A stretch of 64,000 nt of DNA. Source: a virus. Lineage: Duplodnaviria > Caudoviricetes. Both the position numbers and the translations under genes were made by a program. The DNA lies in IMG/VR virus record IMGVR_UViG_3300036868_000046, positions 14,783 through 78,782 of that record; one strand, given 5' to 3'. The notes below the pieces were generated by a model that saw only the letters and a program-made list of their open reading frames with translations, was not told where the DNA came from and made no database searches. Positions 1 to 64,000 of this stretch are shown here, piece after piece; the stretch's first letter is position 1; each line of letters begins with the position of its first letter.

Positions 1-963
1 CACCACCCCGAGCGGATCGCCGGCGGGGTGACGCTGCCGGGCGGCGACTGCATCGACGTGGTGGGGTACGCGCCGGCCGAGCTGGTGGTGGGGCTCGTCA
101 TCCGGGACAGCCAGTTCCTGGCGTGCGACCGCGGAGGCATCCAGGTGCACGGCGGGACCCTGAACCTCACGGTGACCGGCAACGAGTTCCACCGGACCGG
201 CAACCTCGACCTCAACAGCGAGGGATCGGGCGGATCCAGCCACTGGATCATCGCCGGCAACAGGTTCCGGGCCTCCGACGGCAACCACAGCGAGTACGCC
301 ATCGCGCTCGACCTGGTGGACACCGTGTCGGTGGTCGACAACCAGATCGAGCGCGGCGTGTACCTGTACAGCTGCACGCACTGCTCGCTGGTCAAGAACG
401 CCATCACGATGACCGGGGGCAGCGCGGTCGAGACGGGGACCATCGAGGCCATCAAGGGCTCGAACGATCTGGTGATCGAGGAGAACGTCATCCGCCGGCC
501 GGCGACGCAGGACTTCGGCCCCCTCCTCCACGTTGGTCCGCATGGCACCGCGCAGAGCGTCGGCGTTCGCGTCATTCACAACGAGCTCATCCAGGAGACC
601 ACGTCGGACATGATCTACGCCGAGGGCGTCGCCGACCTGGCCATCGTCGACAACGCGCTCGAATACCGGGCCGCGGCGACCGGCGCCGCCGGGGTGCGTC
701 TTCTGGGCAGCGCCACCTATGGAACGTCGAAGGTGGCGCTGGTCGGCAACACCTTCGCAGGACCGCTCCGCTCGGCCGTCATGACCGGCGGCTCGGGGGA
801 AAGGCAGGGGATCGGCTCGCTCTTGTCCGCCTGGAACATCGCGGAGGCGCCGGGGCTGGCGTGCGTCAACACGTCCGGCATCCAGGGGCCGCTCCTCCTC
901 ATCTACAACAGCTGGCCGGCGGCGATCTGTGGGTCACCGCCCATCCCGCTGATGCTTCCGTAG
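1..963 (+). CDS. Right-handed beta-helix (pectate-lyase-like) protein, 5'-truncated; likely spike or depolymerase
   Basis: Frame is open from base 1. Repeating parallel beta-helix turns (VTGNEF, IAGNRF, VVDNQI, LVKNAI, IEENVI, VIHNEL, IVDNAL, LVGNTF). Confidence 0.8.
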   Translation, partial: HHPERIAGGVTLPGGDCIDVVGYAPAELVVGLVIRDSQFLACDRGGIQVHGGTLNLTVTGNEFHRTGNLDLNSEGSGGSSHWIIAGNRFRASDGNHSEYAIALDLVDTVSVVDNQIERGVYLYSCTHCSLVKNAITMTGGSAVETGTIEAIKGSNDLVIEENVIRRPATQDFGPLLHVGPHGTAQSVGVRVIHNELIQETTSDMIYAEGVADLAIVDNALEYRAAATGAAGVRLLGSATYGTSKVALVGNTFAGPLRSAVMTGGSGERQGIGSLLSAWNIAEAPGLACVNTSGIQGPLLLIYNSWPAAICGSPPIPLMLP

Positions 964-974
964 ATTCCGCTCGC

Positions 975-1086
975 GTCTCAGGCGTTCGCCTGAGCGTGTC
1001 CCCATTGGTCGGTTCGTGGGTCTCAGACCGATGTCTGAGCGCTTCACCCTCGTGGGTCTCAGGCAGACACCTGAGCATTTCCTGAC
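975..1086 (-). repeat. Cluster 1 of CRISPR-repeat-like hairpins (3 units)
   Basis: gtctcaggc-gttc-gcctgagc (975), gtctcagac-cgat-gtctgagc (1020), gtctcagg-cagaca-cctgagc-atttcctgac (1056); intergenic. Confidence 0.85.
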
Positions 1087-1122
1087 TGTGGACATGTCCG
1101 CGCATGATAGTTTCATGTGGAC

Positions 1123-1518
1123 ATGGCGTTCACAGGCACCCCCGTCATCCAGCAGCTGAACGATCGCACGGTGCGCATCACCGGCGTGTCCCTCGCGCTC
1201 TCCACCGCCGGGACCATCGGCCTGACGGGGGCGACGGGCACACCGCCCGACATCACCCTCCCTGCCAACTTCCGCGCGGCCGTGTACAGCTACAACGGCT
1301 CCTCGGTGCCGCTGCAGGCGAGCATCCAGTGCTGGGTCGAGCCGGTGACGATCGCCGGGGTCACCAACCTCCCGCCATCCGTCGGCAAGACTGGGACCGC
1401 CGTGACGGACTTCCGCATCACCATCACGAACACCAACACCGGGCTCGCAACGCAGGACCTCGAGATCCTCGTCATCTCCCACATGCCCTACGTCGGCGCG
1501 CCCGCGCAGATCGCCTGA
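1123..1518 (+). CDS. Small beta-rich virion protein; paralog of 4337..4693
   Basis: MAFTGTPVIQQLNDRTVRITGV...PDITLPA...KTGT...DFRITITN aligns by eye with 4337..4693. Confidence 0.75.
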   Translation: MAFTGTPVIQQLNDRTVRITGVSLALSTAGTIGLTGATGTPPDITLPANFRAAVYSYNGSSVPLQASIQCWVEPVTIAGVTNLPPSVGKTGTAVTDFRITITNTNTGLATQDLEILVISHMPYVGAPAQIA

Positions 1519-1526
1519 GGTCCACC

Positions 1527-2162
1527 ATGTCATCGGACAAGCTGTTCGTCATCCTCGACTTCACCGGGGTCGTCATCGGCGGCACGCAGACGCTGAGCCA
1601 CGGGCTCAAGATCAACGGCCAGCCACTGGCGCCGGACATGGTGTGGCTCCAGTACCCCGACCTCTTCGAGGTCACCGCGGCGACGACCACGAGCATCACC
1701 GTTCACAACGTGAGCGCGAGCGGCGGCGCCACGCTGGCGCTGTGCCAGGTCATCCATCCGATCATGCGCTCGTTCGGTTCGCCGCCTGATGACGGCTCGC
1801 TGATACAGCACATGACGCCCCAGCCGTTCGTAGTCGGCTCGCCGAACGCGACGCCGACTCCGACCCCGACGGGACTGACCGTGACGGCGGTGCAGACAGC
1901 AAACGTCGTCCTGACCTCGAGCTCGAACGTCGTCCGGGTGAACCCGACCGGCGGGGCTTTCAGCGTCACGCTGCCGGCTGCCTCCACGGTCGGTGGCCAG
2001 TCGACCATCGTCAAGAACGTCTCGTCCTCGGGCAACCTCATCACCGTGCTGCCTGGAGGGGGCGACACCATCGACGGTCTGGCACAGGCAACCCTCTCCG
2101 GGGATCACTTCAAGTGGTGGGTCATCAGCGATGGGGCCTCCGGCTGGATGATTGTCGGCTGA
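1527..2162 (+). CDS. Beta-rich fibre/receptor-binding-like protein
   Basis: C-terminal module TLPAA...IVKNV...ITV...GDTIDG...VISDG..W typical of phage fibre tips; Thr/Val/Gly rich. Confidence 0.7.
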   Translation: MSSDKLFVILDFTGVVIGGTQTLSHGLKINGQPLAPDMVWLQYPDLFEVTAATTTSITVHNVSASGGATLALCQVIHPIMRSFGSPPDDGSLIQHMTPQPFVVGSPNATPTPTPTGLTVTAVQTANVVLTSSSNVVRVNPTGGAFSVTLPAASTVGGQSTIVKNVSSSGNLITVLPGGGDTIDGLAQATLSGDHFKWWVISDGASGWMIVG

Positions 2163-2183
2163 CGCATGACGACAGAGACAGGG

Positions 2184-3092
2184 GTCTCAAGGCGATTCCC
2201 TGAGCTTCCTTGCCGTTGGTGCAGGTGTCTCAAGGCATGGAGCCCTGAGCGTTTCTTGCGACGACAGTCTCGGGTCGGGTCTCAAGCACGTCTCAAGGCA
2301 TGGAGCCTTGAGCATTTCTTGCTACCGGATCGCACCTTCGCCGCGCGCGTCCTCGGGTGGCAGGTCTCAAGGCGTTTGAGCCCTGAGCATCCCTTGCGGT
2401 GACGAGCTCGCGGTAGATGAGCCTCCAAGTCTCAAGGCGAGGGCCCTGAGCATCCCTTGTGACAAGTACGGCCTCGCGTGCCTGGTCTCAAGGCGCGGTG
2501 CCCTGAGCATCTCTTGCGACGTCAACGGTAGAGCGCGCATGCTGCACGTCTCAAGGCATGGAGACTTGAGCATTTCTTTGCGACGACAGCCACCGACGCG
2601 TCTCAAGGCATGGAGCCTTGAGCATTTCTTGCTACCGGATCGCACGGAGTTCCCGTCTCAAGACGGGAGCCTTGAGCACTTCCAGAGGGTCCATGGCTGC
2701 AGGTCTCAAGGCGAGGGCCCTGAGCATCCCTTGTGACAAGGACGGCCTCGCGTGCCTACCGACGGAAAGCGTCTCAGGGCGAGAGCTCTGAGCATCCCGT
2801 ATCCCGGGGCTGTCAGTCTCAAGGCGAGGGCCCTGAGCATCCCTTTCCCTGCCCACACATCGCCCGTCGGGTCTCAAAAGACACGGAGCCTTGAGCATCC
2901 CTTGTTGCGTCATTGCTGGGTCTCAGGGCGTCGGCCCTGAGCATCCCTTTGCAACCCACATCACCGCCGGTGCCGATCTCGCGTCTGGAATTCGATCCGT
3001 CCGATCTGCGTCTCAAGGCATGGAGCCTTGAGCGTTTCCAGCGCGTGCTCGAATCTCAAGGTGATGAGCCCTTGAGCATCCTCCTTTGCGAC
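2184..3092 (-). CRISPR. Degenerate, leader-distal part of the CRISPR array (about 16 variant repeats, short irregular spacers)
   Basis: Variant repeats start at about 2184, 2227, 2290, 2364, 2429, 2485, 2548, 2600, 2655, 2703, 2771, 2816, 2871, 2920, 3010 and 3053; all keep the (G/A)TCTCA...TGAGC hairpin. Confidence 0.8.
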
Positions 3093-3154
3093 CGGACCGC
3101 GCGGTAGTCGTCGACGACGGCGCCCCGTTCGACGCTCTCGGTATCTGGATTGGG

Positions 3155-3688
3155 GTCTCAAGGCATGGCGCCTTGAGCATCCCTTGCGACACTTCCGGAC
3201 CGTGTCTCGACATTACGGGAGTTGGAGTCTCAAGGCATGGAGCCTTGAGCATCCCTTGCGACATCTCATGGGCGCCGCCGCCGACAACCACCAACGAGTC
3301 TCAAGGCATGGAGCCTTGAGCATCCCTTGCGACATGTCGGCGGCGACGGCGTATCCGTCGCGCTGCATCTCGTCTCAAGGCATGGAGCCTTGAGCATCCC
3401 TTGCGACCCGTGCCTCGTTGTTGCGCCAGAGCAGCGCTTGTTCGTCTCAAGGCATGGAGCCTTGAGCATCCCTTGCGACATCTCATGGGCGCCGACAACC
3501 ACCAACGAGTCTCAAGGCATGGAGCCTTGAGCATCCCTTGCGACGTCCCCGACCGCGTATCCCGACCGGATGAACCCCTGTCTCAAGGCATGGAGCCTTG
3601 AGCATCCCTTGCGACACAATGTCCGCGCCGCGTGCATCGCCTGCAACCTGGAGTCTCAAGGCATGGAGCCTTGAGCATCCCTTGCGAC
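3155..3688 (-). CRISPR. Canonical CRISPR array, 8 repeats and 7 spacers; repeat (minus strand) GTCGCAAGGGATGCTCAAGGCTCCATGCCTTGAGAC; no cas genes in window
   Basis: 36-bp repeats at 3155 (1 mismatch), 3227, 3298, 3372, 3444, 3509, 3580 and 3653; spacers of 36, 35, 38, 36, 29, 35 and 37 nt. The GTYGCAAGGGAT start and TTGAGAC end resemble type III repeats as recalled from Thermus. Confidence 0.95.
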
Positions 3689-3850
3689 CCTTCGTTCCAA
3701 CTATTCAGTTATCACCAGGACTTGGATACCTGGTTTCGAGCGGTGGGATCTTCCACGCGAAGTGAGTCACGCTCGTTATTGAGCGTGACGAGAATCCCCA
3801 ACGTCTCCAGACAGTTGATACACGCGAGCGGCCTCCTTGGCAAGCGCGTC
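3689..3850 (-). promoter_or_regulatory. Putative CRISPR leader
   Basis: Locally AT-richer non-coding stretch next to the best-conserved repeat; contains inverted repeat gtcacgctc-gttatt-gagcgtgac (3766-3789). Confidence 0.65.
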
Positions 3851-3892
3851 ACCTCTCCGCTCGCGTGATGGTCATCTACCTGGAACTTTCGC

Positions 3893-3920
3893 TTGACAGG
3901 CGATCTCGGATCGCTAGGGT
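3893..3920 (+). promoter_or_regulatory. Sigma70-like promoter with internal palindrome
   Basis: TTGACA-N16-TAGGGT, with gcgatc-tcg-gatcgc inverted repeat at 3900-3914. Confidence 0.5.
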
Positions 3921-3939
3921 GACAACGAGGTGCTTCGAG

Positions 3940-4296
3940 ATGCTGACCACAGAACGACTCCATGCGCTCCGGAGGCGCGCGTCCTCGGTCTACGATGATG
4001 AGACCATGCAGCGCTCAAGAAGCGCTGCCCGAGCGCTTCTCCCAGCGATTCACGCACTTGCGCGATCCAAGGGGCAGACGGCGATGCACGCGATCGCCGC
4101 CGAGCTGGTAGGGGTCGATCCGTCCCTCTGGGACCGGCACGGCTCGCTGGGACGGCTGGCGGCGCGCCTGGCCATCAGCGCGGGGGTCGAGCACGTCCGG
4201 GGAGCGCTGGCGTTCTGGGCGACGGAGCATGATCCCCAGGTGTGGCGGATGATGCTGACCTCGGCCGAGCGACTTCCGGCTGGCTGGACTACGTGA
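3940..4296 (+). CDS. Hypothetical helical protein
   Basis: ATG with upstream GAGG, downstream of the promoter; ORF track 3865..4296. Confidence 0.55.
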   Translation: MLTTERLHALRRRASSVYDDETMQRSRSAARALLPAIHALARSKGQTAMHAIAAELVGVDPSLWDRHGSLGRLAARLAISAGVEHVRGALAFWATEHDPQVWRMMLTSAERLPAGWTT

Positions 4297-4336
4297 GACT
4301 TCCCTTACCTGGGATGGTTCGGGTATCTTCCGGGAC

Positions 4337-4693
4337 ATGGCATTCAACGGAACCGCAGTGCTTCACCAGGTCTCGGATCGAGAGGTCCGCATCACCGGCG
4401 TGCTTCTGACGACCGGGGCGTCCGGGACGATCGCCCTGACGGGCCATACCGGGACGACGCCCGACATCACGCTGCCGGCGGCGTTCAAGCCGGCGCCGTA
4501 CGACTACAGCACGGCGACCGTCTCGCTGATCGACTCGATCCAGTGCACGCTGCGGTACATCGACGGAACCGGCGTGGTGACGAACTGCGTGATCGCCAAG
4601 ACGGGGACCACCAACGCGGACTTCCGCATCACGGTGACCAACCCGAGCGGCTCGTCCACCTCCGCGATGGAGATGTACGTCGAGTACCACTGA
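4337..4693 (+). CDS. Small beta-rich virion protein; paralog of 1123..1518
   Basis: MAFNGTAVLHQVSDREVRITGV...PDITLPA...KTGTTNADFRITVTN. Confidence 0.75.
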   Translation: MAFNGTAVLHQVSDREVRITGVLLTTGASGTIALTGHTGTTPDITLPAAFKPAPYDYSTATVSLIDSIQCTLRYIDGTGVVTNCVIAKTGTTNADFRITVTNPSGSSTSAMEMYVEYH

Positions 4694-4695
4694 AG

Positions 4696-5406
4696 CTACG
4701 GCTTCTCCTGGACCTGGAGACGGATTCCGGGCGTGCGGGCGACGCCGGCCAGATCCTCCCAGCCGTACGCGTGGCGACCGTAGTGGAGTAGGCGAATGGT
4801 GGTGTCGGCCATGATGGCGACCTGGCATGTCCGGGCTCGCTTCGAGAACGCGAAATCCTCGCCCAGGTAGGCCACTGGGCGGCTGCCCGGGTCAATCATG
4901 GCGATGGTGGTCGTGTCAATCATGGGCAGGAAGTACGGCCGCATGACTCGCCCGTGGTACCCGACGCAGTCTGGGATTGGGGACTCGTCATCGAGCCGAT
5001 GGAAGACCTCGGCCCGGACGAGCGTGAACCCCATGGCGGCGTACTGGATCTCGATCAGGCCGCCGCCCTCGCCGAGGGTGAGCTCGGTGGTGTCGGGCAG
5101 GAGGCGACAGGCGAGCTCCGGTACCCCCTTCTTCGTGTAGATGCCGCACACGAAGGGGAGGTTGTGGCCGAGCAACCGATCGACGTCGTCCGGCTCGAAC
5201 CCGATGTCCGCGTCGATCCACATGAGCTCGGAGAACCCGTCGGCCAGCGCCTCGGTCGCCATGAGGCACCGTATCTGATCGATGCAGGCGGATCCGCGCA
5301 GGACGCGGACCTTGTAGCCACGTCGCGACAGCTCGGCGAGGCTCCGCTCGCACTCGGGCTCGAGGGCGCCGAGCGAGGGGACCAGGATGCAGGTGGCGGC
5401 GGTCAT
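4696..5406 (-). CDS. GT-A fold glycosyltransferase-like protein
   Basis: DxD motif LMWIDADIGF, AMGFTLV, GEDFAFS and TTIRLLHYG motifs. Confidence 0.8.
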   Translation of the reverse strand: MTAATCILVPSLGALEPECERSLAELSRRGYKVRVLRGSACIDQIRCLMATEALADGFSELMWIDADIGFEPDDVDRLLGHNLPFVCGIYTKKGVPELACRLLPDTTELTLGEGGGLIEIQYAAMGFTLVRAEVFHRLDDESPIPDCVGYHGRVMRPYFLPMIDTTTIAMIDPGSRPVAYLGEDFAFSKRARTCQVAIMADTTIRLLHYGRHAYGWEDLAGVARTPGIRLQVQEKP

Positions 5407-5597
5407 TCCGGCCCCGGGATCGGCATGATGGCGTACCACTCCGAGGTCCACAGGGTCGCCTCGACCATGCATGACCTCAGTGCCTCCAGATGTCGGGCGA
5501 CGGCGGCGACAGCGGCATCGTACGTCTCGGTCACCTCGACCGGACGCTGGAGCTGTCTGGTAGCATCGCACTTCATGACGACGAACTTGATGCTCAC
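5403..5597 (-). CDS. Hypothetical protein
   Basis: 4-nt start/stop overlaps with both neighbours. Confidence 0.55.
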   Translation of the reverse strand: MSIKFVVMKCDATRQLQRPVEVTETYDAAVAAVARHLEALRSCMVEATLWTSEWYAIMPIPGPE

Positions 5598-5971
5598 TTG
5601 GCCTGCCTCAGCTTCTCGTCGATCACCGCGCGATCGATGAGCCGGTCGATGGCGCCGGCGTCGTCATCTTCCTCGAGTCCATCGAGCTCGTCGTCCGCAT
5701 GGACGTCGGCCGGGCGGGTCTCGTTGGCCAGGGCGACCCGGCCGATGTTCTCGATGGGTGGCGCTTTTTTGGGGGCGACGACGCTCATCGGCTCGACGCG
5801 CGCGGTCTTGGACAGCCGGTTGCCGACCACGTACTCCTTGAGCTTGTGGGCGGCGTCCCAGGACAGGCCCTCCCCCCAGAGCTTCACCCAGTCCTTGTCG
5901 CGGACGCGGTAGAGCATCCCCTCCTGCGGCACGAGCTTGACGATCTTCTGCGGCTTGTGGTGCGGTCTCAT
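5594..5971 (-). CDS. Hypothetical protein with acidic C-terminus
   Basis: ATG preceded by TAGGCT-N7; overlaps next gene by 4 nt. Confidence 0.6.
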   Translation of the reverse strand: MRPHHKPQKIVKLVPQEGMLYRVRDKDWVKLWGEGLSWDAAHKLKEYVVGNRLSKTARVEPMSVVAPKKAPPIENIGRVALANETRPADVHADDELDGLEEDDDAGAIDRLIDRAVIDEKLRQAK

Positions 5972-6029
5972 CGCCGTGAGCCTATCACCACGTGACACGG
6001 ACCTGAACGGTTCAACGTGGGGCATCGAG

Positions 6030-6144
6030 GTCTCAGTCGTCGACTGAGCGCGTCCGGCCAAGAGTCTCAGGCTTGAGCCTGAGCGTTCTCGGGCTGGCGC
6101 CTGAAGCGGCCACATTCCTTCGTCTCAGTCTCAGGTGACTGAGC
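6030..6144 (-). repeat. Cluster 2 of CRISPR-repeat-like hairpins (3 units)
   Basis: gtctcagtc-gtc-gactgagc (6030), gtctcaggc-ttga-gcctgagc (6064), gtctcagtc-tcaggt-gactgagc (6122, overlapping the stop of 6131..6466). Confidence 0.85.
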
Positions 6145-6466
6145 TATCCGATGCGGCGGCGCCCTTCTTGAAGATGGTCTTCCAGATTGCGGCGCTCACC
6201 GGGATGAGCAGCGTCGCGGCGATCTGCAGCCACTTCTGCAGTTCGGCATGCTGGAGCGTGAGGACGCCGGCTCTGAGCTGGTTGATCACGTCCGCTTCCC
6301 ACTGCGTGTAGGGGAGCGTCGGATCGGAGAGCGTGTTCTGCCCAGGGTCGTCGGCGGCGCCGAGCGAGCCGAGGGGGCCCAGCGTACGACGCGGGATCGC
6401 CAGTCCGAAGCTCGTCGACACCCCCGAGAGCGCCCTTGGCCGTCTGTGTGCCTTGCGGTAGTACAT
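6131..6466 (-). CDS. Small virion membrane protein
   Basis: MYYRK leader, LGSLGA motif, C-terminal hydrophobic helix followed by basic residues. Confidence 0.7.
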   Translation of the reverse strand: MYYRKAHRRPRALSGVSTSFGLAIPRRTLGPLGSLGAADDPGQNTLSDPTLPYTQWEADVINQLRAGVLTLQHAELQKWLQIAATLLIPVSAAIWKTIFKKGAAASDSSVT

Positions 6467-6475
6467 GGGAGCCCT

Positions 6476-7090
6476 TCAGTTGGGGACGTTCGGCGACAGC
6501 GAGCCGTAGTCGTCATCGCCGATGATGTCCGACAGGTCGGAGAGGTCGTCGGTCGCGGATGTGGGAGGCGCTGCGGTGGGGGGACGGGGAGAGGGGGTGC
6601 TCATGCGCCCCGCGTCGTAGGCATCGTTGTAGGTGTACTCGTTGGGGTCGTCGGCCACCGGCCGCAGCGCCCGCATCTGGAGATGCGGAAGCCCGAGGTC
6701 GGCGTTCGGGTCCGCGGCCGGCAGCTGGGCGTTCGGGTCCGCGAGCATCCAGCCGAGGGACGGCACGTAGAGCTGGATGAGGTTCTGGATGGCGGCGATC
6801 GCGGCGCCGACCACGATCGGGGTGTGGTACTTCTCGAGCCACTTCCACTTGTGGGCGAGCAGCCACGCGGATAGGAACGCTCCGACGGCCGCAGCCGCGC
6901 CCGCGTGCTTGCCGATCGACGGTGCCCGTTTCGCCACCTGCTCGGTCGCGACCTTGGTGATGAACCGGGTCAGCGCGAACCCGGCGAAGCCGGGCCCGAT
7001 GAACTCGGCCAGGTCGGTCATGAGCGGGGGGTTATGTCGTGGCGCAGCCGCGGCCCTGCCGTATCTGCGCTTGAGCCTGGTTCGAGCCAT
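6476..7090 (-). CDS. Virion membrane/core protein with RHNP motif
   Basis: Basic N-terminus ending RHNP, 2-3 hydrophobic segments, acidic tail. Confidence 0.7.
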   Translation of the reverse strand: MARTRLKRRYGRAAAAPRHNPPLMTDLAEFIGPGFAGFALTRFITKVATEQVAKRAPSIGKHAGAAAAVGAFLSAWLLAHKWKWLEKYHTPIVVGAAIAAIQNLIQLYVPSLGWMLADPNAQLPAADPNADLGLPHLQMRALRPVADDPNEYTYNDAYDAGRMSTPSPRPPTAAPPTSATDDLSDLSDIIGDDDYGSLSPNVPN

Positions 7091-7136
7091 CCCCCCTATC
7101 GTACCCCCAGGACGCCAGGAGGCACAAGGTCGTCGG

Positions 7137-7483
7137 GTCTCAGCGGAGGGCCGCTGAGCAGCCCCAGGGCAGTTCCGCTTGCGGTCTCAGGCTCCATCAC
7201 GAGCTCTTGCTAGTCTCAGGCACACCTGAGCGGGTCCCTACGACGCTATGGTCTCAATCGAGGTTGAGCGTATCCGAATATCACCCGTCTCAGCACCCGT
7301 TCGTGGCCTGAGCTCGTGCATGTCTCAGGGTGCTCGGCTACGGTGTGTCTCAACCAAGCGTTGAGCAGCCACGATACCTGATGTCTCATGGTAATCACCT
7401 GAGCAGTCCCAGCCACGGATGACGACTATTACCTATTCGATTGTCACGACCGCTCCTCTCATGTCTCTGACTATGGGCAGAGC
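7137..7483 (-). repeat. Cluster 3 of CRISPR-repeat-like hairpins (about 9 units)
   Basis: Units at 7137, 7184, 7213, 7251, 7287, 7322 (half), 7347, 7383 and 7463; fixed GTCTC(A)...(T)GAGC ends with different paired inner stems. Confidence 0.85.
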
Positions 7484-7540
7484 GCATCCCTACGGGCCCA
7501 GAGATACCAGCGCGCGCGCCACCTGACAAGCACGATCCGG

Positions 7541-10030
7541 TCAGCCGCCCAGGAGAATGACCTTACCCGGATTGCCGGCGGATCCAGCCACGGATATGCC
7601 GCCGCCCGCAGCACCACCTGCACCTCCGGTCACATCCGTGGTCGGGAACGTCGTGCCGGTGGTCATCGAGATGACCACGTAGCCGCCACCACCACCGCCG
7701 CCACCACCGGAGTTGATCGTCGCGTTGCCCGCGCCGCCGGCGCCGCCTTTGGCGGACACCGTGATGTTCGTCGGGTTCGTGATCTGGCCGGTGATGAGGA
7801 CGACGTAGCCACCGCCCGACCCGCCGCCACCGCCCGACCCACCGACCGCACCGCCGCCGGAGGCGCCGCCGGTGCCGCCGCAGACCGCGGTGGAGGTTGA
7901 AAGGCGCAACCGGGCGGCGGTGGCGCGCACGAAGTTGTTGAGCGAGCCGTTGGTGTCGGGGGAGAGGGTGGGCGCCGTCGATCCGACGCCGCCGGTGAAC
8001 CCCGTGCCTGCGCCGCCAGAGCCACCGAGCCCCGCCTGAAACGACGTGGGCCACTCGCCGGAGACCGGCGCCTGCCCGGTCTGCCCGTTGGATGCAGCAG
8101 GCGCGGAGACGCCGGCGCCCGACGCGGTGACCAGCGTGCCGTTGCCGGTGAACGCCGCACCACCCGCCGCGCTACCGCCGGCGCCGTTGCCGGCCGTGCC
8201 GGGCAGCCCGATCATCTGGATGGTGAGCGTGCCGGAGCTCGGGCCGGCGAGCGTCTTGGCGTAGATCACGAAGCCGCCGGTGTTGATCACCGCCGAGGTC
8301 GTCGCGGAGGCGACCGACCAGTACATGTCGCGGGTCAGGGTGACGGTTCCCGAGAACGTGGTGGCGCCGTCGCTGCCGTCGCCGGCCAGGAGAACCGTGG
8401 ATGGGGCCGAGGTCACGTTGGCGCTCGCGGTGACGGTGGAGCCGTTGAGCCCGAACGAGACGCCGTTCGAGTTCGAGAACACCACCGTGCCCGCTCCCAC
8501 GGATGCCGTGCCGGCGCTGATCGCGACCCCGCCGCCCGGGACCGTGTAGCTGCCGGTGACCGTCGAGCCGTTGAGCCCGAACGAGAGACCGTTGGAGTTC
8601 GAGAACACCACCGTGCCCGCGCCCACCGACGCGGTCCCCGCGCTGATGGCCGCCGGCGCCGTCGACTGCGTGTAGCTCGCGGTGACGGTGGAGCCGTTGA
8701 GGCCGAACGAGACGCCGTTCGAGTTCGAGAACACCACCGTGCCTGCACCGACGGATGCGGCGCCGGCGCTGATCGCCGCCGGTGCGGTGGGCACGGTGTA
8801 GCTGCCGGTGACCGTCGAGCCGTTGAGGCCGAAGGCGAGGCCGTTGGAGTTCGAGAACACGACGGTCCCGGCGCCGACGGATGCGGCGCCGGCGCTGATG
8901 GCGGCTGGGGCGGTCGACTGCGTGTAGCTCGCCGTGATGCGCGTCGAGCCGCTCAGGCCGAACGACACGCCGTTGGAGTTCGAGAACACGATGGTCCCGC
9001 TCGTCGCCGTCTGCGTGCCGGCGGCGATCGCCCCGGGCGCGGTCGACTGCGAGTAGCTCGCCGTGACCGTGGAGCTCGACAGGCCGAACGTGACACCGTT
9101 CGAGTTCGAGAACACCACGACCCCGCTCGTCGCCGTCTGCGTGCCTGCGGCGAGGCCGACGCCCGACGCCGTACCACCGGCGGTCTGCACCGAGGCGGTC
9201 ACCGTGCCGTTGGAGAGGCCGAACGAGACGCCGTTCGAGTTCGAGAACACGACGGTCCCCGCGCTCCGGCTCTGCGTGCCGGCGCTCACCACGAGCGGTG
9301 AGTAGCTCGCCGTCACCGTCGAGTTGCTCATCCCGAACGAGATGCCGTTCGAGTTCGAGAAGTCGACGACGCCGCTCGTCGCCGACTGGGTTCCCGCGCT
9401 GACCGCCACGCCCGCGCTCGTGATGTCCTCGCTGAGCGCCGCGAAGCCGATGTTGACGACGGGGCTTCCGGGGTTGATGGGAGGGACGCCGCTGCGCCGG
9501 ACCCGCATCCAGGCGGCGGCGATCACGCCGGACTGGCCGCCCGGCCCCTGCGAGAACACGAACGGCTGCGCCCAGTCGGTCGTGCCGTCGACCGACACCT
9601 CGACGATGAGCGTCCCGCCGAACGCGCCGCCGACCTGCACCGTCTTGAACAGGCCCAGCACCGCCGTGACGTCCACCGCGGCGCCCGCCCCCGTGCCGGC
9701 CGGCACCGGCAACGAGACGAACGACACGCCCGAGGCCGTGCCGCCGATGTTCACCTGCGACGTGCCACCGAAGGTCGCGTTGAACCCGGACGACCGCACG
9801 CGCATCCAGCGCGCCGCGACCTGGACCGTCGTGGATCCGGAGTTCTGGATGCTCGCGACCGACTGCCACGAGCCGCCCTGCGCGGCGTCGTTGTTGTATT
9901 CGATGTTGATGGTCCGCTGTGCGGTGCCGACCACCACGATGGTCTTGGTCGCACCGAACGCAGAGACGTCCACGGATGCGCCGACGCCGTTGGCCACCGG
10001 GACGGGGAGCGAAACGAACAGGTTGCTCAC
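7541..10030 (-). CDS. Large Gly/Ser/Thr-rich spike or fibre protein with internal repeats
   Basis: GTG start with GGAGG RBS; duplicated N-terminal ~100-aa domain, eight FSNSNG repeats and a Gly-rich C-terminal domain. Confidence 0.8.
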   Translation of the reverse strand: MSNLFVSLPVPVANGVGASVDVSAFGATKTIVVVGTAQRTINIEYNNDAAQGGSWQSVASIQNSGSTTVQVAARWMRVRSSGFNATFGGTSQVNIGGTASGVSFVSLPVPAGTGAGAAVDVTAVLGLFKTVQVGGAFGGTLIVEVSVDGTTDWAQPFVFSQGPGGQSGVIAAAWMRVRRSGVPPINPGSPVVNIGFAALSEDITSAGVAVSAGTQSATSGVVDFSNSNGISFGMSNSTVTASYSPLVVSAGTQSRSAGTVVFSNSNGVSFGLSNGTVTASVQTAGGTASGVGLAAGTQTATSGVVVFSNSNGVTFGLSSSTVTASYSQSTAPGAIAAGTQTATSGTIVFSNSNGVSFGLSGSTRITASYTQSTAPAAISAGAASVGAGTVVFSNSNGLAFGLNGSTVTGSYTVPTAPAAISAGAASVGAGTVVFSNSNGVSFGLNGSTVTASYTQSTAPAAISAGTASVGAGTVVFSNSNGLSFGLNGSTVTGSYTVPGGGVAISAGTASVGAGTVVFSNSNGVSFGLNGSTVTASANVTSAPSTVLLAGDGSDGATTFSGTVTLTRDMYWSVASATTSAVINTGGFVIYAKTLAGPSSGTLTIQMIGLPGTAGNGAGGSAAGGAAFTGNGTLVTASGAGVSAPAASNGQTGQAPVSGEWPTSFQAGLGGSGGAGTGFTGGVGSTAPTLSPDTNGSLNNFVRATAARLRLSTSTAVCGGTGGASGGGAVGGSGGGGGSGGGYVVLITGQITNPTNITVSAKGGAGGAGNATINSGGGGGGGGGYVVISMTTGTTFPTTDVTGGAGGAAGGGISVAGSAGNPGKVILLGG
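8420..9406 (-). repeat. Eight in-frame ~38-45-aa repeats (AISAG..SG/AG.VVFSNSNGVSFGL.GSTVTASY)
   Basis: Directly visible in the translation and the DNA. Confidence 0.9.
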
Positions 10031-10062
10031 GGATATACCTCCACTTGGGCTTTCGGGGCCGT

Positions 10063-11559
10063 CTACCGCCACACGGGGCGGCCGAGCTGCTCGCCCGGCT
10101 CGTCGATGAAGTGGAGGCTTCCGAACGCGTCCTGGATCTCGGAGAGCTCGACCTCGTCCGGGTCCATGTCATCCACGAGGTCGGCGCGCGACAGGTTGAG
10201 GAGCTGCTCGCGGTTCGCGACGAGGAGCTGCTTCTTGAAGTCTTCCAGCGACAGGCCCTGGTAGCCCGGCATGCCTCGGAGCGCGCGCCAGACCGCAGCG
10301 ATGAACACCTTGTCGCTGCCGTAGCGACCCATCGCCCGGCCGCTCGGACCCTTCCGCTCTCGCACCGAGGGCAAGACCGACAGCACTGCCTGCGCCAGAT
10401 CCCCGATCGAATGGGGGGACGCCGTGGCGACGATCGTGCGCGGCACTGGCGGTGGCGATGGCGGCGCAACCGGCGTGTCCACGACGAAGTGATACGTCGC
10501 GATGTCGTCGTAGGTCTCCGACTCGGCGACCTCGTTCGGGTTCATCGCCGCCACGAGATCCGCGCGCGCCAGCACGAGCTGCCGAGCGCGGTGCGCCTTG
10601 GTGAGCTCGTGTTTGAACTCCGGGAAAGCCATCCCGCCCATCCGCGGATCGTTCGCCAGGACGCGCCAGATCGCGCTGATGAACACCTTGCGATCGCCGA
10701 ACCGGCCGCGCCAGCGTCCATCTGGATCGGTCTCGGCGCGGATGGTCGGCATCACGGAGCGAACGATCGCGGCCAGCGCGGCTGGATCGGGTCGCGCGCG
10801 CCGGACCGGAGCTGGAGCTGGAGCCGGCGAGGGCGACAGGACCGCTTCGCGAAACGCCTGGATGCCGGCCGGCTTGGCCAGAAACCTGGCGTTCTCATCC
10901 TTCGCGTCCTCGTTGCCGGTGAAGAACAGGAACCTGTCGACGTACTGCGGGTAGTTGTCGCGCACGTAGTGGAAGAAGTCGATGCCGCTCTTGTCGCCGA
11001 TCACGTCGACGTCCGAGACGATCAGCACCGGCTCGAGGAACCGCAGGTTGCCGATCATGCCGTCGACGTTGTCCGAGACGACGACATGCGCCCCCGGGAT
11101 GATCTTCTTGATCATCCGGGTCGTCGACTTCTGCAGCGCCGGCTCGTCCTCGAGCAAGAGGACCGTGGCCTCCCCCGCGTTGCGCTTGACGGGGTTTGGA
11201 TGGATGCCACCCCGCGGCTCCGCGCCACCCTCCCATCCGACCTCGATGTCGTCGCCCCGGCGTTCGACCTCGACGGTGAACGTCGGGACCGAGATGTCGG
11301 CCCGCGCCGCGGCGTCGACGTAGGAGTCCGGCGCTTCGCCGATCGCGAGCTGGACCAGGCACTCCCCAATGTCCACGCCGCCACCGGCGCGCCGCAGCCG
11401 GTGCGCGACGTCGAGCACGCCCTCGTGGTTGGCGAGCTCGTAGAGGTCGGCCAGCTCTCCAGCCGCCTCCACGATGGCCTTGGGCGCCCGACCGACGCCT
11501 CCGATCTGGTCACGCCAGATCGCGGCGGCCATCTCCAGGATGAGTGCCTGTCGCGTCAT
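10063..11559 (-). CDS. Multidomain protein: response-regulator receiver (REC) domain plus two tandem helical repeat domains
   Basis: VLLLEDEP...LIVSDVDV...FLFFTG...FLAKP receiver motifs; duplicated G(R)FG.KVFI.A.WR...F.K.L..A.R...L.L.RADLV..M.P.EV..SE domain. Confidence 0.75.
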   Translation of the reverse strand: MTRQALILEMAAAIWRDQIGGVGRAPKAIVEAAGELADLYELANHEGVLDVAHRLRRAGGGVDIGECLVQLAIGEAPDSYVDAAARADISVPTFTVEVERRGDDIEVGWEGGAEPRGGIHPNPVKRNAGEATVLLLEDEPALQKSTTRMIKKIIPGAHVVVSDNVDGMIGNLRFLEPVLIVSDVDVIGDKSGIDFFHYVRDNYPQYVDRFLFFTGNEDAKDENARFLAKPAGIQAFREAVLSPSPAPAPAPVRRARPDPAALAAIVRSVMPTIRAETDPDGRWRGRFGDRKVFISAIWRVLANDPRMGGMAFPEFKHELTKAHRARQLVLARADLVAAMNPNEVAESETYDDIATYHFVVDTPVAPPSPPPVPRTIVATASPHSIGDLAQAVLSVLPSVRERKGPSGRAMGRYGSDKVFIAAVWRALRGMPGYQGLSLEDFKKQLLVANREQLLNLSRADLVDDMDPDEVELSEIQDAFGSLHFIDEPGEQLGRPVWR

Positions 11560-11562
11560 GCC

Positions 11563-12063
11563 TCAGGCATCCCGGGCGCGGTTGTCCTCGATGACGAGCC
11601 GCTTCTTGCAGAGCGTGGCGCCGGTGTGCACCTGGCCCTGCACGTGCGCGGCGCGCCCCGCCTCCCAGGTGCACTGGAACGGCTCGATCGAGATCCGCCC
11701 GATGGAGGCGATCTCGACCAGCTCGCGCGCGCCCGCGACCGCAATGCGCTGGCGCATCGGGTTGAGCGCATGCGGCGCGAAGTCGATCGCCTTGCGGTCT
11801 CCCCGGACGGTCAGAAGCTTCTGGCAGCCGGGGCAGACCAGGTGGACCTTGAGCGGTTCACCCGGGATCGCGTAGACGTCGAGCGTCAGGAACGTGTCCT
11901 TGTAGACGACCACGACCTCCTGCTTGCTCGAGGGCCCGGCCGCGCCCAGAAGCCCAGGGTGACCTTCCGGGCCCGGGGCATCGCCGGCCAGCTGCACGCA
12001 CTGCCGGCTCGTCCCGAGCAGCGACTGCACCTGGGGGTCCTGTAGGTCGATGGTGACTGTCAC
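11563..12063 (-). CDS. Hypothetical protein with CxxC
   Basis: GTG overlaps the upstream stop; VCPGCQK. Confidence 0.6.
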   Translation of the reverse strand: MTVTIDLQDPQVQSLLGTSRQCVQLAGDAPGPEGHPGLLGAAGPSSKQEVVVVYKDTFLTLDVYAIPGEPLKVHLVCPGCQKLLTVRGDRKAIDFAPHALNPMRQRIAVAGARELVEIASIGRISIEPFQCTWEAGRAAHVQGQVHTGATLCKKRLVIEDNRARDA

Positions 12064-12323
12064 GACGCCGGCTTTCTGCGCAGGAGGATGAACGCGATGG
12101 CGGCCACCGCGGCGCCACCGATGACCAGGGTGCTCGTGCTGATGCCCTGGGCATTCAGCGCCGTCTGGAGGTCCCGGTTGGCCTGGTCGGCGGCGCCCGC
12201 CTGGCGCTGGCCCGAGCCGTAGAACCGCAGGACGGATCCGACGCCCCCCAGAATGTCGTCCCAGGTGCTGCCGAAGCCGGAGTAGCCGGCCCGGCTGATG
12301 AGGGTGTCCTTGACGTACGGCAT
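12060..12323 (-). CDS. Small virion membrane protein
   Basis: GGAGG RBS; MPYVK leader, SGFGS motif, C-terminal TM followed by RRK. Confidence 0.7.
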   Translation of the reverse strand: MPYVKDTLISRAGYSGFGSTWDDILGGVGSVLRFYGSGQRQAGAADQANRDLQTALNAQGISTSTLVIGGAAVAAIAFILLRRKPAS

Positions 12324-12328
12324 GGAGA

Positions 12329-12688
12329 TCACCTCCGCGTGAGGAGCACGACGAGCAGCACGGCGCCGCCGGCGAGCGCGATCTTGGTGGTCGTCGACAT
12401 GCCCGGCGCGGCGACCGGCGGCGCCGTGGGCGCCGGCGGCGACAGGATGGCGCCGATCGCCGAGCCGAGCCGATCCCAGGTCGATGGGCAGCGACCTGCG
12501 CCGTTCGGGTCACCGTACGTCGATCCGTCCGCGTTGAACGTCACGTAGCCGCCGTCGGTGGTCGCGCAGTAGTTGCCGGGCTGCCGGTACGAGTCACAGG
12601 CCGGGATCGAGGCGCACGGCGTCTCGTCGGTGAACGTGGTGCCGAGGCCCAGGAGCGCGGGGCGCCTGTACTTGTTGTAATACGCCAT
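12329..12688 (-). CDS. Small virion membrane protein
   Basis: MAYYNKY leader, LLGLGT motif, Cys-containing ectodomain, C-terminal TM followed by RR. Confidence 0.7.
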   Translation of the reverse strand: MAYYNKYRRPALLGLGTTFTDETPCASIPACDSYRQPGNYCATTDGGYVTFNADGSTYGDPNGAGRCPSTWDRLGSAIGAILSPPAPTAPPVAAPGMSTTTKIALAGGAVLLVVLLTRR

Positions 12689-12689
12689 C

Positions 12690-13034
12690 TTATCGACCCT
12701 TCTTCGTGAGCAGATAATACGCCAGTCCGCCGCCGGCCACGAGCAGAAGCAGCGATCCGGCGCCGCCGGACTCGGTCGGCGGGGTGGTCGAGGTCGACGT
12801 CGAGCTCGAGTCCGGGAAGAACAGATCCCGGAGCTCGTTGAACCAGGGTTGGTCGTCCGGCGGCGCGCAGACCTGCCCCGGGCGCCGCCAGGGCGAATCG
12901 GCCGGCAGCTCCGAGCAGTCGACGCGGTTCGGCCCCGTCGACCCGACGATCGTGCTTCCGCCGTCGTCGAACGTGCCATCGTCCTGACCTGGGTGGGTGA
13001 CCGGGCCATCGCCCATCGGGCGGATGTAGCTCAT
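12690..13034 (-). CDS. Small virion membrane protein
   Basis: MSYIRPMGD leader, C-terminal TM followed by KKGR. Confidence 0.7.
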   Translation of the reverse strand: MSYIRPMGDGPVTHPGQDDGTFDDGGSTIVGSTGPNRVDCSELPADSPWRRPGQVCAPPDDQPWFNELRDLFFPDSSSTSTSTTPPTESGGAGSLLLLVAGGGLAYYLLTKKGR

Positions 13035-13528
13035 GACGTCCTCCGCAAGAGCAAGTAGCCCACGACGGCCGCCCCGCCGAGGAGGAGCACGGTCTGCAGG
13101 GGGAACCCGCTGTCCCCCGATCCGTCGGGCAGATCCACCGGGGGCGGTGGTGGCCCGGAGGCCACGGTCGGCGGGCGCTGGACCGGCGCCGATCCGCCAC
13201 CGCCCCCTCCACCGCCACCCGAGGACGTGGCCGGCGGCGTGCTGGCCGGCGGTGGTGGCGTGGTCGCCGGTGGCGTGGTCGCCGGCGGAGCTTGCGCCGC
13301 GATGGACTGGGCGAGCTGGCCGCTCAAGTTCCGCGCCGCGCCCCAGATGCCGCCGCTCAGGCGGCGATCGGGGCCCGGCCGAACCGGCACAGGCGTCGGG
13401 GCCGGCGTGGACCCGGGGCGCGTCGGAACCCGCGCGGGCGTGGACCCGGGGCGCATCGGTACGGACGCGCCGCCCGGTAGCCGAACCTGCGACCAGAGTC
13501 CCAGCGCTCTGTGCTTGACGTACGACAT
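13031..13528 (-). CDS. Pro/Gly-rich virion membrane protein
   Basis: MSYVKHRALG leader, C-terminal TM followed by RR. Confidence 0.7.
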   Translation of the reverse strand: MSYVKHRALGLWSQVRLPGGASVPMRPGSTPARVPTRPGSTPAPTPVPVRPGPDRRLSGGIWGAARNLSGQLAQSIAAQAPPATTPPATTPPPPASTPPATSSGGGGGGGGGSAPVQRPPTVASGPPPPPVDLPDGSGDSGFPLQTVLLLGGAAVVGYLLLRRTS

Positions 13529-13839
13529 CAGCGCCGCCCGCGGTGGCCTCCACCGCCGTGGTGGTGCCGCCCCCCGCCTCCGCCCCCGCGCCAGTTCGGG
13601 CGGAAGCCAGAGCCCCAGCCGGGTTGCCAGAACTCGACCGGGCCGTAATCGACCACGTCCGGCTCGTCGAGCTCCGGCGCCGCTGCCTGGGCGGTCAGCG
13701 GCTGCATGACCGGACCACCGCTCTGGTTCACCGTCGAGGCGCCGCTCGATTGCCCGGTCGACGCATCGTCCTTCTTCCGGATGAAGAAGTACCAGACGGC
13801 GATGCCGCCGCCGATCCACAGAAGGGTCGAGTTCTTCAT
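13528..13839 (-). CDS. Small membrane protein with N-terminal TM and Gly/His/Arg tail
   Basis: LLWIGGGIAVWYFFIRKK; coupled to its neighbours. Confidence 0.65.
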   Translation of the reverse strand: MKNSTLLWIGGGIAVWYFFIRKKDDASTGQSSGASTVNQSGGPVMQPLTAQAAAPELDEPDVVDYGPVEFWQPGWGSGFRPNWRGGGGGGRHHHGGGGHRGRR

Positions 13840-14189
13840 TTGGCCGCCTGTCCTTTCGCGATCTCGTAGCCGATCCACATCGGCAGCCCGATAGCGACCG
13901 CGATGATCGTGGGTAGCACCCAGACGTGCTCTTGAGAGTACACGTAGGCGCGGAGCGCCGGCACCGCGCGGCGAAGGCCGATGCCGCCCGTCTGGCTCGG
14001 ATCGTCGGGCGTCTCGTTGCAAGCCGCCGGGGTCTCGCCGCGGTCGATCGACTTGAGCTGGCCGACGCGGCACACGACCTCGTTGAGGTACGGATCGGCC
14101 AGGATGTCGGAGGCGGCGCCGATGACGCCGCCGATGTCACCCATGCCTGCCCGGATCGGGCGACGGCGGCGAGTCCTGCCATACGACAT
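13836..14189 (-). CDS. Small virion membrane protein
   Basis: MSYGR...RAGMGDIGG leader, C-terminal TM. Confidence 0.7.
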   Translation of the reverse strand: MSYGRTRRRRPIRAGMGDIGGVIGAASDILADPYLNEVVCRVGQLKSIDRGETPAACNETPDDPSQTGGIGLRRAVPALRAYVYSQEHVWVLPTIIAVAIGLPMWIGYEIAKGQAAK

Positions 14190-14806
14190 CAGGCGCGTCC
14201 CTTCTTCGTCCAGCTGTGGACGAGTTCCTTACCGCCGGCCTCGCGCCAGAAGAACCAGGCCAAGAACGTCAGGCCGCCGACCTTGAGCCAGAACCCATAG
14301 TCCGTGCAGGCCCCCGCTTCGATGCACGCCTTTTCCTCGCGGTCCTTGGCCACGTCGGCAGCCGTGCCGATCGCCGTGGTGATGACGAGCAAGAGGCCGC
14401 CGACGATGAGCACTGGCCAGGACAGCCAGGGCGTGCCGCCTGCGAACATCCCGCCCGTCGCTGTCGGGCCCGACACCGCCGCGGTCGACCCGTAGATCGC
14501 CAGCTGCGCGAGCTGCACCGCGCCCTGGGGGTTGAGCGACAGGTCCGCTTCCGGCAGCGTCTGGCCCTGCATCACGACCGAGAGCAGCGCTGAGAGCTTG
14601 TTCGCCAGGTCCTGCTCGATCGCTGGACTCCGCGCGCCCACGACCACCTGCTGCGCGTACGCCGTGGGCTTGCGCGTCTGCAGCGTGCCGGCCAGCACCT
14701 GGTCGTTGATGCTCCGGTACTTGAGCCAGGACGTGAGCGATCGCCGCATCTTGTCGAGCTCGACCTGGGCCTTCTGGACCTCGGCCGTCGTGATGGTCGT
14801 CGTCAT
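14189..14806 (-). CDS. Membrane protein with two C-terminal TM helices
   Basis: Hydrophobic segments WPVLIVGGLLLVIT and FWLKVGGLTFLAWFFW. Confidence 0.7.
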   Translation of the reverse strand: MTTTITTAEVQKAQVELDKMRRSLTSWLKYRSINDQVLAGTLQTRKPTAYAQQVVVGARSPAIEQDLANKLSALLSVVMQGQTLPEADLSLNPQGAVQLAQLAIYGSTAAVSGPTATGGMFAGGTPWLSWPVLIVGGLLLVITTAIGTAADVAKDREEKACIEAGACTDYGFWLKVGGLTFLAWFFWREAGGKELVHSWTKKGRA

Positions 14807-14810
14807 TGGC

Positions 14811-15284
14811 TCACCGGCCCTTTCTTGAAGGGTTCAAGACCAGCCAGGCCGCGACGAGGCCCACGCCGATGACCCAGATCGGGACACCGCCCGCATCCCC
14901 GCCCGCTGGTGGGAGACCCAGCGAGTCGGCGAACGCACCGATGGTCTGGGTCACATCGGCGAGGCGCATCGTCACGAAGTCGACCGGCGAAGCGAACCCG
15001 GCGTTGGCTGCCACGATCGCCGCCGCGGATCCTGCGTCGTGGAACTGGTTGTAGGAGTCGGTCGCCCGGCGCAGGTAGATCGTGATCGCGACCGTCGCCA
15101 GGTCGAGCGGCACGGTGCCGCTCGCCAGGAACGGCGTCGTGACGTACTGGTATCCGCTCGGCGCGGACGTGCCGAAGCGGTTCACCTGGCTCGACAGGAT
15201 CGCGACCGGATCCGTCGGCGCAGGCGCAGCGTCGCCCAGGCCACAACAGCCCAGCGACCCGTGCGCTGTGCTCAGGTACCCCAT
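14811..15284 (-). CDS. Virion membrane protein
   Basis: MGYLS...GLGDAAP leader, C-terminal TM followed by RKGR. Confidence 0.7.
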   Translation of the reverse strand: MGYLSTAHGSLGCCGLGDAAPAPTDPVAILSSQVNRFGTSAPSGYQYVTTPFLASGTVPLDLATVAITIYLRRATDSYNQFHDAGSAAAIVAANAGFASPVDFVTMRLADVTQTIGAFADSLGLPPAGGDAGGVPIWVIGVGLVAAWLVLNPSRKGR

Positions 15285-15904
15285 CACATGTTGACGATGC
15301 GGTATCCGATGAGGTCGACGTGGAGGATCCCCTGCGTCGGCGGCGTCGGCGACCCGTTGAACGTGATCGCGTTGTAGATCGGCACGAACTGGATCGCCGC
15401 GTTCGGCGACCAGAGTGTCGGCACGGGACACGGCACGATGTTGTCGGGCCGCGACAGCACGGGGCCCCGGGGGTTGTTCTGCATGAACCGCTGGGAGCCC
15501 GCGTCGTTGAGCTCGTACATGATGTCGATGATGTCCGTGTCGACGACCTGATCGGGGAGCGGGAAGGTCGACACCGGGCGCCACCGACCGAGGTTGGTGG
15601 CGGTGGACGGCAAGGACGGACGCCAGAGCGCCATCGGGTAGTGCGTCATGACGAACGGTCCGTCCTGCGACACCTGGATGATGATGGGCGTCCCGCGCTG
15701 CCCGGAATCGTCGGTCGTGAACGTGATCTCGCCCGACAGGATCATGTCGATCCGCCGACCGGGCGTGGCGTCGAGCTGCTCCTGGACCGATTGGGGCCGC
15801 TGCTGCAGCTGGTTGAACGCGTCGGTGAGATCGTTGAGCTGCTTCTGCAGGTTGCGGATCACGCCGGCGTGCTGGCGAAGTGCGGCTTGCTCGTTAGCGC
15901 CCAT
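15284..15904 (-). CDS. Putative single-jelly-roll major capsid protein 2
   Basis: About 206 aa, beta-rich, YELNDAGSQRFMQN...P...LWSPNAAI...LIGYRI pattern recalled from P23-77/sphaerolipovirus-type MCPs; adjacent to MCP1. Confidence 0.6.
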   Translation of the reverse strand: MGANEQAALRQHAGVIRNLQKQLNDLTDAFNQLQQRPQSVQEQLDATPGRRIDMILSGEITFTTDDSGQRGTPIIIQVSQDGPFVMTHYPMALWRPSLPSTATNLGRWRPVSTFPLPDQVVDTDIIDIMYELNDAGSQRFMQNNPRGPVLSRPDNIVPCPVPTLWSPNAAIQFVPIYNAITFNGSPTPPTQGILHVDLIGYRIVNM

Positions 15905-16002
15905 GAACACGGACTCCCATCGAAGAAAGGGGTTTCCTGGCTCTCGCCAGGACCGTTCGCGGCGCCCCGCGGGGCAGCGCCGGTGGTGAGATCACCTCGG
16001 GA

Positions 16003-16578
16003 CTACTGGACGTCGCGGGTCTGGAGGCCGTCCAGCATGAAGCCGATGACCTTGATGTCGTCGGTCGCGCCGGAGTTGAGGCCGTCGAGAGCCGACACCG
16101 AGCCGATCGGCGTGAAGTCAGCGCTCGCCGCGAAGTTCTGGCGGACCGGGACGACGATCGGGCGGGCCAGCTTCAGGATCGCCGGCTGCTCCGGCGTACC
16201 GTTGTTGAAGATGGAGACCGTCGAGTCGAAGCCCCAGACGCCACCGCCCTGGGGGAAGTACCAGGCCGGGGCCTGGAACATCGGCTTGTTGCCGACGGTC
16301 AGCGTCCAGAACAGCTGGCTGGTCACGTTCATGTAGTTCTGGCGGCGGTTCGTGCCGTCGAAGAACATGAGGCACCGCAGCGCCAGGATGACGTAGGTCT
16401 GATCGGAGGCGAGCTGACCTGCGGTCTGCAGGTTGGTCAGCGCCGTGTTGCCGATGTTCGCGTTGCCGAACAGCTTGGTGCTGTTCTGGATCGCGGGAGA
16501 TGGGTCACCCGACGTACGAACGAGGGTATCCCAGAACGGCTGATGGAGCCGCTCCTTGTAGCCGTGAAGACGAGGCAT
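16003..16578 (-). CDS. Putative single-jelly-roll major capsid protein 1
   Basis: 191 aa, beta-rich, QPFWDT...KLFG...TNLQ.AGQL...PIVVPVRQNF...MLDGLQTRDVQ; AAGGA RBS; directly downstream of the core protein gene. Confidence 0.65.
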   Translation of the reverse strand: MPRLHGYKERLHQPFWDTLVRTSGDPSPAIQNSTKLFGNANIGNTALTNLQTAGQLASDQTYVILALRCLMFFDGTNRRQNYMNVTSQLFWTLTVGNKPMFQAPAWYFPQGGGVWGFDSTVSIFNNGTPEQPAILKLARPIVVPVRQNFAASADFTPIGSVSALDGLNSGATDDIKVIGFMLDGLQTRDVQ

Positions 16579-16687
16579 GGTCGAGATCCTTCTGATGCAA
16601 TCGTTTTGGTTCGGCGCGCTGGGGACCATTCCGCCAACGCAACCAGGCTGGGGCCTCCAGCCACATCTCGGATCTCGGGGTCAGCGA

Positions 16688-18151
16688 CTACCGGCTGAAG
16701 ATGCCGGTGTAGAGCTGGTTGGGGTTGTCGAACGCCGTGCCCGCGCCCGGAACGGCCTTGGTGAACGAGCGCGCGGGGACCGGGGTGAGGAAGTTCTGCG
16801 TCGGGACGCGCTTGACGAGCGCGCCGGTCGACATGCCGCCCAGCAGGTCGTTGCCGAGCTCCTCCTCGATGCCGAGTTCCTCCTCGAGCCCGAGCTCCTC
16901 CTGCACCCCGTCGCTGCCGACGGCCAGGTAGTCGGAGAGCGTCATGCTGTCATTGATGGGCGGCACCGCGCCGACCGCCAGGTAGTCGCCCATCTGGACG
17001 TAGTCGCTCATGCCGACGAGCGACTTGACGCTCGCGGGCGCGAACGCCGACACCAGGGAGTCGAGCGCCGACAGCGCCGCGCCGATGAGCAGCTCGTTCT
17101 TGTGCTTGGCGATGATCGACACCTTCCCGGACAGGAAGTTGAGCCCCAGCATGGTGCCGACCGCGAGCACGGGAGAGGTCAGCGACCCCAGCGCGGACAC
17201 GCCCGGGATCATCGGACCGATCTTGCTCGCGACCAGCCGCGTGCCGTACATGCCGGCGAGCACCGGCACGGCCCGCTTGGCCAGATCGAGGATCATGTTG
17301 CCGGGGTTCCGGCGGTAGTGCCGGCGGCGCGGGTTCCGGCGATAACGCCGACGCGGGTTCCGGCGGTAGTGCCGGCGCGGGTTCCGACGATAGCGCCGAC
17401 GCGGGTTCCGACGGTAGCGCCGGCGCCGCCCCGGATTCATGCGGATCGTGCGCGCGCCCGCTGAGGTCAGCATCACGACCGTCTTGGCGGTCTTGCTCTT
17501 GCGAGGACGCGCCTTGCGGGGACGCGCCTTGCGGGGACGCCCACGCTTGCCCTTGCCCCTCGCCTTGCGGGGACGCCCACGCTTGCCCTTGCCCCTCGCC
17601 TTGCGACTGCGCGCACCGCGCCGCATTTGCGCATGGCGCCTGGTGCGGCCCATGCGACCGAACTTGCCGGACGCCCGACGCGCGCGCCAGCGCGCCTTGG
17701 CCTTGCGCGACAGCTTCGCGCGGGTCTTGGCGCTCATGCGCCGCTTCTTCGCCATGCTGGATTTCCTTCCGGCCTTCCGGCCCTTGCGTGTTCTGCGGCG
17801 AGCTGACGCCTCGGCCGCGAGGATCAGACGGTCTCGTTTCCGCTGCCGGTGCATCGGATGCTTGCGCGGCGCCGGACGCGCCACGCCACGCCGCGACGGT
17901 CCGAGGTCATCCCAGATCCGAACAACCCGACGCTTCTTGCTTCGGTGCTTGGCGGCATGCCTGTTGATGCTCGCCGCCTTCTTCCGCACGCGCTCAAGGA
18001 TGCCCCCGGTCGCCTTGCGCATCCTTTTCCGATGTGAGAGCAGCGCGGCACCCGCGAGCGGGCGCCGCCGCTTCTTGGCCGGATTGCGGATCACGGCACG
18101 GCCGGAAACCCGCATCCCGCGCCGGCGACCGTTGACGTAGAGGATGGGCAC
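16688..18151 (-). CDS. Protamine-like Arg/Lys-rich core (DNA-condensing) protein with RRNP repeats, TM segments and acidic C-terminus
   Basis: Very basic N-terminal 290 aa, KARGKGKRGRPR repeats, tandem R(H/R)YRRNP units, then hydrophobic and EEELG repeats. Confidence 0.75.
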   Translation of the reverse strand: MPILYVNGRRRGMRVSGRAVIRNPAKKRRRPLAGAALLSHRKRMRKATGGILERVRKKAASINRHAAKHRSKKRRVVRIWDDLGPSRRGVARPAPRKHPMHRQRKRDRLILAAEASARRRTRKGRKAGRKSSMAKKRRMSAKTRAKLSRKAKARWRARRASGKFGRMGRTRRHAQMRRGARSRKARGKGKRGRPRKARGKGKRGRPRKARPRKARPRKSKTAKTVVMLTSAGARTIRMNPGRRRRYRRNPRRRYRRNPRRHYRRNPRRRYRRNPRRRHYRRNPGNMILDLAKRAVPVLAGMYGTRLVASKIGPMIPGVSALGSLTSPVLAVGTMLGLNFLSGKVSIIAKHKNELLIGAALSALDSLVSAFAPASVKSLVGMSDYVQMGDYLAVGAVPPINDSMTLSDYLAVGSDGVQEELGLEEELGIEEELGNDLLGGMSTGALVKRVPTQNFLTPVPARSFTKAVPGAGTAFDNPNQLYTGIFSR

Positions 18152-18383
18152 GAGATCAACACAAGAGGCACGAGATCACTTAAGTCAACCCCCCATCGTC
18201 GGTCGGCGGTCGTTTTTCGCAGGGCTTGACGCTCTCATCGGCGTCGATCAGCGCGTTCAGGCGCTCCGCCTTCGCTCGGAGGTCAATGTACGAATGCAGT
18301 GCGCGTACGCACGCGGCCTCGGTACAACTGCCGCGTCCTGACCCACTCCCATCAGCGATGCGTCTCGGTTTCATAAGCAAAAC

Positions 18384-18854
18384 TCAACCCTTTCCGTGTG
18401 GCGGCCGTCGAGTGGACGCCAGGCGGTCGTAGAACCGTTCCAGAACCGTGCCAATCTTCTCGTTCGCGTCGGCAGCCGTGCGGCTGATGAACTCCATGTT
18501 GGCCGTGTACTCGCGCCGCGCCGTGTTCTCGTTCTCGCGCGCCGCCTCGAAGATCTCGCGGATCGTCGTGATGTGGTCCTGCAGCGCCTGGCGGTGCTTG
18601 GCCTCGAACTCGAGCCGCAGCTCGTTCGCGATCTCCTCGCGCGAGCCCGAGAGCTGCGCGCGATCGACCGCCCACTGCGCGCGCTCCTTCGCGACCTCGG
18701 CGTCGTGCTTCTGCCGGTCAGTGTCGAGCTCCGCAATCCGGTTCGTGAAGTGGCGAAACAGGTAGGCGATCACCCCCGCCAGGGCCGTGATTGCAAAGAG
18801 CAGCGCGGCGACGAGGTTGTTCGGGATCCCATCCGCGGATGGGGGTTCAACCAT
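18384..18854 (-). CDS. Protein with N-terminal TM and coiled coil
   Basis: LVAALLFAITALAGVIAYLF followed by a heptad-rich region. Confidence 0.65.
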   Translation of the reverse strand: MVEPPSADGIPNNLVAALLFAITALAGVIAYLFRHFTNRIAELDTDRQKHDAEVAKERAQWAVDRAQLSGSREEIANELRLEFEAKHRQALQDHITTIREIFEAARENENTARREYTANMEFISRTAADANEKIGTVLERFYDRLASTRRPPHGKG

Positions 18855-19350
18855 CGATACCTCGACCGAACACACCGAGCCCACCGCCCCAGATCATCGC
18901 GAGCACCTGCTTGCGCGACTGGATGATCAGCAGGCACTTCCCGTCGGGGGTCGTGTACAGATCTGGATAGGGCTCACGCGACTCCGCTACGACCTTCTTC
19001 CCATCGACGTCCTCGAACGCGAATCCAAGGCTCTGCCCCAGCCGGGTCAACGCCGGCACGTCCCGGAACCGGGCCGGGACTTCGACGCGCGGACCGTCTC
19101 CATCCGCCGTGTAGCAGACGACCCCCGCATCGTGCTCGTGGATGTAGTCGACCGGCCGCTTTGGCTTGCGCAGCGTCGCCGGATCCACCTTGCCGGAGCG
19201 ATAGGTCACATGGAGGTTGCGGCCGGCGCGGTTCAGGTGCGTGGGGATCCGGAACGACGCGGGGAACTCGCCGATGCGGCGCGGCTCGTAGCGATGGAAC
19301 TCGACGTACTTGTCGACGGCCTCCTCGGCCTCTTCGGGGATGCGCTTCAC
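18847..19350 (-). CDS. Hypothetical virion-operon protein
   Basis: GGATGAGG RBS, YVEFH and YIHEH motifs, coupled within the operon. Confidence 0.65.
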   Translation of the reverse strand: MKRIPEEAEEAVDKYVEFHRYEPRRIGEFPASFRIPTHLNRAGRNLHVTYRSGKVDPATLRKPKRPVDYIHEHDAGVVCYTADGDGPRVEVPARFRDVPALTRLGQSLGFAFEDVDGKKVVAESREPYPDLYTTPDGKCLLIIQSRKQVLAMIWGGGLGVFGRGIDG

Positions 19351-19354
19351 CGCC

Positions 19355-20032
19355 TCATCCTTTCGGCTTCAGAAACTTGAACGCGATGAGCGCGCCGATC
19401 GCCGCCAGACCGACCCACTTGTACTTGTCGTACAGCTCGGGCAGCGACGCCGCCACCTTCAGAACGTCCTCGCCCACGAGCAGCGCCGTCGCGCCGATCG
19501 CCTTCACCGCGGTCCAGGCGACCTCGAACCCGCTCTGAAACGCCGACAGTGCGCTCAACCACCAGGGATTCAGGCATGCCGCCACCGAGGCGGTCTGCAT
19601 CGCGTCGGCGCCAGTCTGCAGCGAGGTGATGACCCATTGCTTGAACCCCGGCGCGTTGACGAGTCGGATCCCAGATTGCTGGGCCTGCTGCGCGGCGTGC
19701 GTGTAGTCGAGCGACCGCTGCCCCACGGCGAAGAGGCTATCCGCCGCGGCGTGCAGATCATCGCCGGCGGTCGTGAGATCGGCGAGCACCTGGTCGATGG
19801 TCCCCTGCGCCTTGACCACCGCCGCCATCACCGTGGTGACCCCCGACAAGAGCTCGTCGGGCGTATAGAACCCGGTCGTGTTCCAGTTGTTCGACAGGTC
19901 GTCGATCTTGTCGCGCAGCGGCGCGAGCGTGGCCGTCGCCTGCTGCTGGCACTGCTGGCGCTCCCAGTACTGCGGATCCATCCAGTTCCCGTCGGGCACG
20001 TCCGCCATCGATCCACGCTTCATGTAGGTCAT
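19355..20032 (-). CDS. Helical virion membrane protein
   Basis: MTYMKR leader, amphipathic helices, C-terminal TM followed by KFLKPKG. Confidence 0.7.
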   Translation of the reverse strand: MTYMKRGSMADVPDGNWMDPQYWERQQCQQQATATLAPLRDKIDDLSNNWNTTGFYTPDELLSGVTTVMAAVVKAQGTIDQVLADLTTAGDDLHAAADSLFAVGQRSLDYTHAAQQAQQSGIRLVNAPGFKQWVITSLQTGADAMQTASVAACLNPWWLSALSAFQSGFEVAWTAVKAIGATALLVGEDVLKVAASLPELYDKYKWVGLAAIGALIAFKFLKPKG

Positions 20033-20337
20033 CGCAGCACCTTCCAGGCGACCAGCGCGATCGCTCCGTAGAGCAGCAGGCTACTCGGATCCGAGAACAG
20101 GTCCGCGCCATCCAGGCTGGCGATGCGACCCTGGGGGAGCTCGCCGCTCCCCACCTTCTTGGCCCCCAGCGGCAGCTTCCAGGCAGCACGCGTCGGCGGC
20201 GCCCCCTGCGGACGCCCGTCATCGCCGAGCACCTCGCGCGGACGCGGCGGAGATCCGGCGTGCGTGCCACCCGGCCCAGGTCCGTCGTAGTAGTCGTAGA
20301 CCCGGCGCGTGTAGTCGTATACGGAGTACCGACCCAT
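20029..20337 (-). CDS. Small virion membrane protein
   Basis: MGRYSVY leader, VLGDD motif, C-terminal TM. Confidence 0.7.
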   Translation of the reverse strand: MGRYSVYDYTRRVYDYYDGPGPGGTHAGSPPRPREVLGDDGRPQGAPPTRAAWKLPLGAKKVGSGELPQGRIASLDGADLFSDPSSLLLYGAIALVAWKVLR

Positions 20338-20723
20338 CACCGCCGCTTCTTTTTGAACAGGAACTTCCAGGCGAGGAACGCCCCGACCCCGAGCGTCACG
20401 TAGCCCCCGGGCACCGAGTCCGCGATGTCCGACAGCGCCGCCGACGCCGACCCCGTCTGACAACCGCACGTGCCCGAGCACGAGCAGTTCGCCCCCAGAC
20501 CGGACATCGCCGCGCGCGTGACGCCGATCGGCTCGGGCGCCCCCGGCCGCGGCAAGAGCGAGCTGCCCTCGAGCGTGGAGCCCTGGAGGCTCGTGCCCGA
20601 GAGCGTGCCGCCTGACAGGGATCCGAGCGCCACCGTATCGGCCGCGCGTGATTGGTGGGGGACGTTGCGCTGCCAGCTGAGCAGCGGCGCCCCACCCCGT
20701 TGATAGGCGAACTTCATGGACAT
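20337..20723 (-). CDS. Small virion membrane protein with CxCxxxCxC
   Basis: MSGLGANCSCSGTCGC, C-terminal TM followed by KKKRR. Confidence 0.7.
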   Translation of the reverse strand: MSMKFAYQRGGAPLLSWQRNVPHQSRAADTVALGSLSGGTLSGTSLQGSTLEGSSLLPRPGAPEPIGVTRAAMSGLGANCSCSGTCGCQTGSASAALSDIADSVPGGYVTLGVGAFLAWKFLFKKKRR

Positions 20724-20956
20724 TGCCTCTTCTGGCCGAAGCCTTGGGCCACCGAGATCGGGACCGCGACCACCGGCACGAGCCGCCCCGCCAGGCCGTA
20801 GAACATCGCCCAGAGGATGGAGCCCGTCCGGCGATAGCCGTGGAACGTGAGCGCGATCGCCGATGCCGTCTTCACGCTCGGCGACGTCGCGATGTCATGA
20901 AGGTTGAAAGACGACGTGGTGGTCGTCCCATCCCCCAGCTGCTGGCGGGTGTACAT
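20723..20956 (-). CDS. Small virion membrane protein
   Basis: MYTRQQLGD leader, hydrophobic C-terminal half. Confidence 0.65.
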
Positions 20957-21600
20957 CACTTCCTCTTCTTGCTCTTGCGGAGCACCAAGTAGCCGATCGT
21001 CCCTGCCACCCCCAGAATTGCCAGCTTCTCGACCGGGCCCAGGGTGGCGAACGCGCCGATCGCGCCGGCGTCCGGCGAGGCCACCGTCTTGCCGCTCTTG
21101 GTCACGATGGTGGGCACCGTGATCGCCAGCGGGCCCGACACCTCGGCCGGGGCCCCTAGCGAGTTGGCCAGCGCCATCACCTGCGCCGCCAGCACGTCGA
21201 CGTCCGGCGCCACCCCCATGCAGCTCGAGGTGTCGCCCATGACCGAGCCGCTCGCGATGCCCTGCACCTGGTGAAGGAGCGCCAGCGTCTTGGGCCCCAC
21301 CGCGCCGTCCGTCACGATCTTGCCCCACCCGCGAACCTGCGCCACCCGGTTGAGCTGCCCCTGGAACGCGCGCACGGCGTTGAGCGCGGGGAAGTTCTTC
21401 GCCTTGCACACCCCGCCGATGCTCGAGAAATCGTCCGCGGACGTCGTGGTGCCGCTCGCGGTCTGGTTCACCGCGTCATCGGGCTCTGCGTCCTCGGGCG
21501 CCAGGATGCCCATCCCGAAGTAGTCGAGAACCGATGCCCACCACGGTTGCCCATCGTCGCCGAGCGACTGGTAGACCACCGGAGTCCTCGTGTAGGTCAT
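20956..21600 (-). CDS. Membrane-anchored peptidoglycan-binding-domain protein
   Basis: VRAFQGQLN...TDGAVGPKTLALL (PG_binding_1-like); SLGDD leader; C-terminal TM followed by KSKKRK. Confidence 0.7.
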   Translation of the reverse strand: MTYTRTPVVYQSLGDDGQPWWASVLDYFGMGILAPEDAEPDDAVNQTASGTTTSADDFSSIGGVCKAKNFPALNAVRAFQGQLNRVAQVRGWGKIVTDGAVGPKTLALLHQVQGIASGSVMGDTSSCMGVAPDVDVLAAQVMALANSLGAPAEVSGPLAITVPTIVTKSGKTVASPDAGAIGAFATLGPVEKLAILGVAGTIGYLVLRKSKKRK

Positions 21601-22046
21601 GGCTTGGTCTTCTTCCAGAAGTGGTAGGCCACGATGCCGGCAATGGCGTAGGTCAAGAGACCACCCGGAACGTCGGGCAGGAACCCCAGGCCGCTGGTCG
21701 CCATCGGCGCCGAGTCATCTGGTACGCCCGAGGACAGCCGACGTCCCTGATCGCGCGCCGCCAGGACCGCCACGATGTTGTCTGCCCACGACATGCGCTC
21801 CCAGTCCGGTCCGACGATCTGCCGCAACGCAGATGCCGTAGGCGGGTCCAGGTGGCCGCTGTTGGGCACGCTGGTCGCGCCCATCCGGTAGAGCTCGCGC
21901 TGCAGCTGTCGCACGAGCAGGATGATCTGCGCCGACTTCGGATCCGTCGTCGCGGGAGCGATCATCATGTACGGGATGATCATCGTCGCGCTAAAATCGC
22001 CGATGCCGAGCGACGTCAGAAGGTTGCGTGATGTGACCTCGCTCAT
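21597..22046 (-). CDS. Membrane-anchored protein with PG-binding-like helical domain
   Basis: VRQLQRELYRMG...SGHLDPPTASAL; C-terminal TM followed by KKTKP. Confidence 0.6.
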   Translation of the reverse strand: MSEVTSRNLLTSLGIGDFSATMIIPYMMIAPATTDPKSAQIILLVRQLQRELYRMGATSVPNSGHLDPPTASALRQIVGPDWERMSWADNIVAVLAARDQGRRLSSGVPDDSAPMATSGLGFLPDVPGGLLTYAIAGIVAYHFWKKTKP

Positions 22047-23785
22047 GGCTCCGACCTCTTCCGCGAAGAGAGCAGGATCGCGACCGCCGCGACGGCGCCC
22101 CCTGCGATGAGTAGGGTCGTCGTCAAGGACGACGACGAGGGCGGCGGGACCGGCGCCGGCGGGCGCTGACCGCACGCCTGTTGCGCGAGCGCTGCCCCCG
22201 CCGCGCCCACCTGAGGGGGCGCGCCCGCGGCAGTCGCCGCCGCGGCCGACGCGGCCTGTCCTTGCTGACCACTCAGCGTGCTGTTCAGGACGTCGCACGC
22301 GAGGTCGGCCAGGTCCCGCACCGTGTCCACCACGGCATTGCGCACCGGCATCACCACCGTCGCCGGGATCTGGACCAGCGTGTTCCAGATCGACCCCAAG
22401 ACGCCCGGATCCGGGATCCTCGACAGCCAGACCTTCAACGCCAGCGGATTGGTCGCCGAGCCGACCTGGTACGGGTCGATCGGGTCGAGCATGACGTGCA
22501 TGACCAGGTCTTCGTTCGTCGTCGGATGCTTGGTGCGAACGAGCGGATCGATGCCGGTCAGGAGGTACCACAGGGTGTGCTGCCGGACCGGCGTGTCCAT
22601 CGTGATGCCCATCGCGTCGAACCAGTTCCCCCAGTCCGGCGACGAGCCCTTGCCCTCCTGCGCGATCATGTGCGGATACGTGGTGCCGACGTCCGTCTTC
22701 CCAGCAGCGTCGTGGGCCTCGACGAGCCGGTCGTGAAGCCATCCAAGGACGTCCGCATCGACCGGCCGCATGACGACATTCGCCGAGGTCGTCGTTGGCC
22801 GCCAGTTCGGATCGGGCGATGGATACATGAGGTCTGGGGTGCGGCCAGGGCCCGCCGAGCTCGTGGACCCACCGAACGCCCAGACCCGGTTCTGGAGCCG
22901 GTCATCGAACTGGAACGGCCCGACGTAGAACGCGCCGGTCGGGCGGTTGTCCCGCACCTCGGTCTGCGACGGGTCGACCGTCGCGGCGCCGGGTGGCGCC
23001 CCGCTCGCGCAGAACGGCACGTCCTGCGCGCCTGCCATGGTCCGGGTCCAGTGACCCGGAATTCCCGCGGAACCGTAGACCCAGGAGAACCCGGGGCTCG
23101 ATTGGCAATCCGCGGTATCTCCCAGAACTGCCATGCAGCCATAGCACCCCAGGCCCAGGAGAGATTTTGCCTGGGGTGCCGCGCGTCGCAGACCCGTGTT
23201 GATGACCTCGGCCGCAAGCCCCGTCGACATCGCGCGGCTGATCGCGAGCGGCATGGCCTGGCCGGGGTTCATGCCCTGCGCGATGTACCGCTTCCAGATG
23301 TCCTGCGTCCTCGTCCAGAGGGAGCGGTCGATCTTGTCCATGATCTGCTTGAGCGCATCCTGCCGCTTCTTGGGCGGGACGCTCTTGACCCTGGACAGGA
23401 TGATCTGCGCCGCGCGCTGGCCGTAGTCCTCGTAGGGCGCCGGCAGCTCCGCGTCGCCGAACGCCGAGAGCATCGTGATCTCCCGACCGCCGCCCGGCAT
23501 CCGCGCCGAGCGCACCACCTGCGGATGCTGGTTGAGCCAGTGCGGGATGCGCGGCCCGGCGTACGTCCCACCGGGCGCCCACTTCGTGGTGTAGGTCCCC
23601 TGGCCGTAGCCTTCGTCCATCACGTATTGCGGCACCACGTAGCCGCCCGTCCCGACGTCGGGGTCGTCGTAGGTGCCCCGGGGCACCTGCTTGGTCACGA
23701 ACGCCCGGCGCTCGAGGCCCTCCTCGTCGACGTTGCCCGGAAGGCAGTACCCTGGGTCCCAGGGCTTTGGCAGGTTGTAGGCCAT
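22043..23785 (-). CDS. Large virion membrane-anchored protein
   Basis: MAYNL leader, internal FGD/LGD motifs, C-terminal TM followed by RKR. Confidence 0.7.
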   Translation of the reverse strand: MAYNLPKPWDPGYCLPGNVDEEGLERRAFVTKQVPRGTYDDPDVGTGGYVVPQYVMDEGYGQGTYTTKWAPGGTYAGPRIPHWLNQHPQVVRSARMPGGGREITMLSAFGDAELPAPYEDYGQRAAQIILSRVKSVPPKKRQDALKQIMDKIDRSLWTRTQDIWKRYIAQGMNPGQAMPLAISRAMSTGLAAEVINTGLRRAAPQAKSLLGLGCYGCMAVLGDTADCQSSPGFSWVYGSAGIPGHWTRTMAGAQDVPFCASGAPPGAATVDPSQTEVRDNRPTGAFYVGPFQFDDRLQNRVWAFGGSTSSAGPGRTPDLMYPSPDPNWRPTTTSANVVMRPVDADVLGWLHDRLVEAHDAAGKTDVGTTYPHMIAQEGKGSSPDWGNWFDAMGITMDTPVRQHTLWYLLTGIDPLVRTKHPTTNEDLVMHVMLDPIDPYQVGSATNPLALKVWLSRIPDPGVLGSIWNTLVQIPATVVMPVRNAVVDTVRDLADLACDVLNSTLSGQQGQAASAAAATAAGAPPQVGAAGAALAQQACGQRPPAPVPPPSSSSLTTTLLIAGGAVAAVAILLSSRKRSEP

Positions 23786-23796
23786 GTAGGTTCCCT

Positions 23797-24411
23797 TCAG
23801 GCTGCGATGGGCCAGGAGGACGAGTTCTTGATACGAGACAGCATCTGCGAGGTCTTCTCCGCGGCCACCGGATCGAGCACGATCATGCAGCGCGTGCGCG
23901 GCTCCATCGCACGCGTAAATACGTGCGAATACTGGACTTGGCCGTTGTAGACCATGTTTTGAAAGGCGCAAGTCACAAACTCCGCCCGTCCACCCACCGC
24001 CGTCACCGCCGCCGCCAGCCAGGTCGCCATGTCATCGCAGTCGAGCGATGGGCGGTGACCGGCGAGGATCTGCTGGCTGATGATGTAGGGCGCTCGCACG
24101 AGCTCCGTACGACGCGGGTCGCGCATGTACCGCGTGCGCTGCAGGAGGAAGTGGTAGAGCGCCTGGTACTCGCTCATGTAGTCCTTCGAGTCGAGCCACT
24201 CGCACACGCTCTCGGCGAGCTGCCGCGTCGCGAAGCTGTTCGCGTCGTCGAGCACCGCCTTGCGCATCACCGCGATGGTCTGCGGCGCCCCGTTGTAGCC
24301 GACCCGGCTCGTCGGCACCTGGTCGGGGGTCCAGAACATCCGCGCCCGCCCGTACCCCATGCCGGAGAGCGGGGGAATCGGAGAGCGGGCGGGGTGTCGA
24401 TGGCGGATCAC
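23797..24411 (-). CDS. Transglutaminase-fold cysteine protease (candidate virion maturation protease)
   Basis: Cys-His-Asp triad motifs LDCDD, YSHVF and VLDP; YMRDP...ELV upstream motif. Confidence 0.75.
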   Translation of the reverse strand: MIRHRHPARSPIPPLSGMGYGRARMFWTPDQVPTSRVGYNGAPQTIAVMRKAVLDDANSFATRQLAESVCEWLDSKDYMSEYQALYHFLLQRTRYMRDPRRTELVRAPYIISQQILAGHRPSLDCDDMATWLAAAVTAVGGRAEFVTCAFQNMVYNGQVQYSHVFTRAMEPRTRCMIVLDPVAAEKTSQMLSRIKNSSSWPIAA

Positions 24412-24462
24412 GAGACGACTGTCCTTGGCTGGACGACATCTCGGACCTCGTTCACCGACCCG

Positions 24463-26184
24463 TCATCCGGTGCCGGTGAGCACCTCTCCCACCTTGCGAA
24501 GCCAGTTCTTGCCAGCCTGCGACATGAGGGGTGAGGTACCAGGCAATTTTGCCACCTTGCTCATGAACAAGTCAATGCCGTGCTCCTGAACCCACCCCAT
24601 GACCTCCACCGGCATGTGTGGCCTGGCGCTCTGGGCCACGATCTCCGGCTCCATCCGGTTGGAGAACGCGTTCTCCAGCAGCGACAGCATGGTCTTGATG
24701 GTGTCCGGTTCGATGGCGGGCACCTCGATCTGTGCCCCCTCGCTGGTCGTGACGATCTTGGGCTTGCGCCGCGCCGGCACGACCTGGTTGCCCACCTGGA
24801 TGAACTTCTGCCCGCTCTGGTCCTGCACGACCCGCGGACGCATCGTCGCGGGGTTCTGCATCATGCCCTCGGGCATGCCCGGCTGGCCGCCGCCCACGCC
24901 GGGAATGCGGCTGATGATCTTGCCGATGCCCTCGACGGCCGTGGGGCTCGTGAACGCCTCGACCACCTTGTCGATGCCGGACTTCTCGCCATCGCTCGAC
25001 CCGATCAGGTCCTTGAGCTTCTCGACCTCCTCGATCGAGTCGATGATCGATTTCTCCTTCTTCTCGCGGAGCTCCTTCACGTCCTGCCTGAGCTCCGTGT
25101 TGTCGCGGGTCAGCCGATCGATCTCGGCCTTGAGCGTGTGCGCCTGGACCTCCGCCGTCGTCTTCGCGGCGCTGAACGCTGTCTCGTGCGACAGCCGCAT
25201 CGCCGCGATCTCGCGCTCGTAGCTCATCTTGATCGACGCCGCGGCGTCATCGTGCGAGCGCCGCATGGCCTCGATCGTTCGGTCGTGGCGATCCTCGATG
25301 CGCTTGATGTCCTGCGTGAAGCCTTCCCGGAGCTGGCGGAGCTCGGATTCGTGCTGCGCGCGGAGCGCCGTCAGGCGGGCGCTGTCGCCCGTCATGAGCG
25401 TGTCCAGCATCTTGTCCCGGAACGGGTCGTCCGGCGGCTTCTGGTTGCGCAGCGCCGCGTTCTCGGTCTGGACCGCGTCGAGCTGACGTCGCAGCGCGGC
25501 CATCGCCTCGCGGTTCTGCTCGAACATCATCCGGATCGCGGGATCGATCTCCCGATCTGGCGGGCGCTCGTTCTTGATCTTGAGCTGCTCGGCCATCAAG
25601 TTGAACGCCGCCTTGGCGATGGTCGGTTCCTCATGGCTCATCGTCGGCGCGACGGTGGTCGGCTCGGCGGTCAGCGGAAGATGGTCGAGCCGCGGGTCCC
25701 CGGCGATGGTCAGGTGGCGATGGTTGACGAACTTCCACGAGCCGCGCTCGTTCTGGCGCATCACCTTGATGTGGTACTTGCCGCCGCCGAATTCCCTCTG
25801 GATCTGATCCTCGTCGGGAAACTCGTCGTAGCTGCGCAGGTGACCCTCGGTCGAGACGTCCTGCCCCGTCTTGGGGTTGCGCAGGTGCTTTGGCTCGGTC
25901 CGTCGCAACGCCACGCGAAAGACGCCGCCATCCGCGCTGAGGACCTGCAGCCAGTCACGCAGACCGGACTCCTCCTCGTCGCGAATGCGCTTCATGTTCG
26001 GCGACAGCTTCTCGCGGGCCGGCTCCTTGGCCGTCGGCGGAGCCGCCGGCGGAGGCGTCGTCTCCGCCGGCGCGTCCGGCACCGACTCGAGCGCGGTCTC
26101 CGAGTCAGGGACGGAGCTCGGCTCCGGCTCGTCGTCTGGCGGCTCGACGGGCTGCTCGACCTGCTTGACGGTGGCGCGCTTCAC
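24463..26184 (-). CDS. Large coiled-coil protein (possible scaffold or assembly factor)
   Basis: Pro/acidic N-terminus, long heptad region, helical C-terminal domain. Confidence 0.65.
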   Translation of the reverse strand: MKRATVKQVEQPVEPPDDEPEPSSVPDSETALESVPDAPAETTPPPAAPPTAKEPAREKLSPNMKRIRDEEESGLRDWLQVLSADGGVFRVALRRTEPKHLRNPKTGQDVSTEGHLRSYDEFPDEDQIQREFGGGKYHIKVMRQNERGSWKFVNHRHLTIAGDPRLDHLPLTAEPTTVAPTMSHEEPTIAKAAFNLMAEQLKIKNERPPDREIDPAIRMMFEQNREAMAALRRQLDAVQTENAALRNQKPPDDPFRDKMLDTLMTGDSARLTALRAQHESELRQLREGFTQDIKRIEDRHDRTIEAMRRSHDDAAASIKMSYEREIAAMRLSHETAFSAAKTTAEVQAHTLKAEIDRLTRDNTELRQDVKELREKKEKSIIDSIEEVEKLKDLIGSSDGEKSGIDKVVEAFTSPTAVEGIGKIISRIPGVGGGQPGMPEGMMQNPATMRPRVVQDQSGQKFIQVGNQVVPARRKPKIVTTSEGAQIEVPAIEPDTIKTMLSLLENAFSNRMEPEIVAQSARPHMPVEVMGWVQEHGIDLFMSKVAKLPGTSPLMSQAGKNWLRKVGEVLTGTG

Positions 26185-26633
26185 GGTCCCTCGTCTTCGT
26201 CGTCCTCGGGATCTTCTTCGTCGTCCTCTTGGGGCTCCTCTTCCTCTTCGGACTCCGCCCCCTCTTCGGGCTCATCGAGCGTGATGTCCTCGAGCAGAGA
26301 CTCGGCCTTGGACGCCAGGTCCATCCAGACGCCCACCGCGGCGACCGCCTGGGGGTCGTGCGCCACGCGTTTCTTGAGGTCGAGCATGAGCGCCCGGCCG
26401 GACACGATGAGCGCGGCGAACACGGCCGCACTGTCCGCGTGCAACACGTCCTCGCTGCCCTCGGCGAGCGCCGCGATCGTCGCGTCGATGTCGTCGATCT
26501 CTTCGAGCATCGACCCCACGAAGGGGAGAAGCTCGTCGGCAAGGAACTGCCGGACGTCCGAGGCGGGCACGAGCGGCCCATTGGGTAGCCGCGCGACCAC
26601 GGCTGCGAAATCGGTCTTGAGTTGGTCAATCAT
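26181..26633 (-). CDS. Hypothetical protein with poly-acidic tail
   Basis: GGAG RBS; tail EEEEEPQEDDEEDPEDDEDEGP. Confidence 0.65.
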   Translation of the reverse strand: MIDQLKTDFAAVVARLPNGPLVPASDVRQFLADELLPFVGSMLEEIDDIDATIAALAEGSEDVLHADSAAVFAALIVSGRALMLDLKKRVAHDPQAVAAVGVWMDLASKAESLLEDITLDEPEEGAESEEEEEPQEDDEEDPEDDEDEGP

Positions 26634-27121
26634 GGGGTCTCCTTGGGGGTCAGTGTCTCTTGAACGGAGCGATCGAACTCATCCGCCTCCGCACGAAGCT
26701 CGGCGTAGGCCCTGTCCCATGCTTGAACGAGCGCGGTATGGGACCTGAACTGCTTGGGGTCGGCGCACTCGTAGCGGTTGCACCGAAGGACCGGCGTGGA
26801 TCCCAGCGGGATCTCGATGCCCGGCGTGGGGTAGCAGTAGTGGTGATGCTCCTCGTGGAACACCGGCAGCGCCGTCACCACGGTCCCATCCGGCGTCACA
26901 CGCGCGAACCGCGACGCCGGCAGTCCATGGACCGGGAGGAGCACGCCGCTCGGCGTCGCAGCGTCTGCCTGGATGATGAAGTGATGGTAGTGCGAGCACC
27001 CGGCGGTGCAGAGCGACGGCCGCGGCCGGATCACGTCGCTCGACGAGGCGGTTGGTTGATGGTCTGGCGGCAGGTCGTCATCGTCATGGAGGTCTAACCT
27101 TGGCACCCTCCCATCATGCAC
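26630..27121 (-). CDS. Hypothetical Cys/His-rich protein (start uncertain)
   Basis: CTAGCSHYHH...CY...CNRYEC; overlaps next gene by 4 nt. Confidence 0.5.
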   Translation of the reverse strand: MHDGRVPRLDLHDDDDLPPDHQPTASSSDVIRPRPSLCTAGCSHYHHFIIQADAATPSGVLLPVHGLPASRFARVTPDGTVVTALPVFHEEHHHYCYPTPGIEIPLGSTPVLRCNRYECADPKQFRSHTALVQAWDRAYAELRAEADEFDRSVQETLTPKETP

Positions 27122-27238
27122 ACCTCAGTGGGAACTGCGTGGCGATTGCATGGGGATTCGATGGGAATTTCATGGGGGATCTGCGCACCTCCCTTGGCCA
27201 TGGGGCTGCCTTCCATGGCCAGCACCCCACAGGTAGAC

Positions 27239-27610
27239 GGCCTAACGGTGACACCAGCGGACGTGAGGCGCCTCATTTTCGCCCCGTTAGGGGCCTCACG
27301 GAGCCACCGTTAGGCGCCTCACGATGAGGTAATTCTACCGTTAGGGCGCCTCACGGTCGCCCAGGGCAGGCTAACCGCCCCACAGGGGCCAGGAGGGGCC
27401 AGGAGAGGCCCCCCAGCGCCGCCAGGCCCGCGCCGGGCCAGTCCCCCGGACTCGCGCCGGGGCCAACCCCAAGGCTCGCCCTGGCGACCTGGGCACCGTT
27501 AGGCGCCTCACGGTGAGGAATTCCTACGCGTAGAACGCGACGCGGCTCAAGTACGCGAACTCCCACGAGGTGCCACCCGGACTTCCCAGTGAGACTCCCC
27601 TACGCGTAGG
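27239..27610. promoter_or_regulatory. Cluster of imperfect palindromes in the divergent switch region
   Basis: CCGTTAGG(G)CGCCTCACG(G)-like units at 27284, 27307, 27338 and 27496; TGAGGCGCCTCA at 27264; CTACGCGTAG at 27524 and 27600. Confidence 0.7.
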
Positions 27611-27732
27611 GACGGACCCGGTTTCATAGTGAGGTCAGGCTGCAAACGCTTGAAAGCTTCAAGGCTGGATCTGGCAAGCTCGATGCAATACCGTTCTTCG
27701 ACCGGGCGAGGTTGCCCCGGGAAGGAGACGAG

Positions 27733-27954
27733 ATGCTGAATCTGGTGAGCTTCGAATCGTGGGACGACGTCCTCGCCGCCGCTCGGCGCGGCGATCGACT
27801 CTGGTACCACGCGCCACTCGACACCGCACCCCGGGCCATCGTGGTGCAGACGGTGTTCGAGAACGGCAAGATCCGCATCGATCCGATGTCCGCATCCGCA
27901 GACAACTTCACCGCGGACTGCGGCCATTTGCCCCGCTTCCGGCGCATGGGGTAA
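27733..27954 (+). CDS. Hypothetical early protein
   Basis: AAGGAG RBS, 73 aa. Confidence 0.6.
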   Translation: MLNLVSFESWDDVLAAARRGDRLWYHAPLDTAPRAIVVQTVFENGKIRIDPMSASADNFTADCGHLPRFRRMG

Positions 27955-28237
27955 CCCTCCGCCCCCCCCGGTCGTGAGGGTTCGGCGAGCGCCCGACACA
28001 CGTCGGGATCTCGCCAAGGTCTCACGGTCTCTCTGACAACCGAATAGCCCGAGACTCACGCCAGAGCAGCATTCCCCGGTGTCGCGCATGCCATGCGCGC
28101 ACCGGGCGCAGTCGAAACGCCGGACCACTCCCTTACCCGGAGCGCCGTGCTGCCGCGGACGTGGTCGTGAACGGGCAAGCAAGTTGTGACTTGCGAGAGC
28201 GGCGCGCGCCGATGCGCGCCCCTCATGGAGGTTACAA

Positions 28238-28516
28238 ATGAGAGTGCGCTTTCCGAGCATCGCCGATGTCGCGCAGAACTTGCGCGACATCAATGCCAAC
28301 GTCGAGGGGGAGTGCGACGTTCGGCTGTGCGTCTGGACAGATGGCACGTGGTGCGTGCGCTGGGGAGATGTGCAGTTCGATCCCAGCAGCGCCCCGTACT
28401 GTGGGGCCAGCGGTGTTCCCGGTGTCGTCGGCGGCAAGGTGCAGCGGTTCGACGCGCGCGCGATCGCGCGCGATCTGCTGGACCAGTGCGCAGAAATGCG
28501 CGCCCAGGACGAGTAG
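28238..28516 (+). CDS. Hypothetical early protein; its stop codon begins hammerhead 1
   Basis: GGAGG RBS; TAG at 28514-28516. Confidence 0.7.
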   Translation: MRVRFPSIADVAQNLRDINANVEGECDVRLCVWTDGTWCVRWGDVQFDPSSAPYCGASGVPGVVGGKVQRFDARAIARDLLDQCAEMRAQDE

Positions 28517-28577
28517 GCGAAACCGCGCCGAGCGCGGTCTGCAGGCCACCCCAAACCCTGCACTGACGAGCCTGGGG
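28514..28577 (+). ncRNA. Type II hammerhead ribozyme 1 (predicted cut after 28539)
   Basis: taggc-GAAAC-cgcg..cgcg-GTC-tgcagg..cctgca-CTGACGA-gcctg; loop I CCCCA pairs with tail TGGGG. Confidence 0.9.
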
Positions 28578-28588
28578 AGAACCTCGCA

Positions 28589-28657
28589 ATGTCCACAAAA
28601 GACTACAACCTCGATCAATCCCAACTACGGGCCAACACAGTGAGATCGCGCTTATGA
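28589..28657 (+). CDS. Possible 22-aa peptide
   Basis: GGAG RBS right after hammerhead 1; its stop overlaps the next ATG. Confidence 0.35.
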   Translation: MSTKDYNLDQSQLRANTVRSRL

Positions 28658-28905
28658 TGGAGCTTCTATGGTCTGAGGGATGGTCCGATGGTGTGACGTC
28701 CGCCGTAGTGTACCAGGCCAAATCCTGGCACGGTGCGTACCGAATCGTCCGCGCGGAGGGCGGATGCCGTGCGTGGTATACGCAATGGCGGGGGGCGTTA
28801 CCGCTGCAGACTATCAAGCTCGGCGATGCCCCGGACATGGGTCGCGCGCGAGCGCTATGCCAGTCTCATGCTCATGCCGTCAGATACGGATCTGACCCAA
28901 GGTAG
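28654..28905 (+). CDS. Hypothetical early protein
   Basis: Its TAG begins the half hammerhead. Confidence 0.55.
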   Translation: MMELLWSEGWSDGVTSAVVYQAKSWHGAYRIVRAEGGCRAWYTQWRGALPLQTIKLGDAPDMGRARALCQSHAHAVRYGSDPR

Positions 28906-28936
28906 GCGAAACCGCGCCGAGAGCGCGGTCTGCAGG
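28903..28936 (+). ncRNA. 5' half of a hammerhead (GAAAC, stem III, GTC, stem I 5' arm only)
   Basis: taggcgaaaccgcgccgagagcgcggtctgcagg, then 7 nt, then a full copy. Confidence 0.75.
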
Positions 28937-28943
28937 TCAGGAG

Positions 28944-29011
28944 TAGGCGAAACCGCGCCGAGAGCGCGGTCTGCGGGGGGGCACCCCTACCCCGCACTGA
29001 TGAGCCAGGGG
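28944..29011 (+). ncRNA. Type II hammerhead ribozyme 2 (predicted cut after 28971)
   Basis: Stem I tgcgggg/ccccgca, CTGATGA, stem II ggc/gcc, pseudoknot CCCCT/AGGGG. Confidence 0.9.
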
Positions 29012-29036
29012 ACAGGCCGACACCAGGAGAATCGCA

Positions 29037-29321
29037 ATGTTCGTCATTGTCTACGCCAATGAGGGCCCCGAACAGGGTACCGTATACCTGAAGTGGGAGC
29101 TTCGTGATAACGAGCCAATGGAGGCGCGCAAGTTCGCCGACCGAGTAGCCGGTTTTTTGGGGACAGAGGTGGTGGAGCCTTCGGGATACATCCCGAACTG
29201 CTGTGGTGATATCAGGGTGGAGTTCACCGAGCACGAGCCTACGGTGGATGCCGATGGGCGCTACCTGGGATCCGTCTGCATATGGAGCGGCGAGAGCTAC
29301 TACTTCTCGCGGGATGCATGA
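29037..29321 (+). CDS. Hypothetical early protein
   Basis: AGGAG RBS directly after hammerhead 2. Confidence 0.7.
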   Translation: MFVIVYANEGPEQGTVYLKWELRDNEPMEARKFADRVAGFLGTEVVEPSGYIPNCCGDIRVEFTEHEPTVDADGRYLGSVCIWSGESYYFSRDA

Positions 29322-29372
29322 AAGCTTACGATGACGGAGGCGGAGTACCACGGGGGCACGGGGCACGTGGAC

Positions 29373-29441
29373 TAGGCGAAACCGCGCAGTGAGCGCGGTC
29401 TGCAGGTGATGACGCCCTACCCTGCACTGATGAGCATGGGC
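29373..29441 (+). ncRNA. Type II hammerhead ribozyme 3 (predicted cut after 29400; weak stem II)
   Basis: Intact core; stem I tgcagg/cctgca; pseudoknot GCCC/GGGC; stem II only 2 bp. Confidence 0.75.
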
Positions 29442-29458
29442 TAAAGAGGAAGTCAACG

Positions 29459-30022
29459 ATGACACCGAAACACAAGCTCTGTGAGGCCATGTCCGAGTAC
29501 GGCCTCACGATGGACTGGACGTTCATCCCATTCCGGGGGGACCGCAAGGAGCGGCGCCTGCAGTGGGATATCACGCTGTATCACAGGAGTGCGCCCAGGA
29601 TCGGGGATGACACCCTCCCAAACGACGTCATCGTAACGAGATACGAGGCAGGGATCGGTCACTGTCCCAGCTACCCCGCCTATGGCGGGGTACCCACCGT
29701 CGCACAAGATTCCGCCATCGATTTCGAGGTGACCACAGGGTACCAGGCCCGCCCGCCACATGGCGGTGGTGCGGGTGACCGATTCGAGCGCGGAGCTCGG
29801 ATCGATCCAGATGTCGCCGAAGTGATGCACAGCCTACTCCTGGATGCGGAGGCGATCGATCACGCCTCGTTCGAGGCGTGGGCGGAGGAGTTCGGCTACA
29901 ACACCGACAGCCGGGCTGCAGAGCGCACCTACAAAGCGTGCCTCCGGATCGGGCTGGCCATTCGCGCCGCGGTGGGCGATGAGGCGTTGCGGGCCCTACG
30001 CTCCGCGGCGGAGGGCATGTGA
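29459..30022 (+). CDS. Hypothetical phage protein
   Basis: GAGGA RBS; LLLDAEAID...FEAWAEEFGYNTDSR.AE.TY..C motif recalled from phage proteins. Confidence 0.75.
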   Translation: MTPKHKLCEAMSEYGLTMDWTFIPFRGDRKERRLQWDITLYHRSAPRIGDDTLPNDVIVTRYEAGIGHCPSYPAYGGVPTVAQDSAIDFEVTTGYQARPPHGGGAGDRFERGARIDPDVAEVMHSLLLDAEAIDHASFEAWAEEFGYNTDSRAAERTYKACLRIGLAIRAAVGDEALRALRSAAEGM

Positions 30023-30228
30023 GACCCGCGAAAAGGTACGAGGTGGTTTGCCTCACATCGTTCGACCACGTCACCCCGGCACAGGAGGTCGAGATATGTG
30101 GTCGAACCAAGGTCATGCCCGAGCAGACCTTCCATTACGAGAATGGCCAGCGGATTGACCTCGGCAGTGCGCGGCGGCGCAAGGAGTTCATGGCGTACCA
30201 TGCCGGGCGTTTTGCCATCGCGGACTAG
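30019..30228 (+). CDS. Hypothetical protein
   Basis: GTGA overlap with the upstream gene; its stop lies inside motif A. Confidence 0.6.
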   Translation: MRPAKRYEVVCLTSFDHVTPAQEVEICGRTKVMPEQTFHYENGQRIDLGSARRRKEFMAYHAGRFAIAD

Positions 30229-30285
30229 GGCCGTTGTGCCCATCGACACCATCACCCCAGCGGTGGTGGATCGACCGACACAACA
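30214..30285 (+). ncRNA. Unassigned structured RNA motif, copy A (pseudoknot plus hairpin)
   Basis: GGGC/GCCC stem, GTTGTG/CACAAC crossing pair and a long inserted hairpin; near-identical copy at 30834. Confidence 0.6.
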
Positions 30286-30300
30286 TCCACAGGACATGAC

Positions 30301-30618
30301 ATGACGAACAAGATCTACAGCATCGTCCACAGCAACGGCATCACCGAGCGGCTGCCAGAGGGCAGCACGTACGCGGACGCGCTCGCCGCCGTCCGCGAGA
30401 CGTACACCGACCCCGAGATCGGTCACGACGGTGACATCGCGGATGGCGGCGATACTACTCTGGTGTGGCGAGACGAGGCGTCCGCCAGGGATGACGACGG
30501 CTGCTTTGCCGTTTGCTCGATCCGCGTGTCGCACCCCGAGCCGCCAGGCCGAGACGATCAGTCCGACATGCCAGAATTCATGCCCGTCCATGGACAGGGC
30601 TACGTGCGGCGAGCCTAG
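30301..30618 (+). CDS. Hypothetical protein; paralog of 32441..32713
   Basis: LP.GSTY.DAL..VR..YT...IGHDGDI..GG..TL.WRDE..A..DDG..AVC.I shared with 32441..32713. Confidence 0.75.
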   Translation: MTNKIYSIVHSNGITERLPEGSTYADALAAVRETYTDPEIGHDGDIADGGDTTLVWRDEASARDDDGCFAVCSIRVSHPEPPGRDDQSDMPEFMPVHGQGYVRRA

Positions 30619-30633
30619 GCGGACCAGCCGACC

Positions 30634-30822
30634 ATGCGGCGCGAACAATTGGACTCGTGGGTCCTGGCCCTGTGCAGCGAGGCGATGGCCGTCGACCCGA
30701 TCGCCACCGAGTGCGTGATCCGCGCACTGACCGGCGGCCACGAATCGTTTTGCCCGCAACCACATCCCTCCGAGCGCCTCCATCGTGCCGCCGCTGCATT
30801 TCTGAGGATCGCCCGCCTCTGA
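30634..30822 (+). CDS. Hypothetical protein
   Basis: 62-aa ORF between 30618 and motif B. Confidence 0.5.
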   Translation: MRREQLDSWVLALCSEAMAVDPIATECVIRALTGGHESFCPQPHPSERLHRAAAAFLRIARL

Positions 30823-30833
30823 CTCGGCGGCAC

Positions 30834-30904
30834 GCCATCGCGGACTAGGGCCGTTGTGCCCATCGACACCATCACCCAACGGTGGTGGGTCGACCGACAC
30901 AACA
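30834..30904 (+). ncRNA. Unassigned structured RNA motif, copy B
   Basis: Differs from copy A only in the hairpin loop and one position that improves pairing. Confidence 0.6.
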
Positions 30905-30918
30905 GCGGATCAAACAAC

Positions 30919-31338
30919 ATGACTAGCCATCGCGACCTCTATTTCCGGGGCAAGGCGGTACTCCCTCCGACGCAGCCCTCGGCGCCCGCCCCGGCATCCC
31001 TGCGCCGCGCTCCCGCGCACGAGCGCCACCCCCGAACGGTTCCGACACATCCCGCACGGCAGATGTCCCCACTGTGGGCGCCGAGTCCACAATCCGCCGA
31101 GGTCCGCCTGGCCGACCTCGAGACTGCCCGGGTGGTGGTCCGACGCGCCAGCCTCGCCTACGCCATCCCGCCCATCGCGCCGGAGGCGCCGGTGTCGCAC
31201 CCGGCGTATGTCCACGGAGAGGACCTCACCGCGCGAGATCACCGTGAGCCTTTCACGCTCGTGCGCGCGATGGGGTACGTTCTCGCTGTGGGCGCCCCTG
31301 GCGCCGGGCTGCTCTGGATGCTGATCCACCGCCTATAG
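30919..31338 (+). CDS. Pro-rich protein with C-terminal TM
   Basis: ATG right after motif B; its TAG begins hammerhead 4. Confidence 0.6.
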   Translation: MTSHRDLYFRGKAVLPPTQPSAPAPASLRRAPAHERHPRTVPTHPARQMSPLWAPSPQSAEVRLADLETARVVVRRASLAYAIPPIAPEAPVSHPAYVHGEDLTARDHREPFTLVRAMGYVLAVGAPGAGLLWMLIHRL

Positions 31339-31402
31339 GCGAAACCGCGCGGGCGAGCGCGGTCTGTGGGGGCTACCCCTACCCACACTGATGAGCCAGG
31401 GG
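31336..31402 (+). ncRNA. Type II hammerhead ribozyme 4 (predicted cut after 31364)
   Basis: Stem I tgtggg/cccaca (compensatory changes), CTGATGA, pseudoknot CCCCT/AGGGG. Confidence 0.9.
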
Positions 31403-31416
31403 ATTCAGGAGATCAC

Positions 31417-31632
31417 ATGCTCAAGGTCACGCAACGCATGATCAATGCCGTCGCCATCGCGACGGATGAGGCGAATCGCAAGATCGCCGCGGAACTGAAC
31501 ACATGGACCACGGGCCCCCGTGCCGGGTCCCAACAGGCCAAGGTCGGCACGCACCGCAGCGTGAAACACTATCGGCGCACGCTCGTCTCTCGTCACCCCG
31601 AGGTCACGGACGCGGCCAGGGTGAAGCTGTGA
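31417..31632 (+). CDS. Hypothetical early protein
   Basis: AGGAG RBS right after hammerhead 4. Confidence 0.65.
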   Translation: MLKVTQRMINAVAIATDEANRKIAAELNTWTTGPRAGSQQAKVGTHRSVKHYRRTLVSRHPEVTDAARVKL

Positions 31633-32066
31633 AGGTCACCACCCGTGAACAGTTCATCGCTTTGTTCGGCCGCGGGCGGCCGGAGGCGATGGAGTTCGAG
31701 AACTCCGTCATTCAGGCCATCGAGCGCGAGCATTTGCCGGACGACGCGCTTGCTGTGGTAGATGGTGGCGATGGTTCCGCGGCGTATTGGGACTGGCTCG
31801 CGAGCCAGGTCGAGCCGCAGTGCACGTGTGAATGCGGTAAATGGTCTGGGACGCGGTGCCGTTGGGGAGGACAGCGGTCCGACACGGTCATCGTGGAGTT
31901 CATGCCGGAGGCCCTCCGGGCGAGCCACGTCGCCGCTGGAAACAGCGGCACGTACCCCCACAACGGGGCGGAGCGTATCCGCGTGTCGCGCGACTGCGCG
32001 CAGTGGATGCGCGAGGAGGACCCGGAGTGGTGCTCCGAAGTTCGCCATCTGGCTCCTCGTCGATGA
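31629..32066 (+). CDS. Hypothetical Cys-containing protein
   Basis: GTGA overlap; CxC...C...C motif. Confidence 0.65.
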   Translation: MKVTTREQFIALFGRGRPEAMEFENSVIQAIEREHLPDDALAVVDGGDGSAAYWDWLASQVEPQCTCECGKWSGTRCRWGGQRSDTVIVEFMPEALRASHVAAGNSGTYPHNGAERIRVSRDCAQWMREEDPEWCSEVRHLAPRR

Positions 32067-32388
32067 CACGTGGGGTGTCGTCCGGTTCGCGGATGGCCGC
32101 GCCGACGTGCGCGCCGCCGTCGAGCGCGTCGCCGAGCTGTATCGCATCGGCGGAACGCCAGAGCAGTTTCGCGCCGCCGCCGCCGACGACGCCAGGGCCG
32201 CCGACGACGCCAGGGCCGCCGACGACGCCAGGGCCGCCGACGACGCCAGGGCCGCCGACGACGCCAGGGCCGCCGACGACGCCGTCGCCAGGGCCGTCGA
32301 CGCCGCCAGTTTCGCCTGGAACTGGGACGCCGCCTGGGTAGTGGCAGCGCGTGACAAGCTCCTTGAACTGCTCGGGGATTGCCCATGA
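32035..32388 (+). pseudogene. 3' fragment of a gene homologous to 63568..>64000
   Basis: 124 bp match 63877-64000 with 3 mismatches; no in-frame start with RBS of its own. Confidence 0.65.
32182..32283 (+). repeat. 18-bp tandem repeat gccgacgacgccagggcc (5 copies plus a partial; encodes ADDARA)
   Basis: Directly visible. Confidence 0.95.
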
Positions 32389-32440
32389 CCACCCGCCCGC
32401 CCGGCCAAAGCGGACCAACGCCCGAGCTACAATAGGACGC

Positions 32441-32713
32441 ATGAAAAACTACCGAATCATCCATAGCCACGGGCCAGTCGAGGTGCTGCCGGCGGGCAGC
32501 ACGTACCAGGATGCACTCGACAGAGTTCGCATGGCCTATACGCGTGCCGTCGTTGGTCACGATGGCGATATCTCGCAAGGCGGGCAGGTGACGCTCGCGT
32601 GGCGAGACGAGGAGACCGCCGCGGCGGACGACGGTAGCCGCGCAGTGTGCATGATCACGCTGCATACCGTAGACGTGCCCGCGGTGATCGCCCTCTGGAT
32701 GTTCTCGTTCTAG
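32441..32713 (+). CDS. Hypothetical protein; paralog of 30301..30618
   Basis: TACAAT-N7-ATG; its TAG begins hammerhead 5. Confidence 0.75.
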   Translation: MKNYRIIHSHGPVEVLPAGSTYQDALDRVRMAYTRAVVGHDGDISQGGQVTLAWRDEETAAADDGSRAVCMITLHTVDVPAVIALWMFSF

Positions 32714-32778
32714 GCGAAACCACGCGATTCTTGCGTGGTCTGCGGGGCATGCCCTACCCGCACTGAAGATGCCAGGGC
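32711..32778 (+). ncRNA. Type II hammerhead ribozyme 5 (predicted cut after 32740; extra U after CUGAAGA)
   Basis: Stem III cacgc/gcgtg (compensatory), stem I tgcggg/cccgca, pseudoknot GCCCT/AGGGC. Confidence 0.8.
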
Positions 32779-32797
32779 CAAAAAGGAAGAGAAGAAC

Positions 32798-33835
32798 ATG
32801 ACCCTCACAAGACGGGATTGCGCAGCGGACTTACCGGAGGGGACGGACCCCCTCATCGTCGATCTGCACCTGACGGCCACGGCCGCCGACCGTGTTCGAT
32901 CGCGATGCCAGACCGTGAGCAGCCACGCGCGCGCGTGGCTCCAGCTGGAGCCGGACGACGATGGCGCGGAGGCGCGGAGGCGGCTCCGCGCGCTGCTGGC
33001 CATCGAGCTGGGCGGCACCGGCGGCCCCATGGGATTTGGGGTCGACGGTGGCAATCGCACCGCGCGGATGTCGTGGGCGGCGCGACTCGGCAAGGGCCGC
33101 CGCCACGCCTCCGATGGCCCAGCGTGGGACGATGCGGTCCGCCGCGTGGCCACCTCCCTCGGGGAGGGCGAGGTCACCCCTGCCGATGTCGGTGAGATCG
33201 CCGGGCGATGTGGCCCGGATGACCTCGAGTGGCCGCTCGCCTACGCGCTGCGCCGCGCGCATGCCTGCCGCCTGGATGTGGACCAGGCGGCGCTGTGGGC
33301 GACATGCGCGCGGGTGTCCGCGACGCTCGCCGAGCCGGACTCCGGCGCTGGCCGCCTCGCCGCGCGCTACTCTCTGCGTACCAAGCCCCGGCTGCGTACG
33401 GCTTCCCTGTCACTTCGGTACCAGGATCCGGATCGGGCAGCTGATGCCGAACCAGGCCTCAGCTCGCTGAGTGGGGCGAACTCCCTCATCGATGAGCTCG
33501 TCGAGGACTTCACGGGGGATCCTGCCCCCGATTTCCTCGAGCTCGAGGAAAAGCGCGTCCAGACGTGGGTCACGTCCTCGCCCGACTGTGGCGAGGCACA
33601 GCTGCGCATCACCTGCGACGCGCCCATGAATCAGTACACGGTGGAGCTGCAAAGCCGGGCAGCGCTGCACCCGGCAGCGCTGCGCCTCATCGAAGCCGCA
33701 TGGATCCTCCGTCACGCGGGTGATGAGATCTGGACCACGGACGTCATCGTGGCCCACGAGGCCATGACCGAGATGCACCCGGATATGCTGCGCGCCGAGC
33801 GCGCGGCGTGGGATATCGCCGCCGATGCGGTCTGA
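32798..33835 (+). CDS. Hypothetical protein
   Basis: Purine-rich RBS after hammerhead 5; 345-aa ORF. Confidence 0.65.
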   Translation: MTLTRRDCAADLPEGTDPLIVDLHLTATAADRVRSRCQTVSSHARAWLQLEPDDDGAEARRRLRALLAIELGGTGGPMGFGVDGGNRTARMSWAARLGKGRRHASDGPAWDDAVRRVATSLGEGEVTPADVGEIAGRCGPDDLEWPLAYALRRAHACRLDVDQAALWATCARVSATLAEPDSGAGRLAARYSLRTKPRLRTASLSLRYQDPDRAADAEPGLSSLSGANSLIDELVEDFTGDPAPDFLELEEKRVQTWVTSSPDCGEAQLRITCDAPMNQYTVELQSRAALHPAALRLIEAAWILRHAGDEIWTTDVIVAHEAMTEMHPDMLRAERAAWDIAADAV

Positions 33836-34280
33836 TACCCCCCGCTGCGAGCTCCCCATCAGGTTCCGCAGGGTCAGTGCCGGGGTGTACTGCTCGTACA
33901 TGGAGGTCGGTGGGACGCCGGTGTTCACCATCGTGTCGGCATCGGTCAGGGAACGATGCTGGCTCACGACGCACGCGTCGCTGCGCACGCTGGCCCCGTG
34001 CGACTCCCTGGAGGACGCTTGTCGCCAGGTCAACGCGCTGGTCGCCGACGCGCTGGTGAATGCTTTCCGGGTCGTCGCCGCGTGGTCGCACGAGGCGTTC
34101 ATCGCCTCCGAGCTCGCCGCCGCGCGGCGGGAGAGGCGCGCCCTCCTCGTGGAGCACGTCATGGACGTGCTACCTCAATCGTCCATGCCTGACGCGCCCG
34201 ACCATCTGCGACCGGAGGTCGTGCGCGCGCTCGCCGAGCGCGTGGTCGACGCCATCGCACCGGCGCTCTGCCCTCGCTGA
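33825..34280 (+). CDS. Hypothetical protein
   Basis: Overlaps the upstream stop; start uncertain. Confidence 0.55.
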   Translation: MRSDTPRCELPIRFRRVSAGVYCSYMEVGGTPVFTIVSASVRERCWLTTHASLRTLAPCDSLEDACRQVNALVADALVNAFRVVAAWSHEAFIASELAAARRERRALLVEHVMDVLPQSSMPDAPDHLRPEVVRALAERVVDAIAPALCPR

Positions 34281-34336
34281 CCTCCCAAGGAGATACCAAT
34301 GACCCATGCTTATCCGGTCGACACCCAAGGAGCGGA

Positions 34337-34558
34337 ATGCTTACCGCTAAGTCTATCACTGACGACCAGATCCGCGAGTTGCGCGCGACGCTACTCCGTG
34401 AATCGGGCAATCAACTCACCTCGGAAACGGATGCGACCGGCATGGCTCTCTGTGATCTCGATAAGTACCCTCCCCACCTACGGGAGGATGCCCAGATCAT
34501 CAAGGACATCGCTCGAGAGCGCTGCGTCGAAATCATCAATGATCGAAGTGGCCGTTAA
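34337..34558 (+). CDS. Hypothetical protein
   Basis: AAGGAG RBS, helical. Confidence 0.6.
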   Translation: MLTAKSITDDQIRELRATLLRESGNQLTSETDATGMALCDLDKYPPHLREDAQIIKDIARERCVEIINDRSGR

Positions 34559-34573
34559 CCGGATAGGCATGCA

Positions 34574-34930
34574 ATGACCGCTTACATCGTTGCCTTCGCG
34601 CTGATCAGCGCCACCGCCTGCGCCTCCCAGGAGGCCCCGCTCGTGGGGGAGGTCCCAACGTGCTCCGGTCGCGTAGGTCGGAGCTCCGGCACCCTTCGGG
34701 TACACGGCGAGGTCGAGTGTCTGGACACGCAAGTCCTCACGCTGACGGTCGTCTCGTTCTCCGATGTGGGTGCCCCGTCACCCCTGGTGACGCAGACCTT
34801 CCAGACCGGATGCCCAGGCACCATCGACCTCGTCATCGCGGTGGCCGACACCGGCACGATCGTCACGGGCATGACCATGACGCCGGAGTCCGGCGGCATG
34901 GTGACGACGTGTCCGCTCACGGCTCCGTGA
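34574..34930 (+). CDS. Putative lipoprotein
   Basis: Signal peptide ending SATAC, followed by a beta-rich domain. Confidence 0.6.
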   Translation: MTAYIVAFALISATACASQEAPLVGEVPTCSGRVGRSSGTLRVHGEVECLDTQVLTLTVVSFSDVGAPSPLVTQTFQTGCPGTIDLVIAVADTGTIVTGMTMTPESGGMVTTCPLTAP

Positions 34931-35042
34931 GCCGATAGCGAGGCGCCACGCAACTTGAACCTTTCAGGTGTACAAAAGGGCATGGCCTGGTCCGATTCAC
35001 AAGGTCGGTAGGTCTGCGCTCCGAATTCGGAGAGGAGTCACT

Positions 35043-35453
35043 GTGACTACTACGACCGGCATACCCAGCATCCAGACACTGGTCATTGATGTTCTGCGGG
35101 ATATGTGGCCCGTGGAATGGTCCACGGCCGGGCGGATCGCGAACGCGATCGTCAACCGTCCATCGCCCGAGCCAGGGGACCTCGACATCAGCGAGAAGTA
35201 CATCGCCGCCACATGTCGCCGAATGGTGCGCGATGGCCGCCTGCTGTCCGGCATGCACGGTTTCGCCTTGCCCCTGGAACGCTATGCCGTTCGCCCGGAC
35301 GGGATGCTGTACGAGTTGGTGCGCATCGATCCGGGGTCCGATATCGTCATCATCATCGGACGGATGAGCCACGAAGAGGCGCTCGTATGCTCGACCTCGC
35401 TCAATGAGCACGATCGCAAGGTACGCGCCCTCCGCCAGGGCGGCAATCCGTGA
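35043..35453 (+). CDS. Possible winged-helix DNA-binding protein
   Basis: VIDVLR...STAGRIANAI...YIAATCRRMVRDGRL pattern; AGGAG RBS. Confidence 0.5.
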   Translation: MTTTTGIPSIQTLVIDVLRDMWPVEWSTAGRIANAIVNRPSPEPGDLDISEKYIAATCRRMVRDGRLLSGMHGFALPLERYAVRPDGMLYELVRIDPGSDIVIIIGRMSHEEALVCSTSLNEHDRKVRALRQGGNP

Positions 35454-35626
35454 GACCGGAACGGCCATTCACTCACACCGACGTGGTGCGCCTGGCGCGG
35501 CGTGCCTTGGCTCGCGCCCACGGTGATGCTGACAAGGCAGGTCGGTACGCGGCCGATATGGCCGACCGATATGAGTCGGCCAAGTGGGAGGCCATCATGC
35601 ACTACATCCGCGACGGCCACATCTAA
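35450..35626 (+). CDS. Hypothetical 58-aa protein
   Basis: GTGA overlap; translated by hand as MRPERPFTHTDVVRLARRAL...YIRDGHI. Confidence 0.5.
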   Translation: MRPERPFTHTDVVRLARRALARAHGDADKAGRYAADMADRYESAKWEAIMHYIRDGHI

Positions 35627-35645
35627 CCCCGGAGGAGTTTTCTCG

Positions 35646-36011
35646 ATGATAGAGATGAGTCTACCTATCAACAACCAGTTCACGATCGAGGTCAAGTTGT
35701 GCGACCAGCGTCTGCATGACGTCCTGACCTCGGGCATCGAGGGCGGCTGCGCCTATTGGGCGAGCATCGATTGCGGAGCTCATCAGCCGGGGTGGAGCAA
35801 CTACTTCACGGCCACGTTCTTCCCCCACGGGGACACCGCCATCCCTCGAGTGGGGCACACGCTATCCCTCGAGAAGCTGCGCTGCGGTCTGGCCATCATG
35901 GCGAACAAGTACCCGTTTCACTTCCGTGACGTGATGATGGAGACCGATGACGCCACGACGGGCGACGTGCTCGTGCAGTGCGCCCTGTTCGGCGAAATCG
36001 TCTACTGCTGA
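35646..36011 (+). CDS. Hypothetical phage protein
   Basis: GGAGG RBS; IEGGCAYW and DATTGDVLVQCALFGEIVY motifs recalled from phage proteins. Confidence 0.7.
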   Translation: MIEMSLPINNQFTIEVKLCDQRLHDVLTSGIEGGCAYWASIDCGAHQPGWSNYFTATFFPHGDTAIPRVGHTLSLEKLRCGLAIMANKYPFHFRDVMMETDDATTGDVLVQCALFGEIVYC

Positions 36012-36030
36012 CTCAAGAAGGAGCATCCAG

Positions 36031-37038
36031 ATGTATCTGAAGTCCATCAGCGCGCGGACCGCGTTCCGCATCATTCTCGTCTCTCTCCCCCTGCTGGGGC
36101 TCGTCGGAGCGTGGGTCACCCACATGGCCGTCGCGCAGCAGGAGGACGAGATCCTGCAGCGCGGCCGGGCCCTCGCGCTGTCCGGCGCCGCCGGATACGC
36201 GGCGGTCCTGCAGAAGGGGCTCGACTCCAAGGCGCTCACCTGGGATGACCTCGTCCACCCCTCCTACACGGAGATCCACTTCACCGTGCCGGTCGCGGAG
36301 CCGCGCTACCACGCGAGCTTCGACTGGTACACGGACGCTTCGGGCATCCAGTCCTTCGAGGATGCCATGACGAGCTCCGACTCGATGCTCCTCTACGCCG
36401 TGGGGAACGACCTCACGGGGTACATCCCGACCACGCTCAAGGGCTTCTCCGCGGAGCCCACCGGAGACCCGGTGAAGGACGCGGTGAACGCCCGCAGCAA
36501 GCGGCGCTTCGAGTCGCCGATGCACAAGGCAGCCGCGGCGTGGGTCGGCAATGAACCGCTCATCCAGGAGTACCATCGCGACACCGGCCACGTTGCCTGG
36601 GATGTCGCGGCGCCGATCTGGATCCGCAACAGCTTCAACAAGGAGCTGTTCCACTGGGGATCCTTCCGGGTCGGCATGCGGCAAGAGCGCATCGCAGAGG
36701 TTCGCAACGCGGTCATCCTCCGGCTCGGCGTCGTGTTCGCGGCGTTCGAGCTGCTCCTCGCGAGCATCATGTACTTCGCCGTGCGGCGGCAGATGCGCCC
36801 GCTGCATCGCCTCGCGGGGGAGGCGGTCGCGGTGAGCCTGGGGGAGCGCGAGGACAAGGTCGCGGCGCGCCCAGGGGATGCCGCCGAGATCCGCGAGATG
36901 GCATCGGCGGTCGGCCGGCTCCAGGTCTCCCTGCGAGAAGCGATGCGCCGGTTGGATACGACCGGGTCCAAGGCAATTCCGGCCGCCGTGGACCCGGCCG
37001 CCACCCACCCTTACAAGATGATGGAGGTCGTCCGGTAG
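36031..37038 (+). CDS. Membrane sensor with periplasmic Cache-like domain and HAMP, lacking an output domain
   Basis: TM - (EPRYH..D.YTD, YAVGND..GYIPT, TGDP..D...RSKR.F, DVAAPI, HWGSFRVG) - TM - HAMP (RPLHRL...SLG...EIREMASAVGRL), then the ORF ends. Confidence 0.8.
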   Translation: MYLKSISARTAFRIILVSLPLLGLVGAWVTHMAVAQQEDEILQRGRALALSGAAGYAAVLQKGLDSKALTWDDLVHPSYTEIHFTVPVAEPRYHASFDWYTDASGIQSFEDAMTSSDSMLLYAVGNDLTGYIPTTLKGFSAEPTGDPVKDAVNARSKRRFESPMHKAAAAWVGNEPLIQEYHRDTGHVAWDVAAPIWIRNSFNKELFHWGSFRVGMRQERIAEVRNAVILRLGVVFAAFELLLASIMYFAVRRQMRPLHRLAGEAVAVSLGEREDKVAARPGDAAEIREMASAVGRLQVSLREAMRRLDTTGSKAIPAAVDPAATHPYKMMEVVR

Positions 37039-37273
37039 ACGACACGCCGGCAGAGAGCCCGGCGTTCCTGGAGGCCCTCTGGTATCGCTCGGAGGGCATC
37101 GGCCTCGTGCCCTACGAGGTGCTCTCCAAGTTGACGGAGGCGGAGTGGAAGCGTGTCCAGGGCATCGACGGAGCGCTCGCCACCGAGATCCTCACCCTGC
37201 CCCGCACGATCACGCCTACGATGGACGAGCACGAGCTCGAGATACAGATCGCGATCTCGAAGGACGGAGAGCC

Positions 37274-37582
37274 ATGACCCGAACCCTGACACTGACCCTG
37301 ACCATCGCCCTGTCCGCCTGCGCCTCGCGGCCCCCGGTCATGCTCGACCGCGTGACCGCCTGCGAGGCGCAGGCGAGCGCCTGGTGCCCCAAGTCCGGCA
37401 TGGACAGCCCCGGGTGCCCCATCGTCTACCTGCAGCTGTTCTGTGCCCACGTCGACCTCGATCGGGGCATCCCGGACGACATGCAGGACGCCTGTCTCAC
37501 CGCCATCGCCGATACGCCCGCCCCCATGCCGGTACCCGCAGCCTGCATGGCGACCTGGGCCATGACCCCGGAGACTCCATGA
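37274..37582 (+). CDS. Cys-rich putative lipoprotein
   Basis: Lipobox LSAC, plus 6 further Cys. Confidence 0.65.
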   Translation: MTRTLTLTLTIALSACASRPPVMLDRVTACEAQASAWCPKSGMDSPGCPIVYLQLFCAHVDLDRGIPDDMQDACLTAIADTPAPMPVPAACMATWAMTPETP

Positions 37583-37749
37583 CCGACATACGAGATCGTC
37601 TCAAGCAGCAGATCGCGCACCTGGACCGCGAGCAGCGCCGCCTGACGCGCCTGCTCCAGTACCTGGCGATCCATCAGGCCGCGTCCTCATCCACCCCGGA
37701 ACACGCCCTGGCGATCGCGTTCCGGCGCAAGACCCCGGTGGACGTGTGA
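37579..37749 (+). CDS. Hypothetical coiled-coil protein
   Basis: ATGA overlap with the upstream gene. Confidence 0.5.
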   Translation: MTDIRDRLKQQIAHLDREQRRLTRLLQYLAIHQAASSSTPEHALAIAFRRKTPVDV

Positions 37750-38030
37750 CCCCGCCCTGGATACAGGCACGGATCGCTCGCGCCGAGCGCATCCGTTCGG
37801 CGGCCATCCACCTGCTCGACCTCGCTGCTTCCAATCGTCCGTTTACATTGGCCGAGATCTCCAGGATGGCGGGCATCATGGCGCCAAACGGCAAGCCCGC
37901 CTTCGAACTGGCCCGGGAGACCTACCGGCGAATTTACTGGGTCGGCACCAATGCCGAGTGCTACGCGGAGGCTGCCGGCCTGCTCCGTGACGGCTGGATA
38001 CCCGGAGAACAGATCCTGCTCAGGTGTTGA
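37746..38030 (+). CDS. Hypothetical protein
   Basis: GTGA overlap with the upstream gene. Confidence 0.55.
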   Translation: MTPPWIQARIARAERIRSAAIHLLDLAASNRPFTLAEISRMAGIMAPNGKPAFELARETYRRIYWVGTNAECYAEAAGLLRDGWIPGEQILLRC

Positions 38031-38050
38031 CCGGCACCTGATACCCCTTG

Positions 38051-38085
38051 CAACTTGCAAGTTGGATGGGGCAGCATCCCCATCC
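38051..38085. promoter_or_regulatory. Palindromes upstream of parB (candidate parS or operator)
   Basis: Perfect 14-bp CAACTTGCAAGTTG (38051-38064), followed by ggatgggg-N6-ccccatcc. Confidence 0.45.
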
Positions 38086-38243
38086 ATGGAGAGTCACCCA
38101 ATTCTGTCGGGGCGCGCGAGCTCCCCGGCGCGGCGATGGCGGTAGCCCGCGAGGTCGGTCCCCGACTCTCCCCTCCGACTGTACGCGAAGGGCTTCGGGA
38201 CCCCTCATCCCCCGGAGCCCCCGCCTCCGCAAGGAGATCCAAG

Positions 38244-39596
38244 ATGACGATGATGACGCAAGATCCCGAACTGATGGTTGTCGACGACAGCTACGACATG
38301 CCCAACGCATCGGACGATGACCCGATCGACGAGGATGCTCCAGACGATAGCCTCGAGGACGAGGAGGACGAGGAGGACGAGGAGGACGAGTCGGTCCTTC
38401 CATTCCGCACCCCCAATGAGGGTGCGGAGGACGACGACGACGATGATGATGATAATGTCGAGGTCGTGCCCGACGAGGATGACGAGGACGATGACGACAA
38501 CAAGGACACGATCCCGGACCCGCCCCGGATCGGGGTGGGGCGCGCCAGCGATGCGGTCGGCGAGCGCTGGGTCCGCTTCGGCGACCTGACGCTCGAGGCC
38601 AAGCACTGGACGAATCCCCGATCCGTGACGGGCCTCGACGACGCCAGCCTCAAGGTGCTGGCGGACAGCATCAAGTCGGAGACTGTCACCGACGAGACAG
38701 GTCGGGTCTTCGTCGGACTCATCGAGCGGATGAAGGTCATCCGACTCCGGGGACCGAACGCGACCATCACCGAGCTCGTGGTGGACGGGCAGCGCCGGCA
38801 CCGGGCGATCGAGCTCGCCGGGTTCGACGAGGATGCCATGGTTCCCGTTCTGGACCTGGAGGGTCAGCCGGTCGACTGGACGCGTGAGCTCGCGACCCAG
38901 TACCTGTTCTCCGCGATCGAGAGCGTCGGCACCCGGGCTGGGCTCTCGACCTACGAGCTCGCGGATAATGCCGTCCGCCTCCGCGCCTCGGACGACCCGG
39001 ACACCGGCGCCCAGTACACCCAGGGCAAGATCGCGCGCGCGATCGGGCGGAGTGAGTCCTGGGTGAGCAAGATGCTCAAGGCTCGCGAGCACGCGAGCCC
39101 CAAGCTCCTCCACCAGTGGAAGATGGGCGAGATCACGGACGAGCAGTTCCGGGACCTTGCCTCCTCCAAGGAGGAGGAGCAGGAGAAGAAGGGCCAGGAG
39201 GTCGCCGAGGCCAGGGCGTCCGCCGGCCGGAGCGCCGCGCGTACGCTGGCGCGAGAGACCAAGGCAAAGGCGGTGCGCGCTGCCAAGGCGCCCCCGGAAG
39301 CCAAGCCGAGCAGGGCGAAGGGCCAGGGGCCGGCGGTGCGCGGGCCGCAACAGGAGATGCCGGCGGCTCCGCCGGTGCGCAAGCCGCCGCCGGCGGTCGT
39401 CGATGACATGCTCGCGACGGGCGAGAAGTACCCGCCCACCTCCGACTACGTCAAAGGCATCATGGACGGGGTCAGGTGGGCCACCGGGGGGCTCGACCCC
39501 GCGAAGTTCGGCAAGGCGTGGAAGACGTACATCGATCGGACCTCCGGCCAGATTGCCGAGAAGTCCAAGAAGACGTCGGCCCGCGCCAAGAAGTAG
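38244..39596 (+). CDS. parB: ParB-like partition protein with acidic N-terminal extension
   Basis: NPR...LADSIK...LVVDGQRRHRA (ParB N-domain), HTH TQGKIARAIGRSESWVSKML; AAGGAG RBS. Confidence 0.85.
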   Translation: MTMMTQDPELMVVDDSYDMPNASDDDPIDEDAPDDSLEDEEDEEDEEDESVLPFRTPNEGAEDDDDDDDDNVEVVPDEDDEDDDDNKDTIPDPPRIGVGRASDAVGERWVRFGDLTLEAKHWTNPRSVTGLDDASLKVLADSIKSETVTDETGRVFVGLIERMKVIRLRGPNATITELVVDGQRRHRAIELAGFDEDAMVPVLDLEGQPVDWTRELATQYLFSAIESVGTRAGLSTYELADNAVRLRASDDPDTGAQYTQGKIARAIGRSESWVSKMLKAREHASPKLLHQWKMGEITDEQFRDLASSKEEEQEKKGQEVAEARASAGRSAARTLARETKAKAVRAAKAPPEAKPSRAKGQGPAVRGPQQEMPAAPPVRKPPPAVVDDMLATGEKYPPTSDYVKGIMDGVRWATGGLDPAKFGKAWKTYIDRTSGQIAEKSKKTSARAKK

Positions 39597-39668
39597 GCGT
39601 TACCATCCGGTTGGCGCGGTTCACGAAGGGTTGGCTGTAGTCACTCATCCGGGTGATACTCCTTCGCC

Positions 39669-39899
39669 ATGGGAGCCATCAAGGATCTGCTCGAGTCGGA
39701 ACGTGGTCTCATCGCGCTGGCGCTCATCATCGGCGGCACGGTGTTGTGCGCAACGCGCGTCATGACCGTGGACCAATGGAAGGACTTCACGACGTGGGTG
39801 TTCGGCGCCTACGTGGCCGGCAAGACCGTGACCGGCGCTGTGCAGATCATCAAGGGGCCGGCGCCGAACGCCGCGCCGCCGCAAGGAGAGTCGAAGTGA
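39669..39899 (+). CDS. Small two-TM protein (holin-like)
   Basis: 76 aa, two hydrophobic helices. Confidence 0.55.
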   Translation: MGAIKDLLESERGLIALALIIGGTVLCATRVMTVDQWKDFTTWVFGAYVAGKTVTGAVQIIKGPAPNAAPPQGESK

Positions 39900-40294
39900 T
39901 CAGGATTCGCAAGTCACCCGTTCTGCTCATGCTCATGTGGGTGTCGTCCCTGGCGCTGTTCGGCGCCATGCTCACGACCGCCTGCACCAAGAACCAGCGC
40001 ATCGAGACGCTGGGGGCCAGCCTCATCGCGGTCAACTCGGCCCGCGAGGCGCTTGGGGTCTGGGACCTCGCGCATCAGGAGGACATGGTCAAGCGCGCCT
40101 CGACGCGGGAGGAGGCCGAGCGTGCCGTCGCCGACTACCGCGCGAAACGACAGCGCGTCGTCGACACCTTCGTCGAGGTCTATCGCGGCCTCGCCGCCGC
40201 AGCGCTCGACCCGAGCGACTCGAAGGTCGACGCGGCCATGAAGGCCGTCGATGGCCTTCTGGAAGCTGTCAAGAAGTTCACGGAGGGCACCTGA
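39896..40294 (+). CDS. Helical lipoprotein (possibly spanin-like)
   Basis: Signal ending LTTAC, followed by amphipathic helices. Confidence 0.55.
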   Translation: MIRIRKSPVLLMLMWVSSLALFGAMLTTACTKNQRIETLGASLIAVNSAREALGVWDLAHQEDMVKRASTREEAERAVADYRAKRQRVVDTFVEVYRGLAAAALDPSDSKVDAAMKAVDGLLEAVKKFTEGT

Positions 40295-40295
40295 C

Positions 40296-40622
40296 ATGTC
40301 GACAGAACAGCTCCAGCGTACATTCGTCTCCTCTGCCGTCACCGCGCTCGACGCCGTCATGGACGTCGCCCGGCGCGAGTTCGCCGATGGGACCGGGCCG
40401 GGCATGCAGCGCGCGCTCATCGACAGCAGGCCCATCGAGATCATCGAGAGCATCCTCGGCGCGGTGGTCGCGATCGCCGAGGAGATCAAGAAGGGGCTGG
40501 GCGGACAGGTGTCGGCCGAGTCCGTGGAGGACGCGATCGCCGCGATCGCCGATCGGATGCGGAGCAACGATGCCGTCGTCGACGCCGCGATCGACACCAA
40601 GTTCCCCGATGGCTCGCCCTAA
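40296..40622 (+). CDS. Hypothetical helical protein
   Basis: GGAGG upstream; operon context. Confidence 0.6.
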   Translation: MSTEQLQRTFVSSAVTALDAVMDVARREFADGTGPGMQRALIDSRPIEIIESILGAVVAIAEEIKKGLGGQVSAESVEDAIAAIADRMRSNDAVVDAAIDTKFPDGSP

Positions 40623-41121
40623 GACCAAGGAACCCCGCTGCTCCTACAAGGAGGGGGCCCGGCGATGCTCCTTCGCCGGGGTCGGCGATCCCCCGCTCTG
40701 CCGCCCCCACCAGCTGGCCGTCGCCGAGGCGGCTCGCCCCAAGTCCCCGGGCGAGGTCGTCTGGACGTCGCTCATCGATGCGATCAATGGCGAACAGGTC
40801 GACCCGCGGGCGTTCGCCAACGCGTTCGCCAGCGTCTTCGACGAGTTCACGCGGATGCGGAGGCCGCCCGGCGGCTGGTACCCACCGCCTGGAGACCATC
40901 GACGCGCCCCCACACATGACGAGAACCTGCAGCAGCTCCGCGCGGCGGCGCGTGGCGTCATGGGGTTCGCCCCCCGTGAGCCCTTGACCGAGAAGAAGAT
41001 CAAGGACCGCAAGCGGATGCTCGCCATGCAGCATCACCCCGATCGCGGCGGGACGCCGCAGCGCATGGCCGCCATCAACGACGCTGCTGACGTTCTGCTC
41101 GAAGAGTTGGGAGGAAGGTGA
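40609..41121 (+). CDS. J-domain (DnaJ-like) protein with N-terminal Cys motif
   Basis: IKDRKRMLAMQHHPDRGG...MAAINDAADVL with the HPD motif. Confidence 0.85.
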   Translation: MARPKTKEPRCSYKEGARRCSFAGVGDPPLCRPHQLAVAEAARPKSPGEVVWTSLIDAINGEQVDPRAFANAFASVFDEFTRMRRPPGGWYPPPGDHRRAPTHDENLQQLRAAARGVMGFAPREPLTEKKIKDRKRMLAMQHHPDRGGTPQRMAAINDAADVLLEELGGR

Positions 41122-41124
41122 CCA

Positions 41125-41502
41125 TTGGGGGCTTACGACACCATCAAGACGCATCCCTTCGATACCCGCTTCTATTGCAGCGAAGGGCATCACATGCCCG
41201 GGCTGCAGAGCAAGGACTTCGGCGAGACGCTCGGTCGCGTGGTGGTGGTCTACGGCCACGACTGCGACCTCCTGATGTTCCAACCAGGCAATGGCTCGGA
41301 GCCGGGATACGTCTCCCCCGATGCCTTCGGATGCCACGGCTACTGTCACCGTTGCCCATCCTTCACAACGTTCGCCGGCACGGAGCTCAAGCCGTGGGTG
41401 GAGTTCAAGGTCGAGCGGCTGTTCGCGCGCCTGGCCGTCCGGCGGATCTCGAGTGACTACGCCACGTGGCTCGCCCAGATGCGAGCCAACGAACAGTTCT
41501 GA
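41125..41502 (+). CDS. Hypothetical Cys/His protein
   Basis: TTG start, GGAGG RBS; CSEGH and CHGYCHRC motifs. Confidence 0.6.
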   Translation: MGAYDTIKTHPFDTRFYCSEGHHMPGLQSKDFGETLGRVVVVYGHDCDLLMFQPGNGSEPGYVSPDAFGCHGYCHRCPSFTTFAGTELKPWVEFKVERLFARLAVRRISSDYATWLAQMRANEQF

Positions 41503-41603
41503 CCCGTCCGGGGCCATGTTACGCAGGGAGATCCTGCGGAACCGAGGACAGTCGCGGCATGAAACAGCCCTGAGCGGGTCACCTATCTGGTAGCGTTCTC
41601 GGG

Positions 41604-42248
41604 ATGCCCAATCTCATCAGCTATACCGAGACCACCAATGCCGAGTGCTGGGACGCGTTCTCGCCGCGAGACTTCTCCGACGACATGGAGGTCGAGCTGT
41701 TCGGCAGCCGGAACGTCGGACAACCTCACCTGTGCAATCTTCAAGTCGCGCATGCACTACCTCGGCCGGACGCAGCCTTCATCGTCGACAGCTGGTGGGC
41801 AAGCACCAATGTACCTGCGAACTTCCAAATCTTGGCGTGGATGAGGTCGGCGACCGTCACCCTGTATATGGGCTGCATGCCCGTCCTCGTCCGCAAACTC
41901 GATGACCTGTACGACCAAGGCGCGCTGGGGCGATGCCTCGGCAACGACCGCCGGTGCCGCGGGCTGGCCGAAATCCTCGCGGACGTGTGCGGCGAGGCGT
42001 CGGATTGGGACGAGGCCAAGGCGGAGAAGTGGACCCGACGAGTGAAACAGGTCCGCGATCGACTGATTGGCGTGACGCCAGGGCTGACTGTCCCGATCGT
42101 GATTCCATGTCGCCAAACCTTCCGTGTTCGCGTGCAGTCCGAGCGACGCTCGCTGGGCGCCATGCTCGAGGTATTGCCAGCAAATATCGCACCCCAGGCG
42201 CTGTTCTGGATCCATCTCGGCGGGGTCACGGAAATGACGGTGGTGTGA
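41604..42248 (+). CDS. Diverged paralog of putative major capsid protein 1
   Basis: Colinear motif match to 16003..16578 from the N- to the C-terminus (see findings). Confidence 0.7.
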   Translation: MPNLISYTETTNAECWDAFSPRDFSDDMEVELFGSRNVGQPHLCNLQVAHALPRPDAAFIVDSWWASTNVPANFQILAWMRSATVTLYMGCMPVLVRKLDDLYDQGALGRCLGNDRRCRGLAEILADVCGEASDWDEAKAEKWTRRVKQVRDRLIGVTPGLTVPIVIPCRQTFRVRVQSERRSLGAMLEVLPANIAPQALFWIHLGGVTEMTVV

Positions 42249-42261
42249 TAGCGTTCTCGGG

Positions 42262-42822
42262 ATGGCAACCTTCCACTCCTACGAAATCAGCCCGTGCCAT
42301 TTTTGGGACGGGTTCTCGCCCCGAGACTTGCTCGGTCGTCAAGGCCGCCCCCTGGAGCTATTCATCACCGTGGATGAATCGTTCCGGACGAATACGTGGT
42401 CGCTCAAGACCATCGAGCGTCTCGCCGTGCTCCACTGGCATGCGCGCTCCAATCTGGAGCTCGATCAACTGGCACCGGCGGCACGCAAGGCGATGTTCGC
42501 GTGGACCTCGGCCACCACGGTGGCGATGGGCAATGGCATCGTCCGTCACGACCGGCCACTGTCCAGCCTCTTATCAAACGGGATGGGGCCAAGCGCGAAC
42601 GAGATCCGGGGATCCGGACCCAAGCGCGCCCCGCGCCCCTTCCTCGTGCAGAGCCTTGACGAGCTCCACTGCAGCATCCGGACAGACCCGCGGGCGCTCA
42701 CGGCCATGCTCGAGATGGTCCCTGGCGACGTAGCGCCGGAGATGATGTTCTGGATCCACGTCGACGGCGACCACCGGATCCCCATCAGACATTACCGCGA
42801 CCTCCCCATCGATCAGGGATGA
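42262..42822 (+). CDS. Second, more diverged capsid-protein paralog
   Basis: WDGFSPRD, LELF, AMLEMVP and MFWIHVDG match 41604..42248; identical 13-nt upstream sequence. Confidence 0.6.
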   Translation: MATFHSYEISPCHFWDGFSPRDLLGRQGRPLELFITVDESFRTNTWSLKTIERLAVLHWHARSNLELDQLAPAARKAMFAWTSATTVAMGNGIVRHDRPLSSLLSNGMGPSANEIRGSGPKRAPRPFLVQSLDELHCSIRTDPRALTAMLEMVPGDVAPEMMFWIHVDGDHRIPIRHYRDLPIDQG

Positions 42823-42859
42823 ATGGCGCCGACCAGGCGTTCTGCGGTACGCTCCCGGC

Positions 42860-43591
42860 ATGGCGGATGCCAACTTCGATGCCGCGGTCGCCCAGGCCAG
42901 CGCGGTCTACGACCAGCTGGGCGAATGGATCGACCGCTACCACGGCGGCATTCCCCCGGGGTTCATCGCCGCGGCCATTACCCACGAGAGCGGCGGCGAC
43001 TTCAACGCGCCAGGTGACCCCGTGCTGGGCGAGGTCGGCTACCTCCAGGTCGCGGCCTACGTGCCGCCCCTCTTCGGGTACCCGGCCGAGGCCCGGATGG
43101 ACCCGGAGAGCAACATCGCGATCGGGGTTCTCGAATACGAGATGGAGGCGGCCTACTGGGCCGCCCGTTACCCCGAGGTGATGCTCGGGACCGCCGACAG
43201 CTGGAAGCTTGCACGTCTGGCCTTCGCTATCGGCCGCGCTGGCGCCTACCAGCTGGCGGACATGGCCCGGGCCAGCCAGGGCGGTCTGACGTCTGGTGAC
43301 GTCTACCACGACATCGTCCGGGCCACCTCCGCGGCGGGCGGCGTGGCCCTGGGCAGCCAGAGCGCCGCCAAAGTGCTGTCCCGGGTGGTCGACATCGACC
43401 GGCAGTGGGCGATCGGCCAGGCGGTGAATGGCGCCCCGCCGGGGCCTCCGCTCTACATCCCGGACCCGCCGGCCGGCCCCTACACCATCCCGGAGGACGC
43501 CGCCCCCTATTTCTCCCAGCAGATTCCGGTTACCATCGTGCTGGCGATCGGCCTGGGGTTGGTGGCGTGGCTGCTCTACAAAGGCTACTGA
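42860..43591 (+). CDS. Membrane-anchored lytic transglycosylase (SLT/lysozyme-like)
   Basis: AAITHESGGD (catalytic E), GYLQV, DPESNIAIG; C-terminal TM. Confidence 0.8.
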   Translation: MADANFDAAVAQASAVYDQLGEWIDRYHGGIPPGFIAAAITHESGGDFNAPGDPVLGEVGYLQVAAYVPPLFGYPAEARMDPESNIAIGVLEYEMEAAYWAARYPEVMLGTADSWKLARLAFAIGRAGAYQLADMARASQGGLTSGDVYHDIVRATSAAGGVALGSQSAAKVLSRVVDIDRQWAIGQAVNGAPPGPPLYIPDPPAGPYTIPEDAAPYFSQQIPVTIVLAIGLGLVAWLLYKGY

Positions 43592-43592
43592 C

Positions 43593-44033
43593 ATGAAGCC
43601 CATCATCAAGGCGCCGGATCCACGGCACAACAAGATCGGCCCGGTCTCGACCGACCGGAACATCGCGCAGGTGGCATCGCCGGCGGCGACGACCGGCCAG
43701 TCGCAGATGCGCATCAAGGCCAGCACCTATTTCACGGTGCCCGGAGATGCGCAAATTCTCTACGATGGGTCCCGCATCTGGGTGCGGGTCACGATCACGC
43801 TCCGCACGGCGGGCCCGGTCGTGGTGGGCGAGACGGCGCAGATCGTGCCGGTGACCTCCGGCCAGGGGATCCTCCTGGTCACGAACCAGCCGGTCGTGTT
43901 CGATCTGGCCAAGAGCAACAAGCTATTCATCGCCGCCAACGGTCTCAATCGCGTCGAATACCTCGTCCAGCCTTTGCCGTGGCTCGAGGAGATCACCGGC
44001 ACGCTGAGCACCGCGGCCGGAACGGTGAGGTAG
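43593..44033 (+). CDS. Small beta-sandwich virion protein
   Basis: Alternating beta-strand pattern; adjacent to the SLT gene. Confidence 0.6.
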   Translation: MKPIIKAPDPRHNKIGPVSTDRNIAQVASPAATTGQSQMRIKASTYFTVPGDAQILYDGSRIWVRVTITLRTAGPVVVGETAQIVPVTSGQGILLVTNQPVVFDLAKSNKLFIAANGLNRVEYLVQPLPWLEEITGTLSTAAGTVR

Positions 44034-44036
44034 GTC

Positions 44037-44828
44037 ATGTCGTATCCACAGCCAATCGCCGATACGGCGGGCCGAACCCAGGCCGACTTCTTCCGCATCA
44101 CCACGCCGCTCTCGTCGCCCGGCGACATCTACGAGTCGACGATGAGCAGCCTCGCGTTCGGCGTGGGGCCCGAGTCCGACATCGCCAACGTCCAGCTCTG
44201 CTACTTCGACGCCACGAAGAACACGGCAGCCAACCACACGTTCATGTCGTTCGCCACGGTGTCGCCGACGCGGACGTTCGTCGGGCGGCTCGACGCGAAC
44301 CAGTCGCAGAACTACACGCCGGCCGACCGCAAGGGCCGGATCTTCTTCTGGTCGGACAACATCTACGACCCGAACTACCGGCCGAGCGGGTTCAACCCGG
44401 CGATCAACACCATCGAGTTCGTCGCGCCGGTGCTCGACGTCATCCAGTATTTCCAGCCAGCACAGAGCCTCCAGTCCGCTCGGCTCGACAAGCAGTTCCA
44501 GTTCCTGGTGTTCCGCAGCACGTTCCTGGTCGTGCCGTACTACGGCCGCAAGTACTGCTACGTCGACTTCACGAACCGCAACGCGACCGACTCGGTGCCA
44601 TTCAGTATCCTGGGGGTCAACTACGTCATCACTCAGGACAACATCGCATCGCCGCCGCCGTACCACCAGGAGACCACCATCCTGCCGACCACCACGATCG
44701 CGCCGGGCGCCTCGCACACGACGATCATCACGGCAACGGGCACGGGGATGTTCGATGCCCTGGTATTCGGCACGACCGTCGGCGGCCCCACGCCGCTCCG
44801 GATTGTCGTGTCCGATGACATGGCGTGA
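44037..44828 (+). CDS. Beta-rich structural protein
   Basis: MSYPQ start; Thr/Phe/Val rich. Confidence 0.65.
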   Translation: MSYPQPIADTAGRTQADFFRITTPLSSPGDIYESTMSSLAFGVGPESDIANVQLCYFDATKNTAANHTFMSFATVSPTRTFVGRLDANQSQNYTPADRKGRIFFWSDNIYDPNYRPSGFNPAINTIEFVAPVLDVIQYFQPAQSLQSARLDKQFQFLVFRSTFLVVPYYGRKYCYVDFTNRNATDSVPFSILGVNYVITQDNIASPPPYHQETTILPTTTIAPGASHTTIITATGTGMFDALVFGTTVGGPTPLRIVVSDDMA

Positions 44829-44843
44829 TGAAAGGGTAATGAC

Positions 44844-45194
44844 ATGGCCACCGCAACCACGCTCGCTCAGGCCGCCGGCCAGTGCGCCGACAACATGGGC
44901 GTCTGGTGGAACATCAGCCAGCTGAAGGTCCGCCTCCAGGCGTTCGCTGGACCGCTGTTCGACTTCTTCCCCGACACGGATGCCAACGCGCGGCCAGTCG
45001 CCGACTGGCTGACCGTGCTGGTCTGCGCGGTCGATCCGATGCCCAACAACCTGACCATCACGCAGTACACGGACACGACCCAGATCATGTACCGCCTCTT
45101 GTGGATGGCGAGCTTTCTCCAGACGAGCAGCCTCATCACCAGCTCCCAGGCGGCGCAGGTGTTGGGCTCCTACAACGCCAATATCGGGTTCTAG
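44844..45194 (+). CDS. Hypothetical (structural?) protein
   Basis: Last gene of the plus-strand block. Confidence 0.6.
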   Translation: MATATTLAQAAGQCADNMGVWWNISQLKVRLQAFAGPLFDFFPDTDANARPVADWLTVLVCAVDPMPNNLTITQYTDTTQIMYRLLWMASFLQTSSLITSSQAAQVLGSYNANIGF

Positions 45195-45772
45195 GTCCAG
45201 CGCTCGGACTTGCGGCCCGATCCCACGATGTGGTGGAGGAGCGCCACGAAGTTCGGGTTGTAGAGCGCGCGGGGATCCCGCTTGTCGCGGATGAGCGCGA
45301 TGATCTCGTCCGCGCTCTTGGTGGTCAGCTGCGCGATGGCGAGCGCCGCGACGAGCGCCGACCTGTTGAGGCCCATGGCGCAGGTGATGAGCACGCGCTT
45401 GCCGCCTGCCAGGAACGTCACGACCATCCTGGAGGTCGCGGAGACGCGCGCGAGCATGGACTGGTCGACCGTGCCATCGACGATGGGGCAGCGGATCACG
45501 ACGCCGTGAAACCCGGTCCGCTCCGGCTGGATCTCCTTCGCGCAGAGGACCAGCGCATCGAACCCGGGGATGTCTCGATCGAATGGTGGCTCGCCGCCGA
45601 CCCAGAGGCGGTTCGAGATGGCCGACGCGTTGAGCTCCATGCTGGCCACCAGCCTACGCTTGGCGGCTGACACCCAACCTCCGCGGCGCGCCGCCGGCGC
45701 CTGCTCATGCGCGCGGCAGAACAGGCTCCCGGGCTCCTGGGGCGCCGAGCAGCGCGGCGCGATGCAGGTCAT
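45191..45772 (-). CDS. Dual-specificity protein phosphatase (PTP family) with N-terminal Cys/His finger
   Basis: RLWVGG, CPIVDG general-acid loop, CX5R motif ITCAMGLNRS, NPNF. Confidence 0.9.
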   Translation of the reverse strand: MTCIAPRCSAPQEPGSLFCRAHEQAPAARRGGWVSAAKRRLVASMELNASAISNRLWVGGEPPFDRDIPGFDALVLCAKEIQPERTGFHGVVIRCPIVDGTVDQSMLARVSATSRMVVTFLAGGKRVLITCAMGLNRSALVAALAIAQLTTKSADEIIALIRDKRDPRALYNPNFVALLHHIVGSGRKSERWT

Positions 45773-46608
45773 ACCTCCCAGGCGAGCGCCGCGAACGTCT
45801 TGGGGCCCAGGACCCCATCCGGCACGAGCCCATGCTCCGCCTGGTACTGCTTCAGCGCGCCCACCGTCTCCACGCCGAACGCCCGGGTGACCGTCACATT
45901 CAGCTGTTCCTGCACCCACCGGACGCGATCCCCGAACTCGCCAAGGCGCATCACGTTGAACCGCGACAGGTCCACCGTGTTCGTGAACCCCGGGCACGGA
46001 TACGCGTCGCCCTGGTACTGGTGCATCCACCAGTTACCGGGGTCGCCCCACACGCTCGGCACCTTCGGGCGGTAGGTCGGCTCGTCGAGGGTCAGGTGGG
46101 CCGGCGTGCGTGGCTGCCAGGGCCAGGGCTTGGCGAGCCAGAGCGGTGACCGTTTCAAGGCGCCGGGCGGCAGATTGCCCAGGACTTCTCTGACAACCCG
46201 GTCCGAGAAGTACACGATCGGCGTGACCTGGTACTGGCTTGCCATCTCGTTCCAGGCCGCATGCAGGATGTTCATCACCTCGGTGGCGGGGACACCGGCC
46301 TCCTCCACGTCGACGATGGGCGGGAAGTTCTTGCCCGCGCCCAGGCGGCCGACGTTGTCCGCGAACCTCCGCACCTGATCGGTCGGCGACTGGGTCATGC
46401 GCAGGAAGAGATACGCGCCCGTGATGAGCCCCGCTGCCTGCGCGCTGTTCATGTCGCGCGCGATCGTCGAATCGAGCATCGTGCCGTAGGCGCCGCGGAA
46501 GATCGCGAACCCGAGGCTGTTGCCGGCGCGCGTGCAGGCGTTCTTGAGCGCGCCCCAGTCCGGCGGCAGGTTGCCGTCGACGGAGGCGTAGTCGACACCG
46601 ATGATCAT
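45769..46608 (-). CDS. GH25 muramidase endolysin with C-terminal PG-binding domain
   Basis: GVDYAS, GAYLF, IVDVEE, WWMHQY, VDLSRF; DGVLGPKTFAAL. Confidence 0.85.
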   Translation of the reverse strand: MIIGVDYASVDGNLPPDWGALKNACTRAGNSLGFAIFRGAYGTMLDSTIARDMNSAQAAGLITGAYLFLRMTQSPTDQVRRFADNVGRLGAGKNFPPIVDVEEAGVPATEVMNILHAAWNEMASQYQVTPIVYFSDRVVREVLGNLPPGALKRSPLWLAKPWPWQPRTPAHLTLDEPTYRPKVPSVWGDPGNWWMHQYQGDAYPCPGFTNTVDLSRFNVMRLGEFGDRVRWVQEQLNVTVTRAFGVETVGALKQYQAEHGLVPDGVLGPKTFAALAWEV

Positions 46609-46931
46609 CGCCGCCTCAGCGTGCCGCCCACTGGAAAGGGAAGCGTGCCGGTCACCTTGAGCTCGGCCATCCGACGCACGCCGCGCTCGAACATCTCGCG
46701 GAAGGACTGCGTCAGGCTCTCGGGGATGAACGATGTCCTGCAGTCCTTGCCGTCCCGCTCGAACTCGCGAAACACCGCGACGGTCAACTGACCATCGAAG
46801 GACCGCTGGCTGATCACCGCCACGATCCCGTCGGTGTTCTTGAGGCGGTCGACATCTTGGAACCCACGACCCGAGGTCGGCTCCCCACCCCCATTCTTTG
46901 GCGAAGGCATCACAGATCTTTGCGGTGGCAT
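46605..46931 (-). CDS. Hypothetical protein
   Basis: TACCAT-N7-ATG; overlaps the endolysin start. Confidence 0.6.
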   Translation of the reverse strand: MPPQRSVMPSPKNGGGEPTSGRGFQDVDRLKNTDGIVAVISQRSFDGQLTVAVFREFERDGKDCRTSFIPESLTQSFREMFERGVRRMAELKVTGTLPFPVGGTLRRR

Positions 46932-47076
46932 CCCCTGCATGGTAGGGCATCCTCACCTCCCGGTCCACCACCTCTAGCGTGGTGGACCATGTGGGACACC
47001 TAGGGGTAGCGGCGGGGAGTTTCGGTTGATAGGTTCACGCCGCCACCACTACAGTGGTCGGCAGAGGAGATTCGAG

Positions 47077-47400
47077 ATGAGCAATGACAAGATGGAGCGC
47101 ATCGTCGGCGACGCCGCGCTGCGCGCTCGACACGCGGCCAGATACGAATGCGCGGTGTGCACAGGTATCGGCTGCGCCGCCGGGGCGGTTCTGTTCGCCG
47201 CGACGTACTTCATGGGCTTCTCCGGGATCGTGATCGCGCTGGCTACCTACTGGGGTGGCGGCGCGGTGACGGTCGCGGCCATCCGGTATCGCGCCGGACG
47301 CCAGCCGCCCGAGGTCCGGCAGTTCACCGACTCCTTCTGGCGAGGCTTCCGCGACGGCCTCGCCCTGGGGCCGGTGCGCCGCTGGTGGAGGTCCCGATGA
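47077..47400 (+). CDS. Membrane protein
   Basis: GAGGAG RBS, two TM segments. Confidence 0.6.
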   Translation: MSNDKMERIVGDAALRARHAARYECAVCTGIGCAAGAVLFAATYFMGFSGIVIALATYWGGGAVTVAAIRYRAGRQPPEVRQFTDSFWRGFRDGLALGPVRRWWRSR

Positions 47401-47621
47401 TGCGCCGCGCACCGGCGAACTCGCTCTCGGAGGCGTGGGTCATGCTCCAAGACCTGGCGACCCGCCACCCTGGGGCCACGATGGTCGTCCTGATCGACGA
47501 GGTCCTGGGCGTGGCCGTACCGAACATCACCTACACCATGAAGCTCCGGCTTCTCCAGCGGGTCATCGATCGACTCTCGCTGCAGGTGGACGAGCAGGGG
47601 ACTGGGACGGTGGCGACGTGA
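47397..47621 (+). CDS. Hypothetical protein
   Basis: ATGA overlap with the upstream gene. Confidence 0.5.
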   Translation: MMRRAPANSLSEAWVMLQDLATRHPGATMVVLIDEVLGVAVPNITYTMKLRLLQRVIDRLSLQVDEQGTGTVAT

Positions 47622-47776
47622 CGGAGCGGATCTGGGGACATGCCAGTGGCTGGTATCTGGCCTACCAGCTGCTGGGCGGGGCCGTGGCGCTCGGGATCGC
47701 CATCTGCGATGTCCTCTCCACGGTCATGTTCGCGATCTCCGACCAGATGGCGAACGACGATCTGCGCCTGAACTGA
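47618..47776 (+). CDS. Small membrane protein
   Basis: GTGA overlap; hydrophobic. Confidence 0.4.
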   Translation: MTERIWGHASGWYLAYQLLGGAVALGIAICDVLSTVMFAISDQMANDDLRLN

Positions 47777-48623
47777 CCAGGCCCGAGGCCAGGTCCTGGC
47801 CGATGCGGTCGAGGTCTGCCTGCGAGACGGCGTCGACGTAGCGCGCCGCGGTCGTCATCGACTCCCACCCCATGAACTTCTGCAGCTTCACGATGGCGTT
47901 CGGATCGCCAGCGAGGCGGTCGAGGTAGCGCGTCGCGAACGTGTGGCGGAAGCGGTGCGGGTTCATCTCGTCGATGCCCACCTTCTTGGCCATCCGGCGC
48001 GACGCGCGCCAGATCGCCTTCGATGCCACCTTGGGGTTCTCCGACGTCGTCACCAGCTCGGCGACACGCGTCCACCCAGGGTACGAGTAGAGGACCCGGA
48101 GCGGCTCCAGGATGGGCGTGGCGTCGAACTCGAGGCGCTTCCTGCCCTTGCCCTCGTAGGTCAGCTTGCCCGTCGAGAGCGCGCGCTCCACCTCGCTCCG
48201 CCTCATCCGCAAGATGTCGCCGGACCTAAGGCCGCGCAGGGCCATGATGAGCACCACCTGGCGCTTGGGCTCGGTGTTGACCTTGCTCTCGTCGGTCTGC
48301 ACCTGGTGCAGCACGCGACGCAGGTCGTCGATCGGAAGCGGCGCCTTGTCGCGCAGCCGGCGCGCGGGCGGAAGGCGCAGGTCCGCGAGTCGCTGCCGGA
48401 GCTCCTCGTCCTTGCTGTAGAGTGCCCAGGACCGCAGCGCGGCGAGGTTCGTGCGGAGGCTGTTGGGCGCCAGCGCGCCGGCGATCAGCCGGTGCGTGAT
48501 GCCCTTGGCGTCGGACGCGCACATGCGGAGGTTCGAGACGTAGAGCGCGGCCGTCCCAGAAGACCGCCCTCGCTCCATGAGCCAGGTCGTGAAGCGTTCC
48601 AGGTTCTGCTCCGTGATCTTCAC
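47724..48623 (-). CDS. Tyrosine recombinase / integrase
   Basis: SAM-like N-domain (SSGTAALY), catalytic R (GLRSGD), K (GKGRK), HxxR (PHRFRH), GW and Y (TTAARY). Confidence 0.92.
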   Translation of the reverse strand: MKITEQNLERFTTWLMERGRSSGTAALYVSNLRMCASDAKGITHRLIAGALAPNSLRTNLAALRSWALYSKDEELRQRLADLRLPPARRLRDKAPLPIDDLRRVLHQVQTDESKVNTEPKRQVVLIMALRGLRSGDILRMRRSEVERALSTGKLTYEGKGRKRLEFDATPILEPLRVLYSYPGWTRVAELVTTSENPKVASKAIWRASRRMAKKVGIDEMNPHRFRHTFATRYLDRLAGDPNAIVKLQKFMGWESMTTAARYVDAVSQADLDRIGQDLASGLVSSGADRRSPSGRRSRT

Positions 48624-48645
48624 GTCCTGTCCTACAATACCACGC

Positions 48646-49443
48646 ATGACCCACGTGCTGACCTCGAACCCCCCTTGGGCCACCAGGGTGCTGACCGAGT
48701 CATGGATGACCATGCGCGAGTACGTCAGGCCCGCGTGGCTCCCCATCATCGAAGCCGTCGAGTACACCCAGCCTGGGCTGGTCGTCGGCGAGATCCATGA
48801 ATACGGGTGCGGCGCCTACGGGTGCGTGTTCCCAACGCACGACCCCAAGGTCGTCCTGAAGATCACCGCCGACGACACCGAGGCCGAGTTCGCGGCGATG
48901 CTCGCGCCGTCCATCGCAGCACCGATCTGCACGGACTACTACACCGTGCTGAAGCTCGGGAAGAAGTTCAAGGATAGCCACAAGGGCACGGAGAAGACCG
49001 AGCTCTACCTCCTCTGGCGGGAGGCGGCGTCGCATGTGGGCGACGCCGAACGCCTGGGCAAGGCGGCCCGCCGCCTCATCCTCGAACAGCACGGGCGTGC
49101 CCAGGCGGCCTACCACGCGATCTTTCACCATCAAGATGACCAGGTGATCGCTGGTGACGTCCGCGCGTGGCTCGCGGCGCTCGACCGCATGGCGGAGGAT
49201 CCGACCGTCGGCGCGCTCGGCGCCGGGATGGCCAGGACCTTCCGGGAGCAGCGCATCCTGTTCGGCGATGTCCACGACGGCAATGTAGGTATCGTGCACC
49301 GCGGCGCCGATGACATGTGGGTCATCACCGACCCCGGCCACGTGGCGGTGGTTGAAGTCGACCTCGATGCGCACGTCGCCACGCTACGACGTCAGAGCAC
49401 GCCGCGCCCTGGTCCCGCCGTCACAACGCGTCTGAGTCGCTAG
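48646..49443 (+). CDS. Protein-kinase-like (ePK/APH fold) protein
   Basis: Gly loop YGCGAYGCVF, VLKIT, catalytic GDVHDGNVG, ITDPG. Confidence 0.8.
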   Translation: MTHVLTSNPPWATRVLTESWMTMREYVRPAWLPIIEAVEYTQPGLVVGEIHEYGCGAYGCVFPTHDPKVVLKITADDTEAEFAAMLAPSIAAPICTDYYTVLKLGKKFKDSHKGTEKTELYLLWREAASHVGDAERLGKAARRLILEQHGRAQAAYHAIFHHQDDQVIAGDVRAWLAALDRMAEDPTVGALGAGMARTFREQRILFGDVHDGNVGIVHRGADDMWVITDPGHVAVVEVDLDAHVATLRRQSTPRPGPAVTTRLSR

Positions 49444-49524
49444 CGTCCGGCCGCAAGAAGCGCACTATCGGTAGGGCTGCTCACCGGCGCAGTGCGGCGT
49501 GGGCGCGCGCGATGTGGATGAACC

Positions 49525-49716
49525 TTGCCAGGTTCTGGAGTACCGTCGTTCACGATGTGGAGGATGTACGTCCTGGCTCGCCACCTGCGGTGGTTCGGTC
49601 TGCTCGAGATTGGTCTGGCCATGCTGGATGGGTCCTACTGGCAGGAGACCATCTACGACGATCGGAACTTCGTCGACCGCGGCGACCCGAGCGTCGACTT
49701 CGGCGGAGGGGAGTAG
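49525..49716 (+). CDS. Small hypothetical protein (start uncertain)
   Basis: Abuts the next gene's start. Confidence 0.4.
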   Translation: MPGSGVPSFTMWRMYVLARHLRWFGLLEIGLAMLDGSYWQETIYDDRNFVDRGDPSVDFGGGE

Positions 49717-49962
49717 GTGCCGATCCGCCAGCCGCACGACCGGCGCATCTACCTCATGATGTGCCTGACCCGCCAGGATGAGCGGGTCTCGAAGGTCCGG
49801 CTCATGCGCGATCCGCACGACGAGCCGCTGCTCGCGCTGGAGTTCGATCCGCCCTCCGATCTGCACACCGCCGTGGACACGTTCTGCGGCTACGTCCAGA
49901 AGAAGCTGCCGCAACAGGATGGCGTTCGCTACGTCATCCGGCTGACCGGGAGACCTGCATGA
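49717..49962 (+). CDS. Hypothetical protein
   Basis: GGAG RBS; coupled to the next gene. Confidence 0.55.
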   Translation: MPIRQPHDRRIYLMMCLTRQDERVSKVRLMRDPHDEPLLALEFDPPSDLHTAVDTFCGYVQKKLPQQDGVRYVIRLTGRPA

Positions 49963-50219
49963 CCCGCATGACGCTCGGCGAGTGGCTGCAGGCATACGGC
50001 GAGTGGCTGCAGGCATACGACGACTACCTCGACGGCAAGATCGAGTATCGCGACTTGCCCCAGCGGTTCCTCTCCGCTGGGTCCGCGACGCGTCAGGCCC
50101 TCGTCGCAGCGTGGTACGACGCCAGCACGGGCGGGAGCATGTGCGTCGTGGTCGACTTGCCCGCGCGCCCGGCGAAGCACCGCTCGAACCTTCCCAAGGC
50201 GCGAGTCATCCGGAGATGA
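49959..50219 (+). CDS. Hypothetical protein
   Basis: ATGA overlaps on both sides. Confidence 0.55.
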   Translation: MTRMTLGEWLQAYGEWLQAYDDYLDGKIEYRDLPQRFLSAGSATRQALVAAWYDASTGGSMCVVVDLPARPAKHRSNLPKARVIRR

Positions 50220-51280
50220 CGGTCTTCACCCGCCTCAGCACATCGCTCTGGGATTGGGAGCCGTGGCGGGAACTGGCGATGGGGACGCGCAACCTCTGGC
50301 TCGGGCTCTACACCTCCTCGGAGGCCAAGCGCCACGTGCCCGGGTTGTGGCAGGGCGGGATCTCGGTCATGTCGGACGCGGCGCGCATGCGGCCCGACGA
50401 GACGGTAGATGCCCTCGACGAGCTGCTCTCACGCGAGCTCGTCGAGTACGACTCGCGGACCCGGGTCCTGCGGCTGTGCGAGCTTCCGGACCCGGGAGAG
50501 TGGCCGGCGAACGGCCGGGTGCTGCGGAGCTGGTGGCGCCGGTTCCAGACGGTGCCCGACTGCGGCGTGCGCAACGCTCACGTGACCACGCTGCGCTGGC
50601 TCATCGACAAGGGCGCGGTCGCCTCCGGCAAGCAGATCTCCAAGGACCACGAGTTGGCATGGTCGGAGTTGTTCGGTCGGGTGCCGATCCCGGCTCCGCG
50701 GCGTCGAGGCGTGCGCAGGCTGTCGGATGACAGCGACACAGGTACGACCGTTCAACCCTCTCTCTTCCCGCCCAGCTCTCCTTCTGCTCCCCCTCTGGAC
50801 TCTGGTTCATCCCATTCTGTGGATAACTCTGCCTCTCTGCGTCAATCAAATAAATCCGACCCTCTGGATACCGTATCCGATACGGTATGGATACAGGATA
50901 CCGGATCCAGGATTCCGGATCTGATTTCTTCTTCCGGAGAAGCCACACGCCCGACCCTGACCCTGGTACCGAGCTACACGCTGGACGACGTGCTGGCCGT
51001 CATGGCGCAGGGCCGCTGGGAGACGACGTTCGCGAAAACGCATCAGGATGCGCTCAGAGCGCGTTTCGCGCTCTGGCTGTCTCAGCGGCTGACCCTGGAC
51101 GATTTTCGCGTCCTGGCGCAAGCCAGCCGCGAATTCGGCGATGTCTGGGACGCGCGGGCTCTGGCGCTCGCCGATCTCCCGGAGCGCGTCGCCCGTGCCA
51201 GGCAGCGACTCCAGAGCCGCGCGGACCGCATGGCGCTGCTGGATGAGTTCCGAACGCAGATTGACGCCGTGAAGCGTTGA
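50216..51280 (+). CDS. Phage replication initiator / replisome-organizer-like protein
   Basis: N-terminal FTRLSTSLWD.E.WREL...RNLWLGLYT wHTH pattern, low-complexity central linker, helical C-domain. Confidence 0.65.
   Translation: MTVFTRLSTSLWDWEPWRELAMGTRNLWLGLYTSSEAKRHVPGLWQGGISVMSDAARMRPDETVDALDELLSRELVEYDSRTRVLRLCELPDPGEWPANGRVLRSWWRRFQTVPDCGVRNAHVTTLRWLIDKGAVASGKQISKDHELAWSELFGRVPIPAPRRRGVRRLSDDSDTGTTVQPSLFPPSSPSAPPLDSGSSHSVDNSASLRQSNKSDPLDTVSDTVWIQDTGSRIPDLISSSGEATRPTLTLVPSYTLDDVLAVMAQGRWETTFAKTHQDALRARFALWLSQRLTLDDFRVLAQASREFGDVWDARALALADLPERVARARQRLQSRADRMALLDEFRTQIDAVKR
50841..50932. promoter_or_regulatory. Candidate replication origin within the initiator gene
   Basis: AT-rich gtcaatcaaataaat, 21-bp inverted repeat ataccgtatc-c-gatacggtat (50868-50888) and clustered GGATAC/GGATCC/GGATTC motifs. 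Confidence 0.45.
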
Positions 51281-51475
51281 CATCCGCGTGAGGTGACGCT
51301 CTCGCTTGACGTCCCGCTTTGCGCTTGCTGCGGAAAAACGAGCTGGGGTACAACGCGAAACGCGCCGTGGGGATGGCGCCATCCGCGGAATTCTCCGCGG
51401 ATGGCACAGGCCGTGTTTCGATGTAGGCCCGGCTCGTCAACAGCCATCCTCACGGCGCACCTACCAGGATTCGAG

Positions 51476-51817
51476 ATGTCAGACACCGAGAAGACACCGA
51501 CGGATGACGAGCTGCGGGCCGCCGCCCCGGACATCATGGCGCTGACGGTCAAGGCGGCGGGGGCGTTCATGCAGAGCATCCCGCCCTCGGATCAGGTCGT
51601 CTACGCGCTGGCCATGTTCCAGATGTCCAGGATGGTCTCGGATGCCTACCTGGCGATGAGGGGCGGAGATCTGGAGGCGACGCGGCACGTGCGCACGCTG
51701 TGCGCGAACGCGATCGATGCCCTCGAACACCTGTTTGTCATGAGCACGTCGCAGTCGGTGTACGACGGTATTCAGGCCGAGGTAGCCAGGATCTTCGCGC
51801 CCCCGGTGCCCCGGTGA
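51476..51817 (+). CDS. Hypothetical protein
   Basis: AGGA RBS; helical. Confidence 0.6.
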   Translation: MSDTEKTPTDDELRAAAPDIMALTVKAAGAFMQSIPPSDQVVYALAMFQMSRMVSDAYLAMRGGDLEATRHVRTLCANAIDALEHLFVMSTSQSVYDGIQAEVARIFAPPVPR

Positions 51818-52074
51818 GAGCGAAACGCATCGCGCACGCGCACGCCGACCTGCAGAAGCAGGTCGCACAGCTGGAGTACCAGCTCGCCGTCAAGGAGCGT
51901 GAGCGCGCCGCGCTCGAACGGCAGCTGGCCCGCACGACCGAGCGGTTGCGGCGCGCGCGCGTCTACATCGTTGCCCAGGTGGCTTATCTCGACGACGAGC
52001 TCCGGGGCGACGTCGCTTACCTCGATGACGAACTCCGAGGCGACGCAGCGCCTCTGTCTTCGGTCCGGCGGTAG
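51814..52074 (+). CDS. Coiled-coil protein
   Basis: GTGA overlap; internal duplication VAYLDDELRGD x2. Confidence 0.55.
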   Translation: MRAKRIAHAHADLQKQVAQLEYQLAVKERERAALERQLARTTERLRRARVYIVAQVAYLDDELRGDVAYLDDELRGDAAPLSSVRR

Positions 52075-52081
52075 CCTCCCG

Positions 52082-52570
52082 ATGAGCGAGCACGACAGCT
52101 GGTGCTCCCCCCAGGTGATCGCCGATGGCCTGGTGGAGCTGTTCGGAGGGCCGGTCGACCTCGACCCGTGCTCCAACGGCAAGTCCATCATCCAGGCGCG
52201 GAAGGCGTACACCCGCGGTGGGTTGATCCTGCCGTGGGCGGAGACGACCTACGCGAACTTCCCCTACTCCAAGGGGCGGGTGTGGGTCCCCAAGGGGCTC
52301 GCCGAGCTCGCGTGCGGCAACGTGCACGAGCTCGTCTTGCTCAGCATGTTCGCGACCTCCACCGGATGGTGGCGGTCGATGTGCGAATATGAACCCATCA
52401 ACCCGCGGATCCTCGGCCTCATCAGGCTCGAGTTCATCGATCCGACCGATCGAGGAAGGCAGGTGGTATGTCGCTTCGAGCCGGCCCTGACGTACTTCGG
52501 GCCGAGGACGAACCAGTTCACACGAGCTTTCTCCCACGTCACCATGTGGGCGACATGGGGCAGAAGCTGA
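52082..52570 (+). CDS. Phage DNA N6-adenine methyltransferase (Dam-like)
   Basis: DSWCSPQ, VDLDPCS motif I and NFPYS (NPPY-like) motif IV. Confidence 0.75.
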   Translation: MSEHDSWCSPQVIADGLVELFGGPVDLDPCSNGKSIIQARKAYTRGGLILPWAETTYANFPYSKGRVWVPKGLAELACGNVHELVLLSMFATSTGWWRSMCEYEPINPRILGLIRLEFIDPTDRGRQVVCRFEPALTYFGPRTNQFTRAFSHVTMWATWGRS

Positions 52571-52767
52571 CCGATGGACCGTTCTTCAGGATGTACCGAT
52601 TTGACCACCCCGAACAGACGACCTCGTGCTTTATCTGGGCGCCGACCCACGAGGCGGCGCGGCGGGTAGTGAACGAGCGCTACAACCTCTTGAAGCTTTC
52701 ACCCAACCTGCCGGTGACCTTCGTGGTCATGCCGATCGCCGTGGAGGAGAAAGACGATGACGAATGA
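52555..52767 (+). CDS. Hypothetical protein
   Basis: Short ORF coupled to the next gene. Confidence 0.45.
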   Translation: MGQKLTDGPFFRMYRFDHPEQTTSCFIWAPTHEAARRVVNERYNLLKLSPNLPVTFVVMPIAVEEKDDDE

Positions 52768-52979
52768 GCGATGATGACGACATGTTCAACCTGGCCTGGG
52801 ATCTCGGGCTCGTGGGCATCGACATCCTGACGGGCTTCGTCGTGTGCTGGTTTCTGTACCTCTGGGCCAGCGAACCAGGCCGAGACGCCACGGGCACCAT
52901 CGGCCCCGGGATCGCCGTGGGCTGGCTGGTCACGGAGTGCGTCCGGCACCATGTCCGGGCGCTGCGGAGCACGCGGTGA
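52764..52979 (+). CDS. Small membrane protein
   Basis: Two hydrophobic segments; ATGA overlap. Confidence 0.5.
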   Translation: MSDDDDMFNLAWDLGLVGIDILTGFVVCWFLYLWASEPGRDATGTIGPGIAVGWLVTECVRHHVRALRSTR

Positions 52980-53221
52980 CGGACGGCGGGTGGCATCGCG
53001 TCACCACGGGCGTGGCGATCTACTGGATCTACAAGCTCGTGCTGGTGTTCGTCGGCCTGGTCTACGTCGCCGTGACCCGGCGCGAGCCCATCCTTTGCCT
53101 CATCATCGGCAACCTGGCCGCGTTCACGATCGTCGATGTCACCGATGCGATGGTGATGTCAGGTCGCGAGCGCGCCAAGACCGCAACCCGGACCGCGCGG
53201 TTCGACAGCACCCAGGGATGA
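52976..53221 (+). CDS. Small membrane protein
   Basis: Two hydrophobic segments; GTGA overlap. Confidence 0.5.
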   Translation: MTDGGWHRVTTGVAIYWIYKLVLVFVGLVYVAVTRREPILCLIIGNLAAFTIVDVTDAMVMSGRERAKTATRTARFDSTQG

Positions 53222-53224
53222 TCC

Positions 53225-53449
53225 ATGGTGATTCGGTTCATCGACGTTGGACGACGCAAGATGTCCTGGGACGTCACCGTGGACGATTCCCTCGAGCCCG
53301 ACGATGTCGCAACGGTGCTATTCCGCTCGGTCCGGGTGGAGAGATGCATTGCTTCGCAGGATGTGGAGGTGGCCTGGGATGCAGAGTCCGGCACCGGGGC
53401 CGTATACGCAGGAGGCCGGCAGGTCGGCACCATCCAGAAGGTGGGTTGA
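53225..53449 (+). CDS. Hypothetical protein
   Basis: VAWDAESGTGAVYAGGRQVGT beta pattern. Confidence 0.55.
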   Translation: MVIRFIDVGRRKMSWDVTVDDSLEPDDVATVLFRSVRVERCIASQDVEVAWDAESGTGAVYAGGRQVGTIQKVG

Positions 53450-53450
53450 G

Positions 53451-54482
53451 ATGGGCGCCAAGACAACGATCAGCTGGACCGACGCGACGTGGAACCCCAC
53501 CCGGGGCTGCACGCAGGTCAGCCCAGGATGCCTCAACTGCTACGCCAAGCATCAAGCGTTTCGGATCGTCCGCATGGCCAAGGGCAAGCCGAGCAAGTAC
53601 GACGGGCTCGTGCGGCTGACCGCGCGTGGTGAGCCGGCGTGGACTGGGCGCGTCGACCTTGATCCCAAGAAGCTCGCGGATCCGCTTCGCTGGACCAGGC
53701 CGCGCAAGATCTTCGTCGACTCGATGTCCGACCTGTTCCACGAGTCGCTCAGCAACGAGCAGATCGCGGCGGTGTTCGGCGTCATGGCCGCGGCGAGACA
53801 GCACACGTTCCAGGTGCTCACAAAGCGCGCGAAGAGGATGTGCGAGTGGTTCGAGTGGATTGTCCGTAAGGAGCCGGTCGCTCATGCGCGCTCGATCGCA
53901 TGGGCGTACGCGTTCGAGAACCTCAAGGGCCAGCAATACCGCGGCACGTTCGGGCGCGGTTTCGATATCGAGGAGAGGATGCGGCCGAACAACTTCACGT
54001 GGCCGCTCCCCAACGTGTGGCTCGGGGTCAGCGTCGAGAACCAGGCTGCAGCCGACGAGCGAATCCCCGAGCTCCTCGCCACGCCAGCGGCGATCCGCTT
54101 TCTGTCCTGCGAGCCGCTGCTGGGGCCGCTGATGCTACAGGGTGATGACCCGCTGCCCGCAATGCGGTGTCGTCAGTACCTGCGCGGCGTGACCGGGGAC
54201 CAGCGCGTTTCCTGGGTGATCGCCGGCTGCGAGAGCGGCCCCGACGCGCGGCCGTGTGACGTCGCGTGGCTCCGCTCGCTGCGTGACCAGTGCGCGAGAG
54301 CTGGAGTGCCGTTCTTCCTGAAACAGGCTGTAGAGGAGGGCCGCGATGAGGAGTGGGAGTGCAGTGTCACCGCGCAGCACGGCTCACGTCGAAAGGCCGG
54401 CGGCGTCATCGAGCTGCCCTATCTCGATGGCGTGCAGCACGCCGCGTTCCCCGAGGTTGACACGGCGGGAGGTGAGCCATGA
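53451..54482 (+). CDS. Phage Gp37/Gp68 family (DUF5131) protein
   Basis: TTISWTDATWNPTRGCTQVSPGCLNCYA, IFVDSMSDLFH, FQVLTKR, NVWLGVSVENQ, FLSCEPLLG, WVIAGCESG, VPFFLKQ. Confidence 0.92.
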   Translation: MGAKTTISWTDATWNPTRGCTQVSPGCLNCYAKHQAFRIVRMAKGKPSKYDGLVRLTARGEPAWTGRVDLDPKKLADPLRWTRPRKIFVDSMSDLFHESLSNEQIAAVFGVMAAARQHTFQVLTKRAKRMCEWFEWIVRKEPVAHARSIAWAYAFENLKGQQYRGTFGRGFDIEERMRPNNFTWPLPNVWLGVSVENQAAADERIPELLATPAAIRFLSCEPLLGPLMLQGDDPLPAMRCRQYLRGVTGDQRVSWVIAGCESGPDARPCDVAWLRSLRDQCARAGVPFFLKQAVEEGRDEEWECSVTAQHGSRRKAGGVIELPYLDGVQHAAFPEVDTAGGEP

Positions 54483-54805
54483 GCAAGAGGCCTCGGACGT
54501 CCTGGGTGAAGCTTGCATGGTCGGACGGCACCATGACCCGGTTCCAGGCTCACGTAGTGGGGTTGTGGTGCGTACACGAGGTGCCATGGGGCTCCACCGT
54601 CGTCCCGGGCTACCGGGTGAGTGACGTGGCGACAGGAAGGTACATCCCCGGCGCGGACGGGATTTCCTTCGCGGATGCGTTGGAGGTCGCTACCAAGCTC
54701 AATGAGCTCGGCGTTGCCCCAGAGTTCTGGGATCGCGACATGTTGTGCGTCGCCGAAGCCATTCTCGGAGAGGTGCTCGATGCGGACAGGGAGAAGCGCC
54801 GATGA
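54479..54805 (+). CDS. Hypothetical protein
   Basis: GGAGG RBS; ATGA overlap. Confidence 0.6.
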   Translation: MSKRPRTSWVKLAWSDGTMTRFQAHVVGLWCVHEVPWGSTVVPGYRVSDVATGRYIPGADGISFADALEVATKLNELGVAPEFWDRDMLCVAEAILGEVLDADREKRR

Positions 54806-55317
54806 CCACCACGTGCTGCCCCCTGGAAAGCGGCTGCGGCGCCATGGTCGAGGTAGCTGACATATCCCACCCACGCGCCGCCAAGGATCACTACTGTTGC
54901 GAATGCGACGACCCCATCAAGAAGGGGACCCGCTACGAAAAGTACAAGTCGCTCTGCGACGGACATTGGTCAACATCGCGGACGTGTATGTCCTGCGTCG
55001 AGATCCGGAACCACTTCGCGTGCGATGGGTGGATCTTCGGACAGCTCTGGAGTGACCTCGAGCAGAACTTCTTCCCGGACATGAAGGCAGGCGGACCATG
55101 CATGGATGGTCTGTCTCCGGCGGCGAAGGGGCGGCTCTACGAGAAGCGGCTCGAGTGGGTGTTCGCGCAGGACGAGTTCGAGCCGTGCGATCGGGCCCTT
55201 CCGCCGAGCTGGGAAGAAGCTCGCCGGGCCGCTATCCAGCGCCGCGCAGATGAGAACGCGCGAATCGCACGCGAGCACGCCGCCCAGTTCTGGGCGGCGG
55301 TCACGAACAAGGAGTGA
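54802..55317 (+). CDS. Zn-finger phage protein
   Basis: RAAKDHYCCEC..PIKKG.RY...TCMSC pattern. Confidence 0.7.
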   Translation: MTTTCCPLESGCGAMVEVADISHPRAAKDHYCCECDDPIKKGTRYEKYKSLCDGHWSTSRTCMSCVEIRNHFACDGWIFGQLWSDLEQNFFPDMKAGGPCMDGLSPAAKGRLYEKRLEWVFAQDEFEPCDRALPPSWEEARRAAIQRRADENARIAREHAAQFWAAVTNKE

Positions 55318-55340
55318 AGCATGCTTACCGAGGAGCGTAA

Positions 55341-55580
55341 ATGACCGCCTATGACGACGCCCTGCCTGAACTCAAGCCAGGCAACACTGCCGAGATCATT
55401 CGCGATGGTCACGTCATGCACGTGACCGCAACACGGCACGACGGCCTTCATACCGGGCGGCGCAGGTACAGCGTTGAGTGCCTAACCTGCAAACTCGTTG
55501 TACATCCAGCGACTACTGGACCGCGGTATCAAATCGACTATCACTTGCGGAATCCGACGGAGGCGTGGACTCTTGGGTAA
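55341..55580 (+). CDS. Hypothetical protein
   Basis: GAGGAG RBS; CLTC motif. Confidence 0.6.
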   Translation: MTAYDDALPELKPGNTAEIIRDGHVMHVTATRHDGLHTGRRRYSVECLTCKLVVHPATTGPRYQIDYHLRNPTEAWTLG

Positions 55581-55605
55581 CAACCGGATAGGCGTGGAGT
55601 GACGC

Positions 55606-55851
55606 ATGGCTGAGAATCAGAAGTTCATGCTGACGTTCGAGCTCACCGCGGGGCACGGCATCCAGCTTGATACGCTATGGACCGCGCACTGCCTGCAGCT
55701 CGACATCGTGTCGTGCGCGTCGCAGCCGCACTTCGCCATCGAGGCGGTGGCAGAAAGCATCGCGATGGTGATTGCCAATGATGTGCGGTCCGGTATGAGT
55801 CCGGTCAATGCGCTGCGGGCGCACATGGCGGTGATCGCGAGCCGAAAATGA
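55606..55851 (+). CDS. HicB-like protein
   Basis: WTAHCLQLDIVSCA...AIEAVAESIAMVI resembles the HicB N-terminal partial RNase H fold. Confidence 0.55.
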   Translation: MAENQKFMLTFELTAGHGIQLDTLWTAHCLQLDIVSCASQPHFAIEAVAESIAMVIANDVRSGMSPVNALRAHMAVIASRK

Positions 55852-56252
55852 AGCGCTCGGCTCCGCTCCGCCGCAAGACGCCGCTCCGCACGACACGCCG
55901 AACGAAGTACCGCCGGCGTGAGCGCGACGTGCCGTACATGCTGTGGGTGAAGCGGCAGCCGTGTTGCGCGCTGACCCTGGGCCGCTGTCGTGGGCCAGTC
56001 GAGGCCGACCACACCGGGCGCCGTGGACTGAGCCAGAAGGCGAGCGACGGATCGTGTATCCCGCTCTGCCGTCATCACCACCGATGCCGGGATAGCTTCT
56101 CGGGACCCTTCCGAGACTGGTCGAAGGCCGACATGCGCGCGTGGCTTGCCGCCATGCGGCATCTCATGCGTCACATCTGGGACTGCTCAGGGTCAACCTT
56201 GAGACCGCCGACGTGCGCCACGGCCTCGCTCACCAGTCGGGTGAGACCATAG
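55848..56252 (+). CDS. HNH-like nuclease (DUF968/DUF1364-type)
   Basis: WVKRQPCC...C...VEADH...GLSQKASD...IPLCRHHH. Confidence 0.75.
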   Translation: MKRSAPLRRKTPLRTTRRTKYRRRERDVPYMLWVKRQPCCALTLGRCRGPVEADHTGRRGLSQKASDGSCIPLCRHHHRCRDSFSGPFRDWSKADMRAWLAAMRHLMRHIWDCSGSTLRPPTCATASLTSRVRP

Positions 56253-56385
56253 TATCGCTCATGGACGCCATGAGACGCGTTGAGGCGGTTGGATATGCTC
56301 ATCCAGCGACGAACCGTGATGAGACGTGCGGCAACCAGAGACGCCATGGCGCCCCTTGTGGCAACGTGGCGGGATGCGATCAGGG

Positions 56386-57156
56386 ATGCTGACACCCGAA
56401 GAGATGGCTTCGATCCTCACCGAGGGCCGTACGGCCGAGCAGATCCGCGCCAGCGGCATCGGCTTTGACCGCGTGATGGAGGTCCCCAGCACGAACACGT
56501 ACCGCGACCAGTCGACGGTGCTCATCATGCCCAACCGGGTCCGCGAGTTCGACTTCCGGGTCATCTCGGCGATCTTCTCGATGATCGCGCCGATGAACCA
56601 GAAGCGGCACATGATGTACTGCATCGGCGACGAGGTGGGGGTGGCGTACAACAACCTCATCAAGGCCATCCTCGACAACCCCGACCTTGCAAAGTTCAAG
56701 TATCTGATGACGGTCGAGGCGGACAACGTCGTCCCGGCCGACGCGCACATCCGCCTCCTCGAGACGATCGAGGCCGGGCAGTGGGACGCCGTGTCGGGTC
56801 TCTACTTCACCAAGGGCGACGTGAACATGCCGATGGCCTACGGGGACCCGGCCAGGTTCGAGGCGACGGGCGAGCTCGAGTTCACGCCGCGGGACGTGAC
56901 CGAGGCCCTGACCAAGGGGATGGTCATGCCGGTCAACGGCATCGCGATGGGATGCGCCCTGTGGCGCCTGGAGATGTTCAAGGAGATCCCCGGGCCCTGG
57001 TACATCACGGTCAACGACGTGGTGGGCAGCGGGGTGATGGCATTCACGCAGGACCTGTGGTTCTGCAAGACGGCCCGCAAGGCGGGCCGGCGGTTCGCGG
57101 TCGACTGTCGCGTCCGCGTCGGTCACATGGACCTCGCGACGAAGGAGATCTACTAA
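56386..57156 (+). CDS. GT-A fold glycosyltransferase-like protein
   Basis: YLMTVEADNV (DxD-like), VSGLYFTK, AMGCALW, TQDLWFC, VRVGH. Confidence 0.8.
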   Translation: MLTPEEMASILTEGRTAEQIRASGIGFDRVMEVPSTNTYRDQSTVLIMPNRVREFDFRVISAIFSMIAPMNQKRHMMYCIGDEVGVAYNNLIKAILDNPDLAKFKYLMTVEADNVVPADAHIRLLETIEAGQWDAVSGLYFTKGDVNMPMAYGDPARFEATGELEFTPRDVTEALTKGMVMPVNGIAMGCALWRLEMFKEIPGPWYITVNDVVGSGVMAFTQDLWFCKTARKAGRRFAVDCRVRVGHMDLATKEIY

Positions 57157-58893
57157 ATGCGCATTCTGATCACCGGGGGCTGTGGCTTCCTCGGCTCCCA
57201 CCTGGTGGAGCACTTCCTGAAGACGACCAACTACGAGGTCGTCGTGCTCGACAAGCTCACCTACGCGTCGAACGGCTACGATCGTCTACGAGACGTCCGC
57301 GCGGGGCTCGTGCAGTCGAGCTCCAAGCCGCTCGAGGCGGCGAAACACTGGGAGGACCGCGTCCGGGTGTTCAACACCGACCTGTCGCAGCCGCTCCCTC
57401 CGGGGGTGGTTCAGGAGATCGGTGGGATCGACTACATCATCCATGCGGCGGCGGAGAGCCACGTCGACCGCAGCATCAAGGATCCGCTCCCGTTCCTGAT
57501 GAGCAACGTGATCGGCACCCATCATCTGCTCATGTCCAGGACCGTGGCGTACGCGCGGCGCGTATTCATCGTGTCGACCGACGAGGTCTATGGCCCGGCG
57601 TCATGGGGGGAGCAGGGGTTCGATGAGGAAGAAAGGTTCCGCCCGGCGAACCCGTACGCGGCGTCGAAGGCGGGGGCCGAGTGCCTGGCGTTCGCCTACG
57701 CCAACACGTACCGGCTTCCCATCACCATCGTGAACACGATGAACCTCATCGGCGAGCGCCAGCACCCGGAGAAGTTCGTCCCGCTGGTGATCCGCAAGGT
57801 GCTCGAGGGGGAGACCGTGCAGATCCACGCCGATCCGAGCAAGACCCGAGCGGGAACCAGGTTCTATCTCCACTGCAGGACGTTCGCGAACGCCCTCGCA
57901 TGGCTCATCACGACGGATGGTGCCTGCCCTCAGAAGCTGCACGTGTGCGGCGAGGTCGAGCTCTCGAACCTCGAGCTCGCCACCACGATCGCCGACCTCA
58001 TCGGCAAGCCACTCCAGTACGAGCTCGTGGACTTCCACTCCTCGCGTCCAGGGCATGATCTCCGGTACGCCATGAACGACGCCTACATCCAGTTGCTCGG
58101 CTGGCGACGCCCCATGGGCATCATGGATTCGCTCAAGAAGACCGTCGCATGGTACCTCGCGAATCCGCAGTGGCTCCAGCTGCAGGACACCGTCGCCGGG
58201 ATCACGATGAACGTGAAATGTCAGGCCAAGTCCGAGTGGCCGAAGGATCGAGTCATCGTAGGAGACCGAGTCAGGCTGACGAGAACCGGCCTGGCCGGTT
58301 CGGTTACTGGCGTCGATCCATCCATCGGGCTAGCGTCTGTTGCCGTCGATAACGGCCAGCTTAGTAATAACCTGATCGAAAACCTGCAGCACATCGAATC
58401 GCCAGATGACGACGATGCCGACGACTTGCTAGCAGTTGCGGACTTGATCGCCGCAGAGGGACTGCCGGGCGAGCTTCCTGCCGAGGAGGAAGGGGTGCTT
58501 GTAGCGGACGGACTTCCCTGGGTGACAGCGGCGCTCACCGACTGCCAGGTCGGGATCTTCGCGAACCCGCTCGGCGCCGACATCGAGGATTCACATCGCC
58601 GGGACGCGCAGCAGGCGCGGGATCAGGCCATCCTGGCGAAGATCGACGACCGGCTCGCCTCCTTGGAGGCGCGCGCCCGACCCAAGCCGGTCCAAGGGGC
58701 CATGGTCCGGGTGACCGATGGCTGGTTCGCGGGGGCCACCGGGAAGATCGTCGCCGTGATCCACGCGGAGGAGCCGGATGCGCGGGAAGCCTACTCAGTG
58801 GCGCTGACGGCGGTGTCCTCGCTGACACAGGCGAAGTACATGGGCATGGCGCCGCTCACCTTCGTCGCGGAGCAGTTCGAGGTCCTGTCATGA
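57157..58893 (+). CDS. rmlB: dTDP-glucose 4,6-dehydratase (RmlB-like) fused to a ~240-aa C-terminal extension
   Basis: ILITGGCGFLGSH, DKLTYA, HAAAESHVDRSI, STDEVYG, NPYAASK, RPGHDLRYA, TVAWY; reading continues past the usual end. Confidence 0.88.
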   Translation: MRILITGGCGFLGSHLVEHFLKTTNYEVVVLDKLTYASNGYDRLRDVRAGLVQSSSKPLEAAKHWEDRVRVFNTDLSQPLPPGVVQEIGGIDYIIHAAAESHVDRSIKDPLPFLMSNVIGTHHLLMSRTVAYARRVFIVSTDEVYGPASWGEQGFDEEERFRPANPYAASKAGAECLAFAYANTYRLPITIVNTMNLIGERQHPEKFVPLVIRKVLEGETVQIHADPSKTRAGTRFYLHCRTFANALAWLITTDGACPQKLHVCGEVELSNLELATTIADLIGKPLQYELVDFHSSRPGHDLRYAMNDAYIQLLGWRRPMGIMDSLKKTVAWYLANPQWLQLQDTVAGITMNVKCQAKSEWPKDRVIVGDRVRLTRTGLAGSVTGVDPSIGLASVAVDNGQLSNNLIENLQHIESPDDDDADDLLAVADLIAAEGLPGELPAEEEGVLVADGLPWVTAALTDCQVGIFANPLGADIEDSHRRDAQQARDQAILAKIDDRLASLEARARPKPVQGAMVRVTDGWFAGATGKIVAVIHAEEPDAREAYSVALTAVSSLTQAKYMGMAPLTFVAEQFEVLS

Positions 58894-59120
58894 TCGATGA
58901 CCAGCAGCGCGAGGACGAAACCGTGACTGACCATCCCGAGGCAATCATCTACCGCGGCGATTCCACCTGGCACGATGGACCCGGGTGGTACTACGTCATA
59001 AGCGATTACCCAGATGAGGGATCATGCGGGGCGTTTGCCTCGTGCGACGAGGCGATCGCTCACGCCCAGGATGCCGGCTACCTGCCCATTGTCAGCAGCC
59101 GGCAGCGGAGGGTGTCATGA
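58890..59120 (+). CDS. Hypothetical protein
   Basis: GWYY...GPF-like motif (GWYYVISDYPDEGSCGAF); coupled to neighbours. Confidence 0.55.
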   Translation: MIDDQQREDETVTDHPEAIIYRGDSTWHDGPGWYYVISDYPDEGSCGAFASCDEAIAHAQDAGYLPIVSSRQRRVS

Positions 59121-59758
59121 CCACGCCGCTCGCGAAACCGCCGGTCACCCGCAAGCTCGACCTCGCCGCCGGCCAGAGCCCCAAGGAAGGGTTCGAGGGG
59201 GTCGACCTCTGGCCGGGGAGCCAGCACGTCGTGAACCTGCAGCGGTTCCCATGGCCGTTCGAGGATGAGAGCGTGGCTGAGCTCCACTGCTCGCACTACA
59301 TCGAGCACATCCCGATGGTGTACATGGAGAACCGGGTTAACAGCGAGCACGGATCGCTCCATGGCGGCGTCGGATACAGGGACGCTCTGTTCGCGTTCTT
59401 CGACGAGTGCTACCGCATCCTCATACCGGGAGGATGGCTGACGGTGCAGTGGCCATCGCACCGCTCGGACCGGGCATTCCAGGACCCGACGCACCGTCGG
59501 TTCCCGACGCCGCAGACGATGTGCTACATGAACGAGCAGTGGCGGCGCACGAACAAGCTCGACCACTACGCCGTCGAGTGTAACTTCGGGGATGAGCGCG
59601 GCAACGCGGTGCTCGCGAGCCCCATCGTCGACCAGTCGATGCAGCTCCGACATCCCGAGGCCGCGGAGAAGCTCATCCACCAGCAGTGGAACACGACCAT
59701 CGATTGGGTGTGCCGCCTGCAGAAGCATCCGCGGCTCCCACCCTTGCCGAGCACCTGA
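59117..59758 (+). CDS. Class I SAM-dependent methyltransferase-like protein
   Basis: KLDLAAG, GVDL, FPWPFEDESV, SHYIEH, ECYRILIPGG, DPTH. Confidence 0.8.
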   Translation: MTTPLAKPPVTRKLDLAAGQSPKEGFEGVDLWPGSQHVVNLQRFPWPFEDESVAELHCSHYIEHIPMVYMENRVNSEHGSLHGGVGYRDALFAFFDECYRILIPGGWLTVQWPSHRSDRAFQDPTHRRFPTPQTMCYMNEQWRRTNKLDHYAVECNFGDERGNAVLASPIVDQSMQLRHPEAAEKLIHQQWNTTIDWVCRLQKHPRLPPLPST

Positions 59759-59777
59759 CCGACAAAGGAGAGATACC

Positions 59778-60188
59778 ATGGGAACGCGTGCGGATTTCTA
59801 TATCGGGACTGGTCCCAATGCCGTGTGGCTCGGATCGACGAGCTATGACGGCTACCCGGATGGATGGGGGAAGGGGCCGCTTGCGGCCTCCTCGGAGGAC
59901 GAATTTCGTGCCGCGGTTGAACACATGCTGACGCATGCCGAACTCGCGACGCGCCCAACGGAGGGCTGGCCGTGGCCTTGGCCTGACTCTCGTATCACCG
60001 ACTATGCATATGCATGGGATCCAACGAATGGAGCGATGGTCTCGGTATTCGGGCGGAAATATGCGAAGGACGAGGCCACCAGCTATGATGGCCGGAAGTT
60101 GCGCGATGACGAGGTGGTGGACATGCGGAAGGTCCCCAACGGGGACATCCTGGGGAAATCCGGCCTCGTGTTTTTGAAAACCTCGTAG
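59778..60188 (+). CDS. Hypothetical phage protein
   Basis: AAGGAG RBS; MGTRADFY...WLGS...DGYP...WPWPW.DSR.TDYAY. Confidence 0.75.
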   Translation: MGTRADFYIGTGPNAVWLGSTSYDGYPDGWGKGPLAASSEDEFRAAVEHMLTHAELATRPTEGWPWPWPDSRITDYAYAWDPTNGAMVSVFGRKYAKDEATSYDGRKLRDDEVVDMRKVPNGDILGKSGLVFLKTS

Positions 60189-60199
60189 AATCGACGGCC

Positions 60200-60355
60200 A
60201 TGGCTCACACCAACCACGCACCGGCCGCTCGCGGGGTCAGCCAGCTCATGTACGTGGGCGATGACCAGGCGACGGCGCCATCCAAGCTCCCCACCGCCCT
60301 GACCGTCGCCATCGTGCTCGCGATCGGCTGGTGGCTCGTGGGGCGCAGGCGATGA
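60200..60355 (+). CDS. Small virion-type membrane protein (51 aa)
   Basis: Translated by hand: MAHTNHAPAARGVSQLMYVGDDQATAPSKLPTALTVAIVLAIGWWLVGRRR; TAGAAT upstream. Confidence 0.55.
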   Translation: MAHTNHAPAARGVSQLMYVGDDQATAPSKLPTALTVAIVLAIGWWLVGRRR

Positions 60356-60798
60356 TCACCGAGATCCGCGCGCTGCGGCTGCACGAGATCCGGTCTCAGC
60401 TGGGAACGCCCGCGCACCGCTTGCCCTATCACCCCTTCCGCCTCCTCCAACCACTCGCCCAAGACCATGAGGACCTCATGCCAGACGTGACCATCCCTGT
60501 CGGAAGCTACAGCATCTGGACCATCAGCGTGACCCAGGCGAACGGCCAGCCGGACACGACCTCGCCGATCACCGTCAACGCGGCGCAGCCCGGCTTCGTG
60601 CTGCTCGATCCGGTCGTCCCGAGCGCCGGCAACCGCCAGTTCTACGTCAGCGGCATCGCGATCACCTCGAACGTCACCCTGGTGGCCACCGACCTGGCGG
60701 GGCGCCATGCGTTCGCGCAGGTCACCGTGTCGCAGGTCGACCTCAGCGGCATCGCGAGCGGCGGCTTCGGGCCGGTATTCCAGGGGCCGCATCCCTGA
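60352..60798 (+). CDS. Ig-like beta protein (start may be 60478)
   Basis: Beta-strand pattern, VTLVATD...AQVTV. Confidence 0.55.
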   Translation: MITEIRALRLHEIRSQLGTPAHRLPYHPFRLLQPLAQDHEDLMPDVTIPVGSYSIWTISVTQANGQPDTTSPITVNAAQPGFVLLDPVVPSAGNRQFYVSGIAITSNVTLVATDLAGRHAFAQVTVSQVDLSGIASGGFGPVFQGPHP

Positions 60799-60830
60799 AA
60801 TGGCGCGACGTCACACGTAGGAGATTCGAG

Positions 60831-61127
60831 ATGGAACCTGTATCCGAAGACGACCGTGAAGCCTTGCTCAAGGCAGTCGCGCTGCTCCTGCCCCTGGTGG
60901 AGCGGTACCACGGCTCGCTCCTCATCCTGAACCGACGGGCGATGATGGTCACCGTGACGACCAGCGTGATCCCGGCGGACCCGTTCTTGATCGGTGGAAC
61001 GAGCCTTCCACTTCCTCCTTCGGCCGTCGTGTATGTCCGGGATCGTGCAGCGGCCCTGCTACCGGACTGGAGCATGTCGCCGATCGATGGGACCCGCTTC
61101 TTCGCTTCCAGGAAGGACTCCCAGTGA
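60831..61127 (+). CDS. Hypothetical protein
   Basis: AGGAG RBS. Confidence 0.6.
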   Translation: MEPVSEDDREALLKAVALLLPLVERYHGSLLILNRRAMMVTVTTSVIPADPFLIGGTSLPLPPSAVVYVRDRAAALLPDWSMSPIDGTRFFASRKDSQ

Positions 61128-62260
61128 CCCGCGTCCGCTACTACGGCCACATCGGCGCGCCGACCGGCTATGCGATCGCCGGCGCCGAGATGTGCATGGC
61201 GATGCTCGACGCCGGCATCGAGCTCGACATCATGACCACCGGCAAACGGCTGGAGTCGGAGTACCAGGCGCTCCTTGCAAGCATCAAGGACGAGAAAGAC
61301 GCCCACCCGGAGCCCGACACGGTGATCGTGCACACCCTGCCGCTCGACTGCCACAAGGTGGTCGAGCGCATCGAGGAGAGCCTGCCGGCGTCGACCACAT
61401 ATATCGCCTACACCACCTGGGAGGGGAGAGGGGAACCGCCTCGCGAGATCATGAAGGCGCTCATGTCATTCGATCGGGTCTGGGTCCCGTCGTCCGCATC
61501 GCGACTTCCCATGCCGGGATGCATCATCGTGCCACACGCCTATGACCCGGCCGCGTACCCACCGATCGACGCGCCGCCGCGGGACCACCAGGGACAGCCG
61601 TATAGGTTCTACACCATCGGCGCGTGGACAGCCCGCAAGAACCCCGAGGGCGTCATCCGAGCGTATCTGCGCGCGTTCCGGCGCGGAGACTCGGTCGAGC
61701 TGGTGATCCACAGCGTGGGCGCCCCCCCGTATGCGGTGGAGCTGGCGGTGCTCGCAGCCACCGGGAACAGCCAAGAGCAGGAGGCGCCCATCGTGTTTTC
61801 GACCGAGGAGCTGACGAGCGCCGGGATCCACGAACTCCACCGACGGTCCGACTGCTTCGTCTCGGCGAGCCATGGCGAGGCGTGGAACATGCCCGCCTTC
61901 GACGCGATGCTGTACAGAAACCGCATCATCGTGCCCGACGCCCATGGCAGCTATGACTACCTGTACCACACGGGAGCCTGGTTCTACCAAGGCATGAACG
62001 GCCCGGCGATGGGCGATGTCCGGCTGCAGTACGACCCGAGCGGGCGATGTGCCGCGCAGTTCATCGGCGGTCAGTGTCTCGACGTGCGCGCGCTGTGGTC
62101 GGAGCCAAACCTGGTGGATCTGGCGAGCCGCATGACCGAGGTGATGCACGGCAAGCAGCCTCTTCGCTACAAGGATGGCTTCGATCCCGCCACACAATTC
62201 AGTCGCCAGGTCGTCGGCGCGAAGATCCGACGGCTCCTGGAAGGAAAGGATCCGAGATGA
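61124..62260 (+). CDS. GT-B (GT4-like) glycosyltransferase
   Basis: TGYAIAG, FYTIGAWTARKNP, DCFVSASHGEAWNMPAFDAM. Confidence 0.88.
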   Translation: MTRVRYYGHIGAPTGYAIAGAEMCMAMLDAGIELDIMTTGKRLESEYQALLASIKDEKDAHPEPDTVIVHTLPLDCHKVVERIEESLPASTTYIAYTTWEGRGEPPREIMKALMSFDRVWVPSSASRLPMPGCIIVPHAYDPAAYPPIDAPPRDHQGQPYRFYTIGAWTARKNPEGVIRAYLRAFRRGDSVELVIHSVGAPPYAVELAVLAATGNSQEQEAPIVFSTEELTSAGIHELHRRSDCFVSASHGEAWNMPAFDAMLYRNRIIVPDAHGSYDYLYHTGAWFYQGMNGPAMGDVRLQYDPSGRCAAQFIGGQCLDVRALWSEPNLVDLASRMTEVMHGKQPLRYKDGFDPATQFSRQVVGAKIRRLLEGKDPR

Positions 62261-62781
62261 ACCCGCAGATGCCAGAGAAGCTCGATACCGCGTACGAGAA
62301 CCTGACCAATGCCGCCATGAACCTTGCCCGGTGGTTCTTGTGGCTCGAGGATTACGGCCTCGCCCGCAACGTCATCTATGCCGAGTTCGAGGTCAGGGTC
62401 TGGCAACGGATGCAGGAGATTCGGCCCGATCAGGTGTTCCGGACGGCCAATGCGGCCCTGTCCCTCAGGGATTCGTTCGACCCCGCCCCCACCGCGGACC
62501 GCCTCCGGGCCCGGTTGGAGCGTGCGCGACACGAGACCGGGGCCCGCTCCGTCAACTGCACGGTCATGTTGCGGGGCGCCCCGGGCGAGCTGACGGGCGT
62601 CGTCACCGATGATGGCCGCGGGTTCAAGATGATGTGCCCGGCTGCCAAGCCGAGTCCCGCGGCCCGGCTCGCGCAGGACGCCGAGATGGTCGAGGTCTAC
62701 TTCGACGGACTGGACATCCTGGCCGTGGCCTTCCCGGTCAAGGTCACCGTCGACGGGACGAAGATCCACGTCTCCTCCTAG
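62257..62781 (+). CDS. Hypothetical protein
   Basis: ATGA overlap; AAGGA RBS. Confidence 0.6.
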   Translation: MNPQMPEKLDTAYENLTNAAMNLARWFLWLEDYGLARNVIYAEFEVRVWQRMQEIRPDQVFRTANAALSLRDSFDPAPTADRLRARLERARHETGARSVNCTVMLRGAPGELTGVVTDDGRGFKMMCPAAKPSPAARLAQDAEMVEVYFDGLDILAVAFPVKVTVDGTKIHVSS

Positions 62782-63161
62782 TCGATGAGGATCGTGAGGA
62801 CTGACTCCTCGAGCGCGTGGACGGTCTCATCGATGCGCCCCTGCAGCCACGCGCGATAGGCCGCGTCGCCCTGGATGCCGGACTTCTCGATGGCCTTCTG
62901 ATTGTCCTCGATCCACACCCGCCGGGGCCTGCCCGCGTTGAGGTGCTCGGTCTGCACCTGGCAGAAGTTCATGATGTAGGGGCCGATGCCGCCTGGGATC
63001 ACGACGCCAGGGTCGGCGGCGATCTTCTTGGCGATCTCCTCCGGCGTGAGCCCGAGATCGCCGGTCTGGTCGAGCGTTCCCTCCTCGCCGCGGCCGTCGA
63101 GGTAGAACGTCAGGAGGGTGTTGGGCGGGCTTGGCATCCGTGATCTGGTCATCACCGTCAT
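62778..63161 (-). CDS. Hypothetical protein
   Basis: 127-aa ORF, convergent with 62257..62781. Confidence 0.55.
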   Translation of the reverse strand: MTVMTRSRMPSPPNTLLTFYLDGRGEEGTLDQTGDLGLTPEEIAKKIAADPGVVIPGGIGPYIMNFCQVQTEHLNAGRPRRVWIEDNQKAIEKSGIQGDAAYRAWLQGRIDETVHALEESVLTILID

Positions 63162-63220
63162 CCTACTTGACGACCACGAGGGCCGGACAGTAGATTGTCA
63201 CACAATGAGGAGCAAGAGCC

Positions 63221-63571
63221 GTGGATGACGAGCTCGCGAGACGGCGCGCGGCCAAACGCCGCGCCGAGCGGCCAGCCGGGCTGCACTGGAGGATCCGGCT
63301 CCAGTGGAGCCCCAGGTGGGAGATCGACCTGAACGCTTCCGGCACGTGGCGGATCGCCGTGCTCGGCATCCCTTTGGTCGTCGTGGTGGTCGCCATGTGC
63401 GTGACCGCGCTCGATACCATCGTCCACTGGGTGAGGGAGGACAGCTGGAAGCTCCTCGCTTTCGCCGTCGCGCTGACCGTCCTCGCGACCGGCAAGATCA
63501 TCCAGGAGATCCGGATGTTCACGGAGCCGGTCCCCTACGAAGAGGACGATAACCACCCGGAGGCAGGATGA
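63221..63571 (+). CDS. Two-TM membrane protein
   Basis: GAGGAG RBS; two hydrophobic helices. Confidence 0.55.
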   Translation: MDDELARRRAAKRRAERPAGLHWRIRLQWSPRWEIDLNASGTWRIAVLGIPLVVVVVAMCVTALDTIVHWVREDSWKLLAFAVALTVLATGKIIQEIRMFTEPVPYEEDDNHPEAG

Positions 63572-64000
63572 TGCGCGCGTTTCACGGAGACCCGAAGATC
63601 AAGGAGAATTACCTGGCGCGGGTCGCGGAGCACATGCGCCTGGACCAGGTGATCCAGGGGCATGGCTGGGACCGATCGACGCAGCGCGGGTGTGCAGTGG
63701 GGTGCACGCTCGACGCCTACGATCATGGCCGCTATCCAGTCGAGCTCGGCATTCCGACAGAGGTTGCCCACGTCGAGGACCGGATGCACGAGCTGCAGAC
63801 GCTAGATGACGCGAAGCAATGGCCTCAGCGGTTTCTGTCGGCTATCGAGCCGGGGGCGGATCTCGGCGGCGTGTGGCCGAAGTTCGCCATCTGGCTCCTC
63901 GTCGATGACACGTGGGGTGTCGTCCGGTTCGCGGAGGGCCGCGCCGACGTGCGCGCGGCCATCGAGCGCGTCGCCGAGCTGTATCGCATCGGCGGAACGC
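63568..64000 (+). CDS. Conserved phage protein (AFHGDP...GCAVGCTL family), 3'-truncated by the window
   Basis: MRAFHGDPKIKENYLARV..H...GCAVGCTLDAYDH.RYPVELGIP...WPQRFLSAIEPGADL. Confidence 0.75.
   Translation, partial: MMRAFHGDPKIKENYLARVAEHMRLDQVIQGHGWDRSTQRGCAVGCTLDAYDHGRYPVELGIPTEVAHVEDRMHELQTLDDAKQWPQRFLSAIEPGADLGGVWPKFAIWLLVDDTWGVVRFAEGRADVRAAIERVAELYRIGGT

Follow-up and report, generated by a model that had tools for sequence, protein, structure and literature searches.

What are the short hairpins resembling CRISPR repeats that lie scattered between the genes of this virus, and which protein would recognize them? The virus has a complete genome of 78,782 bp (~79 kb), part of which, a stretch of 64,000 nt, is the window analysed here; we refer to it as G000 and to the virus genomes compared with it as G001, G002, G004, G005 and G006. 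A first-pass annotation had described repeat-derived hairpins outside the CRISPR array at what we call clusters 1 to 3, and this was borne out. In the window, the pattern GTCTCA-N3-30-TGAGC is found 42 times where 1.4 would be expected (no more than 5 in any of 100 dinucleotide shuffles). Over the full 78,782 bp the count is 44, and the reversed control pattern gives 0. About twenty minimal hairpins lie outside the array in gaps between genes, each laid out as G-CTC-(variable paired stem)-loop-GAG-AC. Those of clusters 1 to 3 start at 975, 1020 and 1056; at 6030, 6064 and 6128; and at 7137, 7213, 7251, 7287, 7347, 7383 and 7463, the last being a CTCTG/CAGAG variant. A match at 5965, with a 4-bp stem overlapping a start codon, is probably due to chance. 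The units are placed as follows.

975 to 1076, minus strand: cluster 1, three hairpins (975-995, 1020-1040 and 1056-1076; z -4.6, -3.6 and -2.5).
6030 to 6144, minus strand: cluster 2, three hairpins (6030-6049, 6064-6084 and 6128-6144).
7137 to 7483, minus strand: cluster 3, seven clear hairpins and two degenerate ones (about 7183-7205 and about 7320-7338).
7137-7159, 7213-7231, 7251-7269, 7287-7313, 7347-7366, 7383-7404 and 7463-7483, minus strand: the clear hairpins of cluster 3.
56099 to 56325, plus strand: cluster 4, five hairpins (56099-56117, 56185-56205, 56228-56247, 56257-56276 and 56297-56325).
Genome 10471-10489, strand opposite to the array: cas12m leader unit, 50 nt before the cas12m ATG and co-oriented with the neighbouring genes.

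Cluster 1 lies between a beta-helix protein gene (ending at 963, plus strand) and a 133-aa gene (starting at 1117, plus strand), the strand of the latter being confirmed by the codon phase of substitutions relative to G001; the crRNA sense of the cluster is antisense to both. Cluster 2 is found between a 125-aa gene (start 5971) and a 111-aa gene whose stop codon (6131-6133) falls inside the last hairpin, and cluster 3 between a 204-aa gene (start 7090) and an 843-aa fibre-like gene (stop 7541). Both are co-oriented with the genes on either side, in keeping with the earlier placement of these two clusters within the minus-strand operon. Cluster 4 sits upstream of, and co-oriented with, a plus-strand operon (276-aa protein, epimerase/dehydratase, glycosyltransferase). 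Since cluster 4 and the unit at genome 10471-10489 are on the other strand, the statement that all units share the array's orientation does not stand.

All 18 of the G000 units tested for folding form one common hairpin in which the 5′ G and the 3′ AC stay unpaired (z -1.3 to -4.7). When the array was masked and only the anchor CTC...GAGAC was used, stems of at least 7 bp numbered 11, against 2.5 expected (maximum 6). The base before CTC, a position outside the search pattern, is G in 17 of 18 G000 units and in 72 of 74 units overall. At stem positions 4 to 7, A-U, G-C, C-G, U-A and G-U pairs all occur. In the covariation test 88.5% of cells are paired vs 71% in shuffles, and the score is 0.40 vs 0.13 (matched in 0 of 500 shuffles). 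Pairs 6 and 7 had no part in unit selection; their paired cells amount to 76% and 73%. Loops range from 2 to 14 nt, those of G001 being mostly 2-5 nt. These compensatory changes agree with the first-pass view of single-stranded hairpins whose inner stems differ yet pair. Cluster 3 as a whole (361 nt) folds no better than shuffles (z -0.64), and the evidence therefore resides in the local hairpins, the conserved anchors and the covariation, not in bulk folding energy.

The virus also encodes a candidate partner for these hairpins, a 617-aa Cas12m accompanied by an array with a 36-nt repeat.

Genome 10539-12392, strand opposite to the array, 4.5 kb before it and just outside the window: cas12m, 617 aa, RuvC N-D-D.
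3155 to 3688, minus strand: canonical part of the array, in which eight 36-nt repeats (minus-strand sequence GTCGCAAGGGATGCTCAAGGCTCCATGCCTTGAGAC) alternate with spacers of 29-38 nt (E about 1e-10).
2184 to 3100, minus strand: leader-distal degenerate part of the array, ~17 repeat variants with irregular 7-54-nt spacers, their stems maintained by compensatory changes, and two duplicated segments, 2290/2600 and 2429/2703 (covariance-model scores 14-50 bits).
3689 to 3900, minus strand: putative array leader, inferred from its lower G+C and its position adjoining the intact repeats, with GAATAGTT ~23 nt before the first G-CTC.
3545 to 3579, minus strand: self-matching array spacer, 35/35 identical to genome 11461-11495 within the cas12m ORF.

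The effector matches Cas12m (PDB 23vw_A, E 1.3e-63), Cas12m2 (8hio, E 6.4e-10) and the PADLOC Cas12u1 profile (E 1.6e-77), the last over its full length (residues 4-579 on profile positions 3-530 of 533); the Pfam match to the zinc-ribbon TNB is weak. Alignment with five viral Cas12m homologues places the RuvC triad at the N of LALNLGY, the D of LIIDDFDL and the D of WDQDANA. Taken together, homology, triad and repeat architecture classify effector and array as a type V-M CRISPR-Cas12m system. Cas12m was the only cas gene identified in G000, in a search that left cas6 outside, and neither cas1, cas2 nor cas4 was seen near cas12m. A Cas12m with an N-D-D RuvC has been reported to bind DNA without cutting it, and tested Cas12m orthologues, N-D-D ones included, are known to bind DNA under RNA guidance without cleaving it and to process their own pre-crRNA. 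We read the array on the minus strand because of the Cas12m scaffold architecture and the arrays beside cas12m in other viruses; a sigma-70 scan called no promoter in the leader (3689 to 3900). The protospacer in the cas12m ORF has the 5′ flank CACCGAGG, and this GAGG flank is unlike known T- or C-rich PAMs.

The hairpins carry the mark of this system. Type V-M crRNA scaffolds (MmCas12m2, GoCas12m, MsCas12m) consist of a 36-nt repeat with a 3′ hairpin followed by AC (PMC10442227, PMC11013384). Published MsCas12m, TfCas12m and UnCas12m crRNAs read ...G-CUCAG-loop-CUGAG-AC directly before the guide, and stem 2 of the Cas12m2 crRNA includes a G(-23).A(-2) pair and C(-1). The 3′ part of the G000 minus-strand repeat, ...G-CTCAAGGC-TCCAT-GCCTTGAG-AC, forms a G-stem-loop-stem-AC scaffold that abuts the spacer, as judged against the crRNAs of Ms, Tf, Un, Mk and Mm and against the described structure of Cas12m2. 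The G000 repeat thus shares with these systems its 36-nt length, the 3′ hairpin plus AC, the G-CUCAG...CUGAG-AC core, the G.A closing pair and, in its effector, a non-canonical RuvC triad (N-D-D). The dispersed units keep the G, CTC, GAG and AC of stem 2, with CTC/GAG invariant. By their sequence they are a stripped-down stem 2 of the virus's own Cas12m crRNA scaffold, including the G.A closing pair and the terminal C. They differ from the scaffold in that they keep stem 2 alone, in compact mini-arrays where hairpins of 17-29 nt are separated by 7-24 nt (15-24 nt in about half of the cases) instead of about 35 nt, and in that their inner stems differ and covary and they occur in several operons distant from cas12m. 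The 5′ part of the repeat is missing from the minimal units, and a stem 1 pseudoknot was not detected, with upstream-to-loop complementarity of 3.17 vs 3.16 in permuted controls; affinity for Cas12m may therefore be low. The suggestion that the units retain most of a 3′ handle was set in the wrong frame, since what they keep is stem 2 of a 5′ scaffold. The TCC noted 2-4 nt downstream (GGA upstream in the crRNA sense) accompanies 12 of 18 G000 units but only 4 of 56 in G001, and it has no complementarity to the loop.

These features bear on the partner that the first-pass annotation had proposed, in which the hairpins mimic host crRNAs and titrate Cas6 or type III effectors, or direct Cas6-dependent processing of late mRNA. 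Apart from a general likeness to a CRISPR repeat hairpin, the details point elsewhere: the repeat hairpin ends 2 nt before the spacer and leaves no room for an 8-nt Cas6-type handle, sequence and architecture fit Cas12m scaffolds, and the virus encodes the cognate effector. Moreover, the exact repeat was not found in 185,579 species genomes or in IMG/VR outside the virus's lineage; looking for it beside cas genes, as had been suggested, turned up no host genome, and no host type V-M system carrying it was found. We consider a Cas6 or type III partner extremely improbable, but decoys and mRNA processing as general ideas both stay under consideration.

G001, a syntenic relative whose Cas12m is 45% identical, has about 57-60 dispersed units (count 78 vs 21 expected), which sit between its called genes. 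The 264-nt leader immediately ahead of its cas12m start codon is taken up by seven of them, and in G000 the same place holds one unit. Two further unit sites are syntenic, one before the 204-aa gene (cluster 3, corresponding to G001 23063-23209) and one around the 133-aa and 211-aa genes, and units are retained at these sites despite about 30% nucleotide divergence. G006, which shares 37 of 91 genes and has no Cas12m, shows no excess of hairpins over the control (24 vs 16), whereas G000 (63 vs 20) and G001 (89 vs 27) do. Based on this co-occurrence among four related genomes, the most likely partner of the hairpins is the Cas12m of the virus itself. In the Cas12m viruses G002, G004 and G005 such elements are limited to arrays or a mini-array next to cas12m, so the scattered layout is not required by Cas12m.

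The same comparison weighs on the possibility that the hairpins are decoys that sequester the Cas12m of a rival virus, plasmid or host that would otherwise silence the virus. Sequestration of Cas proteins by viral solitary repeat units is established; Racr, for example, mimics a host repeat, has its own promoter and is unlinked to cas genes (PMC10651486). The G000 units resemble Racr and other viral units in being repeat-like hairpins outside arrays, without evident targets. Abundant transcripts carrying many copies without guides would be well suited as a sponge, and the G-CUC...GAG-AC core common to diverged Cas12m systems makes cross-binding plausible. However, the array and effector that the units match are those of the virus itself, and a sponge would also disable this Cas12m and its working-looking array; G006 would be equally in need of protection, yet has no excess; the units stand in tandem clusters of 3-18 within operons, not behind dedicated promoters with terminators; and a host V-M system with this repeat is the very thing that was not found. 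Decoys of this kind are, in our judgement, very unlikely.

Could the hairpins instead be independent of Cas12m? In bacteria, REP/BIME elements, short and imperfect palindromes in which the base is conserved and the stem varies, cluster between operon genes, and the G000 units share this shape and intercistronic clustering. They may be relics of old arrays, or intercistronic stabilisers or terminators spread by recombination that share only ancestry with the CRISPR repeat. In both G000 and G001 minimal units occupy the leader-distal, oldest end of arrays, and arrays change by recombination between hairpins. Two degenerate repeats resemble terminators when read in the plus orientation, and the units fold on either strand. 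Neutral decay, however, would not preserve compensatory stems, nor the nearly invariant, asymmetric G...AC flanks, which are the anchors of the Cas12m scaffold. Orientation relative to genes is non-random, and the syntenic persistence of units and their tie to cas12m presence argue in the same direction. No run of T was seen after the hairpins, and a Y1 (RAYT/TnpA) transposase (PF01797) is absent from G000, G001 and G002, while control genomes were positive. We regard a relic or generic origin as unlikely.

A further reading is that each hairpin and the next 14-24 nt form a minimal guide cassette, giving a short crRNA with which Cas12m silences genes of the host or of rival elements. The clusters would then amount to CRISPR arrays in streamlined, hard-wired form. 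The spacers of 15-24 nt in G000 are near the 17-bp heteroduplex of Cas12m2, the enzyme acts by binding alone, and within one array the canonical repeats grade, by way of degenerate ones of full length, into minimal units. In G001, the unit GCTCGGCGCTGCCGAGAC occurs in six identical copies, each followed by a different sequence, much like repeats and spacers. On the other hand, many spacers are 2-13 nt (G001 mode 14-15 nt, range 2-46) and some are repeated or common to both viruses (ACATTCCCGTCA occurs twice and ATGCACGA is shared by G000 and G001), and the units have no scaffold stem 1. The flanking sequences have no match elsewhere in the genome better than chance, and no targets of the tags (2-46 nt) were found in four related genomes. 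For adaptive guides the tags are too short and repeat too often, and we hold guide cassettes to be rather unlikely, if still credible.

Known regulatory units offer a further parallel. CreR, crlRNA and the solitary repeat units before cas12a are crRNA-like regulatory mini-arrays or units upstream of cas genes (10.1101/2023.03.03.530964, 10.1101/2023.03.10.532045, 10.1101/2024.10.29.618823), and in G000 and G001 repeat-like units likewise stand directly upstream of a type V effector gene. G000 also has a guide directed at its effector gene, in the form of the self-matching array spacer. The leader units differ in having no cas12m promoter seed (none of at least 7 nt within 1 kb around the cas12m start in either virus), so DNA-level autorepression by these units is not supported, and most units are far from cas12m. 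Among phages, the passages of the report on Myxophage MV-1 covered by term search (bioRxiv 10.64898/2026.09.14.751636) describe a phage whose complete genome encodes a Cas12m of ~610 aa with a D-E-D RuvC triad; the adjacent array has about eight spacers, adaptation genes are lacking and no protospacer matches are reported. As far as those passages go, the two genomes are alike in completeness, in Cas12m, in the size of the array (about eight spacers) and in the lack of adaptation genes; G000 differs in its N-D-D triad, its array 4.5 kb away on the opposite strand, its spacer matching cas12m and its scattered hairpins, which those passages do not mention.

We tentatively favour the reading that the hairpins are cis-acting sites at which Cas12m binds or processes viral transcripts, and give it slightly less than an even chance. 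Most units are on the same strand as their flanking genes and would therefore belong to viral mRNAs. The antisense placement of cluster 1, the array and two G001 clusters fits simple mRNA punctuation poorly. Elsewhere in its genome, G000 places self-cleaving hammerheads between genes, which suggests that transcript punctuation is already in use by the virus. We infer that Cas12m would bind the hairpins on viral transcripts and would probably cut just upstream of each, as in pre-crRNA. Units in the cas12m leader could thereby exert feedback on Cas12m synthesis, and clusters between other genes may punctuate, stabilise or titrate the transcripts that carry them.

The virus record is complete (78,782 bp with direct terminal repeats of 125 bp, G+C ~66%) and carries a CRISPR effector together with a CRISPR-like array. 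The window covers positions 14783-78782 of this record. A 617-aa ORF at genome 10539-12392 (whole-record numbering), 4.5 kb before the array, matches solved structures of Cas12m, the type V-M effector (23vw_A, E 1.3e-63; Cas12m2, 6e-10), and aligns along its entire length with the PADLOC Cas12u1 profile (E 1.6e-77). No identical Cas12m is on record. In an alignment with five other viral homologues its RuvC triad reads N-D-D, and Cas12m proteins with this triad bind DNA without cutting it (Bigelyte et al.). The array and the hairpins dispersed outside it are as follows, the last two entries having been overlooked by the first-pass annotation:

Window 2184-3688, minus-strand reading: CRISPR-like array
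Window 3155-3688: canonical array part, eight identical 36-nt repeats, spacers of 29-38 nt
Window 2184-3100: degenerate array part, ~17 degenerate repeats, irregular spacers of 7-54 nt
Window 975-1076: cluster 1, 3 units
Window 6030-6144: cluster 2, 3 units
Window 7137-7483: cluster 3, 7 clear units and 2 degenerate ones
Window 56099-56325, opposite strand: cluster 4, 5 units
Genome 10471-10489: single unit before cas12m

The sense strand of the array is best read as the minus strand, where the repeat is GTCGCAAGGGAT-G-CTCAAGGC-TCCAT-GCCTTGAG-AC. We read it this way because the intact repeats adjoin a lower-G+C stretch (window 3689-3900) with the decayed ones at the opposite end, because three further viral V-M loci have their array 3′ of cas12m on the same strand with repeats ending in a hairpin and AC, and because the end of the 36-nt Cas12m2 scaffold, the repeat-derived handle of its crRNA, consists of a helix (-22 to -17 with -8 to -3), the pair G(-23).A(-2) and C(-1). 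Two array spacers (window 3263-3297 and 3480-3508) are near-duplicates differing by a 6-nt GCC-rich indel, and the degenerate part contains two duplicated repeat-spacer segments (2290/2600 and 2429/2703); growth of the array thus proceeds by internal duplication. Paralogous small proteins of 133 aa (window 1117-1518, +) and 118 aa (4337-4693, +), both beginning MAF.GT and neither belonging to a Pfam or PHROG family, lie on either side of it.

The first-pass annotation had described units with the outer motif GTCTCA...TGAGC outside the array, and these are real: the pattern GTCTCA-N3-30-TGAGC occurs 42 times in the window, in clusters, against 1.4 expected, and 44 times in the whole genome against none for the reversed control. 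A match at window 5965 is probably due to chance. Every hairpin site falls between ORFs. The statement that all units share the orientation of the array does not hold, since the five units at 56099-56325 lie on the opposite strand. With the array masked and the anchor relaxed to CTC...GAGAC plus a stem of 5 bp or more, 11 stems of at least 7 bp were found against 2.5 expected. All 18 folded units adopt one common hairpin with an unpaired 5′ G and 3′ AC (z -1.3 to -4.7), and the base preceding CTC is G in 17 of the 18, though it was absent from the search pattern.

The earlier observation that the inner stems are different yet paired was borne out by a MAFFT alignment of 71 clustered units from this virus and G001, a syntenic relative with Cas12m. 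CTC/GAG is invariant and double changes occur at all five inner pairs; 88.5% of cells are paired versus 71% in shuffles, with a covariation score of 0.40 versus 0.13 (0 of 500 shuffles), and the signal collapses when the pairing partner is shifted by one column. Since pairs 4 and 5 served in unit selection, only pairs 6 and 7 count as independent evidence, with 76% and 73% of cells paired, respectively; also independent is the G preceding CTC, which 72 of 74 units have. We conclude from these sequence comparisons that the hairpin structure is under selection. Other measures bear on the units differently: Rfam holds no family for them, a covariance model built from the array repeats gives them only 9-23 bits, so that single units are weak on that measure, and cluster 3 as a whole (361 nt) is no more stable than shuffles (z -0.64). 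That the units are relics, or hairpins that work independently of Cas, seems to us quite unlikely.

What the units resemble is the crRNA of Cas12m. The crRNAs of MsCas12m, TfCas12m and UnCas12m carry ...G-CUCAG-loop-CUGAG-AC immediately 5′ of the guide, and the outer motif of the dispersed hairpins agrees with it in every letter. This makes the units copies of Cas12m scaffold stem 2 and not a Cas6 or type III handle. The first-pass annotation had proposed crRNA mimics against host Cas6 or type III effectors, or Cas6 processing of late mRNA; with units that match the Cas12m scaffold in a virus that encodes Cas12m, we give that proposal almost no weight. Stem 1 left no signal in the copies; complementarity between the upstream segment and the loop, which would form the stem 1 pseudoknot, equaled that of permuted controls. 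The GGA (TCC on the other strand) noted earlier recurs in 12 of 18 units of this virus but in only 4 of 56 units of G001.

G001 (IMG/VR, 86,334 bp, complete) was found with a degenerate repeat pattern and a Cas12m search. It has 65-75% nucleotide identity to the virus over many genes, and the two Cas12m proteins are 45% identical. It holds 78 CTC...GAGAC hairpins where 21 are expected (48 and 7.9, respectively, when stems must reach 6 bp), in clusters of 3 to ~18 units that fill gaps between called genes; most read G-CTCGG...CCGAG-AC, the canonical-repeat stem of another viral V-M array (stretch L031). Three hairpin sites are common to both viruses. In G001 seven units take up the 264 nt of leader immediately 5′ of the cas12m start codon, where our virus has its single unit; a second site precedes the 204/215-aa gene; and at the third, around the 133-aa and 211-aa genes, nine minimal G001 units stand where our virus has the array. 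The G001 homologues of the 133- and 118-aa proteins (28195-28584 and 31459-31839) are likewise flanked by hairpin clusters.

G006 (75,613 bp, complete) has 37 of 91 genes in common with our virus and has no Cas12m. Its motif count shows no excess over control (24 versus 16), compared with 63 versus 20 in our virus and 89 versus 27 in G001. In G002, whose Cas12m is 36% identical, the scaffold motif is different (CCCG-stem-CGGG-AC, with covarying inner stems) and CCCG...CGGGAC hairpins form a mini-array only beside cas12m; two further Cas12m viruses, G004 and G005, have canonical arrays only. For this virus lineage the tally is hairpins with cas12m in two viruses, neither in one and a different scaffold in one. 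The units might instead be decoys against foreign Cas12m, a reading that we hold to be very unlikely for hairpins that accompany a Cas12m of the virus's own.

With only 5 differences in 21,881 positions, a second G001 strain offers too little variation for a test of selection. Among near-identical G001 strains (L023:8300-8640 versus L016, L019 and L020), one mini-array varies only by the presence or absence of one 32-nt spacer with a full repeat and by a deletion fusing two hairpins, which is ordinary array dynamics; a -10-like element, TGTATCAATACTGTG, stands before the first unit in every strain. The palindrome CTTGCCACTGGCAAG (core TTGCCA-N3-TGGCAA) occurs ~13 times in G002 (L033-L037, e.g. 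76640-76660) and ~11 times in G006, is absent from our virus and is probably an operator or promoter motif of the virus lineage. G002 also carries five GTAG-CCAGCG-loop-CGCTGG-AC hairpins (at 1892, 12728, 77109, 80880 and 81246) with identical stems and differing loops, which look like REP elements (GTAG plus palindrome) unrelated to its Cas12m scaffold. For our own units, REP/RAYT mobility was rejected, there being no Y1 transposase.

The crRNA sense of the units is the coding strand of the neighboring genes for the cas12m-leader unit, clusters 2, 3 and 4 and seven G001 clusters (~47 units in all). The exception is formed by the array, cluster 1 and two clusters in G001 (12 units), all of them antisense to the genes for the 133-aa and 211-aa proteins; the strand of these genes was confirmed through the codon phase of substitutions. 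This exception is kept in both viruses; a minus-strand pre-crRNA continuing through both genes would cover it. Pfam and PHROGs assigned no function to the genes adjoining clusters. The operon 3′ of cluster 4 (window 56326-62260, +) encodes a 276-aa protein (glycosyltransferase-like PHROG), an NAD-dependent epimerase/dehydratase fused to a C-terminal extension (578 aa) and a group 1 glycosyltransferase, which look like accessory genes modifying cell-surface sugars.

Transcription signals were also considered. Intrinsic terminators were rejected: the hairpins lack a following T tract, and the only sequences to score were two degenerate repeats, on the + strand alone. A sigma-70 scan, uninformative at 66% G+C, returned no promoter. 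On the minus strand, GAATAGTT (array leader, window 3700-3712) and GGTAATAGTC (within cluster 3, 7425-7440) both lie 20-23 nt before G-CTC, and may be a common -10-like element driving the array and cluster 3 as small-RNA units.

Host identification through the exact repeat, which the first-pass annotation had proposed, gave no host: the 3′ half of the repeat was absent from IMG/VR and from 185,579 species genomes (one each), and a Cas12m peptide-pattern scan of the species genomes had zero matches. The degenerate repeat pattern matched only phage-like contigs. Short contigs of this kind (L021, 3.1 kb, soil, 21-747; L011; L013/L017) hold regular 11-unit arrays of a related repeat, CTCGCAAGAGATGCTCAGAGCCGCTGGCTCTGAGAC, with a period of ~73; their neighbors are a GH25 lysin and a phosphatase-like gene, plus an integrase in L017, and the contigs have no cas genes.

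The array spacers had no match in INPHARED phages or in G001, G002 or G006, and two of them had none in IMG/VR. The spacer at window 3545-3579 (-) perfectly matches (35 of 35 nt) genome 11461-11495 (stretch L009), within the virus's own cas12m ORF. Its guide carries coding-strand sequence, and the PAM-side flank, GAGG, does not resemble the PAMs that Cas12m is known to use, which are T- or C-rich (Bigelyte et al.); the match may reflect autoregulation, a weapon directed at rivals carrying this allele, or a harmless PAM-less identity. The dispersed units could themselves be short-guide cassettes aimed at host or rival genes. Their inter-unit spacers measure 9-24 nt (in G001 2-46, mode 14-15), and some are repeated or common to both viruses. 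Genome matches to the sequence 3′ of the units were no commoner than for random 18-mers, and 11-nt seeds gave 10 genome matches versus ~2 expected, all of them array-internal, the cas12m self-match or GC-rich short repeats. We consider such cassettes unlikely. Autorepression by leader units guiding Cas12m to its promoter was rejected, as no seed lies on the cas12m promoter.

From the identity of the scaffold core, the selection on the hairpin, its intergenic and mostly sense position, its presence in the cas12m leader of two diverged viruses and its absence where Cas12m is absent, we infer that Cas12m may bind the hairpins on viral transcripts. It would probably cut upstream of them, as in pre-crRNA processing, so that the hairpin in its own leader could provide feedback on cas12m mRNA while other clusters would serve processing, stabilization or titration. 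We tentatively favor this reading, which has a little under an even chance of being right. A bolder version, which we regard as unlikely, is that Cas12m has turned regulator of the virus's own RNA, recognizing ~20 minimal hairpins (~60 in G001) in polycistronic transcripts including its own leader, cutting or coating them, and setting the processing, stability or translation of neighboring genes.

Two type II hammerhead ribozymes (window 28945-29014 and 29374-29446, +; 44.8 and 40.5 bits, above the Rfam gathering score) lie in an intergenic part of a + strand operon; self-cleaving RNAs thus seem to punctuate another of the virus's operons. If true, regulation through Cas12m and hairpins would be the protein-dependent counterpart of these hammerheads.

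A myxophage with Cas12m and an eight-spacer array has been announced as the first phage Cas12m (bioRxiv 10.64898/2026.09.14.751636); the accessible portion of that preprint reports no protospacer matches and does not mention dispersed hairpins, which are present in our virus. The nearest described kinds are SRUs and Racrs, SRUs before cas12a, and CreR/Cracr RNAs, and the available portions of those papers deal with neither type V-M systems nor operon-internal clusters of minimal hairpins whose stems covary.

CRISPR systems on viruses are commonly seen as weapons against rival elements, and viral repeat-like units as decoys that counter host immunity. In the present case an effector of a kind that binds DNA without cutting it is accompanied by dozens of minimal hairpins copied from its own RNA handle, in which compensatory changes preserve the ability to fold; they stand within the virus's operons and in the leader of the effector gene. 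The gradation from canonical repeats down to minimal hairpins bears on the decay, or origin, of arrays without Cas1-Cas2. If true, the minimal RNA determinant for Cas12m would be a G, a 3-bp CTC/GAG base, any stem and AC, which would be useful for compact Cas12m tools, and if Cas12m acts on the hairpins, nature would here provide an example of a Cas12 protein that works in cis on mRNAs.

Follow-up and report, generated by a model that had tools for sequence, protein, structure and literature searches.

The window analysed here, a stretch of 64,000 nt (bases 14783–78782 of IMGVR_UViG_3300036868_000046), holds a CRISPR array and no cas gene, and the intact repeats of this array are followed by a long series of shortened, irregularly spaced ones. 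Such an arrangement raises two questions: which effector reads the array, and what has preserved the hairpins of the shortened units? The source record, 78,782 bp in length with 66% GC, represents a complete phage genome: it has a terminal repeat of ~125 nt, belongs to the IMG/VR class of direct terminal repeats and is rated 100% by CheckV. The array is thus virus-borne, as had been proposed in an earlier reading of the window from its letters alone (the sequence-only reading). We consider it likely that a type V-M (Cas12m) system encoded by the phage has its CRISPR array at positions 2184–3688, complete with a trailer in which the hairpins are under selection and with handles that have spread elsewhere.

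The canonical block (3155–3688, minus strand) comprises eight copies of a 36-nt repeat, seven of them perfect and one with a single mismatch, at start-to-start distances of 65–74 nt. In the minus sense, the repeat has the form GTCGCAAGGGATG-CTCAAGGC-TCCAT-GCCTTGAG-AC: a 13-nt tail, an 8-bp stem, a 5-nt loop and then AC. Seven spacers, all on the minus strand, separate the repeats; from 3155 towards 3688 they are S7 (3191–3226, 36 nt), S6 (3263–3297, 35 nt), S5 (3334–3371, 38 nt), S4 (3408–3443, 36 nt), S3 (3480–3508, 29 nt), S2 (3545–3579, 35 nt) and S1 (3616–3652, 37 nt). Eight near-perfect repeats with spacers of 29–38 nt were also what the sequence-only reading had described.

The strand from which this array is read follows from its repeat. 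The 3′ part, CTCAAGGC-TCCAT-GCCTTGAG-AC, resembles the published Cas12m scaffolds Ms, Tf and Un, which end in GCUCAG..CUGAGAC and in which the stem and then A-C precede the guide. Because the repeat fits these crRNA scaffolds on the minus strand only, we assigned it the minus-strand sense, and this sense makes the stretch at 3689–3843 (minus strand) the leader. As read from its sequence, the leader is less GC-rich and adjoins the canonical repeats, the end at which the earlier reading had also placed it. It contains a 9-bp hairpin at about 3768–3791. A weak sigma-70-like promoter can be read on its minus strand, with a −35 element TTGCCA (3843–3838), a 17-nt spacer and a −10 element TATCAA (3820–3815); since a stricter consensus scan found no promoter in the leader, this one is putative. 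The array is probably transcribed leftwards, on the minus strand, from about 3689–3843. The only terminator-like matches in a consensus terminator scan were repeats that chance to precede T-rich tails, and an Rfam search of the array returned neither CRISPR-DR nor any other family. Contigs of four wetland runs, compared over positions 1–8000, carried an identical array sequence with zero variants, so array turnover cannot be judged from them.

Cas12m is a natural “CRISPRi” effector, small and able to bind without cutting. A gene for such a protein is present in the same phage genome, just outside the window: cas12m (genome 10539–12392, plus strand) encodes 617 aa, has the ribosome-binding site AAAGGAG ahead of its ATG, and ends 2,390 nt before the window’s first base, 4.6 kb from the array. 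Its product matches the solved Cas12m chain 23vw_A (E = 1.3e-63; two stretches spanning residues 7–579) and Cas12m2 (8hio/8hhl; E = 6e-10, residues 19–580). The Pfam family Cas12f1-like_TNB scored 21.9 bits at residues 623–668 of the long ORF, below its cut-off of 26.3. In the alignment, N300 falls at the position of H317 in Cas12m2 and of the catalytic D in 23vw, and the motifs IIDDF and WDQDANA are present. From this alignment we infer that the effector belongs to the N-D-D RuvC class and would be a DNA binder, not a cutter. Cas12m proteins occur with D-E-D, H-D-D and N-D-D variants of the RuvC site; all tested members only bind, blocking transcription or replication at PAM-adjacent DNA without cleavage, and N-D-D orthologues in particular bind DNA beside the PAM with no cutting (Bigelyte 2024, PMC11013384).

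The presence of this gene alters the standing of the array. The sequence-only reading had called it cas-less and had suggested that it borrows Cas proteins from the host. Neither description holds: a full-length cas12m lies 4.6 kb away, and the crRNA handle of the Cas12m family matches the repeat. The same reading had held that a cas operon immediately outside the window, together with a chromosomal context, would make this an ordinary host array. A cas gene does lie there, but the context is that of a phage, so the locus is a phage-encoded type V-M system. No Pfam match to Cas1, Cas2 or Cas4 was found in the complete genome, and type V-M loci are usually without all three. The array is inverted and distant from cas12m, unlike the arrays of nearly all relatives. 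In kin phages, Cas12m shares 70–72% protein identity and 76% DNA identity with the one studied here.

We then asked what the shortened units have in common. Every array unit, in the minus sense, follows the order G-CUCA-stem-loop-stem-UGAG-AC. The pattern GCTCA-N5-22-TGAGAC has 41 matches in the window, versus 0.81 expected from shuffles. When the 28 distinct units were aligned, 97.6% of the cells were paired, a value that 0 of 500 shuffles reached. The inner positions of the stem vary in a concerted manner: pair 5 is GC in 12 units, AU in eight, GU in six, and CG and UA in one each, while pair 6 is GC in 17, CG in three, AU in two, and GU and UA in one each. None of 500 shuffles reached the observed values, although many units are kin by duplication, and independent compensatory events are therefore fewer than these pair counts suggest. 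Departures from Watson–Crick pairing are specific to one strand, with 11 G:U against one A.C among 26 distinct cores in the minus sense. Such pair-preserving changes, combined with the strand-specific G:U bias, indicate that the hairpin itself is under selection as an RNA structure, which is what the earlier reading had suspected.

Which nucleotides might such selection act on? MmCas12m2 recognizes C(−1) and the G(−23):A(−2) pair by their bases, and the seven 5′-most nucleotides are disordered. By analogy, selection in the trailer would hold only the part that Cas12m reads base-specifically, namely the base of the stem, the G:A pair and C-1. Solved Cas12m scaffolds also have an upstream stem or pseudoknot stacked on the main stem. 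In the canonical repeat, pairing between the 5′ tail and the loop is restricted to GGA:UCC (3 bp), and the hairpin-only units have loops of 3–5 nt and no pseudoknot partner; one relative (L008) keeps a 5-bp pseudoknot. A limited check for a tracrRNA-type anti-repeat found no second copy of the repeat’s 5′ tail outside the array on either strand.

The trailer (2184–3077, minus strand) consists of 16 handle-hairpin units with stems of 7–8 bp, spaced at 43–102 nt. The first eight start at 3053, 3010, 2920, 2871, 2816, 2771, 2703 and 2655, and the last eight at 2600, 2548, 2485, 2429, 2364, 2290, 2227 and 2184. This unit list and the pairing statistics bear out the claim of about 16 irregular variants that keep their hairpin. 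The smooth gradient from canonical to minimal repeats that had been envisaged is not what we found; instead, repeat subfamilies and duplicated blocks are intermixed in the trailer as a mosaic. Canonical hairpins reappear within it at 3010, 2600 and 2290, and two blocks are duplicated internally (2286–2335/2596–2645 and 2423–2483/2697–2757). The 12 nt located 5′ of the hairpin, in the RNA sense, are degraded only in part, and if this 5′ tail is counted as repeat, some trailer “spacers” shrink to about 10–13 nt. Pair 5 is G-C in the dispersed units described below and in the Ms, Tf and Un orthologues, G:U in many trailer units, and A-U in the canonical repeat. Some of the trailer may therefore preserve earlier forms of the repeat and not the decay of the current one.

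Disorder of this kind is shared with the arrays of relatives. That of L004 has spacings of 50–78 nt and a triplicated spacer, those of L019, L027 and L029 have irregular ends, and in L008 full repeats are interspersed with 3′ half units. With no adaptation module, such an array would change mainly via duplication, deletion and point mutation, which explains why spacers are duplicated, why the spacing is irregular and why the trailer is long and mosaic.

Outside the array, the bare handle occurs in about 18 copies at five places. Cluster A (975–1076, minus strand) has three hairpin-only units and lies in antisense orientation between the plus-strand genes 1–963 and 1117–1518. Cluster B (5965–6144, minus strand) has four, in the sense orientation of an operon on the minus strand; its last unit stops 47 nt short of the ATG (5917) that opens a gene for 107 aa. 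Cluster C (7137–7404, minus strand) contains six hairpin-only units and two half units; here the last unit stops 46 nt short of the ATG (7090) of a gene for 204 aa. The protein encoded by the latter has 241 relatives, many of them on ~80-kb contigs that also encode Cas12m. Cluster D (56185–56325, plus strand) places four hairpin-only units ahead of a plus-strand gene (56326–57156, phrog_1574-like), with the third unit 49 nt before the gene’s GTG and the fourth 48 nt before an in-frame ATG. Finally, a solitary handle (genome 10471–10490) stands in the sense orientation 49 nt before the ATG of cas12m. The dispersed handles are hence in the sense of the local genes at four of the five sites. The distance from handle to start codon is 46–49 nt at four sites of this genome and 48 nt at two sites of L008; it is not uniform, being 66 nt at an orthologous site in L038 and 24–37 nt before cas12m/geneX in relatives.

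These elements share the signature G-CTCA..TGAG-AC with the array, and the link between array and dispersed clusters that the earlier reading had drawn is thereby upheld. The link also extends to other phages. Our phage, the kin L033, L034 and L036, and also L039, L007 and L008 each carry a solitary handle ahead of cas12m or of its operon; these pre-cas12m handles in kin and relatives have the stem type of the phage’s own repeat or covarying inner pairs. In the kin phages the handle before cas12m has different inner stems, and handles also persist at the intergenic sites orthologous to clusters B and C. Orthologous hairpins in L037 and L038 have changed stems, and the cluster C hairpin of L038 has a different inner stem. 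More distant relatives have dispersed hairpins of the types GCTCGG..CCGAGAC (L008, L039), GCCCGG..CCGGGAC (L007) and GCCAG..CTGGAC (L002), in each case the type of the relative’s own repeat. In L039 and L021, dispersed hairpins are present with no array within 10 kb. The match between these hairpins and each relative’s own repeat type argues that the link between effector and hairpin is conserved across the family. Local targets were also sought for the 18 cluster guides, up to 2 kb on either side; the best reached 12–15 of 20 positions with seeds of at most 9 nt, which is chance level. Most likely, the dispersed handles would let Cas12m bind or process the phage’s own mRNAs.

Do the spacers reveal what the array is directed against? 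In the minus sense, S2 is identical at 35 of 35 positions to the coding strand of the phage’s own cas12m (genome 11461–11495). The protospacer corresponds to residues about 308–319, just after RuvC motif I, and its 5′ flank is ..CCGAGG. The shared 35-mer is borne out by contigs of three runs, which overlap S2 and run on into cas12m (loose ends 3544/3579). Because the cas12m alleles of kin match S2 at only 28–30 of 35 positions, we take the spacer to derive from this lineage. An effector of the N-D-D class only binds, which would make the self match survivable. We judge the chances to be about even that S2 is a tolerated self pick-up. Negative feedback on cas12m is possible but has a lesser claim, and it is doubtful that S2 serves as a weapon against near-identical kin.

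Known Cas12m PAMs are rich in T or C, unlike the ..GAGG flank of the S2 protospacer, and the effector may for this reason not bind its own gene.

The remaining spacers gave fewer leads. S6 equals S3 apart from a 6-nt in-frame indel, and its reverse complement resembles a gene start (ATG GGC GCC ...). S5 is 61% identical, ungapped, to the S2 site in cas12m (shuffle p = 0.0006) and may resemble that conserved site in a diverged cas12m allele; the likeness is only suggestive because the test was post hoc and ~170 genome positions score equally, and the exact peptide of the S5 site occurs in no database Cas12m. The idea that S1, S5 and S3/S6 are all aimed at gene starts, with the ATG at the far end, was dropped for S5, the forward frame of which resembles the S2 site. 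Apart from S2, no guide had a target in the phage’s own genome above chance at either the nucleotide or the peptide level. The whole array had no match among 50,697 GenBank phage records, 19–22-nt seeds of S1, S3/S6 and S5 had no exact match in IMG/VR, and 38 related loci yielded no spacer match except that of S2 to kin cas12m. Thus, of the spacer searches that the sequence-only reading had recommended, the comparison with the complete genome was productive for S2, and the other six spacers returned no target from the genome, the GenBank phages or, for the seeds scanned, IMG/VR. No self-targeting was found in the arrays of 20 relatives within the flanks covered.

Several other explanations could account for parts of these observations. 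An orphan viral array that relies on host Cas proteins would agree with a 64-kb window free of cas genes and with a whole genome free of adaptation genes. This explanation is extremely improbable, given the full-length cas12m nearby in the same genome and the correspondence between the repeat and the crRNA handle of the Cas12m family; moreover, neither 185,579 GTDB species-representative genomes nor IMG/VR contained the repeat core, so that a host array built on such a repeat is not known. Alternatively, only the eight canonical units might work, the trailer and the dispersed hairpins being inert relics, that is, slowly decaying old repeats and scars of recombination whose hairpins seem conserved only because the copies are young or were homogenized by duplication. 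The duplication of several trailer units, the trailer “spacers” of about 10–13 nt (5′ tail counted as repeat), the messiness of the relatives’ arrays and the fact that genome-wide and local searches gave no target for the trailer and cluster guides are all compatible with that view. Inert sequences, however, would not be expected to show overwhelmingly pair-preserving stem substitutions with a strand-specific G:U bias, nor to persist with different inner stems at orthologous intergenic sites in kin whose cas12m is ~76% identical at the DNA level. The hairpins of distant relatives, which match their own repeat type even in some cases with no array within 10 kb, and the recurrent position 46–49 nt before start codons speak against relics as well, and we consider this explanation unlikely.

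Two further proposals grant the hairpins a function, but a different one. The hairpin-only units might act as RNA decoys that soak up a Cas12m supplied by the host or by competing phages, or that time the phage’s own effector. Solitary repeat units of phages are indeed known to inhibit cognate Cas proteins (PMC10651486), and the units in question retain the parts of the handle that contact the protein and sit in leaders that are probably transcribed. Since the cognate effector is encoded by the phage, decoys would nevertheless blunt its own system, and no host with such a repeat is known; the fixed distance to start codons and the clade-wide position ahead of cas12m point to a role in cis on mRNAs. 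We therefore regard decoys as quite improbable. The last proposal is that some other phage factor uses the dispersed elements as palindromic DNA operators, or as terminators, and that their likeness to the CRISPR repeat is secondary. GTCTCA..TGAGAC is nearly palindromic, and an operator directly ahead of a promoter with a short leader could also lie at a fixed 46–49 nt from the ATG. Against this, the motif is asymmetric, with a 5′ G and a 3′ AC as in the Cas12m handle; its inner positions vary yet stay complementary, with departures that are G:U on one strand; and in relatives the hairpin type tracks the phage’s own Cas12m repeat. These three features argue against DNA operators and terminators alike, and no U tracts follow the hairpins. 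The proposal is highly improbable.

We therefore return to a phage-encoded type V-M system as the preferred reading. Extrapolating from characterized orthologues, Cas12m would recognize each handle, cut the precursor and use the next 17–20 nt as guide. The bare handle would have spread to its roughly 18 sites, mostly the 5′ leaders of phage genes including cas12m, and in such a leader it would let the effector bind or process the phage’s own transcripts. S2 would either damp cas12m transcription or be a tolerated pick-up from self or kin. A bolder version of this mechanism, which we offer only tentatively and think less probable than not, is that in this family of ~80-kb phages Cas12m has ceased to be a weapon and now regulates the phage’s own genes. 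Under this version, leader handles would mark cas12m and transcripts of virion/glycosylation-type genes for binding or cleavage that sets 5′ ends, stability or translation; S2 would complete a loop of negative feedback; and the trailer, far from being decayed, would be a working store of handle RNA.

Were these ideas correct, a CRISPR effector acting on an element’s own transcripts or genes would represent a step between defence and gene regulation. The trailer would show how an array evolves without Cas1-Cas2 when selection is confined to the nucleotides that the effector reads, and it would define a minimal Cas12m handle useful for engineering. The perfect self match would show that binder-type systems tolerate self spacers, which are raw material for regulatory circuits.

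How does this locus compare to known systems? The reference systems for type V-M are MmCas12m2, GoCas12m and MsCas12m (Wu 2022; Omura 2023, PMC10442227; Bigelyte 2024, PMC11013384). Like them, the phage locus has an effector of ~600 aa with RuvC and a zinc-ribbon TNB, here with an N-D-D triad as in MkCas12m and PpCas12m; it has a 36-nt repeat ending in stem-A-C and no adaptation genes found in the genome; and, by analogy, its expected action is binding that blocks transcription. It departs from the references in being encoded by a phage of ~80 kb, with an inverted array 4.6 kb from the gene, and in its handle, a simple 8-bp hairpin with a pseudoknot of at most 3 bp. The long mosaic trailer, the own-effector spacer and the ~18 bare handles in mRNA leaders also set it apart.

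Standalone repeat-like elements and mini-arrays that give rise to cr-like regulatory RNAs, such as tracr-L, CreR/CreA and crlRNA, have been described (Shmakov 2023, bioRxiv 10.1101/2023.03.03.530964). The solitary handle before cas12m recalls the solitary degenerate repeat upstream of the effector gene, which is found in 34–49% of V-A loci (bioRxiv 10.1101/2023.03.03.530964), and such a position fits autoregulation of cas by binding without cleavage. The present unit differs in lying inside the 5′ leader in mRNA sense, and other units head unrelated genes of the virion/glycosylation type. In contrast to CreR, crlRNA and tracr-L, no pseudo-spacer with a partial match to a nearby promoter was found for the units; only S2 matches the genome, in a coding region. 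The RNA anti-CRISPRs, or Racrs (Camara-Wilpert 2023, PMC10651486), are likewise phage-borne single repeats that keep a Cas-binding hairpin, but they mimic the host repeat to poison the host effector, while the cognate effector here is the phage’s own. In the literature searched, we found no earlier description of a hairpin-only trailer, an own-effector spacer or family-wide leader handles.

A further counterpart is the MvCas12m locus of myxophage MV-1 (bioRxiv 10.64898/2026.09.14.751636), in which a phage Cas12m stands beside an array of one repeat type with no cas1, cas2 or cas4. The MV-1 array has eight spacers for which no targets were found, and neither a degenerate trailer nor dispersed hairpins nor a self match is mentioned in the preprint. 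We considered whether the two phages might be identical and rejected the idea: MV-1 comes from wastewater biofilm and its Cas12m is reported as D305/E463/D555, versus wetland metagenomes and an N at RuvC-I in ours. Phage-borne Cas12m is already known, from UnCas12m and MvCas12m. Because UnCas12m came from an IMG/VR scaffold (Bigelyte 2024, PMC11013384), the MV-1 preprint’s claim to the first phage Cas12m is doubtful.

Clusters of the handle hairpin, the stem-loop of the crRNA handle, head the operons of two phrog_1574-like paralogues in the window, whose genes are at 4696-5571 (minus strand) and 56326-57156 (plus strand). The product of the latter has an additional, weak glycosyltransferase-like match, and directly after this gene lies one for an NAD-dependent sugar epimerase/dehydratase (57157-58893). 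The hairpin is also found within the leader of a conserved 360-aa gene that lies immediately 5′ of cas12m in three more distant relatives (8906-9985 of locus L008, 141-1070 of L007, and 8869-9750 of L002); the encoded protein begins N-terminally with MGKKTERIAELE, and the gene is not present in this phage.

At the position corresponding to cluster B (four hairpin-only units at window 5965-6144, minus strand), a kin phage has a tRNA-Arg(TCT) gene (1250-1323 of its locus, L038), flanked on both sides by near-identical copies of “catcggacta” plus the handle hairpin. It looks as if the insertion of this tRNA gene was accompanied by duplication of the hairpin. A homologue of Cas12m itself (33% identity, 97% coverage) is encoded by the virus Rctr197k (GenBank KX853510.1, 112405-114162), where its sole annotation is “similar to transposase”.

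Around the array, a GC3 frame plot resolved the long ORF at 1104-2162 into two genes, 1117-1518 and 1527-2162. The second of these and the gene on the other side of the array, 4337-4693 (both plus strand), have a short similar stretch in common (1966-1986 vs. 4467-4487) and are alike in codon-position GC; they may be paralogues. A plus-strand promoter-like site at 3893-3942 (TTGACA, 16 nt, TAGGGT) is divergent from the array leader, and downstream of it is a small ORF, with its ATG at ~3940, for which there was no family match.

The ORF at 7541-10072 (843 aa), for which a family match was likewise not found, has an unusually high second-position GC and contains a tandem repeat with periods of 126 nt and 381 nt (8423-9118, minus strand); it probably encodes a fibre-like protein of repetitive sequence. 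On the plus strand there are two type II hammerhead ribozymes that exceed the Rfam gathering score: 28945-29014 (44.8 bits) and 29374-29446 (40.5 bits).

Follow-up and report, generated by a model that had tools for sequence, protein, structure and literature searches.

The question raised by this locus is whether a series of hammerhead ribozymes, set at the gene junctions of a viral gene block, divides the transcript of that block into separate gene modules. The virus is an uncultivated wetland virus, and the window, by which we mean the whole stretch of DNA analysed, covers 64,000 nt (positions 14,783-78,782 of IMG/VR record IMGVR_UViG_3300036868_000046). Its 78.8-kb genome, which comes from wetland metagenomes, is complete and has terminal repeats. 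Four independent wetland DNA runs yielded contigs in which all of the hammerhead copies recur in identical form (0 differences). No RNA run was found to contain the sequence.

The block in question was delimited by third-position GC (GC3) frame analysis and consists of small, mostly orphan genes, all on the plus strand (27733-33835). Its fifteen genes lie at 27733-27954, 28238-28516, 28589-28657, 28654-28905, 29037-29321, 29459-30022, 30019-30228, 30301-30618, 30634-30822, 30919-31338, 31417-31632, 31629-32066, 32107-32388, 32441-32713 and 32798-33835, and matches to their proteins were limited to phrog_4273 and, weakly, phrog_6738. Upstream, the GC3 analysis reveals a strand switch around a non-coding region (27122-27732) that separates the plus-strand block from a minus-strand block ending at 27121 and contains the direct repeats D11 and D13. 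The promoter driving the array is presumably located in this region. Between 26800 and 34500 we found neither a sigma-70-like promoter nor an intrinsic terminator motif, which lends indirect support to a single transcript across the cluster. The small orphan genes adjoining a divergent non-coding region are what suggests the description of the block as an early-gene operon; that timing is inferred, as are the promoter and how far the transcript extends.

Rfam, a pattern search and a structural parser agree that the window contains five complete type II hammerheads on the plus strand, at the positions given in the original prediction, and we consider this observation confirmed. When the whole genome was searched, the Rfam model RF02276 (Hammerhead_II) matched all five copies and only those. 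HH2 (44.8 bits) and HH3 (40.5 bits) exceeded the gathering score of 37 bits, whereas HH1, HH4 and HH5 (32, 32 and 29.9 bits, respectively) fell 5-7 bits under it, with E-values of 0.014-0.05 for the window and 4e-6 to 1.5e-5 for the genome; these three have longer or atypical loops or an extra U. All five nevertheless align to the model over its full length (model positions 1-66), and the core pattern was matched five times in the window as compared with zero times in 100 shuffles. The catalytic core, comprising CUGA(C/U/U/U/A)GA, GAAA and GUC, is complete in five of five copies, as is the topology II-GAAA-III-UH-I-CUGANGA-II, in which stems I and III are closed by loops and stem II is open. 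By structural parse, stem I measures 6-7 bp, stem III 7-9 bp and stem II 2-4 bp. Absence of base pairs directly adjoining the core has served as a criterion for rejecting candidates (PMC3088659); here the pairs A15.1-U16.1, N1.1-N2.1 and N10.1-N11.1 are present, as A-U, U-A and G-C in HH1 to HH4.

The sequences quoted for stem I, stem III and the pseudoknot in the original prediction are borne out by the individual copies. HH1 (28514-28577; predicted cut after 28539; 82.8 bits with R1, our own hammerhead model) reads UAGGC-GAAA, stem III ACCGCGC/GCGCGGU, GUC, stem I UGCAGG/CCUGCA, CUGACGA and GCC, and its tail UGGGG pairs with the loop sequence CCCCA. HH2 (28944-29011; predicted cut after 28971; R1 87.1 bits) has stem I UGCGGGG/CCCCGCA, CUGAUGA, GCC and the pseudoknot CCCCU/AGGGG, while in HH3 (29373-29441; predicted cut after 29400; R1 83.3 bits) stem I UGCAGG/CCUGCA and CUGAUGA are accompanied by a stem II of just 2 bp (GC/GC) and the pseudoknot GCCC/GGGC. 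HH4 (31336-31402; predicted cut after 31364; R1 87.3 bits) combines stem I UGUGGG/CCCACA with CUGAUGA, GCC and the pseudoknot CCCCU/AGGGG. Finally, HH5 (32711-32778; predicted cut after 32740; R1 72.8 bits) carries a compensatory change in stem III (ACCACGC/GCGUGGU), together with stem I UGCGGG/CCCGCA, CUGAAGA followed by an extra U, GCC and the pseudoknot GCCCU/AGGGC. The extra U sits between A9, the last nucleotide of CUGAAGA, and G10.1 of stem II, and a G-C pair comes next. One or two extra nucleotides at this place were found in 22 of 27 distinct copies from the lineage, and the RF02276 model penalises them. The extra U of HH5 is thus the lineage norm, a conserved variant that is new here.

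Stem covariation, which had also been proposed, held up in a larger set of 96 copies (69 distinct) from the window and from related or unrelated viral loci, where compensatory changes affect 13 of the 16 pairs. Of all cells, 97.6% were paired, whereas shuffles reached 71.5% and slid controls 32-45%; the alignment was fitted to the model and so favours pairing, but the slid controls share it. The proposed pseudoknot between loop I and the 3' tail covaries likewise, with 4-5 bp in each window copy and changes on both sides, and its mean helix of 3.84 bp fell to 2.89 bp when tails were swapped among copies (0 of 1000 swaps reached the observed value). With the window and one relative, L008, taken by themselves, the corresponding means were 5.25 and 4.35 bp (5 of 2000 swaps). 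Minimum-free-energy folding recovered the full hammerhead junction in HH1 and HH5 only, indicating that alternative folds compete.

With regard to position, the five hammerheads fall within 4.3 kb at gene junctions of the one co-oriented block, as predicted, and each lies between a stop and the following start. The further claim that the TAG stop of an upstream ORF marks the start of every copy proved true for HH1, HH4 and HH5, whose TAGs terminate genes 28238-28516, 30919-31338 and 32441-32713, respectively, and for a half copy described below, but not for the other two: the TAG of HH2 closes no ORF with a start codon, and that of HH3 closes only a 14-codon ORF, the preceding gene having stopped 52 nt earlier. 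Similarly, the distances of 11-25 nt to the next ATG are correct, except that the ATG at 28589, 11 nt past HH1, opens only a 22-codon ORF that ends in a TGA overlapping the ATG of gene 28654-28905. Across 86 hammerheads at other viral loci, the next start codon follows stem II at a median of 23 nt. The half copy is a truncated sixth hammerhead (28903-28943, plus strand; repeat family D8; RF02276 14.8 bits) in tandem with HH2, and gene 28654-28905 terminates at its TAG. What remains of it runs from a stem II strand through GAAAC, stem III and GUC to the 5' strand of stem I; CUGANGA is missing, and it is probably a dead copy. Two DNA runs yield short contigs spanning 28902-28972, the region of this half copy.

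A search of related viruses for the same element between different genes, as the original prediction had suggested, uncovered equivalent arrays in which the genes are shuffled, a finding that is new here. L008, part of a genome of 86 kb that has terminal repeats, has four proteins in common with the window at 39-58% identity and carries five hammerheads in a gene order shuffled relative to the window. The homologue of gene 29037-29321, which lies upstream of HH3, is likewise followed by a hammerhead in L008, whereas gene 32798-33835 is preceded by a hammerhead in the window and followed by one in relatives.

The same stop-to-start slots are also taken by a second element of about 65 nt, which we term R2. 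R2a (30225-30292, plus strand; repeats D12/D16) overlaps the TAG of gene 30019-30228 and lies 16 nt before the ATG at 30301; R2b (30845-30911, plus strand) lies 15 nt before the ATG at 30919. R2a folds at -29.5 kcal/mol and scores 72 bits on the plus strand versus 24.5 on the minus strand with our own R2 model, and we collected 17 distinct R2 copies with compensatory changes. Hammerheads were also present in 13 of 14 related metagenome contigs found by means of the R2 pattern, and in relatives R2 precedes the gene family that HH5 precedes in the window. R2 matched no Rfam family, and searches of short input against the twister-sister, pistol, hatchet and RAGATH Rfam families returned no match even at E-values up to 10. 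R2 is an undescribed structured RNA motif, new here. Its discovery as a conserved structured RNA in hammerhead slots and gene neighbourhoods resembles that of the twister-sister, pistol, hatchet and RAGATH candidates, for which the neighbourhood strategy has been summarised (PMC6765202).

We consider it probable, given the sequence of the array and the documented activity of its family, that the five hammerheads are catalytically competent and that the polycistronic transcript cleaves itself as it is made, leaving gene modules capped by hairpins. Each element would fold during transcription into a three-way junction, locked by a pseudoknot in which loop I forms 4-5 bp with the nucleotides directly past stem II, and would cut itself after the C of GUC. 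The original prediction expected new 5' ends at 28540, 28972, 29401, 31365 and 32741, and the cuts placed by the structural parser yield exactly these ends; the transcript would be divided into pieces ending at 28539, spanning 28540-28971, 28972-29400, 29401-31364 and 31365-32740, and running from 32741 onward. An upstream piece would retain its stop codon and finish with the GC-rich hairpin of stem III, which would bear a 2',3'-cyclic phosphate. In a downstream piece the 5'-OH would be buried in the stem I hairpin, and the Shine-Dalgarno sequence and start codon would follow 11-25 nt beyond the pseudoknot tail. As only the 2-4 bp of stem II would hold the products together, quick separation is expected. 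The hairpin-capped ends, we infer, would insulate the stability and translation of each module from those of its neighbours, and the effects on stability and stoichiometry raised in the original prediction are possible. Our observations concern the sequence and structure of the elements, their covariation and position, and their conservation in relatives, and the expectation that such elements cleave draws on published tests of other family members: three prophage clusters were cut at every ribozyme in vitro (PMC3088659), and in vivo cleavage is documented for three type II hammerheads of Desulfovibrio vulgaris (PMC8782182). The roles of bacterial ribozymes were nonetheless described as largely elusive in a 2019 review (PMC6765202).

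Might cleavage instead be conditional, making the ribozymes regulated switches of downstream expression? A stop codon inside the 5' strand of stem II would allow a terminating ribosome to mask stem II and GAAA together with some of stem III, in which case cutting would depend on how closely translation trails transcription, or else on Mg2+ or other signals. Such overlap of the stop triplet with the hammerhead start is indeed seen, both in the window (four of six elements, where a real gene lies upstream) and in the lineage (18 of 27 distinct copies); a Shine-Dalgarno-like GGGGAG in HH1 belongs to the pseudoknot tail; and regulated cutting of phage hammerheads has been raised before (PMC3088659). 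However, HH2 and HH3 are without a real stop overlap, no aptamer-like extra domain is present, and in unrelated viral arrays the stop lies 4-51 nt upstream and seldom overlaps (5 of 78), implying that the array design does not require the overlap. We therefore regard conditional cleavage as unlikely.

More improbable still, in our view, is that cleavage serves a subsequent ligation, by the ribozyme or by a host RtcB-type ligase, into circular gene-carrying RNAs or spliced products. RtcB joins 5'-OH and 2',3'-cyclic phosphate ends, the kind of ends expected here. The 5' end of a piece, comprising the last two-thirds of one hammerhead, and its 3' end, comprising the first third of the following one, would reassemble through the common GGC/GCC stem II, and because the stem II strands are identical and the 5' third nearly so in all copies, any pair would be compatible. 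The half copy at 28903-28943 could in this way pair with the HH1 remnant around gene 28654-28905, its stem I strand UGCAGG being a perfect complement of CCUGCA in HH1. Yet docking through 2-4 bp of stem II would be weak, duplication explains the common 5' thirds more simply, and spliced or circular products from such clusters have been sought, with neither detected (PMC3088659). We attach equally little probability to a role at the DNA level, whereby near-identical border repeats of about 65 bp shuffle gene cassettes, or are simply selfish, and RNA cleavage is incidental. The order of homologous genes differs between the window and L008 while hammerheads remain at the junctions, the tandem half copy shows illegitimate recombination at an element, and the window copies are closer to each other than to those of L008. 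Against this, the catalytic nucleotides are intact in five of five copies while stems and pseudoknot change by compensation, which points to selection on the RNA fold beyond sequence identity, and every copy shares the strand of the genes and keeps a fixed distance to the start codon.

Self-cleavage of the transcript into modules thus remains our preferred reading, and it has parallels in several known systems. The early polycistronic mRNA of phage T7 is processed by RNase III, a host protein enzyme, and RiboJ is an engineered ribozyme insulator. Cuts between cistrons, hairpin-capped ends and uncoupled neighbouring genes would be common to these and to our array, by analogy of mechanism and not by membership, but here the RNA would cut itself. 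The use of five or more hammerheads as intergenic punctuation had been thought unusual; this was not supported, since such clusters have been described (PMC3088659) and 10 of the 42 IMG/VR viral records that we surveyed as carrying this hammerhead subtype hold 5-11 copies. Layouts of this kind have been on record in phages since 2011 and are frequent in viral metagenomes, and the present array is a good new example. Perreault et al. (2011; PMC3088659) reported that single genes or short gene blocks of prophages are often flanked by multiple hammerheads, with clusters in Clostridium scindens, Azorhizobium caulinodans and Agrobacterium tumefaciens, and proposed that long phage transcripts are thereby processed into single-gene or short mRNAs. 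Our array resembles those clusters in having several co-oriented hammerheads in the intergenic gaps of a phage gene block, flanked genes that are not conserved, type II topology and a pseudoknot of at least 4 bp between loop I and nucleotides past stem II. It differs in belonging to a free, complete 78.8-kb viral genome instead of a prophage of a cultured bacterium, in its five copies plus a half copy, in the stop codon within stem II and in the undescribed second motif, and our comparison is at the level of sequence. In D. vulgaris, where cyPhyRNA-seq captured both cleavage products from cells (PMC8782182), type II hammerheads likewise have hypothetical and phage-like genes as neighbours and two lie near each other, but there are three elements on a bacterial chromosome as opposed to a viral array of five. 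HHphage, in the haloviruses HF1/HF2, is a hammerhead 13 nt before the start codon of the gene that opens an early polycistronic transcript, whose mapped 5' end lies no more than 3 nt from the cleavage site (PMC3088659). The distance to the start codon is similarly short in our window, although HHphage is a solitary ribozyme with a variant core from an archaeal virus, whereas the array described here comprises five canonical cores.

The window carries five type II hammerheads, all on the plus strand, as was found by a permissive Rfam scan read against the 37-bit gathering score of RF02276 (Hammerhead_II). HH2 (28944-29011; RF02276 match 28945-29014) and HH3 (29373-29441; match 29374-29446) exceed this score, at 44.8 and 40.5 bits respectively, and HH1 (28514-28577; match 28515-28577), HH4 (31336-31402; match 31337-31405) and HH5 (32711-32778; match 32712-32783) fall under it, at 32, 32 and 29.9 bits. 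Searching with the core pattern returned the same five copies and none in 100 shuffles. A structural parser assigned them a stem I of 6-7 bp, a stem III of 7-9 bp and a stem II of 2-4 bp, and the catalytic core (CUGANGA, GAAA and GUC) is complete in each. The anatomy set out in the original prediction was accurate, the Rfam scan, core pattern and parse all yielding the same five, and the cuts predicted by the parse, after 28539, 28971, 29400, 31364 and 32740, match exactly the 5' ends it had proposed.

The only further RF02276 match in the whole genome was a 14.8-bit fragment. This half copy (28903-28943, plus strand) consists of a stem II strand, GAAAC, stem III, GUC and UGCAGG, and abuts the TAG of HH2; short contigs from two DNA runs extend across 28902-28972. 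The fragment is probably the scar of a recombination event. The stem I strand it carries is perfectly complementary to the 3' strands of HH1 and HH3, and its stem III strand is able to pair with that of HH2.

Trained on the five window copies, a covariance model matched 96 hammerheads (69 distinct) across the window and a further 42 viral loci. Standard pairs occupy 97.6% of the alignment cells, compared with 71.5% for shuffled controls and 32-45% with partners slid by 1-3 columns. The original prediction held that the stems covary and that loop I pairs with the 3' tail, and both points were borne out: changes on both sides were found at 13 of 16 pairs in the 96-copy alignment, and the pseudoknots of HH1 to HH5 (CCCCA/UGGGG, CCCCU/AGGGG, GCCC/GGGC, CCCCU/AGGGG and GCCCU/AGGGC) belong to a helix that averages 3.84 bp over 64 distinct copies versus 2.89 bp with swapped tails, with none of 1000 swaps reaching the observed value. 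For the window together with L008, a relative, the means are 5.25 and 4.35 bp, and 5 of 2000 swaps reach that observed. As judged by these sequence comparisons, the hammerhead structure is under selection. HH5 has an extra U between CUGAAGA and stem II that does not represent damage; U, UA or UU is inserted between core and stem II in 22 of 27 distinct hammerheads of the lineage. L008 also holds, at 10439-10530, a hammerhead whose stem III is about 30 nt longer and which has UA inserted after the core; this expanded form is conserved in several relatives, also in the loci L062, L067 and L073.

With regard to gene boundaries, each copy had been predicted to begin on the TAG stop of an upstream ORF. 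This is true of HH1, HH4 and HH5, whose opening TAG is the stop of a credible gene (28238-28516, 30919-31338 and 32441-32713, respectively), and also of the half copy, which closes the gene at 28654-28905. It is not true of HH2, whose TAG closes no ORF, and the TAG of HH3 closes only 14 codons, the upstream gene having stopped 52 nt before. The predicted spacing of 11-25 nt to the next ATG was found at each copy, between the pseudoknot tail and the start codon, with a purine-rich Shine-Dalgarno sequence; the ATG after HH1 begins an ORF of 22 codons, and the TGA of this ORF overlaps the start of the gene at 28654-28905. A stop triplet (TAG, TGA or TAA) opens 18 of the 27 copies in the lineage. 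Arrays of unrelated viruses have the stop 4-51 nt upstream, rarely overlapping the hammerhead (5 of 78), and the next start codon is again close, at a median of 23 nt past stem II. The layout of stop, ribozyme and start is thus a general one, and what characterises this lineage is the embedded stop.

The use of five such copies as intergenic punctuation had been thought unusual, a view the record contradicts. Clusters of hammerheads in phages were described in 2011 by Perreault et al. (PMC3088659), who reported cleavage at every ribozyme of three clusters and suggested that long phage transcripts are processed into single-gene mRNAs. A 2019 review restates the idea and terms the function unresolved (PMC6765202), and type II hammerheads near phage-like genes of Desulfovibrio vulgaris cleave in vivo (PMC8782182). 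The exact subtype pattern matched 42 other IMG/VR contigs, and among these whole records RF02276 finds ten, several of them related to one another, that hold 11, 9, 9, 9, 8, 7, 6, 6, 5 and 5 copies. The array is genuine and well formed, is of a kind already described in 2011, and by itself leaves existing knowledge unchanged.

Fifteen years after phage hammerhead arrays were described, this specimen is useful on three counts for work on their purpose: its genome is complete, related genomes have the same genes shuffled around the ribozymes, and its junction slots are shared with a second conserved RNA motif, R2. Of the leads here, the co-resident R2 motif is the most novel.

The search of related genomes found hammerheads at junctions between reordered genes. 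The L008 sequence covers the last 11.3 kb of a genome of 86 kb that has terminal repeats, and carries five hammerheads and homologues of four array genes (39-58% identity), the shared genes standing in reversed order relative to the window. A hammerhead follows the homologue of 29037-29321 in both, and the family of 32798-33835 has its hammerhead downstream in L008 and upstream (HH5) in the window. Similar arrays are present in 13 further metagenome contigs of the lineage.

R2 is an RNA of about 65 nt, predicted to be structured, that is found in the stop-to-start slots also used by the hammerheads. In the window it lies on the plus strand at 30225-30292 (R2a) and 30845-30911 (R2b), overlapping two 72-nt repeats (30214-30285 and 30834-30904) that begin on TAG and end 15-16 nt ahead of ATG; further copies lie at 6567-6635 of L008 and in the contigs L063-L075. 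A pattern search yielded 21 copies, 17 of them distinct, across the window, L008 and 13 metagenome contigs, and a covariance model added one more. The layout is (U)AGGGC-GUUGUG-CCCA-UCGG, a covarying hairpin, and CUGA-CCGA-CACAAC-GAAC, then a Shine-Dalgarno sequence and AUG. Common to the copies are GGGC-GUUGUG-CCCA-UCG and GA-CCGA-CACAAC-GAAC, flanking a hairpin that has at least five different sequences with pairing kept. The consensus from RNAalifold is a long hairpin with interruptions, in which 6 of 20 pairs change in a compensatory way and to which the outer helix GUUGUG/CACAAC contributes nothing informative since the search pattern fixed those letters; for the same reason the H-type pseudoknot first proposed for R2 (GGGC/GCCC plus a loop pairing to CACAAC) is indistinguishable from the long hairpin. 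G-U pairs, together with model scores of 72 bits on the plus strand and 24.5 on the minus strand, indicate that the fold belongs to plus-strand RNA. Rfam scans of the window, of 121 nt around R2a and of six related contigs returned hammerheads only and no family for R2 at E up to 10, R2 sequence strings had no match in searchable papers, and R2 is absent from unrelated hammerhead-array phages. Loosening the pattern in the viral collection gave 13 extra matches, which were rejected as chance: they lie inside coding sequence and have neither the GGGC prefix nor the hairpin.

Every related contig has R2 in the same orientation as the hammerheads and interspersed among them. It stands directly upstream of the 32798-33835 homologue, as the 5' leader of that gene family, in 12 of the 12 contigs having one (at least 8 distinct sequences), the place taken by HH5 in the window. 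The related contig L066, where R2 follows the 32798-family gene and others have a hammerhead, was left out of the swap count because an extra gene is inserted there. R2 could act as a host-nuclease processing site or as a binding site, or it could cleave itself as an RNA of a new kind. That hammerhead and R2 are interchangeable at the junctions of this lineage, with R2 doing the same job, whether it is a self-cleaving RNA of a new class or a signal dedicated to processing, we consider improbable; were it so, R2 versus HH5 before the same gene family would be a natural swap experiment. Setting a hammerhead against R2 ahead of that family could separate the effects of cleavage, capped ends and other action.

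The full IMG/VR record (78,782 bp, with direct terminal repeats) is rated 100% complete; the window covers its bases 14783-78782 and has a G+C content of 66%. By third-position GC, a block of minus-strand genes ends at 27121 and a plus-strand block starts at 27733. The 610-nt non-coding region between the blocks (27122-27732) holds direct repeats at 27305-27356, 27494-27545 and 27584-27609, which are possible operator or promoter sites of the array transcript. The array lies in the initial 5 kb of the plus-strand block, where genes are small and have nearly no database relatives; when 26000-36000 was compared with the GenBank phage collection by megablast, nothing matched. PHROGs and Pfam searches of about 35 proteins matched few: phrog_4273, a ParB-like domain (38055-39596; 52% identity to a protein of the relative L073) and a viral NAD-dependent epimerase/dehydratase resembling GDP-mannose 4,6-dehydratase (57157-58893; E 1e-39). 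Across the whole genome, rated complete, Pfam detected neither Terminase_6N nor HK97 Phage_capsid, and PHROG matches to the large minus-strand genes are almost nil. For a putative capsid protein (16003-16578, minus strand), a single-sequence AlphaFold model was unusable (pLDDT 33). Two Atlas searches bearing on the virus type were uninformative.

Array DNA (27600-33600) was matched in five wetland metagenome runs, all matching runs being DNA only. Every hammerhead is identical, with no differences, in contigs of four DNA runs, and this invariance made population-level covariation unusable. In low-depth contigs from two of the DNA runs, position 28465 is linked to 30401 through 10 other letters, which may reflect a variant or related strain without HH1-HH3 and R2a, or a paralogue artefact (90% likeness). 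The small genes 30301-30618, preceded by R2a, and 32441-32713, followed by HH5 and weakly matched by phrog_6738, are paralogues with 54% identity over 80 aa. The ORF at 32107-32388 contains a coding tandem repeat (32184-32299; 18-nt unit, five exact and one diverged), and over 32024-32325 DNA-run depth rises two- to three-fold and contigs break.

Our observations concern sequence, fold, covariation, strand, position and conservation; cleavage during transcription is taken from published tests on other family members. A scan of 26800-34500 with consensus promoters and terminators, which may not be the host's, found none, an absence weakly compatible with one long transcript. On such a transcript each cut would leave the upstream cistron with its stop codon, the GC-rich stem III hairpin and a cyclic phosphate, and the downstream cistron with a 5'-OH buried in stem I. 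Joined only by the 2-4 bp of stem II, the products should part at once. Cleavage might instead depend on translation or ions, or be followed by ligation into circles, although Perreault et al. sought ligated or circular products and detected none (PMC3088659); the elements might also be chiefly recombination repeats. We favour none of these three accounts. Under cleavage into separate gene modules, hairpin-capped ends would let adjacent modules decay and be translated independently. This proposed mechanism has analogues in the cutting of T7 early mRNA by RNase III and in engineered ribozyme insulators.
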